A DNA stretch of 64,000 nucleotides from a plasmid. The stretch is taken from the sequence record NZ_LR134454.1, one strand, 5' to 3'. The notes under the pieces are model-generated. The model saw only the letters and a program-made list of their open reading frames with translations. It ran no database searches and was not told where the DNA came from. Shown here piece after piece: positions 1 to 64,000 of this stretch (positions are counted from its first letter, which is position 1; every line of letters begins with the position of its first letter). Position numbers and translations under genes: made by a program.

Positions 1-595
1 GCACGAGCACGATGAAGACCACGAGCATGCCGACGGAGAAGATGACCGAGTACGGGCTCGACTTGGCGCCGGCCATGAGGGCGCCCACCAGGCCGAGGAC
101 GGCGAGCCCGGCCGACATGAGCAGGCCGCTCATCACGATCTGCCAGGCCGCGACGACGCGCGAGGCGCCCCACATGCGGGTGCGTCGGTAGACGAGGGTC
201 GGCGCGAGCACCTGCCCGCCGGGCATCGTCTGCGAGACGGAGTTCGACGCCATCTGCAGGCCCAGGGCCTGCGGCTGCGTCACCTTCACGCCCGCCGAGC
301 GCAGCAGCACCCGCGTGACCTGGGCGAACGAGTCCATCGAGAAGAAGACCGCGATCACGCAGGCCAGGACCCATTCCCAGCGGATGTGCTCCAGCTCGCG
401 GATCGACTTCGAGACCGTCGGGCCGAACAGGTACACCTCGACGCCGAGCACGATCGCGACCACCAGCAGCAGGGCCCGTCGGACCCACCGGAGCCGCCGC
501 CGGGTCACGGCGGGGTCCTTCGGGGGCGCGTCCTCGGGCGGCGTGCCGCCGGAGGGCTCGGCGCCGGGGGAGGGCGCGTCGTCGTCTGCCTGCAT
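1..595 (-). CDS. Partial CDS (N-terminal part; C-terminus lies outside the window): polytopic membrane protein of the flippase-like / lysyl-phosphatidylglycerol-synthase TM-domain (UPF0104) family.
   Basis: Reverse-strand reading from ATG (comp 593-595) gives MQADDDAPSPGAEP..., an Arg-rich segment, then several hydrophobic helices (LLLVVAIVLGVEVYLFGP..., VLACVIAVFF..., MSGLLMSAGLAVLGLVGALMAG...). The ORF is missing from the supplied track because it runs off the window edge. Family assignment rests on composition and topology only. Confidence 0.5.
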   Translation of the reverse strand, partial: MQADDDAPSPGAEPSGGTPPEDAPPKDPAVTRRRLRWVRRALLLVVAIVLGVEVYLFGPTVSKSIRELEHIRWEWVLACVIAVFFSMDSFAQVTRVLLRSAGVKVTQPQALGLQMASNSVSQTMPGGQVLAPTLVYRRTRMWGASRVVAAWQIVMSGLLMSAGLAVLGLVGALMAGAKSSPYSVIFSVGMLVVFIVLV

Positions 596-629
596 CGGCG
601 CCAGCCTACTCAGCGGTTAACGTGGGCAC

Positions 630-1832
630 ATGCAAGGCCTCGCATCGCGGCTGCGGCGCGTCGAACCCACCGGCGACGATGCCGGGGTGGGCGCGTCCGA
701 CGGCGACCCCCGCGCGCCGCTCTGGCGCGGCGCGCAGTGGTTCCGTGCGCTGTCCGTCGTGTACGCCGTCGGCCGGCAGATCGACGAGGCCGACCGGTAC
801 CAGCGGATCGGCTGGAGCTGGGTGATGATCGGCGCCGTCGTGGCGGTCAGCGTGATCGCCGGCCTCGGCTACGTGCGGGGCTTCGGGCGCAACCGGTGGT
901 TCGTGATCGGCGAGTTCGCGGCGGCCGCCGTGCTGGCGCTGGGCACCGTCTGGGTGGCTTCGCCCGAGTTCACCGCACACAACCAGGCCCTGCCCACCAC
1001 GCTGTGGCTCACCAACCCGGTGGTCTCCGCCGCGATCCTCGGCGGGCCGGTCGCCGGTATGGCCGGCGGCATCGCGATCGCGGTGATCAACGCGATCTAC
1101 CGCGGCACCTTCCCCGAGACCATCGTCCGCGACGCCAACTACCCCGTCTTCATGGCCGTCGGCCTCGGTCTCGGCGTGGCGGCCCGCGTCGCGATCCGCT
1201 CGCAGGAGCAGCTCCGCGAGGCCGAGCGCGTCGCCGCCGAGGCCCGCGCCCGCGAGCGGCTCGCCCGGGAGGTGCACGACGGGGTGTTGCAGGCCCTCGC
1301 CTTCCTCGCCCGACGGTGCGCCGAGCTCGGCGGGCCCGGCACGGAGCTGGGCGCCCTGGGGGAACTGGCGGCGCAGCAGGAGCGGGCGCTGCGGCACCTC
1401 ATCGCGGAGACTCCGGTGGGTCCTGCCCCGGATCCCGATGGGGACGGCGCCGTCGACCTGCGGGACCTGCTGCGGCCCCTCGCGTCGGCGACGGTCACCC
1501 TCGCCGAGCCCGGCGGCCCCGTGCTGCTCCCGGCGCGCCCGGCCGCCGAGGTGGCCGCCGCGGTGCGGAACGCGCTCGACAACACCGCGTTGCACGCCGG
1601 GCCGGGAGCCCGTTCGTACCTGCTGCTCGAGGACGTCGAGGACGCCGTGCTGGTCACGGTGCGCGACGACGGCACCGGAATCGCGCCGGGACGGCTCGAC
1701 GCCGCCCGCGCGGAGGGCAGACTAGGGGTGTCGGAGTCCATCGTCGGGCGGATGCGGGCGCTGGGCGGCCGGGCCGAACTGACGACGGACGTGGATGAAG
1801 GGGTGGAGTGGGAGCTGTGGGTACCTCGGTGA
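630..1832 (+). CDS. Sensor histidine kinase, NarL/LuxR-partner class (HisKA_3 dimerisation domain plus HATPase_c), with an N-terminal multi-TM sensor region.
   Basis: H-box REVHDGVLQALAFL is the HisKA_3 signature. N/G boxes VRNALDNTALHAG and VRDDGTGIAPGRL are present. About four hydrophobic helices lie in the N-terminal 190 aa. The 3' end overlaps the downstream response regulator by 4 nt (GTGA). Confidence 0.8.
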   Translation: MQGLASRLRRVEPTGDDAGVGASDGDPRAPLWRGAQWFRALSVVYAVGRQIDEADRYQRIGWSWVMIGAVVAVSVIAGLGYVRGFGRNRWFVIGEFAAAAVLALGTVWVASPEFTAHNQALPTTLWLTNPVVSAAILGGPVAGMAGGIAIAVINAIYRGTFPETIVRDANYPVFMAVGLGLGVAARVAIRSQEQLREAERVAAEARARERLAREVHDGVLQALAFLARRCAELGGPGTELGALGELAAQQERALRHLIAETPVGPAPDPDGDGAVDLRDLLRPLASATVTLAEPGGPVLLPARPAAEVAAAVRNALDNTALHAGPGARSYLLLEDVEDAVLVTVRDDGTGIAPGRLDAARAEGRLGVSESIVGRMRALGGRAELTTDVDEGVEWELWVPR

Positions 1833-2488
1833 GCGGGCCGGACGCGGACCCGGCGGGCATCTCCGTGCTGGTGGTGGACGATCACCCGATGTGGCGCGAG
1901 GCGGTGGCCCGCGACCTGGAGGCGCGCGGCTTCGTCGTGGCCGGCACCGCCGATTCGGTGGCGGCCGCCGGGCGGATCGCGAAGGCCGTGCAGCCGTCCG
2001 TCGTGCTGATGGACATGTCGCTGCCCGACGGGAACGGTGCCGCCGGCACCGCGCTCGTGCTGGAGGCGGCGCCGACGGCACAGGTGCTGATCCTCTCCGC
2101 CTCCGACGAGCGCGACGACGTGGTCGAGGCCGTGAAGGCCGGCGCCTGTGGCTACCTGGTCAAGAGCGCGTCCGCGGAGGAGCTGGTCGCGGCCGTGCAC
2201 GCCACCGCCGAGGGACAGCCGGTGTTCACGCCCGGCCTCGCCGGGCTGGTGCTGGGCGAGTTCCGTCGGATGGCGTCGGCGCCGGAGCCCGCCGGTCCCG
2301 GGTTGACCGCCCGCGAGACCGAGGTGCTGCGGCTCGTCGCGAAGGGACTGTCCGCCAAGCAGATCGCCACCCGCCTGCACCTGAGCCACCGCACCGTCGA
2401 GAACCACGTACAGGCCACGCTGCGGAAGCTGCAGCTCGGGAACCGGGTGGAGCTGGCGCGCTACGCGTTGGAGAACGGGCTGGACTAG
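1829..2488 (+). CDS. Two-component response regulator, NarL/FixJ (LuxR-type HTH) family.
   Basis: Receiver domain ISVLVVDDHPMWREAV...VLMDMSLPDGNG and C-terminal LuxR HTH LTARETEVLRLVAKGLSAKQIATRLHLSHRTVENHVQATLRKL. The GTG start overlaps the kinase stop codon, consistent with translational coupling. Confidence 0.85.
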   Translation: MSGPDADPAGISVLVVDDHPMWREAVARDLEARGFVVAGTADSVAAAGRIAKAVQPSVVLMDMSLPDGNGAAGTALVLEAAPTAQVLILSASDERDDVVEAVKAGACGYLVKSASAEELVAAVHATAEGQPVFTPGLAGLVLGEFRRMASAPEPAGPGLTARETEVLRLVAKGLSAKQIATRLHLSHRTVENHVQATLRKLQLGNRVELARYALENGLD

Positions 2489-2599
2489 TGGCGCCCGGTT
2501 CCGGTCGCGGCGCAGCTGATCGGGAGTCCGCGCCGTCGCGCCGGCGGACGGGATCGCCCTCGCCCGCCGGCGGCCCGGCCCCGTGCTCGCCGCGGTGGA

Positions 2600-2881
2600 T
2601 CAGGAGATCGGGACCTCCTTGATCTTGGTGTCCTCCTTGCCCGCGGTCTTGCAGTAGGCGATAGCCTCCGCGCGCAGTGCGGTCGCCGCACCCGCTGCCG
2701 GCTCCTCGCCGTGCTTGTCCTTGTACATCTTCTGGACCTGCTCGGTCTGGTCGGCCTCGGACATCGCGACGAAGTCCTTGCAGGTGGTGTCGGCGCCGGC
2801 TTTCGCGCACCCGCCGAGCGCCAGCGACACTGCGAGCGCAGCGATCACGACCACGGACCGGATCGATTGCAGCATTCTCAT
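2600..2881 (-). CDS. Small secreted lipoprotein (93 aa), function unknown.
   Basis: MRMLQSIRSVVVIAALAVSLALGGC has a basic n-region, a hydrophobic h-region and an LGGC lipobox. A GAGAGG motif lies 9 nt upstream of the ATG at 2879-2881. A longer GTG start at 2902 is possible. Confidence 0.55.
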   Translation of the reverse strand: MRMLQSIRSVVVIAALAVSLALGGCAKAGADTTCKDFVAMSEADQTEQVQKMYKDKHGEEPAAGAATALRAEAIAYCKTAGKEDTKIKEVPIS

Positions 2882-2894
2882 CGTCGATCGCCTC

Positions 2895-3199
2895 TCAGCC
2901 ACGTCGCCCGGTCACCAGGCCCACGACGAACAGCAGGACGCATGATCCCGCGAGCGCGGTAAGCAGTGTGAGGATCCACCCGGCACCGGCAGTGGAGACG
3001 CCGAGGATCCTGAGGATGATCCCGCCGACGACGCCGCCGACGATGCCCACCGCGATGTTGAGGAACAGGCCTTGCTGCGCATCGGTTCCCATGATCTTGC
3101 TTGCGAGCCACCCGCGATGCCGCCGATGATGATCCACGCGATCCAGCCGATGCCGTCGAATCCGAGGCTCGCCTCGACCACCGTTGTTGAGAGTTGCAT
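2895..3199 (-). pseudogene. GlsB/YeaQ/YmgE-family ('transglycosylase-associated') small membrane protein, disrupted by a frameshift (or a sequencing error) near 3110-3125.
   Basis: N-terminal half MQLSTTVVEASLGFDGIGWIAWIIIGGIAG is read in the frame of ORF 2912..3313. C-terminal half WLASKIMGTDAQQGLFLNIAVGIVGGVVGGIILRILGV... continues in the frame of ORF 2895..3239. Joined, the two halves give a canonical YeaQ/YmgE protein. Confidence 0.55.
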
Positions 3200-3470
3200 C
3201 TGTCTTCTCCTTCTTGCTGGGACACCTCGGTGAGGCCACTCAGTCGGAGAACGCGCAAGGGGACCGGCGATCCGTGATGCTCTGCGGGGAAGCGACCGAC
3301 GGCGCGCGTTCATACCGACGGGCGTGAAGACGCCGGTCGGTTGAGCGGTCGCACCGTGGTCTCAATGCGGAATGCACTCGAAACGATCATCGCTTCGGTA
3401 CGGGCGGAACACTAGCACGCGCGCCTGCTGGGGAGAAGCGTTCCGATGCGCAGCGGACGGCCTCGCCGGA

Positions 3471-4172
3471 TCACGCGGGATCGCGGTTCGCGGAACCCTT
3501 CTCCACCACGCGCTCCGCGATCGTCGCCAGAGGAACGTTGCTGTCGCTGGATACCCGGGCCAGCAGTTCGAAGGCACGCACCGCATCGACGTCGAACCGC
3601 TCCATGAGCATTCCCTTGGCCTGACCGATGACGTCACGGCTGGCCAGGGCGGAGCGGAACTGCAACGCACGGTCGTTGGCGATGAGGGCGGTCGCGGCCT
3701 GCGTCGCCAGCATCCCACCGACGGTCTCCGACTCATCGCTGAACGCGTCGACCTTCTCCGAGAACAGGTTCAACGCACCGACCCGGGAATCGAAGGTGAA
3801 CAACCGGAAGGACAGCATGCTGACGATCCCCGCTTCCACTGCGGCGGGGGCGAACTCGGGCCAGCGCTCGTCGGCCCGAAGATCGGGTGCGCGGGTCGCG
3901 GGGTTGGTGGTCGCCGCGTCCCAGCAGGGCCCCTGCTGGAACCGGTGTTGCAGCGCGTCGAGCCTCTCCGTCAGTTCCGACGTGGGTGCGAGGGAGCCGT
4001 ACTTCTCCGGTCCTTCGATGATCAGGATCGAGGCGCCCGCCACATCGGGGATCAGCTGGACGCACGCCGATGTGACGCTCTCGAGTGTGCTGTCGAGAGA
4101 ACTGGTCTGCGCGATGTTGCGGGACATCTCCGCCATCGTCGACAGGAGGCTTTCGAACCCCTCGTCAGTCAC
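3471..4172 (-). CDS. GAF-ANTAR RNA-binding antitermination-type regulator.
   Basis: N-terminal GAF-like region, then the C-terminal ANTAR signature VIGQAKGMLMERFDVDAVRAFELLARVSSDSNVPLATIAERVV. GTG start with GGAGGA 8 nt upstream, and a 4-nt GTGA overlap with the aspA stop. Confidence 0.75.
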   Translation of the reverse strand: MTDEGFESLLSTMAEMSRNIAQTSSLDSTLESVTSACVQLIPDVAGASILIIEGPEKYGSLAPTSELTERLDALQHRFQQGPCWDAATTNPATRAPDLRADERWPEFAPAAVEAGIVSMLSFRLFTFDSRVGALNLFSEKVDAFSDESETVGGMLATQAATALIANDRALQFRSALASRDVIGQAKGMLMERFDVDAVRAFELLARVSSDSNVPLATIAERVVEKGSANRDPA

Positions 4173-5734
4173 TGTGCTCGTCCTCCGGTGCCGGCGGTGG
4201 TCGGTCTACCGCGAGAAAGTAGCACGGTCGCCCGGACTCTCCTCGCAGCCGACGAGGCCCGGGCAGGGCAGGGCTGTCTAGTCGCCGGGTCCCCCGCCGG
4301 AGCGTCGTCGGGACGGGGCTGCAGGGCGTGGGGCGGGTGGCCGGTGAGGTACTCGGGGCTGAGGAGCGACGCGAGGGTCGCCTCATCGAGGAGGGCCCGT
4401 TCGCGCACGATCTCGACGACCCCGCGCCCGGACTCGAGCGCCTCGGCGGCGACCGAGGTCGCGGCGGCGTAGCCGATGGTGGGGCTCAGTGCGGTGACGA
4501 CGCCGATGGACTCGCTCACCATCTGCTCCAACCGCTCCCGGTTCGCCGTGATCCCGGAGACGCAGCGCTCCCCGAGCACGCGGGCGCCGCGCGTGAGGTG
4601 CGCGATCGACTCGACCAGCGAGCGGGCGATGATCGGCTCGAAGGCGTTGAGCTGCAACTGCCCGCCCTCGGCGGCCATGGTGATGGTGACGTCGTGGCCG
4701 ATCACCTCGTAGGCGATCTGGTTCACCACCTCGGGGATGACGGGGTTGACCTTGCCCGGCATGATCGACGACCCGGCCTGCACCGCGGGCAGGTGGATCT
4801 CCGCGAGGCCGGCGCGCGGGCCGGACGACAGCAGCCGCAGGTCGTTGCAGGTCTTCGACAACTTCACCGCGATCCGCTTGAGCACGCCGGAGAGCTGGAC
4901 GAAGACGCCGACGTCGGCGGTCGCCTCGATGAGGTCGGTGGCGCCGACCAGTTCGTGAATGCCCGTGACCTCGCGCAGTTGCTCGATGACCTTGCGGCGG
5001 TAACCGGGGTGGGCGTTGAGGGCGGTGCCGATCGCGGTGCCGCCGATGTTGAGCTCGTGCAGCAGCCGAGTGGCCTCCTGCAGCCGCACGATGTCCTCGC
5101 CCAGCGTGGTGGCGAACGCGCCGAACTCCTGGCCGAGCGTCATCGGCACCGCGTCCTGGAGCTGGGTGCGGCCCATCTTGAGGATGCCCGCGAACTCGTC
5201 CGACTTCGCGGCGAAGGTGCCGCGCAGTTCCGTGAGCGCCTCGGCCAGCTCGGCGAGCTGGGTGATGAGGGCGATCTTGATCGCGGTCGGGTAGACGTCG
5301 TTGGTGCTCTGCCCCAGGTTCACGTGGTCGAGCGGGTGCAGCGCGGCGTAGTCGCCCTTCGGCCGGTCCAGGTGCTCCAGCGCGGCGTTCGCGATCACCT
5401 CGTTGGCGTTCATGTTCGTCGACGTGCCCGCGCCGCCCGCGATGGTGTCGACGACGAACCACTCGTGCAGCCCGCCGCCGCGGATCCGCTCGCACGCCGC
5501 GACGATCGCCGCGGACCGCTCCTCGTCGAGCAGGCCAAGCTGTCGATTGGCCGACGCCGCGGCCTGTTTCACTGCGGCCAGCGCGTGCACCAGGTGGGTG
5601 TGGATGGCGATGGGAACGCCGGTGATCGGGAAGTTCAGCAGCGCCCGGGCGGTGTGGGCGCCGTAGTAGGCGTCGGCGGGGACGTCGATGTCGCCGAGCA
5701 GGTCGTGCTCGCTGCGCGTCTGCGGAGAGGTCAT
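4169..5734 (-). CDS. aspA: Aspartate ammonia-lyase (aspartase).
   Basis: The N-terminus HDLLGDIDVPADAYYGAHTARALLNF is aspartase-type rather than fumarase-C-type. Class II lyase signature GSSIMPGKVNP plus TNDVYPTA and QLQDAVPMTLGQEF. GGAGGG RBS before the ATG at 5734. The Pro/Arg-rich C-terminal ~50 aa is atypical, so the true stop may lie earlier. Confidence 0.85.
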   Translation of the reverse strand: MTSPQTRSEHDLLGDIDVPADAYYGAHTARALLNFPITGVPIAIHTHLVHALAAVKQAAASANRQLGLLDEERSAAIVAACERIRGGGLHEWFVVDTIAGGAGTSTNMNANEVIANAALEHLDRPKGDYAALHPLDHVNLGQSTNDVYPTAIKIALITQLAELAEALTELRGTFAAKSDEFAGILKMGRTQLQDAVPMTLGQEFGAFATTLGEDIVRLQEATRLLHELNIGGTAIGTALNAHPGYRRKVIEQLREVTGIHELVGATDLIEATADVGVFVQLSGVLKRIAVKLSKTCNDLRLLSSGPRAGLAEIHLPAVQAGSSIMPGKVNPVIPEVVNQIAYEVIGHDVTITMAAEGGQLQLNAFEPIIARSLVESIAHLTRGARVLGERCVSGITANRERLEQMVSESIGVVTALSPTIGYAAATSVAAEALESGRGVVEIVRERALLDEATLASLLSPEYLTGHPPHALQPRPDDAPAGDPATRQPCPARASSAARRVRATVLLSRGRPTTAGTGGRAQ

Positions 5735-5781
5735 CCGCTCATCCTTCCGCACCACCCTCCTCCGTCGGAGGATTTGCGGAA

Positions 5782-6087
5782 TCAGCCTGTGCGACCGGCC
5801 CGCCCGCTGTGCGGTTCCGCGGTGACCGGGACACCCGCGGTGGCGAAGACGTCCAGCACCTCGGAGTAGAGCTTCGCGCCGAGCGCGGTGCGGACCTCGT
5901 CGGCGTGCGTGAGGCGGAAGCCGAAGGGCTCGTCCTCCGGGGTGCCGAAGCCGCCGCGCAGGCAGTCGACGAGGGCGTCGAGGTTGCTGCCGAAGTAGCC
6001 GTCGGGGCCGTTCACCGCGCGCCCGAGCTCGGTGTAGAAGTCGGCCGCCCCGGTCACCCGGCTGCCGTCCACGGTGTAGGTCTTCAC
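5782..6087 (-). CDS. Barstar-like ribonuclease inhibitor (immunity protein for the adjacent RNase).
   Basis: YFGSNLDALVDCLRGG matches the barstar core YYGENLDALWDCLTG. The gene is 101 aa and sits immediately downstream of, and co-oriented with, the RNase gene (4-nt gap). Confidence 0.65.
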   Translation of the reverse strand: MKTYTVDGSRVTGAADFYTELGRAVNGPDGYFGSNLDALVDCLRGGFGTPEDEPFGFRLTHADEVRTALGAKLYSEVLDVFATAGVPVTAEPHSGRAGRTG

Positions 6088-6090
6088 GTC

Positions 6091-6471
6091 TCAGGCTCCC
6101 GTCACGATGCAGAACGAGGCGTAGTGGTCGCCGGTGTAGTACAAGTTCGGCGGGGACGTGAGCGGCGTTCCGCCGGTGACGATCCGGCGTGCGCCGCGGG
6201 TCGACGAGCCGGGCGTCGGCACCGTGTACTCGTGGTAGTACCCCGAGGCCTGCGCGGGCAGGATCCCCTCCCGGTTCTGGAACACGACCCCGTCGTTGCG
6301 CGGGTACGGGAACGGACCGCCCTGATGGATGAGGTCGACGGTGTCGGCCGCCTGCGCGGGCAGGGACGACAACGCGCAGGAGGGCAGGGCGGCGGAGGCG
6401 GGGGAGACGGTCGCGACCGTGACGCCGAGCGCCACGACGACCGATCCCGCGAGGCGGGTTGCGATGCGCAT
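6091..6471 (-). CDS. Secreted guanyl-specific ribonuclease of the RNase Sa / microbial N1-T1 family.
   Basis: Signal peptide MRIATRLAGSVVVALGVTVATVSPASA. The mature region DTVDLIHQGGPFPYPRNDGVVFQNREGILP...GYYHEYTVPTPGSSTRGARRIV...YYTGDHYASF aligns almost residue-for-residue with Streptomyces RNase Sa, including the catalytic E and R/H residues. Confidence 0.9.
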   Translation of the reverse strand: MRIATRLAGSVVVALGVTVATVSPASAALPSCALSSLPAQAADTVDLIHQGGPFPYPRNDGVVFQNREGILPAQASGYYHEYTVPTPGSSTRGARRIVTGGTPLTSPPNLYYTGDHYASFCIVTGA

Positions 6472-6587
6472 GATCAGAAGTTAGCCGAAGTAGATGATCG
6501 CCGGGTGGCAGCGCGGTGAACGTCCTGGACCGGCTGCGCCGATGGGTCGCCGGGCGCCGGACCCGGCGATGGCCGGCGCCAGGTGGG

Positions 6588-6848
6588 GGACTCGGCTTCC
6601 GGTGGGGGGTGCCGGCGGCGGATGAGGGGCGTGGCGGCGTTTCCTGGGGGACTGAACGCTGGGTGGGGGAGGAGCCGGCTTCTGGTGGGGGATTCGGCGC
6701 CGCGTGGGGGACGTTCGCTCCCCCGCTCCACGACCGGCGTCCCGTGGGGGCGGGAACGCAGGGTGGGGGAGACGGCGATCGTTGGGGGACTGAACGTGTG
6801 GTGGGGGGGAGACGGCGATCGGCGGGGAACTGAGCGTGTGGTGGGGGT
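6588..6848. repeat. G-tract repeat array on the + strand (C-rich on the strand that would form the RNase 5' leader): at least 12 copies of (T)GGTGGGGG(A), including a ~39-bp unit duplicated in tandem at 6763-6800 and 6801-6840.
   Basis: Repeated motifs, read directly from the sequence, include ...caggtggggga...ggtggggggt...cctgggggactgaacgctgggtggggga...ctggtggggga...gcgtggggga...gggtgggggagacggcgatcgttgggggactgaacgtgtggtgggggggagacggcgatcggcggggaactgagcgtgtggtggggg. The array occupies the 390-bp intergenic gap between the TetR stop (6862) and the RNase start (6471). Confidence 0.7.
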
Positions 6849-6861
6849 AGCGCGTCCGGGG

Positions 6862-7521
6862 CTACCTCTCGCGGGGGGTGTACGACGCCAGGCCCAGGGC
6901 GACGACGGTGAGCTGGCGGGTGGTGCGCTCGATGAGCTCCGCCTCGTCGCGGGTGTTGCGGGCGTCGATGCGCACCAGCTCGGCGACGAAGCCCAGCATG
7001 ATCGTGACGTAGAGGTCGGCGGTCATGTCGAGGTCCTCGACGCTCCACTCGCTCAGCGCGGGGATCCGCGAGAGGTCGTGGGTGAGCTCCTTGGCGAAGA
7101 GTCGCAGCTCGACGTCGATCGCGCGTTGCAGTTCGGGGGAGCCGCCGTAGCGCTCGCGCACGAGGAACTGGAACTCGGCGTCGTTGGCGCGGGCCTGCTT
7201 GGCGACGACGCGGATCGCCTCCGCGCCGCTCGGCGCCACGCCCTCGCGCCGGCCCTCGCGCAGCATGCGGCGCAGCACGCGCATCGCGTCCTCGACCAGG
7301 GTGACGCCGAGGTCGTCCATCGATGCGAAGTGGCGGTAGAAGGCGGTGGGCACCACGCCGGCCGCCTTGGCGACCTCGCGCAGCGACAGGCTCGCGAACG
7401 AGCGTTCACCGGCCAGGGCCAGCGCCTCGTCGAGCAGGGTCTGTCGCGTGCGCTCCTTGGCCTCCGCCCGCGACGGTCCCGGGGTGTGCCGTTCGACGGC
7501 GCGCGGGGACGGTCTGGGCAT
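6862..7521 (-). CDS. TetR-family transcriptional regulator, divergent from the desaturase operon.
   Basis: HTH region TRQTLLDEALALAGERSFASLSLREVAKAAGVVPTAFYRHFASMDDL. The gene is divergently arranged with the reductase-desaturase pair, as TetR regulators of DesA3 operons are in mycobacteria. Confidence 0.8.
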   Translation of the reverse strand: MPRPSPRAVERHTPGPSRAEAKERTRQTLLDEALALAGERSFASLSLREVAKAAGVVPTAFYRHFASMDDLGVTLVEDAMRVLRRMLREGRREGVAPSGAEAIRVVAKQARANDAEFQFLVRERYGGSPELQRAIDVELRLFAKELTHDLSRIPALSEWSVEDLDMTADLYVTIMLGFVAELVRIDARNTRDEAELIERTTRQLTVVALGLASYTPRER

Positions 7522-7662
7522 GGGGTCGAGTCTATCGCCCCTGCGTCGGGGCGGTGTCGCGGAGGTTGTGGCCGAGGTCACGGAACAACTCCTTGACGAG
7601 GAGCGGACGGCTGCGTGCATACTGTGAGTGTACAAGCGTGCACTGAACGGAGAAACACAGCC

Positions 7663-8715
7663 ATGAGCCGCTTCACTCGATTCGCCGGATCCGTCGTCGA
7701 GGCCGTGCTGACGCCTCACGCCGTCGACCGCTACCTCGAACTCGTCGATCCGATGGTCACGTGGACCGACATCCGCGGACGCGTCACCGCCGTGAGCCGC
7801 CGCACCGACCGGTCGGTGACGTTCACCGTGACGCCCACCCGCCAGTTCGAGGGCTTCGAGGCGGGCCAGTTCATCCAGGTCAGCGTCGTGATCGACGGTG
7901 TCCGTCAGTCGCGCTGCTTCTCGCCCGCCGGCTCGCAGCATCAGGGCGGCGAGCTCGAGTTCACCGTGACCGCGGACGCTGACGGCCACGTCAGCAAGCA
8001 TCTCCGCGACAATCTCGCCGTCGGCGACGTGCTGGGACTCACCCCGGCCGCCGGCACCTTCACCCTGCCCGGGACGCCGGGGAACCGCCCCGAGCGGATC
8101 CGCCTCATCAGTGGTGGCAGCGGCGTCACACCCGTACTCTCGATCGTGCGCACGCTCGTCGACGAGAACCACGACGGTCCGATCGACGTCCTGCACTTCT
8201 GCCGCGACGCGGCCGATAACCCGTACCGCGCGGAGCTCGAGCGCCTCGCCCGCCTGCGGAACGTCTCCGTCACCTACGTGTACACCCGCGCCGGCGGCCG
8301 CCACCTCGGCCCGGAGCACCTCGAGGACTTCGGCGACATCGGCTTCGCGTGCGGCCCCGCCCCGCTGCTCGAGACCGCGAAACAGCTGTACTCCGACGCC
8401 GGCGTCGAGCTCCGCGTCGAGGAGTTCACCCCGCCCGTGGCGGCGGCACCGTCGGGCGAGGCGACCGGCACCCTGCGCTTCACCGAGGCCGGCACCGCGG
8501 TCGACAACGACGGCCGCAGCATCCTCGATCAGGCCGAGTCCTCCGGCCTGTTCCCCGAGAGCGGCTGCCGCATGGGCATCTGCTTCTCCTGCACCGCCGT
8601 CCGCAAGACCGGCTGCACCACCAACATCCTCACGGGCGAGACCGACGACGAGCCCGATCAGCACATCCAGCTCTGCATCAGCGCGCCCGTCGGCGACGTC
8701 GAGATCGCGCTGTAG
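7663..8715 (+). CDS. Ferredoxin-NAD(P) reductase-type oxidoreductase (FAD/NAD-binding plus C-terminal 2Fe-2S ferredoxin domain), electron partner of the desaturase (Rv3230c-like).
   Basis: Flavin-binding RCFSPAG, GGSGVTP and a C-terminal CxxxxCxxC...C cluster (SGCRMGICFSCTAV...LC). GGAG RBS before the ATG at 7663. Lies directly upstream of the desaturase. Confidence 0.8.
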   Translation: MSRFTRFAGSVVEAVLTPHAVDRYLELVDPMVTWTDIRGRVTAVSRRTDRSVTFTVTPTRQFEGFEAGQFIQVSVVIDGVRQSRCFSPAGSQHQGGELEFTVTADADGHVSKHLRDNLAVGDVLGLTPAAGTFTLPGTPGNRPERIRLISGGSGVTPVLSIVRTLVDENHDGPIDVLHFCRDAADNPYRAELERLARLRNVSVTYVYTRAGGRHLGPEHLEDFGDIGFACGPAPLLETAKQLYSDAGVELRVEEFTPPVAAAPSGEATGTLRFTEAGTAVDNDGRSILDQAESSGLFPESGCRMGICFSCTAVRKTGCTTNILTGETDDEPDQHIQLCISAPVGDVEIAL

Positions 8716-8742
8716 CCCACCATCTTCGTAGGGGAGTCCATC

Positions 8743-9915
8743 ATGACCGAGCACATCACCCTCACCGCCGAGCAGGTCGAGATCATCGGCGAACGCTTCG
8801 ACGCCATCCGCACCCGCGTCCTGAACGACCTGGGCGCCAAGGACCGCGAGTACATCTACAAGATCGTGCGGGCGCAGCGCGGCTTCGAGATCGCCGGGCG
8901 CGCCATGATGTACCTGCCGCCGCTGTGGCCCGTGGCCGTCGGCTCCCTCGGCGTGTCGAAGATCCTCGACAACATGGAGATCGGCCACAACGTGATGCAC
9001 GGTCAGTACGACTGGATGCGTGAGCCGGGCCTGAACTCCCGCGAGTTCGAGTGGGACACCGTGTGCCCCGCCGACCAGTGGAAGCACAGCCACAACTACC
9101 TGCACCACACGTTCACCAACGTCCTCGACATGGACCGCGACATCGGCTACGGCATCCTGCGCATGGCGCCGGAGCAGAAGTGGAACCCCTACTACCTGGG
9201 CAACCTCGCCTACGCGGGCGCGCTCATGGTGCTCTTCCAGTGGGGCGTCATGCTGCACGACCTCGAGGCCGAGCGGATCGTCAAGGGCGAGCGCAAGTGG
9301 GGCGACATCAAGGAGCTCGTCGCCGGCATGCGGAAGAAGGCCGGCAAGCAGGTGCTCAAGGACTACGTCATCTTCCCGGCGCTCACCGGCCCGCTGTTCC
9401 CGCTGACCTTCCTGGGCAACATGTCCGCGAACCTCATCCGCAACCTGTGGACGTTCTCCATCATCTTCTGCGGCCACTTCCCCTCGGGCGTGCAGACCTT
9501 CACCAAGGAGGAGACCGCCGACGAGACCCGCGGCGAGTGGTACGTCCGGCAGATGCTGGGCTCCGCGAACATCGACGGTGGCCGCCTGTTCCACATCATG
9601 AGCGGCAACCTGAGCTTCCAGATCGAGCACCACCTGTTCCCCGACATCCCCGCCAACCGTTACCCGGAGATCGCCGCCGAGGTCCGCGCGACGTGCGAGG
9701 AGTTCGGGCTGCCCTACAACACCGGCTCGCTGCGGGGCCAGCTCGGCTCGACGTGGAAGAAGATCGCCAAGCTCTCGCTGCCGAACCGGTGGACCAAGCA
9801 GGAGCCCGAGCTCGCCGTGACGATCGAGCGCGCCCGGCACGAGGAGGCCGCGTCGAAGGCCCTCGCCAAGGCGGGCTGGCAGCGCGCCGTCGAGCGTGAG
9901 ATGGTGTCGGTCTAG
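8743..9915 (+). CDS. desA3: Membrane-bound acyl-CoA (stearoyl-CoA delta-9 type) fatty-acid desaturase, DesA3-like.
   Basis: Three di-iron histidine boxes HNVMHGQ, HNYLHH and QIEHHLFP. The protein is globally similar to M. tuberculosis DesA3 (Rv3229c). Confidence 0.8.
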   Translation: MTEHITLTAEQVEIIGERFDAIRTRVLNDLGAKDREYIYKIVRAQRGFEIAGRAMMYLPPLWPVAVGSLGVSKILDNMEIGHNVMHGQYDWMREPGLNSREFEWDTVCPADQWKHSHNYLHHTFTNVLDMDRDIGYGILRMAPEQKWNPYYLGNLAYAGALMVLFQWGVMLHDLEAERIVKGERKWGDIKELVAGMRKKAGKQVLKDYVIFPALTGPLFPLTFLGNMSANLIRNLWTFSIIFCGHFPSGVQTFTKEETADETRGEWYVRQMLGSANIDGGRLFHIMSGNLSFQIEHHLFPDIPANRYPEIAAEVRATCEEFGLPYNTGSLRGQLGSTWKKIAKLSLPNRWTKQEPELAVTIERARHEEAASKALAKAGWQRAVEREMVSV

Positions 9916-9939
9916 GACCGACGGCAGGAGGGCGCGGAC

Positions 9940-10260
9940 GTGGGCAGGCTCGAGCGGCGCAAGGACGCGGCGCAGGAGACCGTCGAATCGACGGCCATCC
10001 GCGTCGGCCGGATCGCGACCATCATCACCACCGCGGTGGCCGATGTCGCGCGGGAGATCGGCGACGCCGTGAGCGACGCCCTCGAGATGCGGCAGGCGGC
10101 CAAGGCCGCCGCCGCCGACGAGGCCCGCACCGAGCAGCGCACGTCCCGTCCCGCCGCGGCTGAGGGCGCCGCAGCCGAGGACTCCGTAGCCGGGGACGCC
10201 GCGGGAGGCGCCGCCGACGCCGGGGCCGCCGACGAGCCGGGCCCCGGCGACCGCGCCTGA
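9940..10260 (+). CDS. Hypothetical small protein (106 aa) with an Ala/Asp/Gly-rich acidic tail.
   Basis: GTG start preceded by GGAGGG. No recognisable domain. Confidence 0.35.
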   Translation: MGRLERRKDAAQETVESTAIRVGRIATIITTAVADVAREIGDAVSDALEMRQAAKAAAADEARTEQRTSRPAAAEGAAAEDSVAGDAAGGAADAGAADEPGPGDRA

Positions 10261-10349
10261 CCCGCACGATCGAGCCATCGTGAAGCGAACGGTGGCAGCC
10301 CACCGCTCACCGTGAGAAGGTTGCGATCCAACAATCTTCCTGGAGAGGT

Positions 10350-10880
10350 GTGGTCGTGAGCGCAGTGGAGCAGGGCAAGGCCGTGGTGACGACGATCCGC
10401 CGGATCATCGGCGGGCTGACGCAGGCGAAAGGAGCGGCCGGGCGCGCCGCAGGCGAGAAGTCCGAGATCACCTCCGACGTCGACGCCGTGAAGTCCGCGG
10501 GGAAAGAGGTCACCGAGGGCGTGTCCAACCTCAAGACCGCGGGCTCGAAGCTCGATGCGGACGTGAAGGCCACCGCGGCGAACGTCTCCGCGGACATCGC
10601 CGCCGTCAAGGGTGCGAAGGCACCGAAGGCGGCGGCCAAGGACGAGGCCAAGGCCACCGCCACGGCGACGGGGAAGCCCGATGCCACGGCCGCGCCGACG
10701 GCCGCTCCCCAGGCCGGTGCGAAGGCCGGGGCGCCGAAGACTGCGACACCCAAGGCCGGGGTGCCGAAAGCCGCACCCGCACCCGAGTCGCCCAAGGCCG
10801 CCGCGCCGAAGCCCGCTCCGAAGTCCGCCGCGAAGCCCGCACCGGCGGCCCCGAAGGCGGACCCCACGCCGAAGGCCTGA
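10350..10880 (+). CDS. Lys/Ala/Pro-rich low-complexity protein (histone-H1-like or HupB-tail-like composition).
   Basis: KAAAK/PKAAP tetrapeptide-like repeats across the C-terminal 100 aa. GGAGAGG RBS before the GTG start. A structured inverted repeat follows the stop codon. Confidence 0.5.
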   Translation: MVVSAVEQGKAVVTTIRRIIGGLTQAKGAAGRAAGEKSEITSDVDAVKSAGKEVTEGVSNLKTAGSKLDADVKATAANVSADIAAVKGAKAPKAAAKDEAKATATATGKPDATAAPTAAPQAGAKAGAPKTATPKAGVPKAAPAPESPKAAAPKPAPKSAAKPAPAAPKADPTPKA

Positions 10881-10902
10881 CCAGTAGTACCCATCGCGAA
10901 AC

Positions 10903-10956
10903 GGGCGGATCCGGCCCCACGAGCCGCTCAGCGGGCTCGGACGGCCGGATCCGCTC
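10903..10956. terminator. Bidirectional stem-loop (nested hairpins) between convergent genes.
   Basis: GGGCGGATCCGGCC ... GGCCGGATCCGCTC inverted repeat. The 26-nt loop itself contains GAGCCGC-tca-GCGGGCTC. Confidence 0.55.
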
Positions 10957-10966
10957 GTTCTCGCGA

Positions 10967-12928
10967 TCAGTCGCCGCTGCAGCAGTGCGACTTCTTCGTG
11001 CCCGACGGCACGTCGAGCGCGGGATTGCGGTCGAAGAAGCCGACCGGCTTGAGCTTGAAGCCCGCGTAGTCCACCGGCATCACGGGCCAGTCCTCCGGGC
11101 GCGGGAAGTGCGTCAGCCCGAAGGTGTGCCAGAGGACCACGTCCTCGCCCTCGATCGGCCGGTTCCCCGCGATGTACGACGGCAGCCCCGCGTCGCCGGG
11201 GTTCTGGTTGACGTAGTCGCCCGACGGGTAGCGCTGCGCCTCGTCGTACCGGGTGACCCACAGGTGCTTGGTCGCGAACGCGGCGCGCGCGGCGATCGAG
11301 CTCGACGGGTCCGCGAGCAGCGCCGGCTGCCCCTCGGGGTGCAACGCGTACCCCACCTCCTGGCCCAGGTAGTTCTTCTTGTTCGGGTTGGTCACGTGCC
11401 ACACCCGGGCCTTGAGGTTGTCCGCGAGGCGGGCGCCCTCGGCCTCGGTGGCGAGCACCGTCTTCTGCTGCCGGAAGGCGTTGCCCCACGGGTTCTCCGG
11501 GCCCATCGGCACGCGCACGGCGTCGACCTCCGACACCGTGTTCGTGGTGCCGTCCACCGCCATGTCGAGGCGGGCCGAGAACATGTGCTGGTGGAAGGGG
11601 GCGCCCAGGCCCGGCGCCATCTCGGTGGAGAAGCCCTCGGGGCCCCGGTAGGCCGAACTGAAGACGATGCCCGTGGCCTTGGCTTCCAGCTCGATCGTGC
11701 CGTCCAGGTAGAGGTACCAGTAGAAGCCGTAGTCGTAGTTGCCGATGGTGAGGAAGAACGAGATCACCAGGCGGCGCGAGCGGCGGGTCTCGGCCATGCC
11801 GTTGAACATGTCGGTGTGCTTCCACAGCACGCCGAAGTCCTCCTCGTGCATGCAGATCGCGTTCTTCATCACGCGCGGCTCGCCCTGCTCGTCGGCGATG
11901 ACGGCGTCGAAGTACTGGATCTCGCCGAGGCAGTCGCAGCCCAGCTCCAGCGCGTTGGTGTACCGCCCGAACAGGTACTCGCCCTGGTCGAAGTAGTTCT
12001 GCCAGTAGCGGACCGGCGAGGGATCGGCGTACGGCACCACCATCTCGGCGATCGACGCGCGGTACACGACGGGGCGCTGCACGCCGCCGTCGGCGACGGA
12101 GAGCGTGTGCAGGGTCAGGCCCTCGCGCACGTCGAAGCCGAACCGGAACGTCCAGTCCGCCCAGGTGATCTCGTTGCCGTCGATGCTGTAGCTCGGGCCC
12201 TCCGGCTGCGTGATCTCGATGGGCTTGAGGTCGGTGCGCGGCGCGGGCGTTCCGTGCGGCGCCGCGTCCCACTCGCCGCGATCCGCGGGGACCGGCAGCT
12301 CGATCTCGTCGATCACCTTCGTCACGCGGCCCTCGGTGAGGTCGACGTACGCGACGACACCGTCGATGGGGTGCGCCCAGGGGAGGTCGGCACCGTCGTC
12401 CTGGTGGAAGGCGAGCACGCGGCACAGCCGGTGGCCCACCTCGTCCTCGTGGCCGAAGACGCCCGCGGACAGGGGGACCGCGCGGACCTTCGCGGGATCG
12501 ATGCCGCGACTGCTCATCGCCGCGATCCACTCGGCGCTGTCGAGGAGGTACTTCTCGATGTCCTCGAACTCCTCATCGATGATCGGGACCTGGCCCTGCG
12601 TGCGGGAATCCAGCTGCACCGAGCCGACGACGGCACGCTCGGTGATCGAGACGACGTGGTCGGAGCCGGCGCCGGTGGCGCGGTCGAGCAGCATCACGCG
12701 GGCGCGGCGCTCGATCGGGTCGCCCGCCGTGAAGGAGAGGACCACCTGCTTGTGCGGCTCCTCCAGGCCGACGTAGACGAACCGGACGGTCTCGCCGAGC
12801 AGGCCGGCATCGCCGAGAACCTGCTTGACGGTGCGGATCTCGGCCGCCTGCAGCGGGACCAGCGGGTGCGTGACCGGGATCGCGGCCGTCGATACGCCGG
12901 TGTCCGTCGGGTCGAGGGTGGTACTCAT
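10967..12928 (-). CDS. Copper-containing (topaquinone) primary-amine oxidase.
   Basis: TPQ consensus TIGNYDYGFYWYLYLDG. Cu-binding His motifs HQHMF and VVLWHTFGLTHFPRPEDWP. GGAG RBS before the ATG at 12928. The start codon overlaps the permease stop (ATGA). Confidence 0.9.
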   Translation of the reverse strand: MSTTLDPTDTGVSTAAIPVTHPLVPLQAAEIRTVKQVLGDAGLLGETVRFVYVGLEEPHKQVVLSFTAGDPIERRARVMLLDRATGAGSDHVVSITERAVVGSVQLDSRTQGQVPIIDEEFEDIEKYLLDSAEWIAAMSSRGIDPAKVRAVPLSAGVFGHEDEVGHRLCRVLAFHQDDGADLPWAHPIDGVVAYVDLTEGRVTKVIDEIELPVPADRGEWDAAPHGTPAPRTDLKPIEITQPEGPSYSIDGNEITWADWTFRFGFDVREGLTLHTLSVADGGVQRPVVYRASIAEMVVPYADPSPVRYWQNYFDQGEYLFGRYTNALELGCDCLGEIQYFDAVIADEQGEPRVMKNAICMHEEDFGVLWKHTDMFNGMAETRRSRRLVISFFLTIGNYDYGFYWYLYLDGTIELEAKATGIVFSSAYRGPEGFSTEMAPGLGAPFHQHMFSARLDMAVDGTTNTVSEVDAVRVPMGPENPWGNAFRQQKTVLATEAEGARLADNLKARVWHVTNPNKKNYLGQEVGYALHPEGQPALLADPSSSIAARAAFATKHLWVTRYDEAQRYPSGDYVNQNPGDAGLPSYIAGNRPIEGEDVVLWHTFGLTHFPRPEDWPVMPVDYAGFKLKPVGFFDRNPALDVPSGTKKSHCCSGD

Positions 12929-14397
12929 CGTGCGATCTCCTTCTCGGGTTCTTCGGGGGTGATTGCTGTTCCGCCGGACGGCGGGGAGGTGCGGGGCCGG
13001 GCCGCCGCGGGGCGCAGGAGCGCCATGGCGACGCCGCCCAGGAAGACGCCCACCAGGAGCGTCCCGACGACGGCGGCCAGCGGGCGGGAACCGCCCACCA
13101 GGAGGGGCATGTTCGCGACGGTCATGGCCAACAGGACGGCGAGGCCCGCGAAGCCGAGAGCCGGTGCGATCAGGGTGTTCCAGCGGCGGTCGTCGACGGC
13201 GTTCCGCCGGAAGTAGACGAGCACCGCGATCGACGTCAGCGTCATCAGGGCGACCACGCCGACCGACGCGATCCCGGCGAACCAGGCGAAGACCTCGGTC
13301 ACGGGGTCGAGGCCCACCGCCGCCGAGACGACGACCAGGACCAGCGCGGACACCGTCTGCACGACCGACGCGACGTGGGGCGAGGAGTGCCGCACGTGCG
13401 AGCGGCCGCACCCCGACGGCAGCGCGGCGCTGTTGCCCAGCGAGAAGATGTAGCGCGCGAGCACGTTGTGAAAGGAGAGCAGCGCCGCGAACAGGCTCGT
13501 GATGAGGAGGATCTCGACGAGGTCCCCCGCGGCGGAGCCGAGGTAGCGCACCGCCGTCTCCACCACCATGCCCTCGGGGTTCGCACCGGCGAGCGCGACG
13601 GCACCGTCGTCGCCCCAGGCGGTGACGACCGACCAGCTGGAGAGGGCGTAGAAGCCGCCGATCACGAGCAGCGCCAGGTACGTCGCCCGGGGAATGGTGC
13701 GGGCGGGATCGCGCGCCTCGTCGCGGAAGACGGCGGTGGCCTCGAAGCCGATGTAGCCGGCGACCGCGAAGATCAGGGCGACGCCGGGGGCACCCGCCAG
13801 GAAGGCCGCGGGGTGCAGCGCGGCCGTCGACGGCCCCGACTCCCCGCCCGACACCAGGACCGCAGCGTCGATCGCGAGGACGATCCCGACCTCGCAGACC
13901 AGCAGGACACCCAGCACCTTGCCGGACAGGTCGATGTGGCGGTAGCCGAGGAGCCCCACCACCGCCATCATCGCGAGCGACCACAAATACCAGGGCACCG
14001 ACGGCCCGCCGTGCCCCGCGACGAAGACGTCGATCGCCGCGCCGATGTAGCCGTACACGGCGCCCTGCACCGCGGTGTAGGTGAGCAGCGCGAGGAACGC
14101 GGCGCCGAGGCCGACATGGCGTCCCAGGCCGTGCGTGATGTACGTGTAGAAGGCGCCGGCGCCGGGCACGCGCCGCGACATCGCCGTGAAGCCGACGGCG
14201 AAGAACAGCAGGATCACCGTGCACACGAGGTACGACGCCGGATAGGCGGCGCCGTTGCCGGCGGAGATGCCCAGCGGCACCGTCCCGGCGATCACGGTCA
14301 GCGGCGCGGCGGCCGCGACGACCATGAAGACGATGGCCCCGGCGCCCAGGCCGCCGGACAGGCGGTGCGGGGCGGCGGCCTCGGACGGCGTCGACAT
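12925..14397 (-). CDS. APC-superfamily amino-acid/amine permease, co-transcribed with the amine oxidase.
   Basis: About twelve hydrophobic helices with APC-type motifs (GAGAFYTYITHGLG..., FLVSGGE-like regions). GGAGAGG RBS before the ATG at 14397. Confidence 0.85.
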   Translation of the reverse strand: MSTPSEAAAPHRLSGGLGAGAIVFMVVAAAAPLTVIAGTVPLGISAGNGAAYPASYLVCTVILLFFAVGFTAMSRRVPGAGAFYTYITHGLGRHVGLGAAFLALLTYTAVQGAVYGYIGAAIDVFVAGHGGPSVPWYLWSLAMMAVVGLLGYRHIDLSGKVLGVLLVCEVGIVLAIDAAVLVSGGESGPSTAALHPAAFLAGAPGVALIFAVAGYIGFEATAVFRDEARDPARTIPRATYLALLVIGGFYALSSWSVVTAWGDDGAVALAGANPEGMVVETAVRYLGSAAGDLVEILLITSLFAALLSFHNVLARYIFSLGNSAALPSGCGRSHVRHSSPHVASVVQTVSALVLVVVSAAVGLDPVTEVFAWFAGIASVGVVALMTLTSIAVLVYFRRNAVDDRRWNTLIAPALGFAGLAVLLAMTVANMPLLVGGSRPLAAVVGTLLVGVFLGGVAMALLRPAAARPRTSPPSGGTAITPEEPEKEIAR

Positions 14398-14552
14398 GAC
14401 CCGGGTCCTCTCCTGCGATGGTTGAAAGACGGTGCGCAGCAATCCCTGTCGGCCTGGAAGCCGCGACTCCAGGGGGTCGCACCGGACTCACCATAGGCAC
14501 GGGATGTGGCGCGTGTCACTGCTTTTCGCGGGTGGGAATCCGGCTGCGGCGC

Positions 14553-14689
14553 ATTCTCATTCGAACCGGGAGTCGCGAGCGGGGCGATTCTCATTCGAAC
14601 CGCGGACATCGCGCCACGTCACGCCGTCCGGCGGCATCCCGGACCGTTCTCGGGCGTCCCTCGTCGCGGACCGGATTCTCATTCGAGAC
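14553..14689. promoter_or_regulatory. Three direct repeats of ATTCTCATTCGA(A/G)ACC in the divergent promoter between the two permease genes.
   Basis: Copies at 14553-14567, 14587-14601 and 14675-14689 (the third reads attctcattcgaGacc). Plausible operator sites for the locus IclR regulator or another amine-responsive regulator. Confidence 0.5.
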
Positions 14690-14771
14690 CCGAAGAAGTT
14701 CATCGGGATTCGACGCGAACGGGTGCGCCGTCGGCTAGCGTGCACGCAGGGTTCCGGAGAGCAGGTGTGGC

Positions 14772-16226
14772 ATGGCGGAGTCGTCGGGCATCAGAGCGAG
14801 GTCGCCGGTCGTCGGCCTGCCGCGGGGACGCCTGACACAGGTCCAGGTGCTCGCGCAATCCGTCTCCGCGGTCGCCCCCTCCGCGGTGATGGTCACACTG
14901 CCGGTGCTGGTGATGGCGCAGGTCGGCCGCGGCGTGATCGCGGTCTTCGTGGTCGCGACGCTCCTCGTCGCCGCGGTGGGCTACTGCATCCGCGAGTTCG
15001 CGACGCGCATGGCCGCCGTGAGCGGGCTGTACAGCTACACCGTCAAGGGACTCGGCCCGACGACCGGCTTCGCCGCGGGATGGTCGTTGCTCGTGGGCTA
15101 CGGCGCCGCAGCGATGGCGAGCCTCGTCGGCGCGGGGAGCTACCTGGCCGCGCTCCTCGGCCGGACCGGGGTGCCGCAGGGCACGCCCACCGTCGTCGCG
15201 CTGTCCGCGGCGGCGGGGGTCGTCGCGCTGCTGCTCATGCTGCGCGGCGTGCAGCTCTCCGCGCGGATCATGCTCGCGATCGAGGTCTTCGCCATCCTCG
15301 CCGCGTCGGCGGTGCTCGTCGTGGCCTTCGCGGCGGGCGGCGGGGCCGCGGGCGGCGGGGCGCCGAGCGCACCGTCGGGCCCGGGCGCCGCGGGCTTCGC
15401 CGTGCTCCTCGCGATCACGGCCTTCGTCGGTTTCGAGAGCGCCGGTACCGTCGCGCGGGAGGCCCGGCACCCGTTCGTCACCGTCACCCGCGCGATCCGG
15501 TGGACGCCGGTCGTCGTCGGCGTTCTGTACCTGTTCGCCGCGGTGCTGCAGTTGCCCGAGTCCGCGCGGCTGGGCACGGACTCGCTGCGCGTCGTGCTGA
15601 CCCTCCCGGACCGGCTCGGCGGCGGCTCGTCGGTGCTCGCCGCCCTGATGGAGGCCGGGATCGCCGCGTCCTGGTTCGCCTGCGTCCTCGGCTCCGTCAC
15701 CGCGCTCTCGCGCACGCTCTTCGCGATGGGGCGGGAGGGCGTGTTCCCCGGGCTGGGCCGCACGCACCGCCGGTTCGGGACACCGGCCGCGGCGCTGCTG
15801 ACGACGATGCCGCTGATCGTCGCGGTCCCCGTGCTGTGCCTGCTCGTGAGCGGGTCGAGCCGCGCGACGCTCGTCGGGCTGCTCGCGGTCTCCGCGCACG
15901 GCTACATCGTCGCGTACGTGCTGGTGTGCGTCGCGACGCCGGTGTTCCTGCGGCGGATCGGCGAATCCACCCGCGGGGCCACCGTGGTCGGGACCGTCAC
16001 CGCCGCGTGCCTGGTGGGGCTCATCGTCTGGGTGGCCGTCACCTCGTGGGGCCGCGCCGAGGGCACCTCCACCGCGGTGTACCTGGCGATCATGGCGGCC
16101 GGCGCCCTCGTGCACCTGGTCCGGATCCGGCCCCGTCCGGCCATCGCGCAGCGGATCGGGGTCTACGACGAGACCACCGAGGCGGACCTCCTCGGGCCCT
16201 CCCCGCCCTGGGCGGTGCGACGGTGA
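14772..16226 (+). CDS. APC-superfamily amino-acid permease.
   Basis: A 484-aa 12-TM protein with APC-type composition. Its stop codon overlaps the IclR GTG start. Confidence 0.75.
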   Translation: MAESSGIRARSPVVGLPRGRLTQVQVLAQSVSAVAPSAVMVTLPVLVMAQVGRGVIAVFVVATLLVAAVGYCIREFATRMAAVSGLYSYTVKGLGPTTGFAAGWSLLVGYGAAAMASLVGAGSYLAALLGRTGVPQGTPTVVALSAAAGVVALLLMLRGVQLSARIMLAIEVFAILAASAVLVVAFAAGGGAAGGGAPSAPSGPGAAGFAVLLAITAFVGFESAGTVAREARHPFVTVTRAIRWTPVVVGVLYLFAAVLQLPESARLGTDSLRVVLTLPDRLGGGSSVLAALMEAGIAASWFACVLGSVTALSRTLFAMGREGVFPGLGRTHRRFGTPAAALLTTMPLIVAVPVLCLLVSGSSRATLVGLLAVSAHGYIVAYVLVCVATPVFLRRIGESTRGATVVGTVTAACLVGLIVWVAVTSWGRAEGTSTAVYLAIMAAGALVHLVRIRPRPAIAQRIGVYDETTEADLLGPSPPWAVRR

Positions 16227-16972
16227 CGGCGCGCGAGAACGCTCTGTCCGGGCGGCAGCCGAAGGCCGTCATCAGCGCGCTGCGGGTGCTAGAGGAGGTC
16301 GCGCGCGGGGGCGAGGGCATCACCGCCAAGGAGATCACGGCCCGGCTGGGAATGCCGTCGGCCACCACCTACCGGCTGCTCACCATCCTCGTGGGCGAGG
16401 GCTACATCGTGCGCGTCCCGGACCTCTCGGGTTTCGCGCTCGGCCGCCGGCTCGGCGTCATCCTCGACGCGGCGGTCGCGCCGTCGGTGTGCGCGGCCGC
16501 CCGCGACGTGCTCGCCGAGGCCCGCCTGTCCGTGCGCTTCGGCGTCCAGCTGTTCTACGTCACCGGCAGCGGCGTGCGCGCCGCGGACCTGGATCCGGAG
16601 TACCCGCCGCAGGAGTCCGAGCGCTTCCTCAACGACCACCTGTACGCCTGCGCCGTCGGAAAACTGCTGCTCGCCGAGCGGGACGGGCTCGCGGAGGAGC
16701 GCCCCGCGCTGCGCGCGCTGACGGGCAGGACCGTGACCGCCGCCGACGCGCTGCGGCGCGAGCTCGACGCGGTCCGGGCGAACGGTCACGCCGCCCAGGT
16801 CGGCGAGATGCGGGAGGACACCGCGTGCGTCGCCGTGCCGATCCGGTCGCGCGACGGCGCGCTCGTCGCCGCGCTCGCCCTGTCCGGGCAGGCGGAGCAC
16901 GCGCCCGTCATGCTCAAGCAGGTCGAGGCGCTGCGGGGCCATGCGGACCGGCTGGCGCCGCTGCTGGCGTGA
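16223..16972 (+). CDS. IclR-family transcriptional regulator.
   Basis: N-terminal wHTH VISALRVLEEVARGGEGITAKEITARLGMPSATTYRLLTILVGEGYI followed by a C-terminal IclR effector domain. Confidence 0.8.
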   Translation: MTARENALSGRQPKAVISALRVLEEVARGGEGITAKEITARLGMPSATTYRLLTILVGEGYIVRVPDLSGFALGRRLGVILDAAVAPSVCAAARDVLAEARLSVRFGVQLFYVTGSGVRAADLDPEYPPQESERFLNDHLYACAVGKLLLAERDGLAEERPALRALTGRTVTAADALRRELDAVRANGHAAQVGEMREDTACVAVPIRSRDGALVAALALSGQAEHAPVMLKQVEALRGHADRLAPLLA

Positions 16973-17020
16973 GAGCGGTGGATCAGGTCTCGTCGACCTC
17001 CACGTCCGGATCGCGGGCCG

Positions 17021-18160
17021 TCACGACCGCCAGTCTTCGCCCTGCGCCGCGGCGATCGCGACCAGGCGATCGAGGCCGTAGTTCATGTCGAGAACGTGGG
17101 TGCCGACGAGGGGGATCCCGTTGGCTCCAGGCACGTTCACGTGCAGGAGGCGGTAGCCGCCTGAGTCGCTGCAGCGGCTGGTGCCGCGCTGTGCGCTCTG
17201 CGTCCAGGTCGAACGGCTCGTGGGCATCGCGCTGGGAAAGGTCGTGATTCCCATCGCGAGCTTGATGACGCCGGGGGCGTAGGGCTTGCTGGGCACGGTG
17301 ATCGGTTGCGGTCGGTCGTCACCGGCGATGACAGCGGGATCGACGCAGGCCACTCGGTAGGCGGGGCCGTGTCGTAGGCCCCACAGGCGTGAGAGCAGGT
17401 CGACATCGGAATTGCCGAACAGTGACAACGCTGGCGTGACGAAGTCGGTGGAGTAGGCGACGACGCACCGGCTCTGGCCCGTGCGGGTGCAGATCGGGAT
17501 GTTGTCGAAGTCGCCGCCCGTCGTTCGTCCCGGTGCGACCGTGACGTTGCCGCCGATGAGGAACGCGCCCGCGACTCTGGCGCGCACGGCCTGATTCCCG
17601 TCCACGTGCTCCCGGATCAGTTTGCGCAGCATGAGGGTGCCTTGCGAATGCCCGATGAAGATCACCGCCCGACCCCGGTTGTCGCGCGCGAGATACTCCT
17701 TCCACGCGCGGACCACGTCGTCGTAGCCGCGCTCGACAGGATTCGCGAGTTCTGGTGGCAGGATCGGCCCTGCCATCTGTGCGAGGAACCCCGGGACGGC
17801 CACCTGGCGGTAGAGCGGGGCGTAGACGCGGCACGCGTTCGAGAACCGCGCCACCTGGAACTCCGCGATCGATCGGACCTCGGGATCCGGCGTCGCCGTG
17901 GCATTGCCGACGATCTGGTTGCTCACCGTCGGGTAGACGAAGAAGCAGTCGACCTTGTCGCGGGACGAGCCGACGGGCGGTGTGACAACGCGCCCGTTCG
18001 CCAGATCGGTCGTGTCCATGGGGGAGTGGCACGGATCCTGGGCCAGGTCCGGGCGGCACAGCCACGCGCTCCTGGGCGCGGCGGTCGCCGTTGTCAGGCC
18101 ACCGGAGACGATGCAGGCGGCGGCTACTGCGACGGCGACGAGTCGGCCCAGAACAGTCAT
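17021..18160 (-). CDS. Secreted alpha/beta-hydrolase (DUF3089-type lipase/esterase).
   Basis: Signal peptide MTVLGRLVAVAVAAACIVSGGLTTATAAP and a GHSQG nucleophile elbow. Strong GGAGGAAG RBS before the ATG at 18160. Confidence 0.7.
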   Translation of the reverse strand: MTVLGRLVAVAVAAACIVSGGLTTATAAPRSAWLCRPDLAQDPCHSPMDTTDLANGRVVTPPVGSSRDKVDCFFVYPTVSNQIVGNATATPDPEVRSIAEFQVARFSNACRVYAPLYRQVAVPGFLAQMAGPILPPELANPVERGYDDVVRAWKEYLARDNRGRAVIFIGHSQGTLMLRKLIREHVDGNQAVRARVAGAFLIGGNVTVAPGRTTGGDFDNIPICTRTGQSRCVVAYSTDFVTPALSLFGNSDVDLLSRLWGLRHGPAYRVACVDPAVIAGDDRPQPITVPSKPYAPGVIKLAMGITTFPSAMPTSRSTWTQSAQRGTSRCSDSGGYRLLHVNVPGANGIPLVGTHVLDMNYGLDRLVAIAAAQGEDWRS

Positions 18161-18214
18161 TGCGGTGCTTCCTCCGGAGTTCGGCGAGGGCCCCAAACGG
18201 GGCCGAGGGGAAAT

Positions 18215-18236
18215 TTACATGCAGATCTGCCTGTAA
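18215..18236. promoter_or_regulatory. 22-bp near-perfect palindrome TTACAtGCAGATCTGCcTGTAA in the divergent hydrolase/TetR promoter; candidate TetR operator.
   Basis: 20 of 22 positions are self-complementary. It sits in a locally AT-richer stretch 70 nt upstream of the TetR start. Confidence 0.5.
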
Positions 18237-18307
18237 GTTGCTCATCAGAGGAATCCACATTCGACGAAGCCGTCGGGGCGGTGCGTACGGCCGGTACCGT
18301 TGCCGCA

Positions 18308-18928
18308 ATGAGCGCGATGCCGCCCGCCAGACGAACCCAGAAGGAGCGGACCGAGGCGACCCGAACGGCACTCCTGGAGGCGACCGTCGACTGCCTCATC
18401 GATCACGGCTACGCCGGCACCTCCACCAACCGTGTCGTCGAACGCGCCGGGCTGACTCGAGGTGCATTGGCCCACCACTTCCCCACGCGCGACGCCCTCA
18501 TCGTCGCTGCGGTGGAGCACGTCGTTCGACAGCAGATCTCCCTCATGCGGGAGATGGTGCTCGGTCTTCCGGCGGAGATGCCGCTCACGGCGACGATGGT
18601 CCTGGACGTGATGTGGGCGGGGAACCAGACAGCGACGTCGGCCGCGGGCATCGAACTGTGGGTCGCCGGTCGCACGAACCGTGCCGTCTCCGCCCACAGC
18701 AACCTCCTGCGCGACCGGATCGCCGAGGCAGCGGCAGAGGTCATCGCTGCACTGCCTGGCGTTTCCGATCCGCAGCGACTGACGAGCGTCATCGTCACCT
18801 GTCAGGACGCGATCCGCGGACTGGTCGTCACCGCATTGGGCGACCCCGACACCGAGCGGACGGAACAGAAGTGGCATCAGCTGCGGGACAACCTCCTGCC
18901 ACTTCTCGGTGACGCGCTGTCGGGCTGA
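18308..18928 (+). CDS. TetR-family transcriptional regulator.
   Basis: TetR_N HTH RTALLEATVDCLIDHGYAGTSTNRVVERAGLTRGALAHHFPTRDALI. Confidence 0.8.
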   Translation: MSAMPPARRTQKERTEATRTALLEATVDCLIDHGYAGTSTNRVVERAGLTRGALAHHFPTRDALIVAAVEHVVRQQISLMREMVLGLPAEMPLTATMVLDVMWAGNQTATSAAGIELWVAGRTNRAVSAHSNLLRDRIAEAAAEVIAALPGVSDPQRLTSVIVTCQDAIRGLVVTALGDPDTERTEQKWHQLRDNLLPLLGDALSG

Positions 18929-18976
18929 CTCCGGCGAGCCGACCGCCGCCCCCGCCCCGCGGTGATGAAAACGGAA

Positions 18977-19010
18977 CGAGCCCCGATCCCGGGAGGGGGA
19001 TCGGGGCTCG
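18977..19010. terminator. Intrinsic-terminator-like hairpin between the convergent TetR and mmpL genes.
   Basis: CGAGCCCCGATCCC-gggagg-GGGATCGGGGCTCG, a 14-bp GC-rich stem. Confidence 0.6.
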
Positions 19011-19023
19011 TCGGCGTGCGGGA

Positions 19024-22000
19024 TCAGTCCTGGTGCGGGGGACGCTGCTGGGGGCGCGGTCCCTCACCCGTCGGGCCCTGCGGGCGCGGACCCTGCGGCC
19101 CACCCGGGCCCTGAGGCCCCTGCGGACGCGGCGGGTACGGCTGGCGCGGACCCTGCGGACCGCCCTGCGGACCACCCGGCCGCTGCTGCCGCGGCAGCTG
19201 GCCGCTCGGTCCCTGGCCGATCGGACCGCTCGGGCGCGGTCCCTGGGGGCCGCCGGGGCCCTGCGGGCCGGGGGGCGGACCCTGACGGTGCCGCGAGGGC
19301 TGACCGGGAGCCTGCTGCGGGCCGCGGCCCGGAACCGGCTGCTGGTAGCTGCGCGGATCCTGCGGCGGGCGCTGCGTGGGCGCCGACGGGCGCGGCGGCA
19401 GCTCCAGCCGACCCGAGAAGCCGGGCGGCGGGCCGGGACGACGCGGGCCGGGGCCGACCGGGGTCGGCCGGGCCGGACGCACGTCGGGCAGGTTCGACGG
19501 CGGGTGGAGCCTGCCGTCCTCGGGCGCCGCGGGCGCGCGCGTGGCGGAGACCGGGGCACCGGCCCCGACGAGCTCCGGCGCGGCCTTGCCCGGCCCCGCG
19601 GTGGCGGGCTTGACCGACGACAGCGGGCGGCCGTCGCGGGTCTCGGCGGGCAGCGAGGTCTCGCCCAGGCCGACGGCCTCCTGGATCTTGCGCATCCACA
19701 GCGGAGCCCACCAGGAATCGTCGCCGAGCAGCTTCATCACCGCGGGCACGAGCACCATGCGGACGACGGTCGCGTCGATGAGCAGCGCGAACATCAGGCC
19801 GAAGGAGACGTATTTCAGCATCACCAGGTCGGACGTCGCGAACGCCGCCGCGACGCACGCGAGCAGCACGGCGGCCGCGGTGATGATCCGGCCGGTGTTG
19901 GCCGTGCCGGCGCGGATCGCCTGGTTCGTCGTGGCACCGCCCGCGCGTTCCTCGATCATGCGGGAGATGACGAAGACCTCGTAGTCCGTACTGAGGCCGA
20001 AGACCACCGCGATCACCAGCACCAGGACGGGCGCCATCATCGGGCCGCCGGTGAAGTTGAAGATGTCGCCGCCGTGGCCGTCGACGAACATCCAGGTCAG
20101 GAAGCCCAGCGTGGAGCCCAGCGACAGGAGCGACATCAGCACGGCCTTGATCGGCAGCGTCAGCGAGCCGAAGGCCAGGAACATCATCAACGTGGTGACC
20201 ACGACCAGCAGCAGCAGGAGCATCGGCAGCAGGCTCAGCATCGAGTCGATCGAGTCGTACTGCAGCACCGGCATGCCGCCGACCAGGAAGCCGACGCCCT
20301 TATCCGGGTCGGCCCCGTCCATCGTGATGCCGCGCAGTGCCGTCACCGCCTCGCCGACGGCCTTGGTGTCGTTCGGGTCCTGCATGCTGCCGTTGGACGT
20401 CCGCACCGAGACCTCCTGGCCGCGGACCTCGAGCTTGTCCGTCGTGCCCTTGGCGGTGGAGACGGCGTCGGTCGCCGCGCTGAACCGCGCGGAGTTCGGG
20501 TCCGCGGGGTTCGAGTGCGTGAAGCCGGGGATCTTGTTCGCCTCGTCGAGCACCTGCTTGATCTGCTCGTCGCTGGCGTTGGTGAAGACGATCTTGACCG
20601 GTTGGCCGGTATTGTCCGGGAACAGCTCCTGGAACTGGTCCTGCGCCTGCCGGGTCTCGTTGGTCGGCGGCAGGTAGGTCTGCGAGATGCCGCCGAACTG
20701 CAGGCCGACGATGGGGATGCAGATCGCGAGCAGCAGCGTCACGACGCCGACGATCGCGGCCTTCGGGCGCTTCATGACCGCGTCGGTCACCTTGCCCCAC
20801 ATGCCGGCCTCGATGTTGGCCTTCGTCTTCGCGCGGCCCGTCTTCTCGGCGGCCCAGTGGATGATGCCGCCGATGAGCGGCAGGTTCCACTTGTCGAAGA
20901 TGGTGAGGAACCAGTGGAAGCTCAGCGCGAAGACCCGCGGGCCGAGCACCGCCAGCATCGCGGGAAGCAGGGTCAGCGACAGGATCGCGGCGATGAAGAC
21001 GCCGAGCAGCGCGCCCGTGGCCATCGACGTGAGCAGGCCCAGCGGCGAGATGTAGAGACAGGCCAGGGCTCCGACGATGAGCAGCGACGACATGATGATC
21101 GTTCGGCCGGCGGTCATGACCGTGCGTCTGACCGCCGTGGGTGTGTCGTACCCCTCGTCCAGTTCCTCTCTGAACCGGGACACCATGAACAGGCCGTAGT
21201 CGTGGGCGATGCCCAGGCCGATCAGCGAGATGATCGGCCCGACGAACAGGTTGACGTCCGTGAAATCGGCCATCACCGAGGCGACCGCCATGGCGGCGCC
21301 GATGGTGAGCACACCGATGATCATCGGCAGCACCGCGGCGACGATGCCGCCGTAGACGAAGAAGAGCACGATCGCGACCAGCGGCAGCGCGATGATCTCG
21401 GCCTTCTTCTGGTCCTTCTGCACACCCTCGGTGACCTCCGAGGTCACGGGCACGAGTCCGGCCACCTGAGCCTCGAAGACCGGCTTGTTCGCCTCCGACC
21501 GCAGGATCTCCATGAGCGGCTGCTGGATCGACACCCAGTCCTTGCCGCGCTGGGTGTCGTCCGCCGACTTCATCGGCAGCGTGAAGAAGCCCCACGTGCC
21601 GCCGTCGGCGTCGGTGCGGGTGAACTTCTTGTACAGCGCGTCGTTCGCCTGGGGCGCACCCGGGGCGAACATCGTGTAGCTGAGCGAGCTCTCCTGCGGG
21701 TCCTTCTCGTTGACCGGGTTCAGCTTGGCGTCGTCGCCCGTCGCGAACTTCGCGAGGACGTCCTCGCGGGTCTTCGCGACCGCCTTCTCGACGTCAGCGT
21801 CGGAGATCTTCTTGCCCTCCGCGGGCTTGATCAGCACCAGGATGTCGGGCTGCATCTCGCGGCCGTTCGCCTTATCGGTGACCTGGGCGGCGGCGACGGA
21901 GTCGCTGGCCTCGTCGTAGAGGCCGTTCATCTTGGTCTTGGCACCCAGCCCGAGGAAGCCCCAGACGCCGGTCGCGGCGATGGACACGAAGAGGACCGCG

Positions 22001-22050
22001 ATGATCGTGTATCGGAACGCGTACGTGAAGCGTCCTATAGCTGCGAACAA
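19024..22050 (-). CDS. mmpL3: MmpL-family RND transporter, MmpL3-like (trehalose monomycolate exporter type), with a ~260-aa Pro/Gln/Gly-rich C-terminal tail.
   Basis: N-terminus LFAAIGRFTYAFRYTIIAVLFVSIA resembles MmpL3. Two 6-TM bundles flank periplasmic domains. The predicted start is TTG with GGAAAGGAA 7 nt upstream. Synteny (NYN protein, then trmB) matches Rv0206c-Rv0208c. The tail consists of PQGPGGPQGPRP-type repeats (coding positions about 19024-19560). Confidence 0.8.
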   Translation of the reverse strand: MFAAIGRFTYAFRYTIIAVLFVSIAATGVWGFLGLGAKTKMNGLYDEASDSVAAAQVTDKANGREMQPDILVLIKPAEGKKISDADVEKAVAKTREDVLAKFATGDDAKLNPVNEKDPQESSLSYTMFAPGAPQANDALYKKFTRTDADGGTWGFFTLPMKSADDTQRGKDWVSIQQPLMEILRSEANKPVFEAQVAGLVPVTSEVTEGVQKDQKKAEIIALPLVAIVLFFVYGGIVAAVLPMIIGVLTIGAAMAVASVMADFTDVNLFVGPIISLIGLGIAHDYGLFMVSRFREELDEGYDTPTAVRRTVMTAGRTIIMSSLLIVGALACLYISPLGLLTSMATGALLGVFIAAILSLTLLPAMLAVLGPRVFALSFHWFLTIFDKWNLPLIGGIIHWAAEKTGRAKTKANIEAGMWGKVTDAVMKRPKAAIVGVVTLLLAICIPIVGLQFGGISQTYLPPTNETRQAQDQFQELFPDNTGQPVKIVFTNASDEQIKQVLDEANKIPGFTHSNPADPNSARFSAATDAVSTAKGTTDKLEVRGQEVSVRTSNGSMQDPNDTKAVGEAVTALRGITMDGADPDKGVGFLVGGMPVLQYDSIDSMLSLLPMLLLLLVVVTTLMMFLAFGSLTLPIKAVLMSLLSLGSTLGFLTWMFVDGHGGDIFNFTGGPMMAPVLVLVIAVVFGLSTDYEVFVISRMIEERAGGATTNQAIRAGTANTGRIITAAAVLLACVAAAFATSDLVMLKYVSFGLMFALLIDATVVRMVLVPAVMKLLGDDSWWAPLWMRKIQEAVGLGETSLPAETRDGRPLSSVKPATAGPGKAAPELVGAGAPVSATRAPAAPEDGRLHPPSNLPDVRPARPTPVGPGPRRPGPPPGFSGRLELPPRPSAPTQRPPQDPRSYQQPVPGRGPQQAPGQPSRHRQGPPPGPQGPGGPQGPRPSGPIGQGPSGQLPRQQRPGGPQGGPQGPRQPYPPRPQGPQGPGGPQGPRPQGPTGEGPRPQQRPPHQD

Positions 22051-22084
22051 GCGAAAATTCCTTTCCGGTGAACCGGTTCTAGGG

Positions 22085-22747
22085 CTAGGCCCGGCTCGAA
22101 AGTAGCGAGGACAGGGGACGGAACGGCTGCAGCCACGCACCCTCGTCGGGCAGCGAATCGAGGCTCACCCGTGGCAGCGGCTCGCGGAACACCCCGGCGA
22201 TGTCCTCGAGATCGACGAACTCCAGAGTAGGGGACGCCAGCGCCCAGGCGGCGTGCTCGCGGAACCCGAGGACGGTAACCGGTACACCGCTTGCGGAGAT
22301 CTCCTCCAGCGGCTCGCGGAAGGCCTGGCCGTCCGCGGAGGCGACGAGGAGCCCACCGAGGCCCGGCGAGTACCGCCGGACGTCGATGTGATCGAGCATG
22401 TCCTCGTCGACGTCGCTGTCGTCGTCGATCTTGGGCTTGGCGAAGACCGCGTAGCCCACGTTGCGCAGGGCCTCGACCCAGGGGCGGACCACGTCTGCGG
22501 TGCCGGGCGCGATGTTGGTGAAGACGGTGGCCTCGGGCTCGAGCCGGGTGTCCGTGTCCGATTCCAGGCCGGCCGTGTACTCCAGGAGCCAGCGGCCCAG
22601 CGCGTCGAAGCGCGGGCGGTGCGCGGCGGTCGGGCGGCCGCCGAGGATCGAGCCGAGCCCCATGTCGAGGTTGGGCGCGTCCCAGACGAGCAGGACGCGC
22701 TTGGCCGCGTCGGGCTGCGGGTCGGTGGGTGCGTCGAGCGGAGTCAC
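22085..22747 (-). CDS. NYN/LabA-like domain protein (Rv0207c-like conserved hypothetical).
   Basis: Conserved core RVLLVWDAPNLDMGLGSILGG. Its position between trmB and mmpL3 is as in M. tuberculosis. Start taken as GTG at 22747; an ATG at 22777 is an alternative. Confidence 0.6.
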   Translation of the reverse strand: MTPLDAPTDPQPDAAKRVLLVWDAPNLDMGLGSILGGRPTAAHRPRFDALGRWLLEYTAGLESDTDTRLEPEATVFTNIAPGTADVVRPWVEALRNVGYAVFAKPKIDDDSDVDEDMLDHIDVRRYSPGLGGLLVASADGQAFREPLEEISASGVPVTVLGFREHAAWALASPTLEFVDLEDIAGVFREPLPRVSLDSLPDEGAWLQPFRPLSSLLSSRA

Positions 22748-23553
22748 CGCACCTCTCCTTCCTCCACGCGCTCCCATACGAACTCGTGGATCTCGCGGCC
22801 CACCTGCGCGGCCTTGTCCTGGAACTTGGTCACCGGGCGGTCGACGGAGATCGGCAGCCCGGCGTCGGCGAGCCGCGGCGGCAGCACCACGGGCCGCAGC
22901 AACGGCTCCGAGGGTGCGGTCTCCGCAATCGCCTCTGCATAGTCTGCATGATCAGTAGCCACGTGCAGAATCCCTCCCACACGCAGACGGTCCGCGATCA
23001 GGGAGAACATGCGCGGCTGGAGCAGCCGGCGCTTGTGGTGGCGGGCCTTCGGCCACGGGTCCGGGAAGTAGACGCGCACGCCGGTGAGGGTGCCCGGCGC
23101 GATCATGTCCTCGAGCATCGCGACCCCGTCGCCCCGCACGACCCGCACGTTCGTCAGCTCCGCGCGCTGCACCGCGCCCACGAGCTGCGCGATGCCGGGC
23201 AGGTAGACCTCCACGGCCACGACGTCGTTCTCCGGCTCGGCCTGCGCCATCGCCCAGGTCGACGTTCCGGTGCCGGAGCCGATCTCCACGATGAGCGGGG
23301 CCTTCCGCCCGAACCAGGCCTCCGCGTCCAGCGGGTGCGACGGTGCCGGGAACGTCCCGGGCGCGCCGTCGGGCGCACCGTCGGGAAGCGGCGACGCAGG
23401 AGGGATGTCGCGGCCGAGGGTCTCCCAGCCCGTGTCCATCGCCAGCTGCTGGGCGGGGGTGAGGGCGGCGCGGCGGGAGCGGAAACTGGTCACGCGGGGG
23501 TACAGCCGACGGTGCTCGGCGCGGGGATCCTGGGACTGGGGCACGCTCTCCAT
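22744..23553 (-). CDS. trmB: tRNA (guanine46-N7)-methyltransferase.
   Basis: EIGSGTGTSTWAMAQAEP, VRVYFPDPWPKARHHKRRLLQP and HVATDHADYAE closely match TrmB (Rv0208c). Confidence 0.85.
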   Translation of the reverse strand: MESVPQSQDPRAEHRRLYPRVTSFRSRRAALTPAQQLAMDTGWETLGRDIPPASPLPDGAPDGAPGTFPAPSHPLDAEAWFGRKAPLIVEIGSGTGTSTWAMAQAEPENDVVAVEVYLPGIAQLVGAVQRAELTNVRVVRGDGVAMLEDMIAPGTLTGVRVYFPDPWPKARHHKRRLLQPRMFSLIADRLRVGGILHVATDHADYAEAIAETAPSEPLLRPVVLPPRLADAGLPISVDRPVTKFQDKAAQVGREIHEFVWERVEEGEVR

Positions 23554-23590
23554 CGTCCCAGCTTCACGGTTGTGACTTAGCATTGGCCGC

Positions 23591-24319
23591 ATGATCGTGC
23601 GTAACTCTCGCCACACGGCGCTCCGCCTCGCCTCCACGGTGGTGGCCCTGCTCGCCGTCGTCGGCCTTCTGGCCGCTTGCTCGAAGAGCGACGGGGAGAA
23701 GGTCAACGACGCGCCGCTGCCCGACGCCAAGACCCTGATCGACGCCTCGTCGAAGGCCGCCCGCGAGCTGCACGACGTGCAGCTGGACCTCTCCGTCGAG
23801 GGCACCGTGCCGAACCTGCCCGTCAAGAGCGTCTCCGCGTATCTGACCAACCAGCCCAAGGTCTCCGGCCAGGGCGATGCCGAGGTGACCTTCAACGGCA
23901 CCCAGGTCAAGGCGAAGTTCGTGGTCGTCGACGCCCACCTGTGGGCGCAGTTCGGCGCCGGCCAGTCGTACCAGGACATGGGCCTCGCCTCCGCCATCTA
24001 CGACGCCTCCGCCATCCTCGACCCGAACAAGGGCATCGCCAACCTCATCTCCTCCGTCCGCGAGCCCAAGGTCGAGGGCCGCGAGCAGATCGGCGGCACC
24101 GAGGCCGTGCGCATCTCCGGCATCATCCCCGGCACCGCGCTCGCCGGCATCGTCCCCAAGGCCGCGCTCGGCGACCGCCCGCTGACCTTCTGGGTGCAGG
24201 AGGCCGCGCCGAACAACCTCGTCCGCGCGAACGTCGGCTTCGATTCCGGAACGCTGACGGTCACGCTCTCGGACTGGGGCAAGAAGGTCACCCTGCTCGA
24301 CCCGAAGACCGCGAAGTGA
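23591..24319 (+). CDS. lprG: LprG/LppX-family lipid-binding lipoprotein.
   Basis: Signal peptide and lipobox LLAAC. Similar to M. tuberculosis LprG along the whole length (LPDAK.L, ILDPNKGIANLISS, TLSDWGKKVTLLDPK). Its stop overlaps the start of the downstream MFS gene, as in the lprG-Rv1410c operon. Confidence 0.85.
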   Translation: MIVRNSRHTALRLASTVVALLAVVGLLAACSKSDGEKVNDAPLPDAKTLIDASSKAARELHDVQLDLSVEGTVPNLPVKSVSAYLTNQPKVSGQGDAEVTFNGTQVKAKFVVVDAHLWAQFGAGQSYQDMGLASAIYDASAILDPNKGIANLISSVREPKVEGREQIGGTEAVRISGIIPGTALAGIVPKAALGDRPLTFWVQEAAPNNLVRANVGFDSGTLTVTLSDWGKKVTLLDPKTAK

Positions 24320-25950
24320 CCGTCACCGCGGCGCCGGCCGCGCCGGGCCGCGTGCGCGGCCGCGGCGTCGCGATGGGCGCCGCGGGACTGGCCGTACTTC
24401 TCGGCGCGCTCGACACCTACGTGGTGGTCTCGGTGCTCGAGGACATCATGCGCAGCGTCGAGATCCCCATCAACCGGATCCAGCTGGCCACCCCGATCAT
24501 CACCTGGTACCTGCTGGGCTACATCGCGGCGATGCCGCTCCTCGGCCGCCTCTCGGACCGGTTCGGCCGCCGGCTGGTGCTGCAGGCCAGCCTGGCGCTG
24601 TTCATCGTCGGGTCCGTAGTGACGGCGCTCGCCGGCACGGTGGAGATCGCCTTCCATGTTCCGCTGACCGGGCTCGACCTCGACGTCACGGCGCTCGACC
24701 AGGTGCTCGTGGGCCGCGTGGTCCAGGGCGTCGCGAGCGGCGCACTGCTGCCCGTGACGCTCGCCCTCGCCGCCGACCTCTGGTCCGCGCGCCGACGGGC
24801 CGCCGTGCTCGGCTGGGTCGGCGCGGCGCAGGAGCTGGGCAGCGTGCTCGGCCCCGTCGTGGGCGTGGGCGTCGTGACGCTGGTGCACAACCACTTCTCC
24901 TCGGTGCCCCGCGACGACGCCTGGCGCGTCGTCTTCTGGATCAACGTGCCGCTCGCGCTCCTCGCGATGGTGCTGCTGCAACTGACGGTCCCGAAGCGGG
25001 CGGTGTCGAAGCAGAAGGTCGACGTGGTCGGCGGGCTGCTGCTGGCCGTCGCGCTGGGGCTCTCCGTGATCGGCCTCTACAACCCGGAGCCCGACGGCGA
25101 GCACATCCTGCCGCCGAACGGGGCGTGGCTGCTCCTCGGCGCCGCCATCGCGTTCGTCCTGTTCGCGCTCTGGGAGAGATTCGCGCAGGTCAAGCTCATC
25201 GACACCGCCGGCATGCGGGTCACGCCCTTCCTCGCCGCCTGCGCCGCCTCGGTGTGCGCCGGCGCGGCGCTCATGGTGACCCTGGTCGACATCGAGATCT
25301 ACGCCCGCATGGTGCTGCAGCGCGACGGGGTCGCCGCCGTGCTCACGCTGGTCCGCTTCCTGCTCGCCCTGCCGGTCGGCGCGATCCTCGGCGGCTTCCT
25401 GGCGACGCGGTTCGGTGACCGGATCGTTTCCGTCGTGGGGCTGGTCGTCGCCGCGGGCGGGTACGTGCTCATCGCGAACTGGCCGACCGATGTGCTCTCG
25501 GCCCAGTACCTCGGTTTCCTCCCCGCGCTCGACACCTCGCTCGCGATCGCGGGCTTCGGGCTCGGAGTGGTGATCGGCCCGCTGTCGTCGGCGGCGCTGC
25601 GCGCGGTGCCGCTCTCGCAGGCGGGTATCGCCTCCGCGCTGCTCGTCGTGGCGCGGATGAGCGGCATGCTGATCGGCGTGGCCGCGCTGACCACCTTCGG
25701 CTTCTACCGCCTGAACTCGATCATGGACTCGATGCCGCCGATCGCGCCGCAGGGGAGTTTCGTCGAGACCGGACTCGCCGTGTTCCGGCAGACGCAGGAG
25801 GCCTACGGCCGGATGTTCGGCGAGGTCTTCGGCGTGACCGCGGTGATCTGCCTGGTCGGCGCCGTGATCGCGGTCTTCGTCGCGGGCGGCCGACACGAAT
25901 CGGAGCAATCGCCCACCGAGGACGACGAGGCGCTCGTACCCTCCCGGTAG
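24316..25950 (+). CDS. MFS transporter, P55 (Rv1410c)-like efflux pump partnered with LprG.
   Basis: LAVLLGALDTYVVVSVLEDIMRSVEIPIN, YLLGYIAAMPLLGRLSDRFGRR and 14 TM segments. Strong end-to-end similarity to M. tuberculosis P55. Start coordinate uncertain (GTG at 24316, or a later GTG/ATG). Confidence 0.8.
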   Translation: MTVTAAPAAPGRVRGRGVAMGAAGLAVLLGALDTYVVVSVLEDIMRSVEIPINRIQLATPIITWYLLGYIAAMPLLGRLSDRFGRRLVLQASLALFIVGSVVTALAGTVEIAFHVPLTGLDLDVTALDQVLVGRVVQGVASGALLPVTLALAADLWSARRRAAVLGWVGAAQELGSVLGPVVGVGVVTLVHNHFSSVPRDDAWRVVFWINVPLALLAMVLLQLTVPKRAVSKQKVDVVGGLLLAVALGLSVIGLYNPEPDGEHILPPNGAWLLLGAAIAFVLFALWERFAQVKLIDTAGMRVTPFLAACAASVCAGAALMVTLVDIEIYARMVLQRDGVAAVLTLVRFLLALPVGAILGGFLATRFGDRIVSVVGLVVAAGGYVLIANWPTDVLSAQYLGFLPALDTSLAIAGFGLGVVIGPLSSAALRAVPLSQAGIASALLVVARMSGMLIGVAALTTFGFYRLNSIMDSMPPIAPQGSFVETGLAVFRQTQEAYGRMFGEVFGVTAVICLVGAVIAVFVAGGRHESEQSPTEDDEALVPSR

Positions 25951-25990
25951 GCGATCGCCGCGGGGGCGGTGATCGGGAGCGGGGGCTCTC

Positions 25991-26710
25991 ATGGGGGATC
26001 TGTCCGTGCGCCGCGGCGCGCCACGGGTGCGGCTGCTCGGTCGCGCCGGCGTCGGGAGGACGGTGCTGGGCGCGGCGCTGCGGGCGCGCGCCGTCGAGAC
26101 GGTCGAGGACGACGGCGCCGCCGACGCGGCGCTGTACTGCTTCGCCGGGGGCCTGCGCGCCACCGACCGCGCCGCGATCGAGGGGCTGAGCGCCGACCCC
26201 GCGGGACCGCCGGTGATCGCGTGGACGAAGGCCGACGCCGCGGGCTCGTGGCGCGCCGCCGACGACTACGCCGCCCGCCTCGGCGAGGTGCTGGGCCGAC
26301 CGGTGATCGCGGTGATGGCGCTGCTCGACGGCGTGGACCCCGGCGACCTGCCCGCGATCCGCCGCCTCGCGGAGTCCGGGCTCGCGCTGCCGGAATCGGC
26401 GCTCGCCGCCGCGGAGGCGCTCGGCGAGGACGCCCCGTTGCTGCGCCGGTTCGGCGGCTACGGGCTGGCCTGCGCGCTGGGCGCACTGCGCGAGACCCCG
26501 TCGATGCCCGACGACGTGCTGCTGGCGAGCCTGCGCGACCTGAGCGGCGTCGACGCGCTGCTGTCGCCGCTCGCCGCCGCCCTGCAGGGCCACGAGGCGC
26601 GCCGCGAGGCGGAGTTCGACCGCACGCTGCGCGCCGTCGCCGCGACGGACTGCGCGCGCCGCGACGAGGCCGAGCAGCTGCTGCTGGACCGGCTGGGGCG
26701 GGCGTCGTGA
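25991..26710 (+). CDS. Hypothetical protein with a degenerate GTPase-like fold (P-loop Lys replaced by Arg).
   Basis: RLLGRAGVGRT is Walker-A-like with Lys replaced by Arg. FAGG resembles G3 (DxxG). AWTKADA resembles G4 ((N/T)KxD). No other recognisable domain. Confidence 0.45.
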   Translation: MGDLSVRRGAPRVRLLGRAGVGRTVLGAALRARAVETVEDDGAADAALYCFAGGLRATDRAAIEGLSADPAGPPVIAWTKADAAGSWRAADDYAARLGEVLGRPVIAVMALLDGVDPGDLPAIRRLAESGLALPESALAAAEALGEDAPLLRRFGGYGLACALGALRETPSMPDDVLLASLRDLSGVDALLSPLAAALQGHEARREAEFDRTLRAVAATDCARRDEAEQLLLDRLGRAS

Positions 26711-27762
26711 CGGTCCTGGTGGCCGGGCAGGACCCGGCCGGCGCGGCCGCGGTCGCCGACCGGCTGGGCGGGGACGCCGCGGCCGTCGGCGCCGACGGCG
26801 TGCCGGTCCCGCTCGGCGAGCACCGCGGCGAGCACGACGTGCTGGTCTACGTCCTCGACGCCTGCGTCCCCGCCGATGCGGTCGACGCCGCCGCGCTCGG
26901 CCGCCTCCGCGCCGGCCTGCCGACGGTGCTCGCCGCCACCGGCGCCGACGTCTACCCCGACGCCGCGGACGTCCTCGCAGCGTCCGGGCGCGTGTTGGGC
27001 GGCGACGTGGTGAGCGTCCAGCCCGACTCGGGCGGCGGCTTCGACGCGCTGCGCGCCGCCCTCGCCGACCCGCTCCCCGCGCGGCCCCTCGCGCCCGCCG
27101 GCCCGCCCGCCGCGCCGCCGAACCCCGCGCTGGAGCGGGCGGACCGTTCGGCCTACCTGCGCTCGACGATCGCGCGGGTGCGGGCCGCGCTGCTCGCCGA
27201 CTCCGCGGAGGGCTTCCGGCGCCACGAGGACGAGCCCGGCGCCGACGTGCGGCCGCGGCTCACCGGCGTCGCCGTGGCGCTCGAACGCTCGCTGTACGCG
27301 CAGCTGTGCGCGGCCTACCGCGGCACCTTCGCGGGCTGGCCCGATCCGCCGGAGCCCGCGGTGCCGGTGCTTCCCCGACCCGACCCGCCGGAGGCGCCCG
27401 CGCACCGTCGCCGGCCCGAGGACCTGGCGGTGCTGATCCTGGGTGCGTCCGCCGGGCTCGGCATCGGCCGGGCCGTGGCCGCGCCGCTCGAGGCGCTGGG
27501 CGCGCTGCGCTGGCTCGCCCTGCCGATCAGCCTCGCCGTCGGACTCGCCGCGGCGGTGTGGCTGCTGCGGGTGCGCCGCCGCTCGACCGTCCGGGCGGAC
27601 CGCCGGAGCTGGGCGGACGCCGCCGCGGCCGGCTTCCGGCAGCGCGTCGAGTTCGAGCTGGCGGCGGCGCTGGTCGCCGCGGAGGCCGATGCCGCGCTGC
27701 GGCTCGCGCGCGGACCGGGAACCGATCGGGAGGCTGGTGCGTCCAATGAGTATGGACCCTGA
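26707..27762 (+). CDS. Hypothetical protein with a second degenerate GTPase-like N-terminal domain and two C-terminal TM helices.
   Basis: The GTG start overlaps the stop of the upstream gene. N-terminal VLVAGQDPAG...LAATGADV. C-terminal hydrophobic pair LAVLILGASAGLGIGRAV / LALPISLAVGLAAAVWLL. Confidence 0.4.
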   Translation: MTVLVAGQDPAGAAAVADRLGGDAAAVGADGVPVPLGEHRGEHDVLVYVLDACVPADAVDAAALGRLRAGLPTVLAATGADVYPDAADVLAASGRVLGGDVVSVQPDSGGGFDALRAALADPLPARPLAPAGPPAAPPNPALERADRSAYLRSTIARVRAALLADSAEGFRRHEDEPGADVRPRLTGVAVALERSLYAQLCAAYRGTFAGWPDPPEPAVPVLPRPDPPEAPAHRRRPEDLAVLILGASAGLGIGRAVAAPLEALGALRWLALPISLAVGLAAAVWLLRVRRRSTVRADRRSWADAAAAGFRQRVEFELAAALVAAEADAALRLARGPGTDREAGASNEYGP

Positions 27763-28087
27763 TTTCGGGCTGTTCGGGGCGCCGGACGCGGACGCGTTCG
27801 GCCCGGGCCTGTTCGACGGTGCCGTCCCCGCCGCCGAGCCCTCGCCCGGCGGGCTCTGGGTGCACGCCGAGGACGGCTGGTACGACGTGCACGCCCTGGA
27901 CACGGACGGCGACGGACTGGTCGACACGGGCACCCTCACCGACGCCCAGGGCACCGCCGTGTTCACCGATCTCGACGCCGACGGGGTGGCCGACGTCTAC
28001 CACCGGGTGCGGCCCGACGGGACCTTCGAGACCTGGCGCTTCGGCGACGGCCGGTGGCGACTCCTGGATAGGGGCGACATTGCTTGA
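27746..28087 (+). CDS. Small (113 aa) Asp-rich protein with two EF-hand-like DxDxDG loops.
   Basis: HALDTDGDGLVDTGTL and FTDLDADGVADVY both fit DxDxDGxxD. The gene overlaps the upstream gene by 17 nt and ends 46 nt before the NRPS start. It is not MbtH-like (no SxWP/W motifs). Confidence 0.5.
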   Translation: MSMDPDFGLFGAPDADAFGPGLFDGAVPAAEPSPGGLWVHAEDGWYDVHALDTDGDGLVDTGTLTDAQGTAVFTDLDADGVADVYHRVRPDGTFETWRFGDGRWRLLDRGDIA

Positions 28088-28102
28088 CACGGTTCGATAG
28101 GG

Positions 28103-28114
28103 TTGCGATCGCAA
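28103..28114. promoter_or_regulatory. Perfect 12-bp palindrome TTGCGATCGCAA, 20 nt upstream of the NRPS start codon.
   Basis: Read directly from the sequence. It lies between a TTGACA hexamer (28084-28089) and the GGAGAGG RBS of the NRPS. Confidence 0.45.
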
Positions 28115-28133
28115 ACCTGATGGAGAGGCGACC

Positions 28134-31100
28134 ATGGCGAACCGGTTCAAGGGGAGGCGCGCTGCGCGCGCCGGAGTGACGCTGACCCGGGCGCAGGAGC
28201 ACGTTCTCGCCGCGCGCGCGGCCGATGGGCAGGGTCCGCTCTGGACGATCAGCGAGTACATCGTCCTCGACGGGGACGTCGACGACGCCGTGCTGCGCCG
28301 CGCCGCCGCGTACGTGGCGACGGCGGCCGAGCCCCTCGTGGTCCGGATCGACGAGAAGGCGCACACCCAGGTCACCGGAGCCGGTACCACGGTTGTCGTG
28401 GAGGAGGTCGACCTGCGCCACGCGGCCGATCCCGAGGAGGCGGCCCGCAGGTTCGCCGCGGACCGTCTGGCCTCGCCCCCGCGCGCGCCCCGGGTCCGCC
28501 TCGCCCTCGTCCGCACCTCCGCGACCCGGGTGCGGCTGCTGCTCGAATGCGACCTCGCGGTCGCCGACGGCTACACCGCCGCCCGCGTCCGCGCCGCGAT
28601 CGCCCGCGCCTACACCGCCCTGGTCGAGGGCCGCACCCTGCAGGCGGACCCGATCCGTCCGCTGCGCGCGCTGCGCGACGCCGAATCCGGCTACCTCGCC
28701 TCCCGCGACCGCGCGGAGGACGCCGCGTACTGGCGCGCCGCCGGCCTCCCGGGCCCGACCACGCTTCCGGGCGGCGCACCGTCGGGCGCCCCGAACGGCC
28801 AGGTCCGGGCGCCGTTGCTGTCCGTTCCCGCGGAGCTCGTCGGCAGCCTCGACGCCGAGGCCCGCGCCGTGGGCGTGCGGAACTTCACCGTCGCCGTCGT
28901 CGCGGCAGCGCTCGTCGCCGCGCGCCGCACCGGCGCCGAGCGGGTGCGGGTCGACCTGCCCGTGTCCGGCCGCATCGACGAGACCGGCCTCGACACCGAC
29001 GGCGCCGCGGGCACCACCATCGCCGTGCGCGTCGACCTCCCGCCGGCGGGCACGGTGCGGGAGTGCCTGCGCGCCGTCGACGCCTCCATCCGGCAGGCCT
29101 TCCTGCACCAGCGCGGCCGCCCGCTCGACGGCGAGCACGGCTCGACGGGCCTGGTCGTGAACTACCTGCAGCCGATCCCGGAGGACTTCGCCGGCGTGCC
29201 CGGTGGCACCGAGGTGATCAACGCCGGCCCCGTCCGGCACCTCGCCTTCGTCGCGCTCGCGATGGACGACGGCCTCGTCCTCGACGTCCGCGGCCGCGCC
29301 GGGGTCTTCGACGACGAGCAGGTCGCCGCCCTCGCCGCCGAGTGGCGCGGCGCCATCGCCGCGCTCGTCGCCGACCCCGACGCGCCGCTGGGCCCGCTCC
29401 GCGAGGTCGTTGTCGCCTCGGAGCCGGCCACCCCGGACGCCGCCGCGGTGGGTACCGCCGTCGGCGGCGACGACGTCGCGCTCGTCGCGCAGTTGCTGAG
29501 CGACATCCTCGGCGTGCCCGACGTGGGCCCCGACGATTCGCTCTTCGACCTGGGCGGCACCTCGCTGGTCGCGGTCCGGGTCACCGACCGGCTCGCCGAG
29601 CTGCGCGGCGTCCAGATCCCCGCGGTCGACGTCTTCGACAACCCCACGCCCCGCGGCCTGGCCGCGCTGCTCGCGACGGCGCCGCCCGTCGCCACGCCTG
29701 CGCCGAGCCCTTTGAGCGGCATCGCGATCGTCCCGGCGTCCGGGTCCGAGGACGCCGCGGCATCGTCGACCCCGGCCCCGTCCGGCCCGGTGATCCCGTC
29801 CCTGGGCGACGTTCCGGAGGCCCCCGCCTCGCACGCGCAGGCCGGCCTGTTCCGCGACTTCCAGCTCTCCGGGCCCTCGCCGGTCTACAACATGCCGCTG
29901 GTACTCGACTTCGACGAGCCCGTGGACGCCGCCGCGATGGCCCTCGCCGTGCGGGACGTGGTGATCAAGCACCGGGCGCTGCGCACCGTGCTGCGGCTGC
30001 GCGGCGACGACGTGGTGCAGGACCTCACCGTTCCCGTCGACGACGCCCGGCTGCTCGAGCGGCGCACCGTCGCCGCCGACGACCGCGACGACGCCGCCCG
30101 CGAGTGCGCCGCGTACGCCTTCGACCTCGCCGCGGAACCGCCCTTCCGGGGCTGGCTGCTGGAGGACGCCGACCCGGACGAGCCGCAGCGGATGGTCCTC
30201 GTGCTGCACCACACCGCCGGCGACGGCGCGTCCGTGGGGCCGCTGCTGCGCGACCTGGTCGCCGCCTACGCGGCCCGCCGCTCGGGCGTCGCGCCGGATC
30301 TCGGCGCCCCCGCCGTCGAGTACGCCGACGTCGCCGCGTGGCAGGTCGCGCGGCTGCGGGACCCCGACGGCCCGGTCGTGGCGCAGCGCGAGTTCTGGCG
30401 CCGCACGCTCGACGGTGCGCCCGCCGAGACCGCGCTGCCCGTCGACCGGCCGTACCCCGCGGAGAACGGCTTCGCCGGTGGCACTGTCGATCTCGCGTGG
30501 CCCGCCGAGCTCACCGCGTCGCTGCGGACCGTCGCGCGCGCGTCCGGAGCGAGCCTGTTCATGGTCCACTACGCCGCCCTCGCGGCGCTGCTGTCGAAGC
30601 TCGGCGCGGGCGACGACGTGGTGATCGGCACCGCCGCGTCCGGTCGCCCCGCGTCGTGCGACGACGTGGTCGGCATGTTCGTCAACCTGCTGCCCCTGCG
30701 CACCACCGTCGACTGGTCGGCCCCGTTCGAGGAGTACCTGCGGCGCACCCGCGCGACGGTCCTCGACGCCTACGCGAATCAGGACGTGCCGTTCGGCGAG
30801 GTCGTCGCGATGCAGCCCCGCGGCTCGGCCGCCCGTCACCCCGTCTTCCAGGTGATCCTCGGCTGGAACGAGGACCCGGGCTGGGGCGACGTGCGGGACG
30901 TCCTCGGCGCCGAGGTGGCGCCGATGGCCGCCGGCACGTCCCGCGCGGACCTGCTGTTCAGCATCACCGAGTCCGCCGACGGCCTCGCCGGCGGCGTCGA
31001 GTACCGCACCGACGTCTTCGACCGCGCCACGATCGAGACCCTGGTCGCCCGCTGGCGGCGGCTGCTCGAGCAGATCGCCGCGGAGCCGCGGACCCCCGTC

Positions 31101-34100
31101 GCGGCCCTCGACGTGCTGCTCGACGCCGAGCCCGCCACCCTCGCGGCGTGGGGCGCACCGTCGGGCCCGCAGCCCACCCGCGTCGTGCCCGACCTGATCG
31201 ACGAGTGGATCCGCACCAGCCCCGACGCGCTCGCCCTCGTCGACGACGAGGAGTCGCTGACCTACGCCGACCTCGACCGGGAGGCGAACCGCTGGGCCCG
31301 CCACCTGCACGGCGAGGGCGTCCGCCCCGGCGACGTGGTCGCTGTGACGGTGCCCCGCTCGGCGCGGCTCCTCGTCGTGGAGCTGGCCGTGCTGCGCGCC
31401 GGCGCCGCGTACCTGCCGATCGACCCCGCGTACCCCGCGGAGCGCATCGCGTTCCTGCTGGAGGACGCGGCGCCCCGCCTCGTGGTCGGCGCCGACACCG
31501 TCCCCGACCTGCAGCGGTTCGACGGCGCGCCGCTCACCGACGCCGAGCGGGGCCGGCCCCTGCGACCCGAGGACGCCGCGTACGTCGTCTACACCTCCGG
31601 CACGACCGGCACCCCGAAGGGCGTCGTGGTGCCGCACGCCGGTGCCGCCGGCCTGGCCGCGGCGATCGTCGCCGAAACCGGGGCGGGCCCGGGCGCGCAG
31701 GTGCTGTCGAACTTCTCGGTGGGCTTCGACATCTCCTTCTGGGACCTGCTCAGCGCGCTCGCCACCGGCGGCACGCTGCGGATCTCCGCCGAGACCCGCG
31801 TCGGCGACGAGCTCGCCGACTTCGTCGAGGAGCACGGCGTCACGCACGCGCTCATCACCCCGTCGGTCCTGGCCGCGGTCACGCCGGGCCGGATGGCCTG
31901 CCTGACCTCGCTCACCGTGGGCGCCGAGGCGGTCACGCGGCCGCTCATCGAGGCCTGGGCACCCGGGCGCCGGCTGATCAACGCGTACGGCCCCACCGAG
32001 CTCACCGTCGCCACGACCGTCGGGCGGCTCGAACCCGGCGCCGACGTGGTGTCGATCGGCCGCCCCATCGGCGGCTCCCGCGCGTACGTCCTCGACGCGG
32101 GGCTGCGCCGCGTGCCGCCGGGCGTCGTCGGCGAGCTGTACGTCGGCGGGCCGGGCGTCGCGCGCGGCTACGGCGGCCGTCCGGGCCTGACGGCGTCGCG
32201 GTTCGTCGCCGACCCGCTCGGCGCCGACGGCGACCGCGTCTACCGCACCGGCGACCTCGTGCGCTGGCTGCCCGGCGGCGAGCTCGAGTACGTCGGCCGC
32301 GCCGACGACCAGGTGAAACTGCGCGGCTTCCGGATCGAGCCGGGCGAGGTCGAGGCCGCGCTCGCCGCATGCCCCGGCGTCAGCGCCGCCGCGGTCGTCG
32401 TGCAGGGCGACGGTGCCGCCCGCCGCCTCGTCGGCTACGTCACCGGCACGGCGACCGAGCCGGACGCCCGGGCCTTCGCGGCGCGGAGCCTGCCCGCGCA
32501 CATGGTGCCCGCCCGCGTGGTGGTGCTCGACGCGCTGCCGCTGACCGCGAACGGCAAGGTCGACCGCGCGGCGCTGCCCGCGCCCGACGCCGGCGACGAG
32601 GCCCGTTACCGCGCCCCCGGCACCTCCGCCGAGGAGCTCCTCGCCGGGGTCGTCGCCGAGGTGCTCGGCGTGGAGCGGGTCGGCGTCGACGACTCCTTCT
32701 TCGAACTGGGCGGCGACTCGATCACGGCGATCCAGCTGGTGGGCCGCGCCCGCGCCGCGGGCCTGACGCTGACCGCCCACGACGTCTTCGCGCACCGCAC
32801 CGTCGCGGGGCTCGCCGCCGTGGCCGGCGTGGCCGATCCCGCGGACGCCGTGCCCGACGACGGCGTCGGTGAGATCCCGCCGACGCCGGTCCTCACCTGG
32901 TTCGCCGCGCGCGGCGGTACGCCGGACGGCTTCCACCAGTCGGTGCTGGTCCGCACCCCGTCGTCGGTCGACATCGCGACGGTGCACGCGCTGACCCAGG
33001 CCGTCCTCGACCGGCACGACGCCCTGCGCGCGGAGATCGGCGAGGCGCCCGGCGGGGGCCTCTCGCTCACCGCGCGGCCCGTCGGCGCGGTCGCCGCCGC
33101 CGACGTGGTGGACCGCGTCGACGCCACCGGTCTCTCCTTCGACGAGGTCGGCGCGATGATCGCCGCCCAGCACCGCCGGGTGACGGCCCTGTTGCGCCCG
33201 GGCGCACCGTCGCTCCTACGGGTCGTGTGGTTCGACCTGGGCCCCGAGCGGGAGGGCGCGCTGCTGGTCGCGGCGCACCACTTCGTCGTCGACGGCGTCT
33301 CCTGGCGCATCCTGCTCACCGACCTCGCAACCGGCTGGCACGCCGCCTCGACGGGCCGGCCCGTGGTGACGGCCCCGGTGGGCAGCTCCTTCCGCCGCTG
33401 GGCGACGGTGCTCGCCGACCGCGCCGGGCAGGTGGGCCCGGACGAGCTCGCGTACTGGCGGTCCGTGCTCGACGGTGCGCCGTCCCTGGTCGACGGTGCG
33501 CTGGACCCGACCCGCGACACCCACGGTTCCGCCGGCCATGCCGAACTGACCCTGTCCGCCGACGTCGCCGCGCCGTTGCTCGGCGCGGTGCCCGAGGCGT
33601 TCCACGCGGGCGTGCAGGACGTGCTCCTCGCGGCCTTCGCGACCGCGGTGACCGCTTGGGCGGGCGAGCGCGGACGCGACGCCGAATCGGCGCTCGTCGA
33701 GGTGGAGACGCACGGCCGCGACGAGACCCTGGCCCCCGGCCTGGATCTCACGCGCACCGTCGGCTGGTTCACCAACGTCCACCCGCTGCGGCTGCGGCCG
33801 GGCGCGGGTGCCGACGCCGCCGCGGCGGTCAAGAACATCAAGGAGCAGCTGCGGACCGTCCCGGACGGCGGTATCGGCTACGGCCTCGCGCGGTTCGGCG
33901 GCGCCGCGGCGGCGCAGGAGTTCGCGGGACTGCCGCAGCCGGAGATCGGCTTCAACTACCTGGGCCGCACGACCGGCGCGAGCGACCGCGACTGGGCGCC
34001 CGACCGCCGCTTCCCCGACCTCTCCCCGGCGCCCGACGGGCTCGCGCTGCTGCACGCCGTGGAGGTGAACGCGGTCGCCCGCGACGGCGCCGACGGGCCG

Positions 34101-37100
34101 GAGCTCGTCGCGTCGTGGACGTGGGCGCCCGCGCTCGTCGACGAGGACGCGGTGCGCCGCCTCGGCGCGCTGTGGTTCGACGCCCTGCGCGGCGTCGTGG
34201 CCGCGGCCGACGACGCCGGCGGGCACACGCCCTCCGACTTCCCGCTGGTCGCCCTCACCGCGGCGCAGGTCGAGCGGCTCGACGAGCGCTACCCGGGCCT
34301 GCAGGACGTGCTGCCGCTGACCGCGCTGCAGCAGGGCTTCCGGTATCACGCGGAGCTCGGCGACGCCGACGACGAACGGCCCGACCCGTACGTGGTGCAG
34401 ACGGTGATCGACTTCGCGGGCGCCCTCGACGAGGGCCGCTTCGCGGCGTCGGTCGCGGCGCTCCTGGCCCGCCGCGAGGCGCTGCGCGCCCGGTTCGTCG
34501 CCGACGGCCTCGACGCGCCCGTCCAGGTCATCGCCGCCCCCGGGCCCGCGCCCTACCGGTACGAGGATGTGCGCGCGGACGACGACCCGGAGGGCCGGTT
34601 CGCCGAACTCGCCGCGGCCGAGCGGCGCCGCGGCTTCCGCCTCGACCGCGACCTCGGCATGCGGTTCCTTCTGGTCCGGGTGGGGGAGCGGGACTTCCGG
34701 CTGGTGGTGACCAACCACCACATCCTGTGGGACGGCTGGTCGGCTCCGGTGATCTTCCGCGACCTGCTGGCCGGCTACGCGGGCCTCGACCCCGACGCCG
34801 CCGGCGTCCCGCGGGCGACGCTGCGCGACTACTTCACCTGGCTGCGGGGCCGCGACGGCGACGCCGCGCGCACCGCGTGGGCCGCCGAGCTCGACGGCCT
34901 CGACGAGCCGACGCTCGTCGCCCGCGACCTCCCGCGCGCGCACCCGAGCGGCGCCGCGCGCGGGCCCGGAGCCGACGGCGGACCGTCGGGCCCGGAGCAG
35001 GACGAGGTCCGCGCGACCATCCCCGCCAACCTGACCGCGGCCGTCACGCGCCTCGCGGGCCGCCTCGGCGCCACGCCGGGGGCGGTGCTGCAGGCCACCT
35101 GGGCGATCGCGCTCGGCGGCGCGACGGGCCGCGGCGACGTGGTCTTCGGCTCCGTGCAGTCGGGCCGCCCCGCGCAGCTCGACGGCGTCGAGGACCTGGT
35201 CGGCCTCCTCATCACCACCTCCCCGGTGCGGGTGGACCTGGACCCGCGGCGCACCGTCCGCGAGGTCGCGCTCGGCGTGCAGGAGCAGTACGTGCGCCTG
35301 CTCGACCACCAGCACCTCGGGCTGACGGGCATCGCCCGCGCGGCCGGGCGGGACGAGCTCTTCGACTCGCTGTTCGTGGTGGAGAACTACCCGTCGACCG
35401 CGGGCGCGACGATCCCCGGCACCGATGTCGAGGTCGTCGACGTGCGCGGCGACGACGCCACCCACTACCCGCTGTCCGTCGCCGTGGTCCCGGGCGAGAC
35501 CCTGCACGTCCGCGCGGGCTTCCGCACCGACGCGGTGGACCGCGCGGCCGTCGAGGACCTCCTCGACCGGTGGCGCCGGATCCTGACCGCCGCGGTCGCG
35601 CGCCCCGACGCCCGGCTCGCCGACATCGACGGCGCAGGGGAGACCGAGCGGCTGCTGGTGCGGCGCTGGGGCGGCGCGATCGGCGGCGTGCCCGCCCGCA
35701 CCCTGCCCGAGCTGTTCGCGCGCCGCGCCGCGGCCCGGCCGAAGTCCCGGGCCGTCGCGGGCGAGGGCACGCCCCTCACCTACGCCGAGCTCGACGCGCT
35801 CTCGAACCGGTGGGCGCGCCGCTTCCTCGCCGAGGGCGTCGGCCCGGGCGACGTGGTCGCCGTGACCGCGCCCCGCTCGATCGGCTTCGTCGCCGTCGTG
35901 CTCGGCGTCGCGAAGGCCGGCGGCGCGTTCCTGCCCATCGACGCCGCGACGCCGCGGGAGCGGATCGAGGCCATGTTCGCCGACGCGCACCCCGTCCTCG
36001 AGGTCGACGGTGCGCTGCTCGACGCGGGGCCCGGCGGGGACGCGGGCGAGGAGCCCGTCACCGACGCCGACCGGCGTGCTCCCCTGACCCCGCAGGACGC
36101 GGCCTACGTCATCTTCACCTCGGGCTCGACGGGCACGCCCAAGGGCGTCACCGTCACCCACGCCGGCCTCGCCGACCTGGTGCGGACCTTCGACGAGCTG
36201 GATCTCGGGCCGGGGACCCGGATGCTGCACAACGCGTCCGTCGGCTTCGACGCCGCGGTCTGGGAGCTGCTGTGCGCGCTCGGCACGGGCGGCACGCTGG
36301 TCGTCTCGGCGACGGTGCGCGCGGGCCGCGAGCTCGCCGCCTTCGTCGAGAAGTACCGGGTCACCAACGCGGTGCTCACGCCCTCCGTGCTGGCGTCGGT
36401 GCCGGAGAGGCGGATGCGGGGCCTGACGTCGCTGGTGGTCGCCGCCGAGGCGGTGCCGCGTGCGCTCGTCGACCGCTGGGGCCCCGGCCGCCGGCTGGTC
36501 AACGCCTACGGCCCCACGGAGGCCACGATCGCGGTCTCGTTCGCGCGGATCCGCCCCGGCGAGTCCGGCCCGGTGCCCATCGGCCGCCCCGTCCGCGGCA
36601 TGGCGGTCCGGGTGCTCGACGGCGCCCTCCGCCGCGTCGCGCCCGGCGTCGTGGGCGAGTTGTACGTCGCGGGCGCCGCGGTGGCCCGCGGCTACGTCGG
36701 CCGGCCGGGCCTCACGGCGTCCCGGTTCGTCGCCGACCCGTACGGTGGCGCCGGGACCCGCATGTACCGCACGGGTGACCTGGTCCGGTGGCTGCCCGAC
36801 GGGACGCTGGAGTACGTGGGGCGCGCCGACGACCAGGTGAAGATCCGCGGCGTCCGCGTCGAGCTCGGCGAGGTGGAGGCGGCGCTGGCCGCCTGCCCGG
36901 GCGTGAGCGCCGCGGTCGCCGCGGTGCGCGACGGCGCCACCGGTGCGCGGCTCGTCGGGTACGTCGTCGCGCCCGGCCTCGCGCCCGACGAGGTGACGGC
37001 CGCCGTCGCCCGCCGGCTGCCCGCCGCGATGGTCCCGTTCGTCGTGGTGCTCGACGCGCTGCCGCTGACCCCGAGCGGCAAGCTCGACCGGGCTGCGCTG

Positions 37101-38528
37101 CCGGAGCCGGTGTTCGCCGCCGCGGCCGGGTACCGGGCCCCCGAGACCGAGGAGGAGCGGGCCATGGTCGCGCTGTTCGAGTCGGTCCTCGAGGCCGAGG
37201 GCGTGGGCCTGGACGACTCCTTCTTCGAGCTGGGCGGCGACTCGTTGTCGCTGATGCGGCTCGTGGACCGCGTGGACGTCGACTTCGGGGTCCGCGTCCC
37301 GATCGTGGGGCTGTTCGAGAGCGCCACCCCGGCGTCGGTGCTCGCGTCGCTGTCGGCGGCGGGAGGGGCGCGCGCCGGCGTCGAGGTCCCCGTCGACGAC
37401 GTGCGGTTCGCGCCGGCCACGCCCGACGTGGTGCCGAGCGGGCACGAGGTCCTCGTCACCGGCGCCACCGGCCTGCTGGGCGGGCACCTGATCCGGGCCG
37501 TGCTCGAGGCGGACCCCGCGGCGCGCGTGCGGGCCCTGGTCCGCGCCCGCGACGAGGCGTCGGGGCTGGAGCGGATCCGCGCGACGATGCGGGGCTACGG
37601 CTCCTGGTCGGACGGCTACGAGGACCGCATCACCGCGCTCCCCGGCGACCTCGCCGAGCCGGGCCTGGGCGTGGACGCGGCCGTGTGGGATCGCGTCATC
37701 GAGCAGGTCGACGCGATCATCCACTGCGGCGCGCGGGTCAACCACGTCGAGCCCTACCCGCGGCTGCGGGCCGCCAACGTCGACTCCACGCGGTTCCTGC
37801 TGGAGCTGGCCTCGCGGCGGCCGGGGACGGTCTTCCAGTTCGTCTCCACCATCTCCGCCGCGGGCGCCTTCGAGGAGATCCCCGACGCCGGGTACACGCA
37901 CTCGAAGTGGGTGGCCGAGCGGGTCGTGGAGCTCGCGGCGGCGAGCGGCGTCCCGTCGACGATCCTGCGTCCCGGCCTCCTGACGGGCGCCCTGGACTCG
38001 GGCGCGACGAACACGGACGACGCCTTCTGGAACCTGGTGCGGTCGATCGCGACGGTCGGCGCGGCACCGTCGGAGCTGCTGGACCAGACGATCGAGATGA
38101 CCCCCGTCGACCGCGCCGCGGAGGCGATGGTCGAGGTCCTCCGCACGGGCGACGAGCCGCTGCGGACGCTCGAGGTGGGCAGCGGCTCGCGGGTGAGCTG
38201 GCGGGAGATCGTCGGGGCGCTGCGCCGCGGCGGCTATCCCGTCGAGGCGGTGCCGGGGCACGTCTTCCTGGAGCGGCAGACCGCCGCGTTCCGCGACCGG
38301 CCGGAGGTGGCGGGGGCGCTCGCGCGCGCCATTCTGCTCATCCGTGCAGGTCTGGAGCGTGAGACCGTCGGCGAGGGTGGCGGCTGGACCCCGACGAGCG
38401 CCGCCGACGGGCGGATCGGGCTCGACGGTGACCGGGGTCCCGTCGGGGACGCCGGGCTCGACGTCTACGTCGACTACTTGGTGCGCATCGGCTTCCTCCC
38501 GCGCGTGGGGAAAGGGGCCGAGGTGTGA
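28134..38528 (+). CDS. Non-ribosomal peptide synthetase, 3464 aa, dimodular with a terminal reductase. Domain order: C* (degenerate)-T-C-A-T-E-C-A-T-R.
   Basis: aa 1-440: condensation-like fold with ECDLAVADG in place of HHxxxDG. aa ~470: [15 protein letters not shown]1 [11 protein letters not shown]1 cores [64 protein letters not shown]1 [12 protein letters not shown] domain [13 protein letters not shown]2 [11 protein letters not shown]2 cores [44 protein letters not shown]2 [12 protein letters not shown] domain [19 protein letters not shown]...YTHSKWVAE (thioester reductase). Confidence 0.9.
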
Positions 38529-38621
38529 TGTGAGATGTTGCACGTCACCCTCGGTTCTGTGACCTTGCCCGATGTGTGACACTGGTTCAAAGGTTCGTAT
38601 GCGACTTTGGAGATGACACCT

Positions 38622-40466
38622 ATGACGTCAGCCACGATTCCCGGCCTCGAGGGGGATTCGGTCCCCACGAAGCACGCCCAGCTCGTCGAGTGGGTGCGCG
38701 AGGTCGCCGAGCTCACGCAGCCCGACCGCGTGGTGTGGGCCGACGGTTCGGACGCCGAATGGGATCGCCTGACCGCCGAGATGGTCGCCGCGGGCACGTT
38801 CACCAAGCTGAACGACGCGAAGAAGCCCAACTCCTTCCTCGCACTGTCGGACCCGGCGGACGTGGCGCGCGTGGAGTCGCGCACCTACATCTGTTCGGAG
38901 ACCAAGGAGGGCGCGGGCCCGACGAACAACTGGGTCCGTCCCGCCGAGATGCGCGCGACGATGACCGACCTCTACCGCGGCTCGATGCAGGGCCGCACCA
39001 TGTACGTGGTGCCCTTCTGCATGGGCCCGCTGGGCGCCGACGACCCGAAGCTGGGCGTCGAGCTGACCGACAGCCCCTACGTGGTGGTCTCGATGAAGAT
39101 CATGACCCGCATGGGCACCGCGGTGCTGGAGAAGCTGGGCGACGAGGGCTTCTTCGTCAAGGCCATCCACTCCGTGGGCAAGCCGCTCGCGCCGGGCGAG
39201 GCCGACGTGGCGTGGCCCTGCAGCGAGACCAAGTACATCACCCACTTCCCCGAGACCCGCGAGATCTGGTCGTACGGCTCGGGGTACGGCGGCAACGCGC
39301 TGCTGGGCAAGAAGTGCTACGCGCTGCGCATCGCCTCGGCCATGGCGCACGACGAGGGCTGGCTCGCCGAGCACATGCTGATCCTCAAGCTGATCTCGCC
39401 GGAGGACAAGGTCTACTACATCGCCGCGGCGTTCCCGTCGGCCTGCGGTAAGACCAACCTCGCGATGATCCAGCCGACCCTGCCGGGCTGGCGCGCCGAG
39501 ACCGTCGGCGACGACATCGCCTGGATGCGCTTCGGCAAGGACGGCCGCCTGTACGCGGTGAACCCGGAGTTCGGCTTCTTCGGCGTCGCCCCGGGCACGT
39601 CGATGGACTCGAACCCGAACGCGATGAAGACCATCGACGCCGGAAACACCATCTTCACCAACGTCGCCAAGACCGACGACGGCGACGTCTGGTGGGAGGG
39701 CATGTCGGCCGCGCCGCAGCACCTGACCGACTGGCGCGGCGACGACTGGGAGAGCTCCTCCGCCGAGAACGAGGACGGCGTCGTCACCGTCGCCGCGCAC
39801 CCGAACTCGCGGTACACCACCCCGATGTCGCAGTGCCCGTCGATCGCCCCCGAGTGGGACGACCCGCAGGGCGTGCCGATCTCGGCCATCCTGTTCGGCG
39901 GCCGCCGCAAGACGACGGTGCCGCTGGTCACGCAGGCGCGCGACTGGAAGCACGGCGTCTTCATGGGCGCGACCGTCGGCTCGGAGCAGACCGCCGCCGC
40001 CGAGGGCAAGGTGGGCACCGTCCGCCGCGACCCGATGGCGATGCTGCCCTTCCTGGGCTACAACGTGGGCGACTACTTCGACCACTGGCTCACCATCGGC
40101 AAGCAGGCCGACGAGTCGAAGCTGCCGGCCGTGTTCTACGTGAACTGGTTCCGCCGCGGCGAGGACAAGCGCTTCCTGTGGCCCGGATTCGGCGAGAACA
40201 GCCGCGTGCTGAAGTGGATCGTCGACCGCATCGAGGGCAACGCCGCCGGCAAGGAGACGCCGATCGGCATCGTCGCCACCCCGGAGGAGCTGGACCTCAC
40301 CGGCCTGGACACCCCGGTCGCCGACGTCGCCGAGGCGCTGGCCGTGAACGTCGACGAGTGGAAGGGCGAGCTGCCGTCGATCGACGAGTGGTTCGAGTTC
40401 GTCGGCGACAAGCTGCCCACCGGCCTCAAGGACGAGCTGGACGCGCTCAAGCAGCGCCTGGGCTGA
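38622..40466 (+). CDS. pckG: Phosphoenolpyruvate carboxykinase (GTP-dependent).
   Basis: The N-terminus [11 protein letters not shown]...[20 protein letters not shown] is near-identical in pattern to M. tuberculosis PckA (Rv0211). Kinase-1a and GTP motifs [12 protein letters not shown] and YNVGDYF are present. GGAG RBS before the ATG at 38622. Confidence 0.9.
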
Positions 40467-40477
40467 TCCCCTGACAC

Positions 40478-40515
40478 GCACTGCGCCCCCGCCGAGACCG
40501 GCGGGGGCGCAGTGC
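40478..40515. terminator. Strong GC-rich hairpin shared by the convergent pckG and fadD genes.
   Basis: GCACTGCGCCCCCGCC-gagacc-GGCGGGGGCGCAGTGC, a perfect 16-bp stem. Confidence 0.7.
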
Positions 40516-40545
40516 TGTCCGGGCTACCGCAGACGGCGCTCCGCG

Positions 40546-42078
40546 TCAGGAGCGCGACCAGTCCCGCTGCCGCAGGTCGCGCTTGAGGATCTTCCCCGCG
40601 CCGGAGACGGGCAGTGCCTCGACGAAGGCGACGGACCGCGGCAGTTTGTAGTTCGCGATGTGCACGCGCGCGAAGTCCCGGAGCTCGTCGCCGGTGACGG
40701 ACGCGCCGGGGGCTAGCACGACGACGGCGTGCACCCGCTCGCCCCACTCCTCGTCGGGCACGCCGATCACGGCGACCTGCGCGACCGCGGGGTGCTTGGC
40801 GAGCGCGTTCTCGACCTCCACCGAGTAGACGTTCTCGCCGCCGGTGATCACCATGTCCTTGATGCGGTCGGCCACGAAGACGTATCCGTCCTCGTTCATG
40901 TAGCCAGCGTCGCCGGTGTGCATCCACCCGCCGCGCAGCGCCTCGGCGGTCTCGGTCTCCTTGTTCCAGTAGCCCGCCATGAGGTGGTCGCCGCGGGCGA
41001 CGATCTCGCCCACCTCGCCACGCGGCAGTTCGACGTCGTCGGGGCCCACGATCCGCACCTCGGAGTGTGCTGCCGGGCGGCCGCAGCTGCGCCGTAGAGC
41101 GGGGTCGTCGTGGTCCTCGGCGGTGAGGAGGGTGGCGACGGGGGCCAGTTCCGTCATTCCGTAGGCCTGCGTGAGCCGCGCCTCCGGAAGCAGCGCGTGT
41201 GTCCGCTCGAGCACGGCCTCGGAGATCGGCGAGGCGCCGTACATGATCCGGGTCAGGCTCGACAGATCCGCGGACCGTCCCTCGGGGGAGTCGATGAGCA
41301 TCTGGATCATCGTGGGCACGAGCAGGGCGTCCGTCACGCGGTGTTCCTCGATCGCGGCGGCCACCCCCGCCGGTGTGAACGACGGGACCATGACGTGCGT
41401 GGCCCTCGTGAGGCACGCGATGGTCCACGCCGCGAGGTCGGCGAGGTGGAACATGGGCGCCGCGTGCAGGAGGACACCGCCGCGGTTGAGCATGCCGGTG
41501 GTGACCAGCGAGCCCATCGCCGACGTGAGGCACGCGCGGTGGGAGAGCATCACGCCCTTCGGGGTGCCGGTGGTGCCGCCGGTGTAGAAGATCCCGTACA
41601 GGTCGTCGCCGTGACGCCGGGCGTCCTCGATCGGTGCGGTGGAGGCGATCAGTGCCTCGTAGCCGAGCATCCCGGCGGGGACCGCGCCCTCGCCCGCGTG
41701 GATCACCGACGTCACGTTCGGTGCGAGGGCACGCAGCTCCGGGACGAGGGGGGCGAACGCGTCGTCGACCACCAGGAGGTCCGTCCCGCAGTCGGCGAGG
41801 GAGTAGGCGATCTCGGCGGCGCTCCAGCGCACGTTGACCGGATTGACCACGCATCCCGCCCAGGGCGTCGCGAGCAGGACCTCGTGGTAACGGTCGCTGT
41901 TGAGCGACAGGATGCCGATCCGGTCACCGTCCTGTGCGCCCAGGCCGCGGAACGCGCCCGCGAGCCGCGCGACCCGGTCGGCCGTCTCGGCGGCCGTGCG
42001 GCGGCGGTCGCGGTACACCGTCACCACGTGCTGGGGCACGGCCTGTGCGGTCTGGGACAGCGATTGTGTGATCTGCAC
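40546..42078 (-). CDS. Fatty-acid--CoA ligase (FadD-type, ANL superfamily).
   Basis: [31 protein letters not shown]...E and LPVSGAGKILK. GTG start with GGAGGA 5 nt upstream. Confidence 0.85.
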   Translation of the reverse strand: MQITQSLSQTAQAVPQHVVTVYRDRRRTAAETADRVARLAGAFRGLGAQDGDRIGILSLNSDRYHEVLLATPWAGCVVNPVNVRWSAAEIAYSLADCGTDLLVVDDAFAPLVPELRALAPNVTSVIHAGEGAVPAGMLGYEALIASTAPIEDARRHGDDLYGIFYTGGTTGTPKGVMLSHRACLTSAMGSLVTTGMLNRGGVLLHAAPMFHLADLAAWTIACLTRATHVMVPSFTPAGVAAAIEEHRVTDALLVPTMIQMLIDSPEGRSADLSSLTRIMYGASPISEAVLERTHALLPEARLTQAYGMTELAPVATLLTAEDHDDPALRRSCGRPAAHSEVRIVGPDDVELPRGEVGEIVARGDHLMAGYWNKETETAEALRGGWMHTGDAGYMNEDGYVFVADRIKDMVITGGENVYSVEVENALAKHPAVAQVAVIGVPDEEWGERVHAVVVLAPGASVTGDELRDFARVHIANYKLPRSVAFVEALPVSGAGKILKRDLRQRDWSRS

Positions 42079-42197
42079 GGCAATCCTCCGAGGAGTGAAC
42101 GGCTACCAGTGTGATGCTGGCTACAACGAGATCGACTATTGCATGTCAGGATGGATCCGTGCAATAAATGTGAATATCCAATCGTACGGAGGTAGAA

Positions 42198-43379
42198 ATG
42201 AGTCGCACATTCGTCGCCGGCGTCGGGATGGTGCCGTTCGCCACCCCGCGCACGGCCGAGCCCTACGACGTGATGGCTCCGGCCGCGATCCGGGCCGCCC
42301 TCACTGATGCGGGCGTCGAGCTCGCGGACGTACAACAGGCCTACGCCGGGTACGTCTACGGCGATTCGACGAGCGGCCAGCGCGCGCTGTACCGGGTCGG
42401 AACGACGGGGATCCCCGTCGTCAACGTGAACAACAACTGCTCGACCGGCTCGTCCGCGCTCTTCCTCGCGCGCCAGGCCGTCGCGTCCGGCGCCGCGGAC
42501 TGCGTGCTCGCCTTCGGTTTCGAGCAGATGGAGCGCGGCGCGCTCGCCATCAAGTGGCCCGACCGGCCGAGCCCGTTCGTCGACTTCATGGCGATCGCGG
42601 AGGAGCGGAACGGTGCCAGTGAAGCGCCGTTCGCCGCTCAGCTCTTCGGCGGCGCGGGCGCCGAGTACGCCGAGCGCTACGGCGTCGCACCGGAGACCTT
42701 CGCCAAAGTGGCGGTCAAGGCCCGCACCCACGCCGCGAACAACCCGTTCGCGGTGTTCCGGGACCCGGTCACCGTCGAGCAGGTGCTGGCCTCTCCCCAG
42801 ATCTTCGGCCCGCTCACGCGCCTGCAGTGCTGCCCGCCCACCTGCGGGGCCGCCGCCGCGATCATCGTCAGCGAGGAGTTCGCCCGCGCCCGCGGCCTGC
42901 GCACGACGGTCGCGATCGCCGCGCAGGCGATGACCACCGACGGTGCCGCGACGTTCGACGGATCGCTGATGAACCTCGTCGGTGCGGACATGAGCCGTCG
43001 GGCCGCGGACCAGGTGTACGAGGCCGCGGGCGTCGACCCGGGCGACGTGCGGGTCGTGGAGTTGCACGACTGCTTCACGGCGAACGAAATCCTCTCGTAC
43101 GAGTCCCTGCGGCTCACTCCGGACGGGACCGCGGAGAAGTTCATCGAGGACGGCGACAACACCTACGGCGGCGCGGTGGTCACCAATCCATCGGGCGGTC
43201 TGCTGTCCAAGGGGCATCCCCTCGGCGCGACGGGCCTGGCCCAGTGCGCGGAACTGTCCTGGCAGCTGCGCGGTGAGGCCGGGGCCCGCCAGGTCGACGG
43301 CGCCACCCTCGCCCTGCAGCACAACATCGGGCTCGGCGGTGCGGCCGTCGTGACCCTCTACGAGCGGGGAGACCGATGA
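42198..43379 (+). CDS. Thiolase-like non-specific lipid-transfer protein (Ltp/SCPx-type 3-ketoacyl-CoA thiolase).
   Basis: Thiolase N- and C-terminal domains with NNNCSTGSSA and GLGGAAVV. Confidence 0.8.
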   Translation: MSRTFVAGVGMVPFATPRTAEPYDVMAPAAIRAALTDAGVELADVQQAYAGYVYGDSTSGQRALYRVGTTGIPVVNVNNNCSTGSSALFLARQAVASGAADCVLAFGFEQMERGALAIKWPDRPSPFVDFMAIAEERNGASEAPFAAQLFGGAGAEYAERYGVAPETFAKVAVKARTHAANNPFAVFRDPVTVEQVLASPQIFGPLTRLQCCPPTCGAAAAIIVSEEFARARGLRTTVAIAAQAMTTDGAATFDGSLMNLVGADMSRRAADQVYEAAGVDPGDVRVVELHDCFTANEILSYESLRLTPDGTAEKFIEDGDNTYGGAVVTNPSGGLLSKGHPLGATGLAQCAELSWQLRGEAGARQVDGATLALQHNIGLGGAAVVTLYERGDR

Positions 43380-43837
43380 GCATCGACCGCGACGCCGCGC
43401 TGGCGCTCGCCCTGCCCGAGTTCCCCGTCGACGTCGAGCGCGGCCGGTTGCGGTTCTTCGCGCAGGCGATCGGCGAGACCGATCCCGTGTTCACCGATCT
43501 CGGCGCCGCCCGCGCCGCGGGCCACCGCGACCTGCCCGCCCCGCCGACCTTCGTCTTCAGCCTCGCGCTGGAGGCGCCGGACCCCTTCGGCTACCTCGGC
43601 GACCTCGGAATCGACCTGCGGCACATCTTGCACGGCGAGCAGCGCTTCGACCACCATGCCGTCGTGTACGCCGGTGACCGGATCACCGTGCGGGAAAGCA
43701 TCGTCGACGTCTACGCCAAGAGCGGCGGCGCCCTCGATTTCCTGGTCAAGCGGTCCGAGTTCCTCCGCGACGGCGAGCCGGTCGCCACGGCCACCTCGAC
43801 GATCGTCGTCCGTCGCCCGCAGGAGGCCGCCGCATGA
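43376..43837 (+). CDS. MaoC-like hotdog hydratase subunit (N-terminal type).
   Basis: 153 aa. The start overlaps the ltp stop. Hotdog-fold composition, paired with the downstream MaoC dehydratase. Confidence 0.65.
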   Translation: MSIDRDAALALALPEFPVDVERGRLRFFAQAIGETDPVFTDLGAARAAGHRDLPAPPTFVFSLALEAPDPFGYLGDLGIDLRHILHGEQRFDHHAVVYAGDRITVRESIVDVYAKSGGALDFLVKRSEFLRDGEPVATATSTIVVRRPQEAAA

Positions 43838-44232
43838 GCGCATCCATCGACGTGGGCACCCAACTGCCCCCGCTCGCCGTCGGTGAGATCACGCGCACCA
43901 CCCTCGCACTGTTCGCGGGCGCGAGCGGCGACCACAACCCCATGCACATCGACCTGGACGTCGCCCGGTCCGCCGGACTCGACGACGTCTTCGCCCACGG
44001 CATGCTCGGCATGGCGCACCTGGGCCGAATGGTGACGGATTGGGCCGGCGTGCAGCGCATCCGCAGCTTCGCGGTGCGGTTCGTCGCCATCACGCCCGTG
44101 CATGCGGAGCCGGTCTGCCGGGGCACGGTCGTCGCGGTCGACGATGCCGCCGGCACCGCCATCCTGGACCTCACGGTCACCCTCGCCGACGGCACCACGA
44201 CCCTCACGGGCACCGCCGTCGTCGATCTCTGA
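43834..44232 (+). CDS. MaoC-family (R)-specific enoyl-CoA hydratase/dehydratase.
   Basis: GASGDHNPMHIDLDVARSAGLDDVFAHGM is the MaoC hydratase motif. Confidence 0.8.
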   Translation: MSASIDVGTQLPPLAVGEITRTTLALFAGASGDHNPMHIDLDVARSAGLDDVFAHGMLGMAHLGRMVTDWAGVQRIRSFAVRFVAITPVHAEPVCRGTVVAVDDAAGTAILDLTVTLADGTTTLTGTAVVDL

Positions 44233-44256
44233 CCCCCACCCCGAAGGAGCACAACC

Positions 44257-45087
44257 ATGTCCGCACTGAACGGCAAGATCGCCGTCGTCACCGGCTCCGG
44301 CCGCGGTATCGGCCGCGAGATCGCCCTCAAGCTCGCCGCCGACGGCGCCGCGATCGTGGTCAACGACCTCGACGAGGAGCCCGCCGCGCAGACCGTCGCC
44401 GACATCGAGGCGGCGGGCGGCCGTGCCGTCGCCTGCCCCGGCAGCGTCACCGAGGAGGGCTTCGCCGAGCGCTTCGTCGGCACGGCCGTCGATGAGCTCG
44501 GCGGGCTCGACATCATCGTCAACAATGCCGGGTACACGTGGGACTCGGTCGTGCAGAAAATGACCGACGAGCAGTGGGACGCGATTCTCGACGTGCACCT
44601 CAAGGCCCCGTTCCGGATCTTGCGCGCCGCCCAGCCGGTGATCTCGGGTCTCGTGAAGGCCGCCCGTGCGGAGGGCCGCGAGGTGCCGTGTCGCAAGGTG
44701 GTCAACATCTCCTCGATCGCCGGGCTCGGCGGCAACGCGGGCCAGGCCAATTACGCCGCGGCCAAGGCGGGCGTCACGGGCCTGACGAAGACGATCGCCA
44801 AGGAGTGGGGCCGGTACAACGTCACCGTCAACACCATCGCCTTCGGCCTCATCACGACCCGCCTGACCGAGGCCCCGGCCGGCGGCGACGGCAGCATCGA
44901 CGTCGCGGGACGGGAGATCAAGGTGGGCGTCAATCCACAGCTGCTCGACGCGATGGCGGCCCAGATCCCGCTGGGCCGCGCGGGCACTCCCCAGGAGGCC
45001 GCCGGCGCCGTGTACCTGTTGTGCCGGCCGGAGTCCGACTACGTCAGCGCGCAGACTCTGGTGTGCGGCGGCGGCTACATGATCTAG
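44257..45087 (+). CDS. Short-chain dehydrogenase/reductase, 3-oxoacyl-(ACP/CoA) reductase-like.
   Basis: TGSGRGIGREIA cofactor-binding motif. Catalytic NISS...Y..AK triad (NISSIAGLGGNAGQANYAAAKAG). Confidence 0.85.
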   Translation: MSALNGKIAVVTGSGRGIGREIALKLAADGAAIVVNDLDEEPAAQTVADIEAAGGRAVACPGSVTEEGFAERFVGTAVDELGGLDIIVNNAGYTWDSVVQKMTDEQWDAILDVHLKAPFRILRAAQPVISGLVKAARAEGREVPCRKVVNISSIAGLGGNAGQANYAAAKAGVTGLTKTIAKEWGRYNVTVNTIAFGLITTRLTEAPAGGDGSIDVAGREIKVGVNPQLLDAMAAQIPLGRAGTPQEAAGAVYLLCRPESDYVSAQTLVCGGGYMI

Positions 45088-45107
45088 GCGCCCTAGGCTT
45101 GGACCCC

Positions 45108-46268
45108 ATGGAGGCGACATCGGTGGTGCGCTCGCGGCCGGCCAATCGGCGCGAGCTGATCATCGAGGCCGCGGCCACGGCGTTCGCGGCTCGCGGCTAT
45201 GAGAACGTCGCGATGAGCGCCGTCGCCGAGGCCGTGGGAGTGCGCCCCTCCGCTCTGTACCGGCACTTCGCGAACAAGGAGGCGATGCTCGCGGCGGCGT
45301 TCGAGGGGTACGTCCTGGACCTGCGGGAGGCCCTCGCGGCGGGGTCGGAAGGGGACCGGTTCGGGCCGCTGATCGACCGGACGCTGGCGCATCGTGCCGC
45401 GGGCCGGCTCTGGATCCGGGAGGCCCGCTACCTCCCGGCGGACTCGGTCGCCGTGGTTCGCGAGGGACTCCTGGCGGACCTCGATGCGGTGGTCGCGGCG
45501 CCGGGCGACGGTGCCGGAGCGCGGGTGCGGTCCATCGCCGTGCTCGGCGTCCTGCTCAGTACGGCGATGCACGCCACGGAATCGGCGGTGCCACCGATGC
45601 GGGCGCTCCTCTCCGCGTTGGTGTCCCGTGCGGCGGCGGGGCCACTGGCGGCGGACGGGGCCCCCGTCGTCGCGCCGCGCGGCCTGCCCCGGATCGCCAA
45701 GCGCGAGCAGATCCTCGCTGCCGCGGTCGAGTTGTTCGCGGCCCGGACCTACGACGGAGTCGCGTTGGACGACATCGCCGCCGCGGTCGACCTCGCACCG
45801 TCGAGCATCTACAACCACTTCGCCAGCAAGGAGGAGATCCTCGCCTCGGCGCTGCACCGCGCCAACGGTTTCGTCCAGGTGGATCTGGACGAGGTGCTCG
45901 CCGCCACCGACGACCCCGGTCTCGCGCTCCACGCGATCGTGGAGCGGTACGCGGGCTTCGCGGTGCGCCACCCCGGAATGACCCAGGCCATCGTCTCCGA
46001 GATCGGCGAGCTCACCGAGCGGGAGAGCGCCGTCCTGATCGACGCTCAGCGGGCCTACGTGGGCGAATGGGTCCACCTGTACGGCAGCGTCGACCACGCC
46101 GATTCCTCGGCGCGTCGGGTCGCGGTGATGGCGGCGATCACCGCGGTCAATCAGCTCGCGTGCACGCCGGGGGCCCCGCGCGGAGCGGAAAGAGCTGCGC
46201 TGGTGACGGCGTACGGGCGCAGGATCCTCGGTGTCGACGGGGCGCGGGCCCCGCTTCCACGGGCCTGA
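45108..46268 (+). CDS. Tandem (double) TetR-family regulator.
   Basis: Two TetR_N HTH units, ELIIEAAATAFAARGYENVAMSAVAEAVGVRPSALYRHFANKEAML and ILAAAVELFAARTYDGVALDDIAAAVDLAPSSIYNHFASKEEIL. Confidence 0.75.
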   Translation: MEATSVVRSRPANRRELIIEAAATAFAARGYENVAMSAVAEAVGVRPSALYRHFANKEAMLAAAFEGYVLDLREALAAGSEGDRFGPLIDRTLAHRAAGRLWIREARYLPADSVAVVREGLLADLDAVVAAPGDGAGARVRSIAVLGVLLSTAMHATESAVPPMRALLSALVSRAAAGPLAADGAPVVAPRGLPRIAKREQILAAAVELFAARTYDGVALDDIAAAVDLAPSSIYNHFASKEEILASALHRANGFVQVDLDEVLAATDDPGLALHAIVERYAGFAVRHPGMTQAIVSEIGELTERESAVLIDAQRAYVGEWVHLYGSVDHADSSARRVAVMAAITAVNQLACTPGAPRGAERAALVTAYGRRILGVDGARAPLPRA

Positions 46269-46283
46269 CGGCGCGGCGCCGGT

Positions 46284-47282
46284 TCAGAGCCGGGTGCCGC
46301 GGCCGTACCGGCCGAACTCGAGCAGGATCAGCGCGGCCGCGACCCGCACGAGCTGGTGCGGGCGCAGCATGACCGCGCGCTCCTGGTCGAAGGAGCGGTA
46401 CTTGCGCAGGTAGCGGTACAGCCGCTCGACGTGCAGCAGCGGGTCGAAGGCGTGAACGGCCCGCCGGGCCGCAGCGCGGGCCCACGGATGCCGCAGGGCC
46501 GTCGCGTCGTCGGCGAACAGGTCGGGGAAGGGTGCGAAGGCGAGGGAGACGCGCTTGTAGCCGTGGTCGCGCGCCCACGCGATGGTCTCCAGCGTGAGCC
46601 GCTCGTCCACGCCGTTGGGCGCCCGGCGCGCGCGGAGCGGCAGGTCGAGCGAGAGGTCCTCGGGTCCGGCGGGCAGGTACCGGTGCGCGGCGCAGACGGT
46701 GCCGTCGGCCGTCCTGGCGAGGGCGAAGACCCCGTCGGGCGTGGCGCCGTCGAGCATGCGTCCCAGGATCATCGAGAAGCCGCGGGTGGGATCGTGCCCC
46801 GCGAGGGTCTCCATCCGGCGGACGGCCTGCCGGTCCAGGTCGGTGACGTCGGCCTCCCTCACGATCTCGACGGTGACGCCCGCGTTGCGGGTGCGGGAGA
46901 CGGCCTGGCGGAGGTTGCGGAACCGTCGTCCGACGAGGTCGAAGGAGCAGGTGTCGACGACGACGTCGCGGCCGATGGGCACCGCCCGCAGGCCGTGCGC
47001 CTCCCACAGCGGGCGGGCGGCCTCCCCGGCCCCCAGCACCGCGATCGGGCGGCGCCCGGCGCGCCGCACGAATTCCGCGACCGCGGCAGCGCGGGCCTCG
47101 GGGGTGAGGCCGACGGGGTCGCCGCTCGCGACGACCACGCCGAGCCGGATCGCGTAGCCCAGCACTGCGTTCCCGTCGGGGGAGGCGATGTGGGCCTTCT
47201 CGGGCCGGAGGGCGAACGGTGCGAGGGGATCGCCGACCGACCGGCCGACCAGGTCCGAGACGCTTCGGTTGCCGAAGGACAT
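46284..47282 (-). CDS. DUF2156 protein (phosphatidylglycerol lysyltransferase/MprF C-terminal acyltransferase-like domain), standalone.
   Basis: 332 aa with a GNAT-like tandem fold composition typical of the aminoacyl-PG synthase C-terminal domain. Assignment is by pattern and carries moderate confidence. Confidence 0.5.
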   Translation of the reverse strand: MSFGNRSVSDLVGRSVGDPLAPFALRPEKAHIASPDGNAVLGYAIRLGVVVASGDPVGLTPEARAAAVAEFVRRAGRRPIAVLGAGEAARPLWEAHGLRAVPIGRDVVVDTCSFDLVGRRFRNLRQAVSRTRNAGVTVEIVREADVTDLDRQAVRRMETLAGHDPTRGFSMILGRMLDGATPDGVFALARTADGTVCAAHRYLPAGPEDLSLDLPLRARRAPNGVDERLTLETIAWARDHGYKRVSLAFAPFPDLFADDATALRHPWARAAARRAVHAFDPLLHVERLYRYLRKYRSFDQERAVMLRPHQLVRVAAALILLEFGRYGRGTRL

Positions 47283-47861
47283 GGTTCGATTATGCGCTCG
47301 CGCGCGATTCCGGTCCCGGTGGGGCGGCCGCCCCGGCGATTTCGACGGGGCCGCAGCGCCGTTCGCGCGACGAGACCGCTGAGGCGGAACGTCGAGACAG
47401 TGGGCGACGCGATGTCGCACGCCGGACGGCTCGGGACGCGATGGCAAATCGTACGGTGTACTGATTGTGTCGGAAGTGGCGGCGGCAATCGCCGTCGGCG
47501 AGGGTTCGGTGCCGTGACGGGTGCGATTGTGGGGTGTGATCGAAAAAATTACCGCCGCGAAACACTCTGCCCTTCACGGTGGGCAAGACAGTTTCCGAAG
47601 ACGCTTTCCGCGCATGTGGTCGCGTTCACATCGTGTTGGTTTTGTTACCTGTGTCCCCTGGATTCCGATTCGTTACTCGTGTTGGCTCGGAGATGGGTCG
47701 AATCGGTAGCCATAGCAACCACCTCCGAGTTCTCTTTCACATCAATGCTTCTCATCCGCGCGTCGCGAGCACATCGCCGGTGTCGCGGTGATCGGTGCTG
47801 CGCTGTGGACGCCGGGTCGGCCGCCGAGGGAATGGTCGTGCGCGAGGGAGAAGGAGAATTC

Positions 47862-48911
47862 ATGTCCAGGTATCAGGGACGGCATCGTAAGGACGTCCGG
47901 ACGGCCGTGTCGGTGACGCGGATGACGGCATCGGCGGCCGCGGCCGTCGCGGCGGGGTCGATCTGGCTCGGCGCGGGCGCCGCGCAGGCCGGCGGCGACC
48001 CGTCGCAGCCTCCCGCTCCCGTCCAGCCTGCGGGCCCGGGCAAGCCCGGTGCCCCCGCGAAGCCCGCCGGTCCGGCGAAGCCGGGCGGTCCGGCGTCGAC
48101 CGCCGGGACGGCGGGGACGGCGAAACCCGGTGCGCCGGTGGGCTCCGCAGGTGCGCCTGCGGCCGCGGGCGGGCAAGGCTCCAGCGGAGCGGGCGCGGGC
48201 GGGAACGGTACGGGCGCCGCAGCTCCCGGCGCCTCGGGCCGTACGAGTGGCGCGGGCGGCGCGGGCGGTGGCGGCGGTGCGCAGGCCGCCACGGCACAGG
48301 GCGGCGGTGCCCAGGGTGGCGCCGGGCAGCAGGGCGCAGCAGCACAGCCGGTCGGAACGGCGCAGCAGGGCGGCGGCGCCGGTGGGACCGGCGCCCGCGG
48401 TACCGGCACGGGCGCGGGTGGCGGAACCGCGGGCCGCACCGCCCCGCAGGGCACGACGCCGCAGGGCGTGGCACCTCAGGGTGCGTCCCCGCAGGCCGCA
48501 GGCCCGCAGGCGCCCTCGGCCGCGGGTGGCGGCGGCGCGACGGGTGCGGGCGCACCCGACTCCGACTCGACCGTCCAGGCAGCGGGCACGGGTGCGGCCG
48601 CGAGCGCCTCGGCGCCCGGCGCGGACCGCGACACCGCCGCCTCGCTCGCGGGGACCGGATCCACCGGCGCGCGGGCCGAGGGCACCACCGGTACCGCGGG
48701 TGGCGTGACCTCAAACGGTTCGGGCGGCTCCGCGTCCACCGGCGCGGGCGGCGCGAGCGGTTCCACCACCGGCGGGTCGGGCGCGGGCGGCGCCGCGTCG
48801 TCCACGGACGCCGGCGTCGCGGCCTCCGTCCCGGGCGCGTCCACCTCGTCGGGTTCCGACGCGGGAGGCGGCCTGCTCAGCGACGTCCTCGACGCGATCC
48901 CGCTCCTCTAG
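47862..48911 (+). CDS. Secreted Gly/Ala/Thr/Gln-rich low-complexity protein.
   Basis: Signal peptide MTASAAAAVAAGSIWLGAGAAQA, then PAxPxKPG collagen-like PG repeats, then a GGxGxAG-rich region. GGGAGAAGGAGAA RBS. Preceded by a ~580-bp lower-GC leader. Confidence 0.55.
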   Translation: MSRYQGRHRKDVRTAVSVTRMTASAAAAVAAGSIWLGAGAAQAGGDPSQPPAPVQPAGPGKPGAPAKPAGPAKPGGPASTAGTAGTAKPGAPVGSAGAPAAAGGQGSSGAGAGGNGTGAAAPGASGRTSGAGGAGGGGGAQAATAQGGGAQGGAGQQGAAAQPVGTAQQGGGAGGTGARGTGTGAGGGTAGRTAPQGTTPQGVAPQGASPQAAGPQAPSAAGGGGATGAGAPDSDSTVQAAGTGAAASASAPGADRDTAASLAGTGSTGARAEGTTGTAGGVTSNGSGGSASTGAGGASGSTTGGSGAGGAASSTDAGVAASVPGASTSSGSDAGGGLLSDVLDAIPLL

Positions 48912-48962
48912 CGACGACCGTCGTGCCCCCGCGGCGGGGCACGGCGGTGGGTCGGCGGGCCG

Positions 48963-50114
48963 TCAGTCCGGCGGCGACCAGCGCTGCGCGCTGCGGAAGA
49001 CCCGGTCCATCATGGCGTTCGGGGCGGCGCGCATCGCCACGTCCCGCCCGCGGACGAAGAGCGGCGTCGGCCACTGCAACGCCGCGCCGATCAGGTACGC
49101 CTGCCGCGCGATGGACTGCGTCCGGGGCCGGCGCGCCTTGTCGTAGGCGGCGAGCTTGGTCGGGATGTCCCGCGGGTCGTGGTCCCGCGCGATCGGCCGG
49201 AGCAGCGAGACCAGCACCGCGGCGTCCTCCAGCGCCAGGTTCGCGCCCTGCCCCAGCGTGGGCGGCATGGCGTGCGCGGCGTCGCCGACCAGCGTCGCCG
49301 GGCCCCGCGAGTACGTGCGCAGCGGGTGCGCCAGCCGCTCGATGGGCTGGTAGCCGATGCGTTCCGGGGCCGTCGCGGCCAGGAGTGCGGGGATCGGGTC
49401 GTGCCACTCGCCGTACCGCTCCTCGAGCTCCCCGGGTTCGGGCAGATCGTCGTCGGCGGCGGGGCGCACCGCGAACCAGTACACGCGGCCGTCGCGCAGC
49501 GGCACGTACCCGAACCGCTCGCCCCGGCCGAAGGTCTCGCCGCTGTCGGGCAGCGCGACGGGGGTGTCGGTGATGCCCCGCCACGCCCCGTAGCCGCAGT
49601 ACGCGGCCCCGGGGTCGCCGGCGTGACTGCCCCGGACGCGGCTGCGGATCCCGTCGGCGCCGACCAGCACGTGCCAGTCCTCGAGCAGCCCGCTCGGTCC
49701 GAGGTCCAGCGTCTCGCGGCTGAGCCCCTCCACCCGGATGCCCGGCCGGACGGTGTCCGGGGCCAGGTCCCGCAACAGGGCCCGGTGCAGGTCGGTGCGG
49801 TCCACCACCCGCAGATCGGCGAGGGTGGCCGGCGAGAACTCGGTGAGCCGGGTGCCGTCCGCGCGGCGGGTGCCGTACGGGATGGACGGCGGACCGTCGG
49901 CCACGACCTCCCGCACCCGCTCCTCGAGGCCGAGCGAGCGGAGGGCCGCGAAACCGTTGGAGAGCAGCGAAAGTCCGGAGCCCCGGGGGAGGAAACGGGC
50001 GGCCTGCTCGAGGACGATCACCTCGGCACCGGCGCGCTGCAGGCCGGAGGCCACCGCCAGCCCGCCGATGCCGGCGCCGACGACGGCGACGCGCAGTGAG
50101 TTGGTCCTCCACAT
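48963..50114 (-). CDS. FAD-dependent aromatic-ring monooxygenase (salicylate hydroxylase/UbiH-like).
   Basis: VAVVGAGIGGLA dinucleotide-binding motif, DG motif VGADGIRSRVR and C-terminal GDAAHAMPPTLGQGANLALEDA. Confidence 0.8.
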   Translation of the reverse strand: MWRTNSLRVAVVGAGIGGLAVASGLQRAGAEVIVLEQAARFLPRGSGLSLLSNGFAALRSLGLEERVREVVADGPPSIPYGTRRADGTRLTEFSPATLADLRVVDRTDLHRALLRDLAPDTVRPGIRVEGLSRETLDLGPSGLLEDWHVLVGADGIRSRVRGSHAGDPGAAYCGYGAWRGITDTPVALPDSGETFGRGERFGYVPLRDGRVYWFAVRPAADDDLPEPGELEERYGEWHDPIPALLAATAPERIGYQPIERLAHPLRTYSRGPATLVGDAAHAMPPTLGQGANLALEDAAVLVSLLRPIARDHDPRDIPTKLAAYDKARRPRTQSIARQAYLIGAALQWPTPLFVRGRDVAMRAAPNAMMDRVFRSAQRWSPPD

Positions 50115-50280
50115 GCCTTCGACGCTAGTGCGGAACGGCCGCCGTGTCACCGAGGTGTGCGCCGAGTGACACGCCGTGTTGTCATAGGGCTGTCCTGCGT
50201 TTGGGATCCCACCCGACCTGTGGTTATTCTTGTGCGTCCCTCCAACGCTGAAACGAGGGCAGAGCCCTCGAGGAGTGACC

Positions 50281-50811
50281 GTGGCCGTCGCCGACGAATG
50301 GGAACTGTGGTTCCCCGACGCTTACGAGATCGGCGCGGAGACGGTGCGGTCGTTCGCCCGCGCGACCCGCAGCTGGGACGTCCCCTACGCCGTCAGCCGC
50401 CGGCTTCCGGACGACGTGGTCGTGCCGGCGACGATGCTCGGCGCACCCATGCTGCAGGCGGCGTCCGCGGTGGTCGGCCGGGCCATCCCCGGATGCAACC
50501 TCGCGGCGATCATGCACGCGGGCCAGTCCTTCACCTACTTGCGGCCGCTGCACGTGGGCGACGTCCTCAGCCTGGGGGTGCGGCTGACGTCGCACATCGT
50601 CAAGGCGGAGACCGACCTCATCGTGGTCGAGTGCATGGTCTACTCGGACGGCGAGCCGTCGCTCGACGCGGAGATCTTCCTGGTGCACAGCCAGCGCGAG
50701 ACCGGCATCGACCTCGAGGCGGCCGACCGGCTCGCCGACGAGGTGATGATGACCGGCACCGGGCCGTCGAACAGCGACGCCTACGCCGCCAACGTCGCCG
50801 GGTCCCGCTAG
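50281..50811 (+). CDS. Hotdog-fold protein (UPF0336/FAS1-like dehydratase N-terminal type).
   Basis: GTG start after GAGGAG. About 176 aa of hotdog composition. Confidence 0.5.
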   Translation: MAVADEWELWFPDAYEIGAETVRSFARATRSWDVPYAVSRRLPDDVVVPATMLGAPMLQAASAVVGRAIPGCNLAAIMHAGQSFTYLRPLHVGDVLSLGVRLTSHIVKAETDLIVVECMVYSDGEPSLDAEIFLVHSQRETGIDLEAADRLADEVMMTGTGPSNSDAYAANVAGSR

Positions 50812-50812
50812 A

Positions 50813-52483
50813 TCAGACCGCGGCGCCGAGGATCCCGTCGAGCGCCCGCGCCATGTCGGCGGCCTCGATCCGCATGAGCACCGCCTCGTCGACCCCGGCC
50901 AGGTCCAGGCCCGAGTCGGCGAGCCGCAGCTCCCGCTCCTCCTCGGCCGCCTCGATGACGTTCCGCACGAACCGGCCGTTGCCCAGGCGGTCGAGCCGGT
51001 CGGCGACGCCGGCGCAGCAGGTCTCCAACACCTCCGCCGCGTCGCCGGTGAGCACCGCGTCGCGCGAGCGGGCCATCGCCGCGCCGATCTCGGCGAGCTC
51101 GCCCGGGCTGTAGCCGGGGAACCGGATGCGGCGCGCGAACCGCGAGGCCAGGCCCTCGTTGGAGCCGAGGAAGCGGTCGATCTCGGCGTCGTAGCCCGCC
51201 ACGATCACGACGAGGCGGTCGCGGTCGTTCTCCATCCGCGCGAGCAGCGTGTCGATCGCCTCCTGCCCGAACGCGTCGCCGCCGCTGAGGCCCTCCTGCA
51301 CCAGCGTGTAGGCCTCGTCGATGAACAGCACCCCGTCGAGCGCGGAGTCGATGACCGCGGAGGTCTTCTGCGCCGTGGCGCCGAGGTACTGCCCGACGAG
51401 GTCGCGGCGCGAGCACTCGACCACGGTGTCGGTCGCCAGTAGCCCCAGCCCGCGGTACATCCGCGCGACGATGCGCGCCACCGTCGTCTTCCCCGTGCCG
51501 GGCGGACCGGTGAAGGCGAGGTGCAGCGACCGGCTCCCGCTCGACAGCCCGCGGTCGGCGCGCACCCGGGCCAGCTGCATCGTCGTCCGCAGCCGGGTGA
51601 CCTGCTCCTTCACCTCGCGCAGCCCGACCTGCCGCTCCAGCTCGTCGGAGGCCGCGGCCAGTAGCTCGTCGCCGGCTTCGGCGGGTGCGTCGTCGGGGGC
51701 GGGCGCGTCCGGGGCGTCGAGCACCAGGCGGTGGCCCGGGTCGCGCAGCGCGGCCTCCGCGGGCGGGTACGACGGTGCCGCCCGCTCCAGCAGTTCGCGC
51801 GCGCGCTCCTCCTCGCCCTGCTCCCGCAGGACGAGGCCGTGGCAGTACCGGGCCGCGGCGGCGGCGCCGGGCACCGGGCCCTCGGCCGCGACGGTCAGCA
51901 GCCGGGTGGCCTCGGCGAACCGGCCGAGTTGCGCCGCGGCGGATCCCGCGATCGTGGCCGCCGCGGCGGCGAGCACCGGGTCGTCCCAGTCGGCGTGCCC
52001 GGCGAGCGCGGTCAGGGCGTCCGGCCACCGTCGGGTCCGGGCGGCGACGACCGCGCGCTGGTAGTGGGCGATCGGGCACGGCGGGGCGCCGTCGAGGGCG
52101 CGCTCGGCCTCGTCGGGCGCACCGTCGGCGAGCAGGCGCGCGGCGTAGGCGACGTGCGCGGTCGCGGCGTCGCGGAGCGGGTAGTCCACGTAGAGGCCGG
52201 TGGCGAAGGTGGAGCTCAGCGCGCCGGGCGCAAGACCCACGCGGCGGGCGGCGGCGCCGATCCCCTCGACGTGGCGGTGCAGTGCGGCGAGCACCTCGGC
52301 GGTGTTCTCGCCGGCCGCGGCGCGGCCCAGCCAGGCGTCGGCCATCCCCGGATCTGCGGTGGTGGCGGCCTCGAAGGCGCGGCGCGCGAGCGCGGGGTCG
52401 GGCGGCCCCGCCTCGAACTCGCCGATCCCGATCCCGAGCGCGGCGACGCCCGCCTGGAACGCGCGGAGCGCAGATGTAGCCAT
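50813..52483 (-). CDS. AAA+ ATPase of the CbbX/EccA family, with a TPR-like Ala-rich N-terminal half.
   Basis: Walker A GPPGTGKTT, Walker B VLFIDEAY and the CbbX-type arginine finger region. The N-terminal ~300 aa are helical-repeat-like. No ESX core genes (eccB/C/D, mycP, esx) occur in this window. Confidence 0.75.
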   Translation of the reverse strand: MATSALRAFQAGVAALGIGIGEFEAGPPDPALARRAFEAATTADPGMADAWLGRAAAGENTAEVLAALHRHVEGIGAAARRVGLAPGALSSTFATGLYVDYPLRDAATAHVAYAARLLADGAPDEAERALDGAPPCPIAHYQRAVVAARTRRWPDALTALAGHADWDDPVLAAAAATIAGSAAAQLGRFAEATRLLTVAAEGPVPGAAAAARYCHGLVLREQGEEERARELLERAAPSYPPAEAALRDPGHRLVLDAPDAPAPDDAPAEAGDELLAAASDELERQVGLREVKEQVTRLRTTMQLARVRADRGLSSGSRSLHLAFTGPPGTGKTTVARIVARMYRGLGLLATDTVVECSRRDLVGQYLGATAQKTSAVIDSALDGVLFIDEAYTLVQEGLSGGDAFGQEAIDTLLARMENDRDRLVVIVAGYDAEIDRFLGSNEGLASRFARRIRFPGYSPGELAEIGAAMARSRDAVLTGDAAEVLETCCAGVADRLDRLGNGRFVRNVIEAAEEERELRLADSGLDLAGVDEAVLMRIEAADMARALDGILGAAV

Positions 52484-52564
52484 GTGGTCCCCCCAGACCC
52501 CGATGTTGCGATCACACTAGCGGGGTGGCGCGCGGCGCGGGCGGATTCGGGGGAGGCGGCGCGG

Positions 52565-53047
52565 TCAGCGGGCCAGTGCGGCGATCTCGCGGATCTCGGC
52601 CAGATCGGGGCCGTACTCCGGCGACGACCAGAATCGCAGTCGCCAGTGGTCGTCGCCCTCGCCGGCGTGCCGCGCGGCGGCCTCGACCTCGTAGTAGCCG
52701 CGGGCCATGGGGAACTCCAGCACCTCGCCGGGCCCGTCCGCGGTGGGGGAGAACCACTCGACGGAGCCGGAGGTGTCGACGCACAGCTGGGTGCGCAGCA
52801 CGGTGTCCCACTCGCCGTCCTCCGGCGGGACGGCGTCCCAGTGCTCGAGCTCGACGGGCATCGCCGCCTGCGCCCGGGACGGGGACGCGAAGCCGGCGGT
52901 GGCCCGGTTGGTCGCGGCGCCGTGCACCGTCACGGCGGCCAGCAGGTCGTCGGGTACCCGGTGCCCGAAGCAGCTGCCGAAGAACTTCCCGTCGCGCAGG
53001 TCGAGCACGCCGGAGAGCTGCGTGAGGATCCGAGGTTCGAGGCGCAT
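52565..53047 (-). CDS. Hypothetical protein (160 aa).
   Basis: ORF with an ATG at 53047. No recognisable motifs. Confidence 0.35.
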   Translation of the reverse strand: MRLEPRILTQLSGVLDLRDGKFFGSCFGHRVPDDLLAAVTVHGAATNRATAGFASPSRAQAAMPVELEHWDAVPPEDGEWDTVLRTQLCVDTSGSVEWFSPTADGPGEVLEFPMARGYYEVEAAARHAGEGDDHWRLRFWSSPEYGPDLAEIREIAALAR

Positions 53048-53153
53048 CGGTCCATCATGACGGATGCGGGCGGAGCCGCACCCGATGTGTCCGATTCGGT
53101 GTGGGGGATCGCCCCGATGCCGCAGGTGACGAGATTCTGGCATTCTCGGTGAC

Positions 53154-53933
53154 ATGTCACAGACTCCCTACGCGCCGGCGACGCTGCCCACGCCCGAGAC
53201 GGTGGCCGCGCGCGCCGTCGGCGTCACCAAGGTCTACGGCGAGGGCGACAACGTCGTGCACGCGCTCGCGGGCGTCACCGTCGACTTCCGGGCGGGGGAG
53301 TTCACCGCCATCATGGGGCCGTCGGGCTCGGGCAAGTCGACGCTCATGCACTGCCTCGCCGGGCTCGACGCCGCCTCGGGCGGCTCGGTGCAGGTGGGCG
53401 GCACGGAGCTGACCTCGCTGAACGACAAGCAGATCACCCAGCTTCGACGCGACCGGATCGGCTTCGTCTTCCAGAGCTTCAACCTGGTGCCCACGCTCAC
53501 GGCGATCGAGAACATCACGCTCCCGCTCGACATCGCGGGCCGCAAGCCCGACGAGCAGTGGCTGAACGCGGTGATCGACCGGCTGGGTCTGCGGGACCGG
53601 CTCGATCACCGGCCCACCGAGCTGTCGGGCGGCCAGCAGCAGCGCGTCGCCTGCGCCCGCGCGCTCGTCGGGCGGCCGGAGATCATCTTCGGCGACGAGC
53701 CCACCGGCAACCTGGATTCGCGCTCGGGCGCCGAGGTGCTGTCCATCCTGCGCGCCGCGGTCGACGACTTCCGGCAGACCGTCGTCATCGTGACCCACGA
53801 TCCGCGCGCCGCCTCCTACGCCGACCGCGTCGTCTTCCTCGCCGACGGCCGCATCGTCGACGAGATGCGCAGCCCCACCGCGGAACGGGTGCTGGAGAAG
53901 ATGATCCACCTCGACGAGCTCGTCGCCCGCTGA
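53154..53933 (+). CDS. ABC transporter ATP-binding protein (MacB/LolD/FtsE-like).
   Basis: Walker A GPSGSGKST, signature LSGGQQQRVA, Walker B IIFGDEPTGNLD and an H-loop. Confidence 0.9.
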   Translation: MSQTPYAPATLPTPETVAARAVGVTKVYGEGDNVVHALAGVTVDFRAGEFTAIMGPSGSGKSTLMHCLAGLDAASGGSVQVGGTELTSLNDKQITQLRRDRIGFVFQSFNLVPTLTAIENITLPLDIAGRKPDEQWLNAVIDRLGLRDRLDHRPTELSGGQQQRVACARALVGRPEIIFGDEPTGNLDSRSGAEVLSILRAAVDDFRQTVVIVTHDPRAASYADRVVFLADGRIVDEMRSPTAERVLEKMIHLDELVAR

Positions 53934-56506
53934 TGGCGAATCCGATGCGCCGGGTGGCGCTGCGGAACCTCTTGGCGCACAAGGGGCGCCTCGTCCTGAC
54001 GGTGCTCTCGGTGCTGCTGGGCACGTCGTTCATCGCCGGCTCGATGGTCTTCACCGGCACCCTGTCGAAGGCCTTCGACGGGATCTCCGACAAGATCGCC
54101 GTCGGCGTCGACGCGCGCATCTCGCCCGAGAACGCCCAGGGCCAGGGCGGATTCGGCCCGGCCGGCCCGGGCGTGCCGCTCTCCGTCGTGGACCAGGTGA
54201 AGGCGGTGCCGGGCGTGCGCGTCGTCGTTCCGGCCGTCACCGGCACCATCGCCCTGCGCGACGGGAACGGCGACGTCGTCTCGCCCACCGGCGCCCCGCA
54301 GGTCGGCGGCGCGTACCTGCCGCCCGGCGAGAACCTCGACCCCGACGGCCTGAAGATCACCTCGGGGCGGGCGCCGTCCGCCCCGAACGAGATGGTGCTC
54401 AACGAATCCGCCTCCGAACGACTGAAGCTGCCCGTGGGCGCGAAGACCACCATCGTCGCGCCGCACTCGCCCGGCCCGACCGACGTGACGATCGTGGGGC
54501 TGTACACGATCTCCACCGACTCCGGCGGCTACCTGGGCGCGCTGTTCGCGAAGGACGAGGCGCAGAAGCTCTTCGGCGACGGCGCGACCGCCCCCTACAT
54601 CGAGGTCGGTGCCGCACAGGGCACCTCGCCAGAGCAGCTGCGCGACGCCCTCGCCGAGCGCCTGCCCGACCTGAACGTGCAGACGGGCGCGGAGGTGCGG
54701 CAGGAGTTCGAGGACACGATCAACCAGGGCCTGAGCTTCCTCAACTACTTCCTCGTCGCCTTCGGCCTCATCGGGCTCCTCGTGGGCGTCTTCATCATCT
54801 ACAACACCTTCTCGATGCTCGTGGCGCAGCGGCTCTCCGAGCTCGCGCTGCTCCGCGCCATCGGCGCCGGACGCGAGCAGGTGCGCAACTCGGTGGTGCT
54901 GGAGGCGCTCGTCGTGGGCGTGGTCGGCAGCGCGCTGGGGCTCGCCGTCGGCATCGGCCTCGCGGTGCTGCTGCGCGCCGGCGTCACCGCCGCGGGCGCG
55001 GGCTTCCCCGACGGCGGCCTCGCCGTGAGCCCGTCCGTGGTGATCACGGTGATGGTGGTCGGCACCGTCGTCACGGTGATCTCCGCCCTCATCCCCGCCG
55101 TGCGCGCCTCCCGGGTGCCGCCCGTCGCCGCGATGCGCGCCCAGGACGGTGGCTCCGCGCAGTCGCTGCTCGTCCGCGGCGCGGTCGGCGCGGCCCTGCT
55201 GCTGTGCTCGCTGGCGCTGCTCTTCGTGGCGACCACCGAGGTCGGCTCCACCGCCGCGATCGAGGTGGGCATCGCCGGCTTCGGGTTGATCCTCGCTATC
55301 GTGATCGGCGGCCCCGCGCTGGTGGCGCCGCTGCTCGGCGGCATCGGCAAGGTCATCGCCGCCCCCTTCGGGCCCGCGGGCCGGCTGGGCCGCACCAACG
55401 TGATGCGGAACCCGCAGCGCACCACCGCCACCGCCTTCGCGCTGGTGATCGGCGTGGCGCTGGTCGGCGTCATCGGCACACTCGGCGCGTCGATGCAGAA
55501 GTCGGTCGACGCGCAGGTCGATCAGGGCATCCGCTCCGACCTCATGTTGCAGGCGCCGTCGCTCGGCATGCCGCCGGCCGCCCTCACGGCGATCAAGGAC
55601 GTCCCCGGCGTCGGCACCAAGACCATCCTCTACGGGGTGCCGGTGCGGATCGGCGGCGACCGGCTCAGCGCCCTCGGGGTCGACGGTGACATCACCACCG
55701 CGTTCAACCTCACCCGGACGGCGGGCGAGCTGACGCTGAAACAGGGCGGGCTGCTCGTCGACGACCGCACGGCCCGCGAACGCGGCTGGGACGTGGGCAC
55801 CGAGGTCGAGCCGGCGTCCGCCGTCGGCGCCGCGAAGGCGAAGCTCGCGGTGACCGGGATCTACTCCGCCACCGGCGGTTCGCTGTCCGGCCCCGTGATC
55901 ACCGCCGCCGACATGAACACCCTGTATCCGCCCGCGAGCGGCGCCACCGCCCCGCTCGTCTCGCCGCAGTCGGTGTTCGTCGACGCCGCCGACGGCACGT
56001 CGGTGAGCGATCTCAAGGAGCGCCTGCGTGAGGCCGTGAAGCCGTTGCTCGTGGTCAACGTCGACGACCAGGACGACCTCAAGGATCAGGCGGGGCAGGC
56101 GATCACGGCGCTCATGGGCGTGCTGTACGGGTTGCTCGGCCTCGCGGTGGTGATCGCGATCCTCGGCATCGTCAACACGCTGGCGCTGTCGGTCGTCGAG
56201 CGCCGCCGCGAGATCGGGATGCTCCGCGCGATCGGCCTCATCCGCTCGCAGGTGCGCCGCTCGATCTACCTGGAGTCCATGCTCATCGCGGTCTTCGGCG
56301 CCGCGCTGGGGCTGGTGCTCGGGGTGCTGCTGGGCGTCTCGCTCGTGCACGCGCTGCGTGACGAGGGCCTCGGTTCCGTGGTGGTGCCGTGGTCCACGGT
56401 GATCGTCATGCTGGTCGCGTCCGCATTCGTCGGCGTCGGGGCGGCGATCCTGCCCGCCATCCGCGCCGCCCGCACGCCCCCGCTCGCCGCGATCGCGGAG
56501 GGTTGA
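53933..56506 (+). CDS. ABC transporter permease with two FtsX-type 4-TM domains and large extracytoplasmic domains (MacB-type).
   Basis: 857 aa. The start overlaps the ATPase stop codon. FtsX motifs and hydrophobic bundles occur at aa ~270-420 and ~730-850. Confidence 0.85.
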   Translation: MANPMRRVALRNLLAHKGRLVLTVLSVLLGTSFIAGSMVFTGTLSKAFDGISDKIAVGVDARISPENAQGQGGFGPAGPGVPLSVVDQVKAVPGVRVVVPAVTGTIALRDGNGDVVSPTGAPQVGGAYLPPGENLDPDGLKITSGRAPSAPNEMVLNESASERLKLPVGAKTTIVAPHSPGPTDVTIVGLYTISTDSGGYLGALFAKDEAQKLFGDGATAPYIEVGAAQGTSPEQLRDALAERLPDLNVQTGAEVRQEFEDTINQGLSFLNYFLVAFGLIGLLVGVFIIYNTFSMLVAQRLSELALLRAIGAGREQVRNSVVLEALVVGVVGSALGLAVGIGLAVLLRAGVTAAGAGFPDGGLAVSPSVVITVMVVGTVVTVISALIPAVRASRVPPVAAMRAQDGGSAQSLLVRGAVGAALLLCSLALLFVATTEVGSTAAIEVGIAGFGLILAIVIGGPALVAPLLGGIGKVIAAPFGPAGRLGRTNVMRNPQRTTATAFALVIGVALVGVIGTLGASMQKSVDAQVDQGIRSDLMLQAPSLGMPPAALTAIKDVPGVGTKTILYGVPVRIGGDRLSALGVDGDITTAFNLTRTAGELTLKQGGLLVDDRTARERGWDVGTEVEPASAVGAAKAKLAVTGIYSATGGSLSGPVITAADMNTLYPPASGATAPLVSPQSVFVDAADGTSVSDLKERLREAVKPLLVVNVDDQDDLKDQAGQAITALMGVLYGLLGLAVVIAILGIVNTLALSVVERRREIGMLRAIGLIRSQVRRSIYLESMLIAVFGAALGLVLGVLLGVSLVHALRDEGLGSVVVPWSTVIVMLVASAFVGVGAAILPAIRAARTPPLAAIAEG

Positions 56507-56516
56507 GTCCCCGCGC

Positions 56517-56649
56517 GTTCCGAAAGTCGAATTCTCCGGGGCGGCGCGCCGAATGCTGTCGCCGTGCGCCGCAGGACTCGACTTTCGGAAGGCGTGTCAC
56601 AGATCGCGCGCGGCCGGTGTCCCATGTGCGGAAGACTCGAATTCGCATG
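56517..56649. promoter_or_regulatory. Three related motifs: TTCCGAAAGTCGAATTC (56517-56533), its inverted partner TCGACTTTCGGAA (56578-56590) and ACTCGAATTCG (56635-56645), upstream of the oxidoreductase-sigma operon.
   Basis: Read directly from the sequence. The first and second copies are reverse complements over 13 nt. The third overlaps the RBS region. Confidence 0.45.
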
Positions 56650-56660
56650 AGGAGGCAATC

Positions 56661-57701
56661 ATGAAGGTCGTCGTGATCGGCGCGGGCTACGCGGGCACCA
56701 TCGCCGCGAATCGGCTGGTGAAGAAGGCGGACGCGGAGGTGACCGTGGTCAACCCGCGGCCCGGGTTCGTCGAGCGGGTGCGACTGCACGAGCACATCGC
56801 GGGCAGCGGCACGGTCGTCACGCCGCTCACCGAGATGCTGGACCCGCGGATCCGCCTGGTCGTCGGCTCCGTCGACAAGATCGGCGACGGCACGCTGCTC
56901 CTCGCCGACGGCACCTCCCTCCCCTTCGACCGCGCGATCTACGCCGCGGGCGGGGCGCCGACGGCACCGTCGGGCGCCTTCGCGGTGGGCGCGCTCGAGA
57001 CGGCGGAGGAGGCGCACCGGGCGCTGTCCGCCCTGCCCGACGGGGCCGGCGTCACCGTCGTCGGCGGGGGCCTGACCGGCATCGAGACCGCGGCCGAGGT
57101 CGCCGAATCCCGCCCCGGCCTGCGGGTACGACTGCTCAGCGAGGGCGAGGTCGGGGCGTCGCTCGGGCCCGGCGCGCGGGCGCGGGTCCGGCGCGAGCTC
57201 GACCGCCTCGGCGTCGTGGTGGAGCGCGGCCGGTTCGACGGCGCCGACGGTGCCGACCTCGTGCTGTGGGCCATCGCGACCCAGGTCAGCGACCTCGCGG
57301 CGCGCAGCGGCCTCGCCGTCGACGACGCCGGGCGCGTGATCGTCGACGAGTTCCTGCGCAGCGTCTCCGACCCGCGGATCGTCGCGGTGGGCGACGGTGC
57401 CGCCGTCCCCGGCGCACGGTTGAGCTGCCAGACCGCGCTGCCCCAGGGCGCGCACGGTGCGGACAACCTGGCCCGGGAGGTCGCGGGGAAGCGGGCGAAG
57501 CCGTACTCGATGGGCTACACCGGGCAGAACGTCTCGATCGGCCGGAGGAGCGCGGTGATCCAGGCCGCCCGGCGCGACGACACCCCCACCCGCCTCCAGT
57601 TCGGCGGGCGCTCCGCGGCGCTGGTCAAGGAGCAGGTCTGCAGGGTGGCCAAGGGAGCCGCCAGGACCGCGCGCTACGCCTGGTTGCCCGCGCCGCGATG
57701 A
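56661..57701 (+). CDS. NAD(P)/FAD-dependent pyridine-nucleotide disulfide-type oxidoreductase (NDH-2-like).
   Basis: MKVVVIGAGYAGT N-terminal Rossmann motif and a second GG motif VTVVGGGLTGIE. GAGGAGG RBS. Confidence 0.75.
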   Translation: MKVVVIGAGYAGTIAANRLVKKADAEVTVVNPRPGFVERVRLHEHIAGSGTVVTPLTEMLDPRIRLVVGSVDKIGDGTLLLADGTSLPFDRAIYAAGGAPTAPSGAFAVGALETAEEAHRALSALPDGAGVTVVGGGLTGIETAAEVAESRPGLRVRLLSEGEVGASLGPGARARVRRELDRLGVVVERGRFDGADGADLVLWAIATQVSDLAARSGLAVDDAGRVIVDEFLRSVSDPRIVAVGDGAAVPGARLSCQTALPQGAHGADNLAREVAGKRAKPYSMGYTGQNVSIGRRSAVIQAARRDDTPTRLQFGGRSAALVKEQVCRVAKGAARTARYAWLPAPR

Positions 57702-58567
57702 GTGCCGAGGAGCTCTTCGCCGGGCATCGCGCGCTGCTGTTCTCCGTGGCGTACGAGATCCTGGGCAGCGTCGCGGACGCGGAGGACGTGCTGCAGGAGA
57801 GTTACCTGCGGTGGCGCGAGGTGGACCTCGACACCGTCGAGAACCCGCGGGCGTACCTGGCGCGCATCGTGACCCGGCAGGCGCTCAACGCCCTGCGGGC
57901 CGCATCGCGGCGGCGGGAGGAGTACGTGGGGCCGTGGCTGCCGGAGCCGCTGGAGGCACCGACGGGCGACGCGCCGGCCGAGCACGTGCTCACGGGCGAG
58001 GCGGTGACCACGGCGATGCTGCTGGTCCTGGAATCGCTGACGCCCACCGAGCGCGCGGTCTTCGTGCTGCGGGAGGTCTTCGATTTCGGCTACCCCGAGA
58101 TCGCCGAGGCCGTCGGCAAGAGCGAGGCGACGGTGCGCCAGACGGCGCACCGCGCCCGCGGGCACGTGCGGGCCCGGCGACCGCGGGAGGTCGTGGATCC
58201 GGCGCAGGCGCAGGGCGTCGCCGAGCGGTTCGTGCTGGCGGCGGCGACGGGGGACGTGCAGGCGCTCATGGACCTCCTGGCGCCCGACGTCGTGTACCTG
58301 GGCGACGGCGGCGGGGTGGTCTCGGCCGCGCGGCGGCCGGTGCAGGGCGCGGACCGGGTGGCCCGGTTCGTCGCTGGGCTGTTCCGGAAGAGCGCCACGA
58401 TGGGGGAGCTCGGGCTGCGGTTCGCGGTCTACAACGGCATGCCGGCGATGGTCGTGACGTTCGACGGGGTGGTCGACCAGGTCACCTGCATCGAGGTCGA
58501 CGGTGGCGCGGTGACCGGCGTGTACACGGTGCGCAATCCGGACAAGTTGCGGCGAGTCATCGGATGA
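57698..58567 (+). CDS. sigJ: ECF sigma-70 factor with a C-terminal SnoaL-like extension (SigJ-like).
   Basis: Region 2 LLFSVAYEILGSVADAEDVLQESYLRW and region 4 ERAVFVLREVFDFGYPEIAEAVGKSEATVRQTAHRAR, plus a ~110-aa C-terminal SnoaL-like domain as in M. tuberculosis SigJ. The start overlaps the oxidoreductase stop. Confidence 0.75.
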   Translation: MSAEELFAGHRALLFSVAYEILGSVADAEDVLQESYLRWREVDLDTVENPRAYLARIVTRQALNALRAASRRREEYVGPWLPEPLEAPTGDAPAEHVLTGEAVTTAMLLVLESLTPTERAVFVLREVFDFGYPEIAEAVGKSEATVRQTAHRARGHVRARRPREVVDPAQAQGVAERFVLAAATGDVQALMDLLAPDVVYLGDGGGVVSAARRPVQGADRVARFVAGLFRKSATMGELGLRFAVYNGMPAMVVTFDGVVDQVTCIEVDGGAVTGVYTVRNPDKLRRVIG

Positions 58568-58605
58568 CTACGGTAGGTCGGTGAACAGCGGTTCCCGCCA
58601 CCGAG

Positions 58606-58651
58606 GTACGGAATCGTTCACTAACTTTGTCGCCTTTGCGGCATTCCGTAC
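58606..58651. other. Inverted repeat GTACGGAAT...(28 nt)...ATTCCGTAC, 40 nt downstream of the sigma-factor stop, inside a ~390-bp low-GC leader.
   Basis: Read directly from the sequence. It could act as a terminator/attenuator or as a protein-binding site. Confidence 0.4.
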
Positions 58652-58954
58652 GCGCGAAGTCTGAGTCGAACGGCGCGCTAATGAATGTGCGACCGCAAAC
58701 CTGTGACTGACGTGCTACTCCACTAAAGGCTCTCGACCTGCATGTTTGCTGGCGATTGTGATGCCAGTCACGAAACGATAACGGTTGCATTTCGAAACGG
58801 ATTTGCTACTGCCAGGTAGTGAATCCTGTGATTAATCTTCGCGGTGATCGAGGGTGACCACCGTTCCTTATCAGCGAGTGAACTCCCTCAGTCATCCGAT
58901 CGCCGCCGACCCCCAGGCGCGTGGATCGTCACGTGAAGAACCCAGGAGAGACCT

Positions 58955-61057
58955 ATGCGTGCTGCCACCCTGCCCACGAACACCGCGCCCGTCGGAGGCA
59001 CCCCGTTCAGCTGGAGCCGGACGGGGGTGATCACCCAGGCGCTGGCCGCGACCGTCCTCGCCGGCTCGCTGACGCTCACCGCCATGCCCTCGTCGAGCTT
59101 CCAGCTGCCGTCCCCCGCGCAGGTGCTCGCCGTGCCCGCGGCGGCGGCCCCACTGCGCATGGACGTGCAGATGACGAGCATCATCGACCTGCTGCCTCCA
59201 GGGGCGATCGCGGCGATGCTGGAGGACACCAGCTCGCAGAAGCTCGCCGACGCGATGGCACTGACGAATCCGGCGAAGGTCGCCGACATCATGTCGCGCA
59301 TGGACCCGGCCAAGACCGCCAAGATCCTCGAGGCGATGCCCGCCGACAAGGTCGTCGCGATCATGAACCTGATGGACGAGAAGAAGCTGACGGCCATCGT
59401 CAACGGCCTGCCGCAGAACAAGCTCAACACCATCGTCGCGGGCCTGTCCCAGGACAAGCTCAACGCGGTGGTCAAGGCGATCCCCGAGGCCAAGCTCATC
59501 GAGGTGGTCAAGAGCCTCGACGACGCCACCCTCGGCAAGATCGTCGGCGCGCTGCCGACGGATCGCCTCGTCACCATCGTCTCCGGCCTCGATCAGCAGA
59601 AGCTCAAGGACCTCGTCGGGGGCATTCCCGCCGACGTCCTCGGCCCCGTGGTCGGAAGCCTCCCGGACGACAAGCTGGCGGCACTCGTCGGGCAGATCCC
59701 CGTCGACAAGCTGGGCGCGGTCGTCGCGACCCTCCCGCCCGCGACCATCGCCAAGCTGGTCGAGGGCCTGCCGACGTCCGTGCTGACCGAGGTGATCGGC
59801 ACCGTCGACCCCGCGAAGATCGGTCCCGCCGTCGCCGGTCTGTCGAACGACAAGCTCGCCGCCCTGGTCGGCTACATTCCGACCGACAAGCTGGCCGCCG
59901 TGGTCTCGGGCTTCGACGAGAAGAAGCTGGGCGAGATCGTCGGCCTCATCCCGGTCGAGAAGCTCGGCCCCGTGGTCGCCGGCCTGCCCGCCGACAAGCT
60001 GACCGCACTGGTCAAGCAGATCCCCGTCGAGAAGCTCATCACCGTGGTCTCGGGCCTCGACGACAAGACCCTCAGCGAGCTGGTCAACGGCATCCCGGTC
60101 GAGAAGCTCGGCCCGATCGTCGCGGGCCTGCCGACCGAGAAGCTCATCCAGCTGGTCGGATCCATCGACTCCGAGAAGCTCAAGGCGATCGTCGGCGGCC
60201 TGCCCGACGACAAGCTGCTCGACATCATGGACGGCCAGCTCATCGGCCGCGTGGTCTCGCTGGTCGTCGCGAGCCTCGGCACCCCGGGCGGCATCGCCAA
60301 GCTGCCCGACCTGCTCACCGGCGTCGTCAGCGGCGCCGTCTCGGGCGGCGCGCAGCTCGTGCCGAACCTCGTCGCGAACATCCCGCTGGTCGGCCCGGTC
60401 ATCGCCGGACCGATCCAGCTGGTCACGAACGCCGTGGTGGTGCCCGCGGTGAACCTCGGCCTGAGCCTGCTGCAGCCGGTGTTCTCGCTGATCGCCACCG
60501 TCGTCTCGCTGCCGGTCTCTCTGGCGACGTCGGTCATCGGAGGCGGCGGCCTGACGGACCTGTTCGGTGAGGTGACGAAGGGGCTCGCGGGTCTCGCCGG
60601 AACCGACGCCGCGAAGTCCCTCGACGTCGCCGCGAAGTCGCTCACCGCCGACGCGAAGCCGGAGGCGGCATCGCTGCTCGCGACCGCGGCCGCGCCCGCT
60701 GCGGAGGACGAGGCCGCCGCAGCCGGCGCCGCCGAGAAGGCGAAGGACGCCGAGACCGCCTACGTCGGCAAGCACCGCGCCGACGACAGCGAGGCGGCCG
60801 ATCCGGTGACCGTCGCGCCGACGACGGCCGAGCCGACCGACGCCGCCCCGGCGACGGAATCCGCTCCGGAGACCGTCACGGAGGCCGCTCCCGCGACCGA
60901 GGACGCCCCTGAGGACGCCCCCGAGGAGGAGGCGGCCCCCGCTGAGACGCCGGCCGCCGCGGAGACCGCCGCTCCGGCACCCGCCGAGGAGACGGCGGAC
61001 GCTGCGGACGCTGCCGCCGCCGACGAGGACGCGTCCACCACTGCCGACGCCGCCTGA
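58955..61057 (+). CDS. Secreted or envelope-associated tandem-repeat protein (700 aa): signal-like N-terminus, 28 tandem 12-residue repeats (consensus K-L-x-x-[IVL]-V-x-G-[LI]-P-x-[DE]), a Gly-rich hydrophobic segment and an acidic Ala/Pro/Glu/Thr tail.
   Basis: AGGAGAG RBS before the ATG. Repeats run from aa 96 to 431 (nt ~59240-60247), e.g. KLAALVGQIPVD, KLGAVVATLPPA, KLGPVVAGLPAD, KLTALVKQIPVE. The periodicity resembles MgtE_N/FliG-type helical repeats, but with Lys and hydrophobic residues in place of Glu/Leu. Confidence 0.7.
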   Translation: MRAATLPTNTAPVGGTPFSWSRTGVITQALAATVLAGSLTLTAMPSSSFQLPSPAQVLAVPAAAAPLRMDVQMTSIIDLLPPGAIAAMLEDTSSQKLADAMALTNPAKVADIMSRMDPAKTAKILEAMPADKVVAIMNLMDEKKLTAIVNGLPQNKLNTIVAGLSQDKLNAVVKAIPEAKLIEVVKSLDDATLGKIVGALPTDRLVTIVSGLDQQKLKDLVGGIPADVLGPVVGSLPDDKLAALVGQIPVDKLGAVVATLPPATIAKLVEGLPTSVLTEVIGTVDPAKIGPAVAGLSNDKLAALVGYIPTDKLAAVVSGFDEKKLGEIVGLIPVEKLGPVVAGLPADKLTALVKQIPVEKLITVVSGLDDKTLSELVNGIPVEKLGPIVAGLPTEKLIQLVGSIDSEKLKAIVGGLPDDKLLDIMDGQLIGRVVSLVVASLGTPGGIAKLPDLLTGVVSGAVSGGAQLVPNLVANIPLVGPVIAGPIQLVTNAVVVPAVNLGLSLLQPVFSLIATVVSLPVSLATSVIGGGGLTDLFGEVTKGLAGLAGTDAAKSLDVAAKSLTADAKPEAASLLATAAAPAAEDEAAAAGAAEKAKDAETAYVGKHRADDSEAADPVTVAPTTAEPTDAAPATESAPETVTEAAPATEDAPEDAPEEEAAPAETPAAAETAAPAPAEETADAADAAAADEDASTTADAA
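59240..60247 (+). repeat. Degenerate 36-bp tandem repeat array (~28 copies) encoding the 12-aa repeats.
   Basis: Inferred from the protein-level periodicity. Nucleotide copies are divergent, indicating an old, stable array. Confidence 0.65.
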
Positions 61058-61128
61058 CACCCCACTCTCCGGCCCCCTCCGCGCACCCGCGGCGGGGGCC
61101 GGAGCCGTGTGCGACACCGTCGGGCCGG

Positions 61129-61893
61129 TCAGCGCTTGCGGAAGACCAGGACCAGGTTCGACACGAGCAGCTCCCGCAGGCCCGGGACGCGGACCATCCA
61201 CCACGCCCACGACGGGTGGTAGCGCGGGAACGCCGCGACGAGCTCCGCGCCGTCGACGGTGGCGGCCCAGCCCAGCCCGTCCGCCGCGCCCACCTTGAAC
61301 AGCGACGTGCCGTAGAGGTTCTTCGGCGGGTGCCCGTGTTTACGCGTGTACATCCGGGCGGCGCGCTCGCCGCCGAGGTAGTGGGTCAGTCCCATCTCGT
61401 GCCCGCCGAACGGGCCGTACCAGAGGGTGTAGCTCAGGATCACCATGCCGCCCGGGCGGGTGACGCGCAGCATCTCCTCGCCCATGGCCCGCCAGTCGCG
61501 CACGTGCTCGGCGACGTTGGACGAGAGGCAGACGTCGACGGCACCGTCGGCGATGGGGAGCGCCAGGCCCGAGCCCCGCAGGCCCCGCGACGACGTGATG
61601 CCGGCGGCGTGCGCCTCCGACGCGTCGGGCTCGACGGGCACGTAGACGGCGCCGTGCTCGGCGAAGGCGTCCTCGAAGTAGCCGGGCCCGCCGCCGACGT
61701 CGAGGACGAGGGCGCCGTCGAGGTCCCCGAACAGGTCGCCGGTCAGCTCGACGGTGTCGCGGGCCAGCGAGCCGTAGAAGCGCGCGGGCTCGGACTGCTC
61801 GAACCGGAAGTCGGACAGCAGCCCGACCGAGCGGCGCAGGGTGGCGCGCCGCCGCAGCCGTGCCGTCGCGTTCTTCCAGGTAGAGGGGTACAC
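61129..61893 (-). CDS. Class I SAM-dependent methyltransferase (Rv0224c-like).
   Basis: TLRRSVGLLSDFRFEQSEPARFY...LDVGGGPGYF...DVCLSSNVAEHV...GHEMGLTHYLGG closely parallels M. tuberculosis Rv0224c. Start taken as GTG at 61893; an upstream ATG at 61953 would add an Arg-rich 20 aa. Confidence 0.75.
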   Translation of the reverse strand: MYPSTWKNATARLRRRATLRRSVGLLSDFRFEQSEPARFYGSLARDTVELTGDLFGDLDGALVLDVGGGPGYFEDAFAEHGAVYVPVEPDASEAHAAGITSSRGLRGSGLALPIADGAVDVCLSSNVAEHVRDWRAMGEEMLRVTRPGGMVILSYTLWYGPFGGHEMGLTHYLGGERAARMYTRKHGHPPKNLYGTSLFKVGAADGLGWAATVDGAELVAAFPRYHPSWAWWMVRVPGLRELLVSNLVLVFRKR

Positions 61894-61918
61894 GTGACCG
61901 GACGGTACCCTAGAACGC

Positions 61919-63061
61919 GTGCGTGAAGTCCTCCTGCTGTGTTGGCGTGACACCCGCCACCCTCAGGGCGGCGGCAGCGAGCTGTACCTCGAGCGCGTCG
62001 GCGAGGAGCTGGCCGCCCGCGGGGTGCGCGTCACGCTGCGGACCGCGATGTACCCCGGCGCGGCCCGGTCCGAGACCGTGCGCGGCGTGCACCTCTCCCG
62101 CGGTGGCGGCCGCTTCACCGTCTACCCCCTGGCGCTGATCGCCATCCTCCTCGCACGGTTCGGGCGCGGTCCGCTGCGCGGGATCCGCCCCGACGCGGTG
62201 ATCGACACCCAGAACGGCATCCCGTTCTTCGCGCGGCTCGTCGCGGGCGTGCCCGTGACGGTGCTCGTGCACCACTGCCATCGCGAGCAGTGGCCCGTCG
62301 CGGGACGCCTCGTGGCGCGGATCGGCTGGTTCATCGAGTCGCGGCTCTCGCCGTGGCTGCACCGGCGCTCCCAGTACCTCACCGTCTCGCTGCCCTCGGC
62401 GGAGGAGCTGGCGCTGCTCGGCGTCGGCGCGGAGCGGGTGGCCGTGGTGCGCAACGGGATCGATGCGGTGGCCCCGGGCGTCGCGGACGTGCGGTCCGCG
62501 TCGCCGCGCATCGTCGTGCTCTCGCGGCTCGTGCCGCACAAGCAGATCGAGGACGCCCTCGACGTGCTCGCCCGCCTGGGCCGTCGCGTCCCCGACCTGC
62601 ACCTCGACGTCATCGGCAGCGGCTGGTGGGACTCCGAGCTGTACGCGCACGCCGCGAAGCTCGGCGTCCTCGACCGCGTGACCTTCCACGGCCACGTCAC
62701 CGAGCAGCGCAAGCACCGGCTGCTCTCCCGCGCGTGGGTGCACGTCATGCCGTCGCGCAAGGAGGGCTGGGGCATCACGGTGATCGAGGCGGCCCAGCAC
62801 GCGGTGCCGACCGTCGGGTACGTCTCGTCGCGCGGGCTCACCGACTCCGTGGTCGACGGTGCCACCGGGCTGCTGGTCCGCGACCTCGCAGGCCTCACCG
62901 AATCGGTGTACACGCTGCTGAGTGACGCTCTGCTGCGGGAGGAGCTCGGCGCGAAGGCGCAGGAGCGGGCGGGGGAGTTCTCCTGGCCCGCCACCGCCGA
63001 CGGCGTCTCCCGCGTCCTGGCCGCGTCCGTCGCCGGGGAGCGCGTCGGCGGGCTCGTCTGA
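61919..63061 (+). CDS. Family-4 glycosyltransferase (GT-B fold), divergent from the methyltransferase.
   Basis: N-terminal LLLCWRDTRHPQGGGSELY and the C-terminal EX7E-type region MPSRKEGWGITVIEAAQHAVPTV. Confidence 0.8.
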   Translation: MREVLLLCWRDTRHPQGGGSELYLERVGEELAARGVRVTLRTAMYPGAARSETVRGVHLSRGGGRFTVYPLALIAILLARFGRGPLRGIRPDAVIDTQNGIPFFARLVAGVPVTVLVHHCHREQWPVAGRLVARIGWFIESRLSPWLHRRSQYLTVSLPSAEELALLGVGAERVAVVRNGIDAVAPGVADVRSASPRIVVLSRLVPHKQIEDALDVLARLGRRVPDLHLDVIGSGWWDSELYAHAAKLGVLDRVTFHGHVTEQRKHRLLSRAWVHVMPSRKEGWGITVIEAAQHAVPTVGYVSSRGLTDSVVDGATGLLVRDLAGLTESVYTLLSDALLREELGAKAQERAGEFSWPATADGVSRVLAASVAGERVGGLV

Positions 63062-63306
63062 CCGCTGGGGCCGGCCGGGCTGCTCGGTCTTCGGCGACGC
63101 CGAGCCCGGCGGGACGGCGTGCGGTGGATTCTTGCCGCTGGGCGGGCACTATCCACCGCACGTCGTCGACCGCGGCGGGCGTGCCCCGGCATCGAGCCTC
63201 GCCGCGAGCTTCGGTGGGAATCTGCGGCGGAGCTTCGGCGTGTCGTCGACGAATCGCACCGAAGCTCGACGGCGCCCCGACCGGTATCCGTTACCGTGAA
63301 TACGTG

Positions 63307-63498
63307 ATGAGGCAACGTGAGGTGCCGCGGATAGCGTGGATGATGATGCTGTTCAGCGGACTGCTGGGGGCTGCGACGATGCTCCTCGTGGACTGGGCGC
63401 TGTGGCCGAGCTTTCGGACCGTCCTTGCCGTCTGCATGATCGCGGGCTACGTGATCGTCGCGGCGGTGGGTGCGGTGGGCCTCGTGAGGTCCCGGTGA
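63307..63498 (+). CDS. Small two-helix membrane protein (63 aa), hypothetical.
   Basis: MRQREVPRIAWMMMLFSGLLGAATMLLVDWALWPSFRTVLAVCMIAGYVIVAAVGAVGL. Its stop overlaps the next ATG. Confidence 0.35.
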   Translation: MRQREVPRIAWMMMLFSGLLGAATMLLVDWALWPSFRTVLAVCMIAGYVIVAAVGAVGLVRSR

Positions 63499-64000
63499 TG
63501 AGCCGCTCCCCTGTGGTGCGGACGGTGCCGGTCGCGGTGCTCAAGGCGTTCGCCGGGGTGCTGTTTCTGCTGTGGCTCGCGCTGTTCGCGGCGTTCGTTC
63601 TGCTCGATTGGCCGTTCGACGGCCCGCCGAGTCAGCGGATCGCGCACGGCTTGTTGCTCGCAATCGGCCTGACCCTGGCGACGGTGGCGGGCCAGCTGTG
63701 GCGGACCGCGATCGGGATGGAGCCCGTGACGAGTGTCGGCGACGCCCGCTACATGCTGGGCGGCATCGCGCTCCTCATCCCGGCGATGGCGCTTCTGTGG
63801 ATGGACTACGGCGCGTGGGCGTCGTGGCGCATCGCAGCAGTCGTCGTGCTCTTTGCGGCGATGTTCGTGCTGGTCGTCCTCAACTTCCGCGACCGGCGGC
63901 GGCACAAGGGCGAGATCGCGGCGCCGGTCGCGGCGATGACGGTGCGAACCGCCCGCGGCGACCGGGAGGTGCGCATCGCGCAGCCGGAGGGCTTGCCCGA
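63498..64000 (+). CDS. Partial CDS (continues beyond the window): polytopic membrane protein, hypothetical.
   Basis: MSRSPVVRTVPVAVLKAFAGVLFLLWLALFAAFVLLDWPF... has no stop codon before position 64000. Absent from the ORF track because the ORF is open-ended. Confidence 0.4.
   Translation, partial: MSRSPVVRTVPVAVLKAFAGVLFLLWLALFAAFVLLDWPFDGPPSQRIAHGLLLAIGLTLATVAGQLWRTAIGMEPVTSVGDARYMLGGIALLIPAMALLWMDYGAWASWRIAAVVVLFAAMFVLVVLNFRDRRRHKGEIAAPVAAMTVRTARGDREVRIAQPEGLP

Follow-up and report, generated by a model that had tools for sequence, protein, structure and literature searches.

A predicted exported RNase Sa-family ribonuclease and its adjoining barstar-family inhibitor in Tsukamurella tyrosinosolvens

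Two neighboring genes in a 64,000-nucleotide stretch of plasmid DNA (sequence record NZ_LR134454.1; this whole stretch is referred to as the window) very probably constitute a classical ribonuclease-inhibitor module of the barnase-barstar or RNase Sa-SaI kind, native to Tsukamurella tyrosinosolvens and most likely serving in the degradation of extracellular RNA. The genes and the elements associated with them are the following.

6471..6091, minus strand: gene for an RNase of the RNase Sa / N1-T1 family, predicted to be exported and guanyl-specific (ATG start, 126 aa, stop included)
6087..5782, minus strand: gene for a barstar-family RNase inhibitor (GTG start, 101 aa, stop included)
6391..6471, minus strand: predicted Sec (SPase I) signal peptide, RNase residues 1-27, MRIATR / LAGSVVVALGVTVATV / SPASA, cleavage expected after ASA
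6096..6100, minus strand: Shine-Dalgarno-like GGGAG inside the 3'-terminal part of the RNase gene, 8 nt ahead of the inhibitor GTG
6478..6483, minus strand: TAACTT, a candidate -10 hexamer located 6 nt before the RNase ATG
6500..6521, minus strand: direct repeat of two 11-nt units, GTTCACCGCGC and TGCCACCCGGC, with 16 nt between its end and the -10 hexamer
5745..5782, minus strand: hairpin with no U-tract, in the 47 nt that separate the inhibitor stop from an aspartase/fumarase-class gene

By sequence and by modelled fold, the 126-aa protein is a member of the RNase Sa-type family, as an earlier note drawn up from the sequence alone had proposed, and is predicted to be a guanine-specific RNase. 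It matches the Pfam profile PF00545 (Ribonuclease) at 90.5 bits (curated cut-off 24 bits; E=1.1e-25, profile positions 11-95 of 98), and among PDB sequences its whole mature domain aligns with RNase Sa3 at E=1e-33 (1mgr) and with RNase Sa at E=5e-31 (1ay7), the matches to Sa3, Sa, and Sa2 together spanning 1e-33 to 1e-26. The mature domain is approximately 56-64% identical to RNases Sa, Sa2, and Sa3, of which Sa3, at 64%, is the closest solved structure; for Sa and Sa3 the figure is around 60%. Residues E81, R92, R96, and H116 correspond to Glu54, Arg65, Arg69, and His85 of RNase Sa, a catalytic set kept in 198 of 199 aligned relatives, and the guanine-binding loop F64-Q65-N66-R67-E68 (FQNRE) is the same as Phe37-Glu41 of RNase Sa. 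The AlphaFold model has a pLDDT of ~94-98 over residues 31-126 and adopts the alpha+beta microbial RNase fold, superposing on Sa, Sa2, and Sa3 with a TM of 0.87-0.91 and an rmsd of 1.0-1.6 A (Foldseek). The NCBIfam library gave no match for the RNase or for the inhibitor.

The earlier note had further described a residue-by-residue alignment with RNase Sa, and this holds at the catalytic positions but not throughout, as one loop is 4 residues longer (GGTPLTSPP vs. GEATQED; TPLTSPPN vs. ATQE) and both cysteines are shifted. The Cys7-Cys96 disulfide arrangement characteristic of the RNase Sa subfamily is absent; the positions of Val6 and Ser90 in RNase Sa are instead occupied by Cys32 and Cys121, which probably form a relocated disulfide. 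Across the 199 relatives, C32 and C121 occur together in 128, the RNase Sa arrangement in 40, and no cysteine in 28. The character of the cysteines is matched by that of the inhibitor: with classes assigned by regex and corrected by eye, RNases containing cysteines pair solely with "GGxGTP" barstars (17/17), and cysteine-free RNases solely with classical "TDLSW"-type barstars (19/19). Judged from these sequences, the RNase subtype with the relocated cysteine pair and the longer loop is one that pairs with a "CLRGGxGTP" barstar variant.

Export of the RNase is predicted from features read straight from its sequence, namely a positive N-region, a 16-residue hydrophobic core (Kyte-Doolittle maximum 2.57), and an AxA motif, and the Sec signal peptide noticed previously is thereby borne out as a prediction. 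The predicted cleavage position agrees with the mature N-terminus of RNase Sa, and residues 1-16 are disordered in the AlphaFold model (pLDDT <50). Signal peptide features are confined to the RNase, the inhibitor having none, and an export signal, of either the SPase I or the lipobox type, is present in all RNase orthologues. The orthologues of the Mycobacteriaceae carry a lipobox and may stay anchored. In bacteria with mycolic acids, Sec export reaches the cell envelope, and passage beyond the mycomembrane is not assured.

The 101-aa protein is a barstar-family protein, for which inhibition of the RNase would be expected from its conserved residues and predicted fold. The match to Pfam PF01337 (Barstar) scores 57 bits (E=2e-15; curated cut-off 23.4 bits), and residues 1-84 align with barstar of Bacillus amyloliquefaciens at a probability of 97.2% (hhalign). 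The suspected barstar core, NLDALVDCLRG at residues 35-45, aligns with NLDALWDCLTG of barstar, and the Pfam match, the alignment, and the predicted fold all agree with the original reading of this open reading frame. Y31, D37, and D41, equivalent to barstar Tyr29, Asp35, and Asp39 (DxxxD, helix 2), are invariant in 71 homologues. In barstar, the alpha/beta fold consists of three parallel strands and four helices; the AlphaFold model of the Tsukamurella protein (pLDDT 89) comprises E2-7, H14-26, H36-43, E55-60, H62-69, H71-84, and E88-90, and its top 24 Foldseek matches in the PDB are all barstar (TM 0.78, rmsd 2.7 A). Residues 88-101 form a non-conserved tail, with pLDDT <50 at 96-101. Barstar Glu76, Trp38, and Trp44, which help in barnase binding and are not family-defining, are replaced here, aligning with Thr83, Val40, and Gly46, and 4 residues are inserted after the binding helix (helix 2); from the alignment, these changes suggest that the interface differs from that of barnase-barstar.

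The two open reading frames share a frame, and the RNase stop is followed after 3 nt, i.e., one codon, by the inhibitor start. The placement of GGGAG inside the RNase gene and ahead of the inhibitor GTG suggests translational coupling, and the inhibitor gene is probably co-transcribed with the RNase gene. At the corresponding junctions of Mycolicibacterium smegmatis and Mycobacteroides abscessus, GGAGG or GAAGG precedes ATGA/GTGA, and the genes overlap by 4 nt. Downstream, the hairpin at 5745..5782 may terminate transcription weakly or may mask the Shine-Dalgarno that lies downstream; the RNA fold of 5800..5725 has an energy of -32.5 kcal/mol with a marginal z of -1.96, and a consensus scan of 5500-7700 returned no intrinsic terminator. 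No RNA family was found in an Rfam scan of 4000-9000 (E<=1). Genes neighboring the pair encode a TetR regulator, an aspartase-class lyase, and an ANTAR/GAF protein. The RNase gene has a GC3 of 0.94 and the inhibitor gene one of 0.95, similar to the neighboring genes and so consistent with genuine native coding sequence. The window is ~99% identical to T. tyrosinosolvens genomes, and the order TetR-RNase-barstar-aspartase is kept in three Tsukamurella species. An origin in a horizontally acquired island was considered and rejected, given the native GC3 together with the genus-wide synteny.

The position of TAACTT, 6 nt ahead of the ATG with no space for a Shine-Dalgarno, points to a leaderless mRNA. 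This promoter proposal is based upon comparison across genera: the ATG follows a TANNNT/NANNNT hexamer at a distance of 6-7 nt in T. tyrosinosolvens, T. paurometabola, T. pulmonis, two Williamsia species, M. smegmatis, and M. abscessus. A consensus scan of 5500-7700 detected no sigma-70 promoter, and its silence at TAACTT is attributable to the absence of a -35 box. Further upstream, the layout KTTCAY-N5-nnCCAY-N5-16 nt-hexamer-6/7 nt-ATG, located at -50/-51, is conserved in three Tsukamurella species, Williamsia maris, and Gordonia effusa, and W. herbipolensis has the same first repeat unit in the same position, with its second unit shifted by 1 nt. The genes upstream differ among the genera sharing this layout, and M. 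smegmatis and M. abscessus do not have the same repeat architecture. The repeat pattern is unique in the window, where 0.21 matches are expected, such that its occurrence is not significant alone. It resembles the core GTTCACC of the Streptomyces PHO box (PMC4415409) and, on the opposite strand, the Mycobacterium tuberculosis RegX3 site GGTGC-N5-GGTGA (bioRxiv 10.1101/400960). These resemblances suggest a candidate operator, PHO box/RegX3-like, for a response regulator of the OmpR/PhoB family, and the RNase-inhibitor pair is possibly under phosphate-responsive control.

The pairing had been thought uncommon in actinobacteria with mycolic acids, an impression that the distribution of the cassette does not bear out. 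Adjacent RNase and barstar genes are found in several Tsukamurella species, two Williamsia species, Gordonia effusa, Smaragdicoccus, M. smegmatis, M. wolinskyi, and M. abscessus, and the pair is listed under many further Mycobacteriales species names. Adjacency is kept in at least six genera of Mycobacteriales with varying flanking genes, in a survey drawn outside the M. tuberculosis complex, Nocardia, Rhodococcus, and Corynebacterium, and the cassette is thus common, not rare, among these organisms. With a barstar HMM of our own, an adjacent inhibitor was detected at 31/80 genome-scan loci among the matches listed, or at 35/84 when four loci obtained by exact protein look-up are added; the Tsukamurella loci come from this look-up, none being among the genome-scan matches listed. 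These counts are an underestimate, as at least one downstream open reading frame missed by the HMM (locus L010) is barstar-like by eye. At several Streptomyces loci, the gene downstream of the RNase is clearly unrelated. A search of the available literature found no experimental work on barstar or on a guanyl-specific RNase in mycobacteria.

These data allow a model of the module to be put forward. The first gene would encode a small, guanine-specific endoribonuclease acting by a cyclizing, metal-independent mechanism, which the Sec signal peptide would take across the cytoplasmic membrane. Following cleavage at ASA|A, the enzyme would fold outside the cytoplasm, where the Cys32-Cys121 disulfide probably stabilizes it. 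The second gene, with its own Shine-Dalgarno and translationally coupled to the first, would supply a cytoplasmic barstar-type protein, whose Tyr31/Asp37/Asp41 surface may plug the RNase active site; in so doing, it is proposed to protect the RNA of the producer from any RNase that folds prior to export. The pair would be transcribed from its own promoter as a leaderless mRNA, with a direct-repeat operator of a form typical of OmpR/PhoB-type regulators. The most likely role would be the breakdown of extracellular RNA for the acquisition of phosphate or nucleosides, as with Bacillus binase and balifase, and the scavenging of nucleosides or phosphate is a plausible role for this RNase.

An alternate scenario, anticipated when the RNase was labeled a toxin and linked to interbacterial competition, would have the RNase enter competitors while the barstar-like protein shields siblings. 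Barnase-like domains and Imm-barstar do occur in polymorphic toxin systems, and an incipient form of toxin-immunity arrangement has been seen in simple pairs (PMC3482391); the gene order here is toxin and then immunity. However, the protein consists of a signal peptide and a 99-residue RNase domain, with no trafficking domain of the WXG/LXG, RHS, filamentous, or any other kind, and this lack of a delivery domain leaves a contact-dependent toxin role without support. We know of no route by which a free 11-kDa RNase enters intact bacterial cells. In addition, the surrounding several kb contain no spare cassettes for toxin or immunity, and the RNase differs at just 1-2 residues between the compared strains of T. 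tyrosinosolvens and is therefore not polymorphic. A polymorphic toxin system, with its trafficking or repeat domains, variable cassettes, and divergence among strains, is accordingly rejected, the toxin label and the competition idea lack specific support, and a function in competition appears quite unlikely.

It could also be supposed that the exported RNase harms host cells as a cytotoxic or virulence factor of an opportunistic pathogen, the inhibitor providing self-protection only. RNase Sa3, to which the mature domain is 64% identical, is titled a "cytotoxic microbial ribonuclease" in the PDB, damage to host cells is reported for RNase Sa3 and binase, and the cytotoxicity of secreted bacterial N1/T1 RNases is a subject of reviews (PMC6901985, PMC7604891). 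Three opportunists, T. tyrosinosolvens, T. pulmonis, and M. abscessus, have homologues. However, the cassette is found equally in environmental, non-pathogenic Williamsia, Gordonia, Mycolicibacterium, Kribbella, and Streptomyces, and host-related genes are not linked to it, making such a role highly unlikely. The superficial likeness of this pair of small proteins, an RNase and an inhibitor encoded in tight linkage, to a type II toxin-antitoxin or anti-phage module, in which the RNase would act inside the producer upon loss of the inhibitor, is countered by the clear export signal in all RNase orthologues, by the toxin-first gene order, by the inhibitor having no DNA-binding domain in a Pfam profile search, and by neither protein matching any PADLOC model; a toxin-antitoxin or defence module is rejected on these grounds, and an intracellular mode of action seems extremely improbable.

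The preferred reading, a secreted RNase with its cytoplasmic inhibitor, places the pair beside several well-described systems. RNases Sa, Sa2, and Sa3 of Streptomyces aureofaciens (1rgg, 1py3, 1mgr) have the same catalytic residues, FQNRE loop, and fold, and are secreted with a signal peptide, as is predicted for the Tsukamurella enzyme, and RNase Sa has been crystallized with barstar (PDB 1ay7). Streptomyces loci with an adjacent inhibitor carry the same "GGxGTP" barstar variant as Tsukamurella, although the inhibitor is ~127 aa long there, as opposed to ~90-100 aa for the Tsukamurella type. Relative to RNase Sa itself, the Tsukamurella enzyme differs in its relocated cysteine pair and longer loop. 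The same logic, an exported guanyl-preferring RNase with a cytoplasmic inhibitor of barstar fold, underlies barnase-barstar of B. amyloliquefaciens, binase, and balifase-YrdF of B. licheniformis. The Tsukamurella inhibitor shares with barstar the residues Tyr29, Asp35, and Asp39 and the NLDALxDCL helix; however, the two are only ~23% identical, with the three replaced residues and the insertion setting them apart, and barnase is distant from the RNase domain (TM ~0.45). Phosphate starvation induces balifase, whose gene lies in one operon with that of its barstar orthologue (PMC5021464), features that the single operon and the suspected phosphate-type operator in Tsukamurella would parallel, whereas the predicted leaderless mRNA and the lack of an apparent propeptide differ from the barnase/balifase group. 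Polymorphic toxins with barnase-like tips and Imm-barstar draw on the same families in the same toxin-then-immunity order (Zhang et al., 2012, PMC3482391), in contrast with the Tsukamurella pair in their delivery and repeat domains, cassette arrays, and strain polymorphism. A wide distribution has been described for simple barnase-barstar pairs (PMC3482391).

The pair is thus an ordinary, textbook secreted-RNase/inhibitor module, and one already recognized by automated annotation, as NCBI names the T. tyrosinosolvens inhibitor a "barstar family protein" and near-identical Tsukamurella orthologues of the RNase "ribonuclease." Its value as a discovery is small, and the impression of its rarity in mycolic-acid bacteria has been corrected. 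A more far-reaching possibility, which we regard as doubtful, is that the relocated disulfide, the extended loop, a re-wired "CLRGGFGTP" interface, the leaderless mRNA, and the PHO-box/RegX3-like operator together define a distinct RNase Sa/barstar branch widespread in Mycobacteriales. Were this so, the RNase would be a previously unrecognized phosphate-starvation exoenzyme of the mycolata, and in opportunists, Tsukamurella and M. abscessus among them, it might add to cytotoxicity. What the analysis brings to attention is a large RNase Sa subtype that has no solved structure and a co-varying inhibitor variant, and it offers the hypothesis of a leaderless, phosphate-regulated exo-RNase in a group of bacteria whose extracellular RNases have apparently been little studied.

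The earlier note had read two open reading frames in this region, and the ORF call bears both out as real genes on the minus strand:

6471..6091, minus strand: RNase gene, ATG start, 126 aa
6087..5782, minus strand: inhibitor gene, GTG start, 101 aa

The genes share a common frame, the gap consisting of the RNase stop codon and one codon, and GGGAG stands 8 nt 5' of the inhibitor GTG. As GC3 (RNase 0.94, inhibitor 0.95) is like that of the neighbours (TetR gene 0.955, reductase gene 0.91) in a window of 72.7% GC, both fit native, genuine coding sequence. The 47-nt gap between the inhibitor gene and the aspartase/fumarase-class lyase gene downstream contains a hairpin that has no U-tract (z=-1.96).

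Assignment of the first product to the RNase Sa family, as had been proposed, is upheld by its Pfam score (PF00545, 90.5 bits; cut-off 24) and by sequence comparison with solved proteins, where RNase Sa3 (E=1e-33), RNase Sa (E=5e-31) and RNase Sa2 (E=7e-26) come closest, all of them matching along the entire mature domain. The guanine-recognition loop FQNRE of RNase Sa is identical here, and Glu54, Arg65, Arg69 and His85 of that enzyme correspond to E81, R92, R96 and H116, a catalytic set present in 198 of 199 aligned relatives. The AlphaFold model, computed with 55 homologues as input, is confident for residues 31-126 (pLDDT ~94-98); superposition on RNase Sa, Sa2 and Sa3 gives TM 0.87-0.91 and rmsd 1.0-1.6 Å. 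Residues 1-27, disordered in the model, comprise MRIATR, a 16-residue hydrophobic core and SPASA; this is the anatomy of a Sec/SPase I signal peptide, in line with the Sec signal peptide of the earlier note, and from it we infer export. The RNase orthologues examined from Tsukamurella, Williamsia and Gordonia effusa have AxA sites; those of Mycobacteriaceae have a lipobox (LIGC, VVGC, LVAC), which makes them probable lipoproteins.

The barstar-like identity suggested for the 101-aa product likewise holds. It matches PF01337 Barstar at 57 bits (cut-off 23.4). Compared directly with Bacillus barstar, the sequence is weakly similar (E ~1e-3, confined to the first 50 residues); a profile built from 71 homologues gives 97% probability for an alignment with barstar over residues 1-84. 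The 24 best PDB matches of its AlphaFold model (pLDDT 89) are all barstar chains (TM 0.78, rmsd 2.7 Å). The barnase-binding Tyr29, Asp35 and Asp39 of barstar are Y31, D37 and D41 here, invariant across the family alignment. Trp38, Trp44 and Glu76 of Bacillus barstar are replaced by Val40, Gly46 and Thr83, and the Bacillus protein lacks the 4-residue insertion that gives the inhibitor its conserved motif CLRGGFGTPED. The C-terminal 14 residues form a non-conserved tail of low model confidence, absent in other Tsukamurella species.

An alignment of 199 RNase relatives resolves three sharply distinct types by cysteines and loop length, with only 3 exceptions:

Window RNase type: Cys32 and Cys121; loop of 7-8 residues (TPLTSPPN); n=128
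RNase Sa/Sa3 type: cysteine one position later and a C-terminal Cys; loop of 4 residues; n=40
Cysteine-free type: no cysteines; loop of 3 residues; n=28

The strict co-occurrence of Cys32 and Cys121 argues for a relocated disulfide in the window RNase type. No solved structure exists for this subtype or for its inhibitor. Among 36 cognate pairs, in which barstars were typed by regular expression with four rows assigned by eye, cysteine-containing RNases always accompany "GGxGTP" barstars and cysteine-free RNases always accompany classical "CLTDLSW"-type barstars. Such co-diversification supports a functional partnership between RNase and barstar.

Within the subtype-specific loop, residue 110 (window 6142-6144) is Leu in the window strain; the other four T. 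tyrosinosolvens sequences and T. pulmonis all have Trp, and across genera the residue varies (Y, V, M). Other actinobacteria encode secreted proteins in which the RNase Sa-type domain occurs twice in tandem, namely P0001, a related protein, and the products of loci L006, L008, L018, L020, L025, L027, L028 and L036, of which L008, L020, L027, L028 and L036 are known as two-domain HMM matches and L006, L018 and L025 were read as sequences. In the latter three the second domain has lost its catalytic residues (YYHEYTV to YYHLYTV or YYKLFAV; DHY to DNF or DRY). P0001 retains the His but has Val in place of the catalytic Glu. With a barstar HMM of limited sensitivity, a barstar gene was detected within 4 kb at 0 of 8 two-domain loci and 35 of 76 single-domain loci. 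The dead second domain might stand in for, or relate to, inhibitor function.

The region is 98.4-99.9% identical in nucleotide sequence to Tsukamurella tyrosinosolvens genomes (e.g. CP019066.1). Recognition of the pair is not new, since NCBI already carries annotations for both: the inhibitor, at 99% identity, is a "barstar family protein [Tsukamurella tyrosinosolvens]", and Tsukamurella RNase orthologues (up to 94% identical) are a "ribonuclease" or "ribonuclease domain-containing protein". Among Tsukamurella, the cassette is carried by T. paurometabola, T. pulmonis and T. tyrosinosolvens strains, and the gene order there is invariably desaturase-reductase, TetR, RNase, barstar, aspartase-class lyase. 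Adjoining pairs were also found in Williamsia maris, W. herbipolensis, Gordonia effusa, Mycolicibacterium smegmatis, M. wolinskyi, Mycobacteroides abscessus, Smaragdicoccus niigatensis and several Mycobacterium MAGs, with flanking genes that vary from genus to genus. Because the cassette spans these genera, and the homologue lists hold many more Mycobacteriales species names, the claim that it is uncommon in mycolic-acid actinobacteria is unsupported; the earlier interpretation was thus largely right on identity but wrong on rarity. Outside Mycobacteriales, RNases of this family are very numerous (at least 7,793 matches at E<=1e-3 in the homologue search; at least 598 loci in a genome scan).

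A hexamer just before the ATG, without a Shine-Dalgarno sequence, is a signature of leaderless actinobacterial mRNAs. In the window no Shine-Dalgarno sequence precedes the RNase ATG and TAACTT lies 6 nt 5' of it; T. paurometabola, T. pulmonis, two Williamsia species, M. smegmatis and M. abscessus have equivalent hexamers, TANNNT or NANNNT, 6-7 nt upstream of the start codon, and we infer that the RNase mRNA is leaderless. Exactly 16 nt upstream of TAACTT lie two 11-nt units, GTTCACCGCGC and TGCCACCCGGC, a pattern whose single occurrence in the window is not by itself significant (0.21 expected). In each of the six loci examined outside Mycobacteriaceae, the first unit (KTTCAY) begins at -50/-51 relative to the ATG; the second (nnCCAY) is in register in five of them, with a 1-nt offset in W. 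herbipolensis. The genes upstream of the units differ among these genera, and in T. paurometabola the entire TetR-RNase intergenic space is these 52 nt. The M. smegmatis and M. abscessus loci do not share this architecture. Half-sites of other OmpR-family regulators are similar. The units resemble the Streptomyces PhoP PHO box (core GTTCACC, 11-nt direct-repeat units; PMC4415409), and on the other strand GGTGG-N6-GGTGA resembles the M. tuberculosis RegX3 site, GGTGC-N5-GGTGA (bioRxiv 10.1101/400960). Since the repeat resembles two phosphate-starvation operators, and since Bacillus binase and balifase, the latter in one operon with a barstar orthologue, are induced by phosphate starvation (PMC5021464), phosphate control of the cassette is, by analogy, a reasonable hypothesis.

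The intergenic stretch from the TetR stop (6862) to the RNase ATG (6471) contains, at 6572-6850, ~11 degenerate units of ~20 nt. On the transcribed strand, which is 49% C and 24% G, each unit has a C5A core (TCCCCCACC; plus strand GGTGGGGGA). With one mismatch allowed, 9 of the window's 41 matches to GGTGGGGGA fall inside these 270 nt. Every examined T. tyrosinosolvens strain has the array. In T. pulmonis, where the spacer is 142 nt, only remnants of it are left, and the 52-nt spacer of T. paurometabola lacks it. Rfam gives no match to the array. It might act as a C-rich region for Rho utilisation following the TetR gene, or be G-quadruplex-prone DNA. Directly downstream of the TetR stop, other T. 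tyrosinosolvens strains (loci L085, at 2080-2237, L086 and L087) have tandem copies of a heptamer, (CAGCGGT/C)n; three genomes hold ~17, 4 and 3 of them. The window strain lacks the whole segment, a deletion at about 6850, and the spacer therefore ranges from 390 to 550 nt between strains. At 6862-7521 (minus strand) and 7615-8715 (plus strand), the TetR-family regulator gene diverges from genes for a ferredoxin-reductase-like protein (FAD_binding_6/NAD_binding_1) and a fatty-acid desaturase, an arrangement kept in all Tsukamurella species examined and probably a desaturase regulon of its own, with no link to the RNase cassette.

The classical model very probably applies to this pair: a guanyl-specific RNase would be exported from the producer cell, and a translationally coupled inhibitor would stay in the cytoplasm, shielding the producer against RNase that folds before export. 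The likely purpose would be breakdown of extracellular RNA for phosphate or nucleosides. The role in interbacterial competition raised in the earlier note has no specific support; a contact-dependent or polymorphic toxin is unlikely, as the RNase has no delivery domain, the locus holds no further toxin or immunity cassettes, and the enzyme differs by only 1-2 residues among the strains compared. A type II toxin-antitoxin or defence module is contradicted by two findings, the export signal and a PADLOC search of the pair without matches. A role as cytotoxin or virulence factor is conceivable though improbable: RNase Sa3, the nearest structure, is described as cytotoxic, but such a role has no specific support, since the cassette is equally common in soil saprophytes. 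This uncharacterised cassette is an ordinary example of a very well known system, to which the present data make modest additions, a definition of the RNase subtype and a hypothesis for its promoter.

Follow-up and report, generated by a model that had tools for sequence, protein, structure and literature searches.

A phased G-run array between a TetR gene and an RNase-barstar gene pair of Tsukamurella tyrosinosolvens, best explained as a strain-polymorphic intergenic minisatellite

A dense array of G runs was analyzed that lies between the genes for a TetR-family regulator and a guanyl-specific RNase (6582-6852) in a 64-kb stretch of DNA (64,000 nt, termed the window throughout). The best explanation, to which we assign a probability of roughly 0.6, is that the array is a lineage-specific intergenic minisatellite (VNTR) of Tsukamurella tyrosinosolvens that is polymorphic among strains. 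It does not code for a protein, nor does it represent a conserved regulatory element. It is length-polymorphic and evolves fast, and purifying selection on it was not detectable, because it turned out to be more polymorphic than the third codon positions of neighboring genes. Its appearance is that of a rapidly evolving spacer that may serve as a zone of transcription termination, rather than that of a conserved toxin switch. It is striking in its regularity, its importance is modest, and no new mechanism has to be invoked.

Gene context and anatomy of the array

Exact look-ups of the proteins encoded in the window assigned them to T. tyrosinosolvens; the G+C content of the window is 72.7%. 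The genes around the array are located on the minus strand. On one side lies the gene for a TetR/AcrR-family regulator, which extends from 6862 to 7581 (or to 7521), encodes 239 or 219 amino acids depending on the start, and ends with a stop codon at 6864-6862. On the other side lies the gene for the guanyl-specific RNase of the Sa/T1/N1 family (6091-6471; PF00545, E = 1e-25), the N-terminal segment of which was judged by eye to be a putative signal peptide. It is followed, 4 nt further downstream, by the gene for a barstar-family inhibitor (5782-6087; PF01337). An earlier note, which was based on inspection of the sequence, had named an RNase and a barstar as the neighbors, and the two domain matches on the minus strand confirmed both; the array was also correctly placed upstream of this gene pair. 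The TetR stop codon is separated from the RNase ATG by a spacer of 390 bp (6472-6861), most of which is filled by the array. A further portion (6524-6581, minus strand) represents the non-repeat part of the lineage-specific insert, and it carries a GC-rich hairpin at 6553-6580 (GGCGCCGG-N12-CCGGCGCC) that lacks a U tract.

The array is built from about 13 to 14 half-units of about 20 bp, or about six units of 40 nt with two G runs each. The half-unit motif is (G)GTGGGGGA on the plus strand, which corresponds to TCCCCCAC(C) on the gene-sense minus strand, and the plus strand is composed of 52% G and 22% C. Runs of at least five G start at positions 6585, 6604, 6646, 6665, 6687, 6706, 6746, 6765, 6784, 6803, and 6843, so that 11 runs are present within 6585-6847, and two additional runs of four G are found at 6626 and 6824. 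The earlier note had counted at least 12 runs of five or more G between 6588 and 6848. The dense array is real, but this number is a slight overcount, since the twelfth run (6873-6878) is situated within the TetR coding sequence and not in the spacer, and the first run begins 3 nt before position 6588.

The entire window contains 68 runs of at least five G and 35 runs of at least five C. At this rate, about 0.24 G runs are expected in 263 nt, versus the 11 that were observed (Poisson P ~2e-15), and the density is indeed far above the background of the window, as had been claimed. Dinucleotide-preserving shuffles of the array contained 5.7 +/- 1.4 runs, and none of the 2000 shuffles reached 11. 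Likewise, TGGGGG occurs 10 times in the array versus 2.1 times in dinucleotide shuffles. The start-to-start distances between the 13 runs are 19, 22, 20, 19, 22, 19, 40, 19, 19, 19, 21, and 19 nt, which gives a basic period of about 20 bp (19-22 bp). The lone distance of 40 is occupied by an inverted copy of the motif (GGGGGACGTTCGCTCCCCC, 6706-6724) with a C5 run at 6720-6724. This copy can form a 6-bp hairpin, it keeps the 20-bp phase, and it is weakened to GGGGAA in two other alleles (L031 and L036).

Several programs recovered the higher-order unit. TRF reported a period of 40 with 2.1-2.6 copies and 81-90% match, a repeat finder reported five to six copies of a 37-40-nt unit with 68-100% identity, and a unit HMM matched six copies. 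The youngest tandem duplication spans 6765-6847 and comprises two copies of 40 nt (6765-6804 and 6805-6844) that are 90% identical. A duplication of about 39 bp with copies starting at 6763 and 6801 had been noticed earlier; it is real, and only its coordinates and its length had to be corrected. The longest homopolymer lies at 6803-6809 and is a G7 in the window. The G5 or C5 of the motif is kept in nearly all half-units, whereas the intervening 11-14 nt differ by half or more. It is not obviously predicted by neutral decay of duplicated units that the motif outlasts the sequence between the motifs, and its retention could reflect selection on the motif, e.g. for protein binding or for G4 formation.

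The array is non-coding. The open reading frames 6516-6833 (plus strand) and 6474-6731 (minus strand), which run across it, had no match in Pfam, the period of 19-22 or 40 nt is not a multiple of three, and run-length differences of 1-2 nt among strains disrupt every reading frame through the array. The suspicion that the open reading frames across the array are spurious was therefore justified.

Strain polymorphism and distribution in the genus

An exact look-up of the 239-aa TetR protein yielded nine complete alleles, together with a contig that breaks off within the array; all of them come from strains or metagenomes that encode this exact protein. The nine spacers have lengths of 350, 388, 391, 442, 466, 473, 480, 480, and 490 bp. 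In most alleles, the TetR stop codon is directly followed by a block of 87-101 bp, absent from the window, in which three to six copies of the heptad GTCAGCG are found. The 40-nt duplicate is present as a single copy in L034 and L037 and as two copies in the other strains; because the breakpoints of the deletions in L034 and L037 differ, changes of the duplicate are recurrent. The run at window position 6803-6809 was found as C4, C5, C6, G7, or G8, depending on the strain (C4-C8 overall). The G8 version occurs in L001 and L002, two assemblies that encode the same RNase as the window with its G7. Four other homopolymer runs in the array vary by +/-1 among strains. The earlier proposal that the array is prone to slippage is borne out by these run lengths and by the 40-bp duplicate, which is present once or twice among strains with identical TetR proteins. 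The comparison of copy numbers among strains that had been suggested as a check revealed nine alleles between 350 and 490 bp. Point substitutions form mosaic patterns among the alleles, which suggests recombination.

Among the nine alleles, 23 of the 276 columns of the array are variable (8.3%), as are 11 of the 103 columns in the non-repeat part of the spacer. The respective values for third codon positions are 5 of 240 for the TetR gene and 17 of 351 for the oxidoreductase gene. In a comparison of L001 with L010, the array differed by 4.4% versus 1.6% at four-fold sites (P = 0.009). The columns of the C runs were not significantly more conserved than the others within the array (3 of 70 versus 20 of 206 variable columns, P = 0.21).

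Bacterial intergenic VNTRs or minisatellites consist of head-to-tail units of about 10-100 bp in non-coding DNA, and they differ in length or copy number among strains. The array has such units, and among the strains a 40-nt unit is present one to two times and a 7-nt unit three to six times. Both of these defining features were found, and in its behavior the array corresponds to an intergenic VNTR of the MIRU-VNTR type; it resembles rut regions in composition and plasmid iterons in phasing. As in the MIRU-VNTR loci of Mycobacterium tuberculosis, tandem repeats of at least about 40 bp lie in non-coding DNA that separates two genes of the same orientation in a Mycobacteriales genome, and they can serve for typing because strains of the same species differ in copy number. 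In contrast, MIRUs are an interspersed family at dozens of loci, whereas the Tsukamurella unit was found at one locus only (in the 64-kb window and in a scan of representative genomes that missed the source locus), and the G5 motif phased at 20 bp is absent from MIRUs. The array offers a length-polymorphic marker for T. tyrosinosolvens, an opportunistic pathogen; nine alleles were found among nine strains or metagenomes in which the neighboring protein is identical.

All Tsukamurella loci that were retrieved share the gene order desaturase, oxidoreductase, TetR, RNase, barstar, and fumarase, and the length of the TetR-RNase spacer varies widely. It comprises 52-53 bp in T. paurometabola, T. 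strandjordii, and lineage L026, 58-60 bp in T. serpentis and lineage L014, and 76 bp in USMM236-like strains, and C5 runs are missing in all of these. LR131273 has a spacer of 105 bp with one unit and two C5 runs (GTCCCCCAC-N11-TTCCCCC), and T. pulmonis a spacer of 142-147 bp with one degenerate unit. Spacers of 350-490 bp were found in T. tyrosinosolvens-type strains, the only lineage at such a length. A metagenome contig with an RNase that is 94% identical ends within array-like sequence. As judged by sequence comparison, the array is limited to T. tyrosinosolvens and its closest relatives among the loci compared.

A search of the 64-kb window with the unit HMM (nhmmer) found no copy outside of the array. 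A scan of species-representative genomes with the strict 23-nt pattern CCCCCACCNNNNGYTCAGTYCCC yielded no hit in Tsukamurella, which is a weak negative because the source locus itself was also missed; it was probably masked, or the strain is absent from the collection. For this reason, the scan is weaker evidence that the unit occurs nowhere else. It returned nine isolated chance hits, in unrelated MAGs and in one Streptomyces. A literature search on tandem repeats in Tsukamurella returned nothing relevant.

The lineages form a series that leads from no unit via one unit with two motifs to about six units with a newest duplicate that is still polymorphic. From this series, we infer that the array grew by slipped-strand mispairing or by unequal recombination between short direct repeats. 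The seed may have been two TCCCCCA motifs 19 nt apart, which would have survived as the single unit of the close relatives. The series thus offers a clear snapshot of the birth of a minisatellite, with a stage without a unit, a stage with a seed unit, and a stage with about six units.

Transcription across the spacer

The earlier note had placed the array into the leader or promoter region of the RNase gene. The spacer sequence speaks against this assignment. A core of 52 nt (6472-6523, minus strand) adjoins the RNase start and is conserved in every Tsukamurella species examined, with the consensus GTTCACC...GCCAC...ATCAyCTrCkTCsGCTAACTT-N6/7-ATG. In several species, this core represents the entire TetR-RNase spacer. 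It ends with GGCTAACTT, a -10-like TANNNT at 6483-6478 on the minus strand, 6 nt before the RNase ATG (6-7 nt genus-wide). When both strands of the 390-bp spacer were checked, this was the only TANNNT, and thus the only one is located in the core between the array and the ATG. A Shine-Dalgarno sequence is not present before the RNase ATG. The -10 element of M. tuberculosis, SRN-TANNNT, has its center 7-12 bp upstream of start sites, and leaderless transcription applies to a quarter of the genes and to 32 of 37 toxin-antitoxin pairs (PMC3898074). The lone conserved TANNNT near the ATG, the missing Shine-Dalgarno sequence, and the match to M. tuberculosis together suggest that the RNase promoter probably lies inside the core, downstream of the array, and that the RNase transcript would be leaderless. 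Because this putative promoter is downstream of the array, the array is probably not part of an RNase leader. It would rather form a 3' trailer behind the TetR gene and precede the probable RNase promoter. The idea that an RNase toxin is controlled via a long G/C-rich leader is corrected accordingly. Scans of 5700-7800 on both strands with consensus sequences for sigma-70 promoters and intrinsic terminators found nothing.

A TetR transcript that continues beyond the stop codon would enter the array immediately, and the resulting RNA would be rich in C, poor in G, and weakly structured. In the sense RNA, the 117 nt that follow the TetR stop codon contain 58% C and 14-15% G, with a C/G ratio of 3.75-4.09, and windows of 78 nt contain 45 C and 11-12 G. 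This stretch of 117 nt is the most C/G-skewed of the 64-kb window on either strand. RhoTermPredict searches for 78-nt windows with C/G > 1 that have a C every 11-13 nt and are followed by a hairpin. Its predicted rut sites in E. coli have a C/G ratio of 1.6 on average, and the program makes about 24,000 calls in E. coli (PMC6407284). Six C residues at a spacing of 11-13 nt, as this program requires, can be found from 39 start positions in the RNA after the TetR gene, and the region has a ribosome-free window of at least 78 nt with more C than G and regularly spaced C residues, as is expected of a rut site. In the minimum free energy structure, the ~80 nt that follow the stop codon are mostly unpaired or involved in long-range pairs (overall z of -1.5). 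GC hairpins are predicted downstream of the C-rich stretch at 6706-6724 and 6553-6580, and the latter is a candidate pause site for RNA polymerase downstream of the C-rich tract. Every lineage with a spacer longer than the core has a C-rich sense strand in the spacer (C/G 1.3-2.05).

On this basis, we infer with moderate confidence that the array may act as a Rho-loading trailer behind the TetR gene that limits read-through. The C-rich RNA would provide the loading (rut) region, and the GC hairpins downstream would serve as pause sites. Since the G-rich strand is the template strand, G4 roadblocks could add to the effect, and together the two would keep read-through from the TetR gene away from the RNase gene. 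Our confidence is only moderate because the criteria are unspecific at high G+C, because species with a 52-bp spacer do without the array, and because nothing is conserved. What the array shares with rut regions is an RNA segment of 78 nt or more directly behind a stop codon that is rich in C, poor in G, and apparently weakly structured; C residues are frequent in it, and GC hairpins are predicted further downstream. The array differs from typical rut regions in that it is far more extreme (C/G of about 4 versus a mean of 1.6), strictly periodic, built by tandem duplication, and missing from sister species.

Criteria that are based on C/G > 1 are unspecific in a genome with 73% G+C, and an insulating role is dispensable, as species with a 52-bp spacer have no such tract. 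If the Rho or the G4 inference holds, the natural alleles with spacers of 52, 105, and 350-490 bp would be a convenient test set. This allele series would bear on C-rich trailers, template-strand G runs, and termination in high-G+C actinobacteria, in which terminators are poorly defined.

Alternative explanations for the phased runs

An alternative to a minisatellite is that a G-quadruplex on the G-rich plus strand, or an i-motif on the C-rich strand, controls transcription of the RNase-barstar genes or of the TetR gene. The scoring of G4 propensity that the earlier note had suggested identified the array as the most G4-prone stretch of the window. The G4Hunter peak of the window is 2.24 at 6745-6769 (25 nt), and the array ranks first at every scale tested, with 1.53 at 100 nt and 1.09-1.11 at 260 nt, where the next region reaches 0.62. 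The array contains one canonical G4 motif, GGGGGCGGGAACGCAGGGTGGGGG, at 6746-6769 on the plus strand, which has loops of 1/6/1 nt and fits (G3+ N1-7)x4; it agrees with the definition of a G4 motif as four runs of at least three G with loops of 1-7 nt or a G4Hunter score of at least 1.5. With the G4 model of ViennaRNA, 6746-6769 has a predicted energy of -14.5 versus -4.1 kcal/mol. When the model is switched on for the whole array, the minimum free energy changes from -128.8 to -150.1 kcal/mol (21 kcal/mol lower), and a five-tetrad G4 is predicted from the runs at 6746, 6765, 6784, and 6803 with linkers of 14 nt. The G-rich strand is the template for transcription from the TetR gene towards the RNase gene, and a G4 on the template strand is in the orientation that is expected to block RNA polymerase.

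However, all G4 candidates of the array except 6746-6769 require loops of 14 nt, and about 35 other regions of the 64-kb window, a sequence with 73% G+C, also reach a G4Hunter score of at least 1.5. Furthermore, more than 100 bp separate the probable RNase promoter from the closest run, the array is polymorphic without detectable constraint, including the G runs, and it is missing from sister species with the same genes. Therefore, a G4 propensity by score stands, whereas a conserved control role does not fit to an array that is absent in sister species and outpaces synonymous sites, and we regard control by a G-quadruplex or an i-motif as unlikely. The array shares ~40-nt G-rich units, strand asymmetry, a predicted G4, and length instability with G4-forming minisatellites such as the human CEB1, which has G-rich units of about 39 nt. 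It differs from them in that it is bacterial and in that most G runs are 14 nt apart, so that most of its predicted G4s would need long loops.

The Rho and the G4 mechanisms could also be combined with the recent origin of the array. The array might then be a newly born, tunable insulator that sets the level of read-through from the TetR gene into the RNase/immunity operon via Rho and/or via a template-strand G4. If this were true, the number of units and the run lengths would make strains differ heritably in toxin expression. We consider this decidedly doubtful.

Returning to the minisatellite, the regular phasing of its motifs also invites a comparison with iterons, i.e. the 13-14 GTGGGGGA boxes at about 20 bp might be a platform for a DNA- or RNA-binding protein such as an RNase regulator or a poly(C)-binding protein. 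The spacing of the boxes is strikingly regular (19-22 bp across 13 runs, within the 17-22 bp at which iterons are phased), the units agree better in the motif than in the sequence that separates the motifs, and the one inverted box is in phase. Plasmid iterons and centromere-like arrays also consist of more than 10 direct repeats phased at about 20 bp. Unlike them, the array has no initiator or partition gene of a mobile replicon in its vicinity, nor another candidate gene for a binding protein, and its flanks represent a chromosomal gene order that is conserved across the genus, including sister species without the array. In addition, the number of boxes and the lengths of the runs vary, and the box columns are not significantly conserved. 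For the TetR protein, a conserved palindrome of its own is present in the divergent promoter region, and the boxes are unrelated to it. A binding platform is therefore very unlikely. It was also considered whether the array is a decoy for the TetR operator, and this was rejected: the palindrome AGTGCACGCTTGTACACT has no counterpart in the array. The 8-mer ACTGAACG is present in two units of the array and beside the palindrome of the divergent TetR/oxidoreductase region, and we take this as a coincidence.

The earlier note had also proposed that the tracts are contingency loci, in which slippage at G/C homopolymers would switch the toxin RNase on and off. As at the contingency loci of Neisseria, Haemophilus, and Campylobacter and at mycobacterial homopolymers, simple-sequence tracts vary among close relatives, with the run lengths from C4 to G8 and the +/-1 changes described above, and they differ even between assemblies that encode identical proteins. 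In contrast to those loci, none of the runs is located in a reading frame or between a -35 and a -10 element, and an on/off mechanism is not apparent. The nearest run (6585) is 102 bp upstream of the -10-like GGCTAACTT. Runs in the array are only 5-8 long, which is short for high-frequency switching, and a sequencing error in the homopolymer could account for the difference between G7 and G8. Together with the absence of the array in sister species and a divergence that exceeds that of synonymous sites, this makes contingency control of the toxin highly improbable.

The reading of the array as a structured non-coding RNA (a 6C-like sRNA with C-rich loops or an RNA sponge) or as a gene for a small repeat protein is already largely refuted: the C-rich motifs are reminiscent of the C-rich loops of the actinobacterial 6C RNA, open reading frames of 85-105 codons span the array, and the annotation of one strain has a gene for 54 amino acids there, but sister species lack the array, coding is opposed by the Pfam, period, and indel results given above, an Rfam search of 5500-8000 with cmscan (E <= 10) yielded hits at the level of chance only and found no match inside the repeat units, neither to the covariance model of 6C RNA nor to that of other families, and folding was not significantly better than that of shuffled sequences (sense strand, z = -1.5; plus strand, z = -0.26). 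The sole Rfam match in the spacer was a viral frameshift hairpin of 27 nt at 6553-6580, i.e. at the position of the GC-rich hairpin, with an E value at the level of chance (E = 3.6).

Sequences directly upstream of the RNase gene

The 390-bp spacer between the TetR stop codon and the RNase ATG (6472-6861) contains, on its RNase-proximal side, a core of 52 nt (6472-6523, minus strand) that directly adjoins the upstream side of the ATG and that was retained in all Tsukamurella species examined. The core ends at its 3' side with GGCTAACTT, followed by six or seven nucleotides and the ATG, and a Shine-Dalgarno sequence was absent in front of the RNase ATG. The 52-nt core looks like a leaderless promoter of the RNase-barstar gene pair. 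In some species only, it includes a short inverted repeat, ATCGCC-N4-GGCGAT.

The RNase gene itself (6091-6471) was compared with that of a second strain (L010). Four of the five differences were found at codon positions 1 or 2; for the genes flanking the RNase gene, the differences between the same two strains were almost all at position 3. Together with its upstream spacer, the secreted RNase has the appearance of a local divergence hot spot.

Variable repeats in the spacer

Two metagenome contigs terminate within the G-run array (6582-6852): L025 begins 187 nt upstream of the RNase gene, and L039 stops 260 nt past the TetR gene. These ends suggest that short-read assemblers break at the repeat. 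In two other assemblies encoding the same RNase as the window (L001 and L002), the run at 6803-6809 consists of eight G residues, versus seven in the window, and this was the sole difference across 460 aligned bases. It may represent a homopolymer sequencing error or true slippage inside one strain lineage.

Most alleles of the T. tyrosinosolvens type carry another variable repeat adjoining the stop codon of the TetR gene, namely, a block of 87-101 bp with three to six copies of the heptad GTCAGCG (about 1960-2050 in L031-L037). The insertion point lies between positions 6848 and 6849, and the block is missing from the window, L030, L034, and L038.

The TetR gene and its divergent region

The start of the TetR gene (6862-7581, minus strand) differs between public annotations, resulting in proteins of 219, 239, 240, or 251 amino acids, and one record annotates the protein as FabR-like. 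Between this gene and the divergently transcribed oxidoreductase-desaturase genes, the imperfect palindrome AGTGTACAAGCGTGCACT (7627-7644) is conserved genus-wide and is probably the operator of the neighbouring TetR. The 8-mer ACTGAACG occurs four times on the plus strand of the window (6651, 6789, 7642, and 44265), versus about 0.4 expected occurrences. It is present in two array units and again next to the putative operator; its presence in both regions was treated as a coincidence.

Elsewhere in the window, a single ORF of 10.4 kb (28134-38528, plus strand) with a GC3 of 97% is evidently a giant gene.

What the first reader, a model, noticed from the sequence alone, without database searches (positions are those of the whole stretch)
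28134..29700. The NRPS begins with a condensation-like domain lacking the catalytic HHxxxDG (ECDLAVADG), followed by a free-standing carrier domain, before the first canonical C domain
A C-fold domain missing both histidines cannot catalyse canonical amide formation. Placed in front of a T domain, it could be a docking or acyl-accepting module, a pseudo-C domain, or a lipid-loading device. The normal starter C (HHTAGDGAS) comes only after this C*-T pair. The architecture C*-T-C-A-T-E-C-A-T-R predicts an N-capped D-configured dipeptidyl aldehyde or alcohol.
Basis: seen in the sequence. Interest (0 to 1): 0.6.

Follow-up and report, generated by a model that had tools for sequence, protein, structure and literature searches.

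The report
His-less starter C domain plus orphan carrier
A Tsukamurella peptide synthetase begins with a lipid-starter-type condensation domain that has lost its catalytic histidines, fused directly to a carrier domain that has no activating domain of its own; both are kept by selection, so this is an unusual but recognisable variant of a known "adenylation-less" starter module.

Summary
ORF 28134-38528 (+, 3464 aa) is an NRPS with the order C*-T0-C1-A1-T1-E-C2-A2-T2-R. C* is a complete condensation fold, with D140-L141-AVA-D145-G146 where relatives have HHxxxDG. T0 keeps its phosphopantetheine serine.

- C* is itself the starter-type domain. Its best sequence and fold matches are CDA-C1 and RzmA-Cs.
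- C1 is an ordinary LCL-type elongation domain, not a starter.
- C2 is DCL-type.

The gene is a single-gene insertion between a DUF6802 gene and pckA in one Tsukamurella sub-clade. All eight NRPS1 genes whose motif region I read carry Leu (CTC or CTG). A neighbouring paralogue keeps His (CAC), so sequencing error is excluded.

C* and T0 are not decaying. Their dN/dS (0.26 and 0.30) equals that of the catalytic domains, against 0.59 for linkers.

The closest known system is LgnD (C-T-C-A-T). However, no trans A-T didomain or shuttle thioesterase lies nearby.

Most likely C*-T0 is an adenylation-less first module with a crippled starter C. How T0 is loaded is unresolved. I rate it a new variant of a known kind, of moderate interest.

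The parts
28134..38528 (+). NRPS1 gene, 3464 aa: C*-T0-C1-A1-T1-E-C2-A2-T2-R
   Evidence: ORF list and translation; Pfam domains; six full-length Tsukamurella orthologues of 3447-3487 aa, 80-89% identical
28134..29408 (+). C* (aa 1-425): complete starter-type condensation fold without the catalytic histidines
   Evidence: PF00668 73.6 bits. CDA-C1 E 1e-21 over aa 17-419. AF2 pLDDT 86.8, pTM 0.87. Foldseek TM 0.84-0.85 to CDA-C1 and RzmA-Cs. dN/dS 0.26, CI 0.21-0.31.
28545..28571 (+). ECDLAVADG (aa 138-146). D140 aligns with His1, L141 (CTC, nt 28554-28556) with His2; D145 and G146 are retained.
   Evidence: Alignments. Codons in eight genomes. The paralogue NRPS2 reads GAC CAC, i.e. D-H.
29409..29474 (+). 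C*-T0 linker: Ala/Pro-rich, 22 aa here and up to about 45 aa in orthologues; no remnant of an A domain
   Evidence: Orthologue alignment; linker dN/dS 0.59
29475..29693 (+). T0 carrier domain (aa 448-520), Ser477 at nt 29562-29564; there is no A domain in its module
   Evidence: PF00550 62 bits. GGTS motif invariant in orthologues. dN/dS 0.30. Nearest relatives are ordinary internal PCPs.
29694..29813 (+). T0-C1 linker: about 40 aa here and up to about 60 aa in orthologues, Ala/Pro-rich, variable in length
29814..31142 (+). C1 (aa 561-1003): LCL-type elongation condensation domain, HHTAGDG at aa 692-698
   Evidence: PF00668 237 bits; PDB relatives DhbF, FscG, TycC; context typing 331 after T, 0 after E
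31143..32603 (+). A1 adenylation domain; specificity code DIWSTGAVAK
   Evidence: Pfam; code extracted against GrsA-PheA, identical in six orthologues
32616..32843 (+). T1 carrier (GGDSI, the form typical upstream of E domains)
32871..34238 (+). E epimerisation domain (HHFVVDG)
34251..35603 (+). C2: DCL-type condensation domain (HHILWDG)
   Evidence: All 56 C domains that follow an E domain in related NRPSs best match C2
35631..37118 (+). A2 adenylation domain; code DAWSVAAIAK. I read the ninth position (A331) by eye from the [11 protein letters not shown] segment, because the script left a gap there.
37146..37358 (+). T2 carrier (GGDSL)
37431..38528 (+). R: terminal NAD(P)H-dependent reductase (GATGLLG; YTHSK), followed by the stop codon
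   Evidence: PF07993 180 bits; motifs seen in the translation

Best explanation
C*-T0 is the first module of a three-carrier, two-adenylation NRPS, and it has no adenylation domain.

Shown:
- C* is a starter-type (lipoinitiation-type) condensation domain.
- It is the paralogue of the His-bearing N-terminal C domain of a neighbouring Tsukamurella NRPS (NRPS2: C*'-A-T-C-A-T-R).
- One transversion (CAC to CTC) has replaced the substrate-positioning His2 with Leu. His1 is Asp in both paralogues.
- C* and T0 are maintained by purifying selection.
- T0 is intact and lies upstream of an intact LCL-type C1.
- The gene arrived as a single-gene insertion.

Inferred:
- T0 is charged by something other than an in-module A domain.
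- C1 joins that cargo to aa1 on T1. The E domain makes aa1 D-configured. DCL-type C2 adds aa2, and R releases X-D-aa1-aa2 as an aldehyde or alcohol.
- C* no longer performs efficient amide-forming lipoinitiation.
- Most likely, C* is kept as a non-catalytic or only weakly catalytic partner of T0. It would act as a platform that binds and presents T0, and perhaps an acyl donor, during loading.

How likely: about 0.85 for the domain typing and evolutionary statements. About 0.35 for 'non-catalytic platform' as the specific role of C*. The figure in the confidence field is for the statement as a whole.
For: Fold and subtype of C*.

His2 to Leu is fixed. NRPS1 reads CTC or CTG in eight genomes; the paralogue reads CAC. 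All but three of the 62 nearest starter C domains read HH at these two positions (two read HQ, one SH), and none lacks both histidines.

Selection: dN/dS is 0.26 for C*, 0.30 for T0 and 0.27-0.28 for C1, A1, E and C2, against 0.59 for linkers. As a positive control, pairs that include a visibly dead relic copy rise to 0.37-0.52.

No acceleration after the His loss. C* has 33.4 lineage-specific changes against 39.9 for the His-bearing paralogue. It keeps 42 of 60 family-conserved positions against 39 of 60.

C1 is LCL type with an intact motif in all orthologues. That only makes sense if T0 delivers a cargo.

The same Cs-T-C-A-T start, with HH intact, occurs in unrelated NRPSs P0061, P0118 and P0143. 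It has been characterised in LgnD (PMC8748450).

Mutating His2 in a starter C nearly abolishes activity (RzmA H140V, PMC7804268).
Against: No loader for T0 was found.
- The 64-kb window holds no stand-alone A, A-T, type II thioesterase or MbtH gene.
- The only AMP-binding gene (40546-42078, minus strand) is a housekeeping-type long-chain fatty-acid--CoA ligase, and it is absent from this position in the two genomes whose downstream flank I could read (T. ocularis and the relic strain).
- The three upstream genes also occur in genomes that lack the NRPS.

Constraint on C* as strong as on the catalytic domains fits a ligand-binding or catalytic role at least as well as a scaffold role.

The acyl-pocket positions known from RzmA-Cs are small and invariant in C* (C139, A144, A149), and D145 and G146 are kept. 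This hints that an acyl donor is still bound.

His2 is not essential in every C domain (PMC10510592).

All of this is in silico. No product is known.
Confidence: 0.5

Rival explanations
1. C* is a self-loading lipid device. It binds acyl-CoA (or acyl-ACP) at the donor site and transfers the acyl group to the free phosphopantetheine thiol of T0 by thiol-thioester exchange. That reaction has no amine to position and so needs no His. C1 then N-acylates aa1, giving N-acyl-D-aa1-aa2-al/ol.
For: - It explains why a single inserted gene needs no partner.
- It explains why C* is as constrained as the catalytic domains.
- D145, G146 and a small-residue acyl pocket (C139, A144, A149) are invariant. The equivalent changes in RzmA-Cs open the pocket for C12-C16 chains, and the H140V mutant still binds C8-CoA (PMC7804268).
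- LCL-like C domains can take acyl-S-T donors: the C domain after AL-T in PvdL matches C1 (104 bits) but not C*.
- T0 sits on long flexible tethers.
Against: - One full-text search for a condensation domain that loads a carrier thiol found no precedent.
- The nearest relatives of T0 are ordinary aminoacyl or peptidyl PCPs.
- The paralogue has the same pocket residues, so they may simply be inherited.
Confidence: 0.15
2. C* is still a working starter C with a non-canonical active site. T0 is aminoacylated, in cis by A1 or A2 or by an unlinked A domain, and C* then N-acylates it without His2. The product would be an N-acyl tripeptide aldehyde or alcohol.
For: - Purifying selection and retained family-conserved residues.
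- LgnD works this way with an A-less T (PMC8748450).
- Some C domains keep activity without His2 and Cy domains use DxxxxD (PMC10510592). D140...D145 has that spacing.
Against: - In the closest solved homologue, H140V gives only an 'extremely low yield' (PMC7804268).
- None of the 62 nearest starter C domains lacks both histidines; 59 read HH and three have a single substitution.
- No A-T or shuttle thioesterase is nearby.
- C* is not Cy-like by sequence or fold.
Confidence: 0.15
3. T0 is loaded in trans with a fatty acyl chain by one of the fatty acyl-AMP ligases (FadD/FAAL) common in Mycobacteriales. C* serves only as its docking site, or is inert.
For: From general knowledge of Mycobacteriales, FAALs load N-terminal carrier domains of PKS and NRPS enzymes (for example FadD32 with Pks13, and FadD10 with Rv0100). 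The single-gene insertion could rely on host enzymes. C1-type domains can accept acyl-S-T donors.
Against: The only nearby FadD is CoA-ligase type (PRK06187, 522 bits) and its position is not conserved. No FAAL was identified. Nothing ties C* to FAAL binding.
Confidence: 0.1
4. C*-T0 is evolutionary baggage. Synthesis starts at A1-T1 and the product is a free D-aa1-aa2 dipeptide aldehyde, which could cyclise to a pyrazinone as in AusA-type systems.
For: C* lacks both His and T0 has no A domain. One strain carries a decaying copy of the whole gene.
Against: - dN/dS of C*, T0 and C1 equals that of the working domains and is half that of the linkers.
- Relaxed selection is detectable where it does exist.
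- The HHxxxDG of C1 and Ser477 of T0 are invariant in all intact copies.
- C* evolves no faster than its His-bearing paralogue.
Confidence: 0.1

Closest known systems
LgnD of legonmycin/legonindolizidine biosynthesis (C1-T1-C2-A2-T2-TE; PMC8748450), and the C-T-C-A-T module 7 of WS9326A
   Same: The NRPS starts with a starter C followed directly by a carrier with no A domain, and then a second C-A-T. The same start with HH intact occurs in P0061, P0118 and P0143.
   Different: - LgnD-C1 is catalytically active. Its T1 is fed by a clustered A-T protein (LgnB) through a shuttle thioesterase (LgnA).
- Here His1 and His2 are Asp and Leu, and no A-T or thioesterase lies within the window.
- C1 here is a plain LCL domain rather than a dehydrating C.
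- C*, T0 and C1 are not specifically related to the corresponding domains of the HH-intact comparators, so the architecture arose independently.
Starter (lipoinitiation) C domains CDA-C1 (4JN3/5DU9) and RzmA-Cs (7C1H and related entries)
   Same: Best sequence hits (E 1e-21 and 1e-15) and best fold hits (TM 0.84-0.85). N-terminal position. D and G of the motif are retained, as are 42 of 60 family-conserved positions.
   Different: HH is replaced by DL. The acceptor carrier has no cognate A domain.
Tsukamurella paralogue NRPS2 (L008 9959-17395; C*'-A-T-C-A-T-R)
   Same: C*' is 48% identical to C* and shares the LLLECD...ADGYTAARV context. C1, T1, T2 and R each have a counterpart at 53-60% identity.
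   Different: NRPS2 keeps His2 (DHSIADG), has an A domain after C*', and has no extra T0 and no E domain. It is absent from this window.
Non-catalytic C-fold domains: the glycopeptide X domain (HRxxxDD, recruits P450s; PMC11546977, PMC10510592) and the N-terminal C-like domain of ACV synthetase (PMC7884236, title and abstract only)
   Same: A C-fold domain that lacks the canonical motif yet is retained inside an assembly line.
   Different: The X domain sits before the terminal TE with P450 genes nearby. The ACVS domain precedes an A domain. C* is not closest to the X domain (4tx2 is not among its top hits), and no partner enzyme genes are nearby.
Reductase-terminated dipeptide NRPSs (AusA-type A-T-C-A-T-R; C-A-T-C-A-T-R enzymes of the mycobacterial Nrp/Rv0101 type, the latter from my own knowledge)
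   Same: Terminal R domain with intact TGxxGxxG and YxxxK motifs. Two A domains. Predicted release as a peptide aldehyde or alcohol. C1 gives a partial NCBIfam hit to AusA.
   Different: Extra C*-T0 at the front and an E domain in module 1.

Membership tests
NRPS condensation-domain superfamily (PF00668, CAT-like two-lobed fold) | Profile match above the curated threshold over both lobes | tested here: met
   73.6 bits against a cutoff of 30.6; aligned over aa 17-419 to CDA-C1
NRPS condensation-domain superfamily (PF00668, CAT-like two-lobed fold) | V-shaped two-lobe structure | tested here: met
   AF2 pLDDT 86.8, pTM 0.87; Foldseek TM 0.84-0.85 to solved C domains
NRPS condensation-domain superfamily (PF00668, CAT-like two-lobed fold) | HHxxxDG active-site motif | tested here: not met
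   DLAVADG. His1 is Asp and His2 is Leu in all eight NRPS1 genes read.
Starter C (Cs, lipoinitiation) subtype | First domain of the first module, and closest to characterised Cs domains | tested here: met
   All 62 domains that best match C* are N-terminal; top PDB sequence and fold hits are CDA-C1 and RzmA-Cs
Starter C (Cs, lipoinitiation) subtype | Second His positions the donor acyl group and the acceptor amine | tested here: not met
   L141; the role of this His is described in PMC7804268
Starter C (Cs, lipoinitiation) subtype | Acceptor is an aminoacyl-S-T loaded by the A domain of the same module | tested here: not met
   A 22-aa linker joins C* directly to T0, with no A domain between them
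Starter C (Cs, lipoinitiation) subtype | Uses an acyl-CoA or acyl-ACP donor | not testable with these tools
   Indirect only: small pocket residues C139, A144, A149 and retained G146 (PMC7804268)
LgnD-type A-less starter module | N-terminal domain order C-T-C-A-T | tested here: met
LgnD-type A-less starter module | Clustered stand-alone A-T (LgnB-like) that activates the residue for the orphan T | tested here: not met
   None in the 64-kb window. The gene is a single-gene insertion. The rest of the genome was not searched.
LgnD-type A-less starter module | LgnA-like type II thioesterase shuttle | tested here: not met
   No thioesterase or alpha/beta-hydrolase gene was found next to the NRPS. 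The HH-intact comparator P0061 does have TEII, A-T and MbtH genes adjacent.
LgnD-type A-less starter module | Catalytically competent first C domain | tested here: inconclusive
   The motif is lost but the domain is under purifying selection. Activity cannot be tested in silico.
Heterocyclisation (Cy) domains | DxxxxD motif in place of HHxxxD, plus Cy-specific homology | tested here: not met
   The D140...D145 spacing matches literally. However, no Cy structure appears among the sequence hits at E<=1 or among the top 50 fold hits.
X-domain / recruitment-type C-like domains | His-deficient C fold with partner tailoring-enzyme genes adjacent | tested here: not met
   No P450 or hydroxylase genes flank the NRPS. 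The X domain 4tx2 is a hit for C1 but not a top hit for C*.
Reductase-released NRPS (peptide aldehyde or alcohol) | C-terminal SDR-type R domain with nucleotide-binding and Tyr/Lys motifs | tested here: met
   PF07993 180 bits; GATGLLG at aa 3110 and YTHSK seen in the translation

The most novel reading that the evidence does not exclude
C* has been converted from an amide-forming starter C into a His-independent S-acyltransferase. It would charge its own downstream carrier (T0) from acyl-CoA or acyl-ACP. That would make it a condensation-fold loading domain that replaces an adenylation or FAAL step and lets a single inserted gene make a lipopeptide aldehyde unaided.
Probability: 0.15. Interest if true: 0.75.

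Novelty: new variant of a known kind. Interest (0 to 1): 0.42.

Why it matters
Adenylation-less C-T starter modules are known (LgnD, WS9326A), and so are His-less C-fold domains (X domain, Cy). This case combines both in one self-contained gene and adds a natural comparison set:
- a His-bearing paralogue;
- intact orthologues in several species, six of them read end to end, all with Leu;
- sister species that lack the gene;
- one decaying relic.

It is therefore a convenient system for asking what a condensation fold does once its catalytic histidine is gone. It also bears on how an orphan carrier domain gets loaded when no partner genes are nearby.

If C* proves to load T0 itself, that would be a new activity for the C superfamily and a compact lipoinitiation part for NRPS engineering. 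If C* is only a scaffold, the finding is a modest curiosity. The product, a short D-residue-containing peptide aldehyde or alcohol from clinically isolated Tsukamurella species, is unknown either way.

Tried and rejected
1. Sequencing or frame error restoring HH: rejected. Eight independent NRPS1 genes read Leu (CTC or CTG), with silent variation in the neighbouring codons.
2. 'Not a C fold': rejected.
3. C* as a decaying pseudo-domain: rejected. Its dN/dS equals that of the catalytic domains, the relative-rate test shows no acceleration, and the relic control shows that relaxation is detectable.
4. C1 as a starter C: rejected.
5. Cy-domain reading of DxxxxD: only the spacing matches; there is no Cy homology.
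6. FadD-like gene at 40546-42078 as the T0 loader: unlikely. It is a PRK06187 long-chain CoA ligase inside a lipid-catabolism block, and the block is absent at this site in T. ocularis and in the relic strain.
7. The three high-GC upstream genes (25991-28087) as NRPS accessories: rejected. They are present, in the same order, in T. paurometabola and T. pseudospumae, which lack the NRPS.
8. P0004 as a natural 'T0 deletion experiment': uninformative, because the whole gene is degraded there.
9. Simple origin of NRPS1 by deletion of an A domain from an NRPS2-like ancestor: not supported. T0 has no specific counterpart (43-45% identity to every T domain).
10. Common ancestry with the HH-intact Cs-T-C systems: not supported.
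11. Word-index homologue search with C*: only one real hit plus one chimeric artefact, P0002.
12. Literature search for a C domain that loads a carrier thiol from acyl-CoA: nothing found.
13. Searches on 'Tsukamurella' with 'nonribosomal peptide synthetase': no titles or abstracts suggesting a study of this gene.
14. An NCBIfam call and a Pfam call failed because the coordinates were out of frame; the Pfam call was repeated. One literature search failed because a search term was too long.
Full report
**What is there.** The window is high-GC actinobacterial DNA. ORF 28134-38528 (+) encodes a 3464-aa NRPS.
- Pfam finds four Condensation-family stretches, two AMP-binding domains, three PP-binding domains and a C-terminal NAD_binding_4 reductase.
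- Scanned alone, aa 1-440 score 73.6 bits for PF00668 against a cutoff of 30.6. aa 451-513 are a PP-binding domain. aa 562-1003 are a strong Condensation match at 237 bits.
- Motif positions: ECDLAVADG at 138, GGTS at 474-477, HHTAGDG at 692, GGDSI at 1526, HHFVVDG at 1715, HHILWDG at 2195, GGDSL at 3034, GATGLLG at 3110.

**The motif.** phmmer aligns C* over aa 17-419 to the first condensation domain of CDA synthetase (4jn3, E 1e-21), then to RzmA-Cs, ObiF1, EntF and TomB. That alignment and an MSA with the 62 nearest N-terminal C domains agree on the register.
- D140 lies opposite His1 and L141 opposite His2. A-V-A fills xxx. D145 and G146 are retained.
- Of those 62 relatives, 59 read HH, two read HQ and one reads SH. 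None lacks both histidines.

**Fold.** An AlphaFold2 model built on a 17-sequence alignment is confident (pLDDT 86.8, pTM 0.87). Its best PDB matches are the two solved starter C domains, CDA-C1 (TM 0.84-0.85) and RzmA-Cs (TM 0.85), followed by ObiF1. The refutation 'not a C fold' fails.

**Subtyping.** I labelled every C-family domain in 147 related NRPSs from the exhaustive search by which of this protein's domains it matches best. I then tabulated the labels against domain context.

| Label | Context in related NRPSs | Type |
|---|---|---|
| C*-like | 62 of 62 are the first domain of their protein | starter |
| C1-like | 331 follow a T domain, none follows an E domain | LCL |
| C2-like | all 56 C domains that follow an E domain | DCL |

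The PDB relatives of C1 are elongation C domains: DhbF, FscG, Txo2 and TycC. The starter-type domain is therefore C* itself.

**Organism, orthologues and paralogue.** C* relatives are extremely rare.
- The word-index search found one real hit.
- The exhaustive search of 1.8 billion representatives found three clusters before dropping to about 28% identity with generic C domains.
- A genome scan returned nine loci, all Tsukamurella. They include five full-length orthologues at 80-89% identity. T. pulmonis was found later.
- Every NRPS1 copy reads Leu at the His2 position: CTC in the window, L001-L005 and the relic, and CTG in T. pulmonis. Neighbouring codons show independent silent changes. Sequencing error is excluded.
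- In T. ocularis a paralogue, NRPS2 (C*'-A-T-C-A-T-R), sits just after pckA. Its N-terminal C domain is 48% identical to C* and reads D-H-S-I-A-D-G, with CAC for His.
- C* therefore differs from a canonical-looking relative by one transversion at the key residue. Asp at His1 is shared by both paralogues.

**Is C*-T0 decaying?** No.
- Nei-Gojobori dN/dS over six orthologues, with bootstrap intervals:

| Region | dN/dS | 95% interval |
|---|---|---|
| C* | 0.26 | 0.21-0.31 |
| T0 | 0.30 | 0.20-0.48 |
| C1 | 0.27 | 0.23-0.34 |
| A1 | 0.28 | 0.23-0.35 |
| E | 0.28 | 0.23-0.35 |
| C2 | 0.27 | 0.22-0.34 |
| A2 | 0.17 | 0.13-0.21 |
| R | 0.18 | 0.13-0.24 |
| the two linkers around T0 | 0.59 | 0.44-0.84 |

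- One assembly (GCA_030150815.1) carries a visibly dead copy at the same locus. It is 1964 aa long, its A-domain core motifs are destroyed, T0, T1-E, T2 and R are lost, and the C1 motif reads HRSAADA.
- Pairs that include this relic rise to 0.37-0.52. Relaxed selection is therefore detectable by this method.
- C* has accumulated no more lineage-specific substitutions than its His-bearing paralogue (33.4 against 39.9, averaged over 62 outgroups). It keeps 42 of 60 positions that are at least 75% conserved in the starter-C family, against 39 of 60 for the paralogue.
- Ser477 of T0 and the HHTAGDG of C1 are invariant. An intact, constrained C1 implies that T0 delivers a cargo.

**Surroundings.**
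- The gene order is mmpL, NYN, trmB, an LprG-like lipoprotein, an MFS transporter, two unknown genes, a DUF6802 gene, NRPS1, then pckA.
- T. paurometabola DSM 20162 and T. pseudospumae have the same backbone, but DUF6802 is followed directly by pckA.
- The pckA upstream intergenic sequence survives downstream of the NRPS.
- NRPS1 is thus a clean single-gene insertion. Its GC content is 76-78% against roughly 70% for the flanks. The upstream genes are backbone genes, not accessories.
- No stand-alone A, A-T, thioesterase or MbtH gene lies in the 64 kb.
- The one AMP-binding gene (40546-42078, minus strand) is a PRK06187 long-chain fatty-acid--CoA ligase in a lipid-catabolism block. That block is replaced by NRPS2 in T. 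ocularis and by nothing in the relic strain.

**Comparison with what is known.**
- The N-terminal order starter C, then a T with no A domain, then C-A-T is characterised in LgnD. There an A-T protein (LgnB) and a shuttle thioesterase (LgnA) load the orphan T, and the active C1 N-acylates it. WS9326A has a similar C-T-C-A-T unit (PMC8748450).
- Among the 62 nearest starter C domains, three (P0061, P0118, P0143) have this order with HH intact. P0061 has A-T, TEII and MbtH genes next door. P0118 has a stand-alone AMP-binding gene next door.
- The Tsukamurella unit is not specifically related to them. The best matches of T0 are ordinary internal PCPs, and those of C1 are ordinary LCL domains. The architecture arose independently.
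- In RzmA-Cs the second His lies within 4 Å of both substrates. H140V leaves only an 'extremely low yield' but still binds C8-CoA (PMC7804268).
- Reviews note that some C domains survive loss of His2 and that Cy domains use DxxxxD (PMC10510592). 'Cannot catalyse' is therefore too strong, and 'severely impaired for amide formation' is fair.
- By alignment, the RzmA acyl-pocket residues Y138, M143 and R148 correspond to C139, A144 and A149 in C*. The same small residues occur in C*'. Small residues at these positions resemble the engineered long-chain RzmA variants. This is a hint from homology, not a test.

**Mechanism.**
- Shown: the domain types, the fixed loss of His, purifying selection, the single-gene insertion and the absence of a local loader.
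- Inferred: T0 receives a cargo X. LCL-type C1 joins X to aa1 (A1 code DIWSTGAVAK). The E domain epimerises aa1. DCL-type C2 adds aa2. The A2 code is DAWSVAAIAK, which from memory is closest to Phe-type codes. R releases X-D-aa1-aa2 as an aldehyde or alcohol.
- What X is, and what C* does, cannot be settled in silico. My ranking:

| Role of C* | Probability |
|---|---|
| Non-catalytic or weakly catalytic platform for T0, which is loaded in cis by A1/A2 or by an unlinked enzyme | about 0.35 |
| Still N-acylates aminoacyl-T0 without His | about 0.15 |
| Transfers acyl from CoA or ACP to the T0 thiol (self-loading) | about 0.15 |
| Host FAAL loads T0 | about 0.1 |
| Baggage | about 0.1 |

- The long, length-variable Ala/Pro-rich tethers on both sides of T0 would let it reach distant sites. 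By the domain boundaries I used, they are 22-45 aa and 40-60 aa, against about 10 aa between T1 and E.

**Verdict.** The interpretation needs correction on which domain is the starter type, and it overstates catalytic death. The feature is a new variant of a known kind: an A-less starter module, here His-less, partner-less and under selection. It is confined to a Tsukamurella sub-clade. Interest is moderate. It would be high only if C* proves to be a loading enzyme.

Noticed in passing
L010 6083-11977 (GCA_030150815.1, contig JASLFE010000511.1): A relic copy of NRPS1 lies at the same locus and is still a 1964-aa open reading frame. Its A-domain core motifs are destroyed, T0, T1-E, T2 and R are deleted, and the C1 motif reads HRSAADA. 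It remains an uninterrupted ORF despite the loss of function.
   Followed up: yes
L008 9959-17395 (T. ocularis S00175); partial copy in L009: A paralogous NRPS2 (C*'-A-T-C-A-T-R, 2478 aa) lies immediately after pckA. Its N-terminal C domain reads DHSIADG. It is absent from the window.
   Followed up: partly
window 40546-48962, compared with L008, L010, L013 and L014: The stretch downstream of pckA carries different cargo in different strains. In the window, T. ocularis and the relic strain it is bounded by a FAD monooxygenase and eccA; the window holds an 8.5-kb lipid-catabolism block (FadD, lipid-transfer thiolase, hydratase, SDR, LPG_synthase_C), T. ocularis holds NRPS2, and the relic strain almost nothing. 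T. paurometabola and T. pseudospumae carry other gene sets after pckA, in T. paurometabola including a transposase. It looks like a recombination hotspot.
   Followed up: partly
window 38529-38606, compared with L014 11424-11558 and L013 11367-11454: The pckA upstream intergenic sequence (...CACGTCACCCTCGG...GTGTGACACTGG...) is conserved whether or not the 10.4-kb NRPS lies in front of it. This marks the downstream edge of a clean single-gene insertion.
   Followed up: partly
window 29409-29474 and 29694-29813: T0 is flanked by unusually long Ala/Pro-rich linkers whose length varies between species (22-45 aa and 40-60 aa). Their dN/dS is 0.59.
   Followed up: partly
window 28548-28580 (aa 139, 144, 149): The positions equivalent to the RzmA-Cs acyl-pocket residues Y138, M143 and R148 are Cys, Ala and Ala in C* and in its paralogue. 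This resembles the engineered long-chain RzmA variants.
   Followed up: partly
window 25991-28087: Three co-directional genes with overlapping or nearly abutting ends and about 79.5% GC: a 239-aa and a 351-aa gene with no family match, and a DUF6802 gene. They are present in every Tsukamurella locus I examined, including species that lack the NRPS. The 351-aa protein has a weak hit to a 492-aa Gordonia protein annotated as 'GTPase Era family' (E 4.6e-11).
   Followed up: partly
window 23591-25950: An LprG/LppX-family lipoprotein gene overlaps the start of an MFS transporter gene. From memory this resembles the mycobacterial lprG-p55 operon. It sits next to mmpL (19024-22140, minus strand) and trmB.
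   Followed up: no
P0002 (ENA protein, 313 aa): This protein is a chimera. It combines an AccD-like N-terminus (precomputed Pfam PF17848) with a 57-aa stretch 98% identical to C* aa 165-221, followed by out-of-frame sequence. It is probably an assembly artefact, not a homologue.
   Followed up: partly
window 50813-52483 (minus strand): An EccA1-type AAA ATPase gene (type VII secretion). None of the adjacent genes I scanned belongs to the ESX core set.
   Followed up: no
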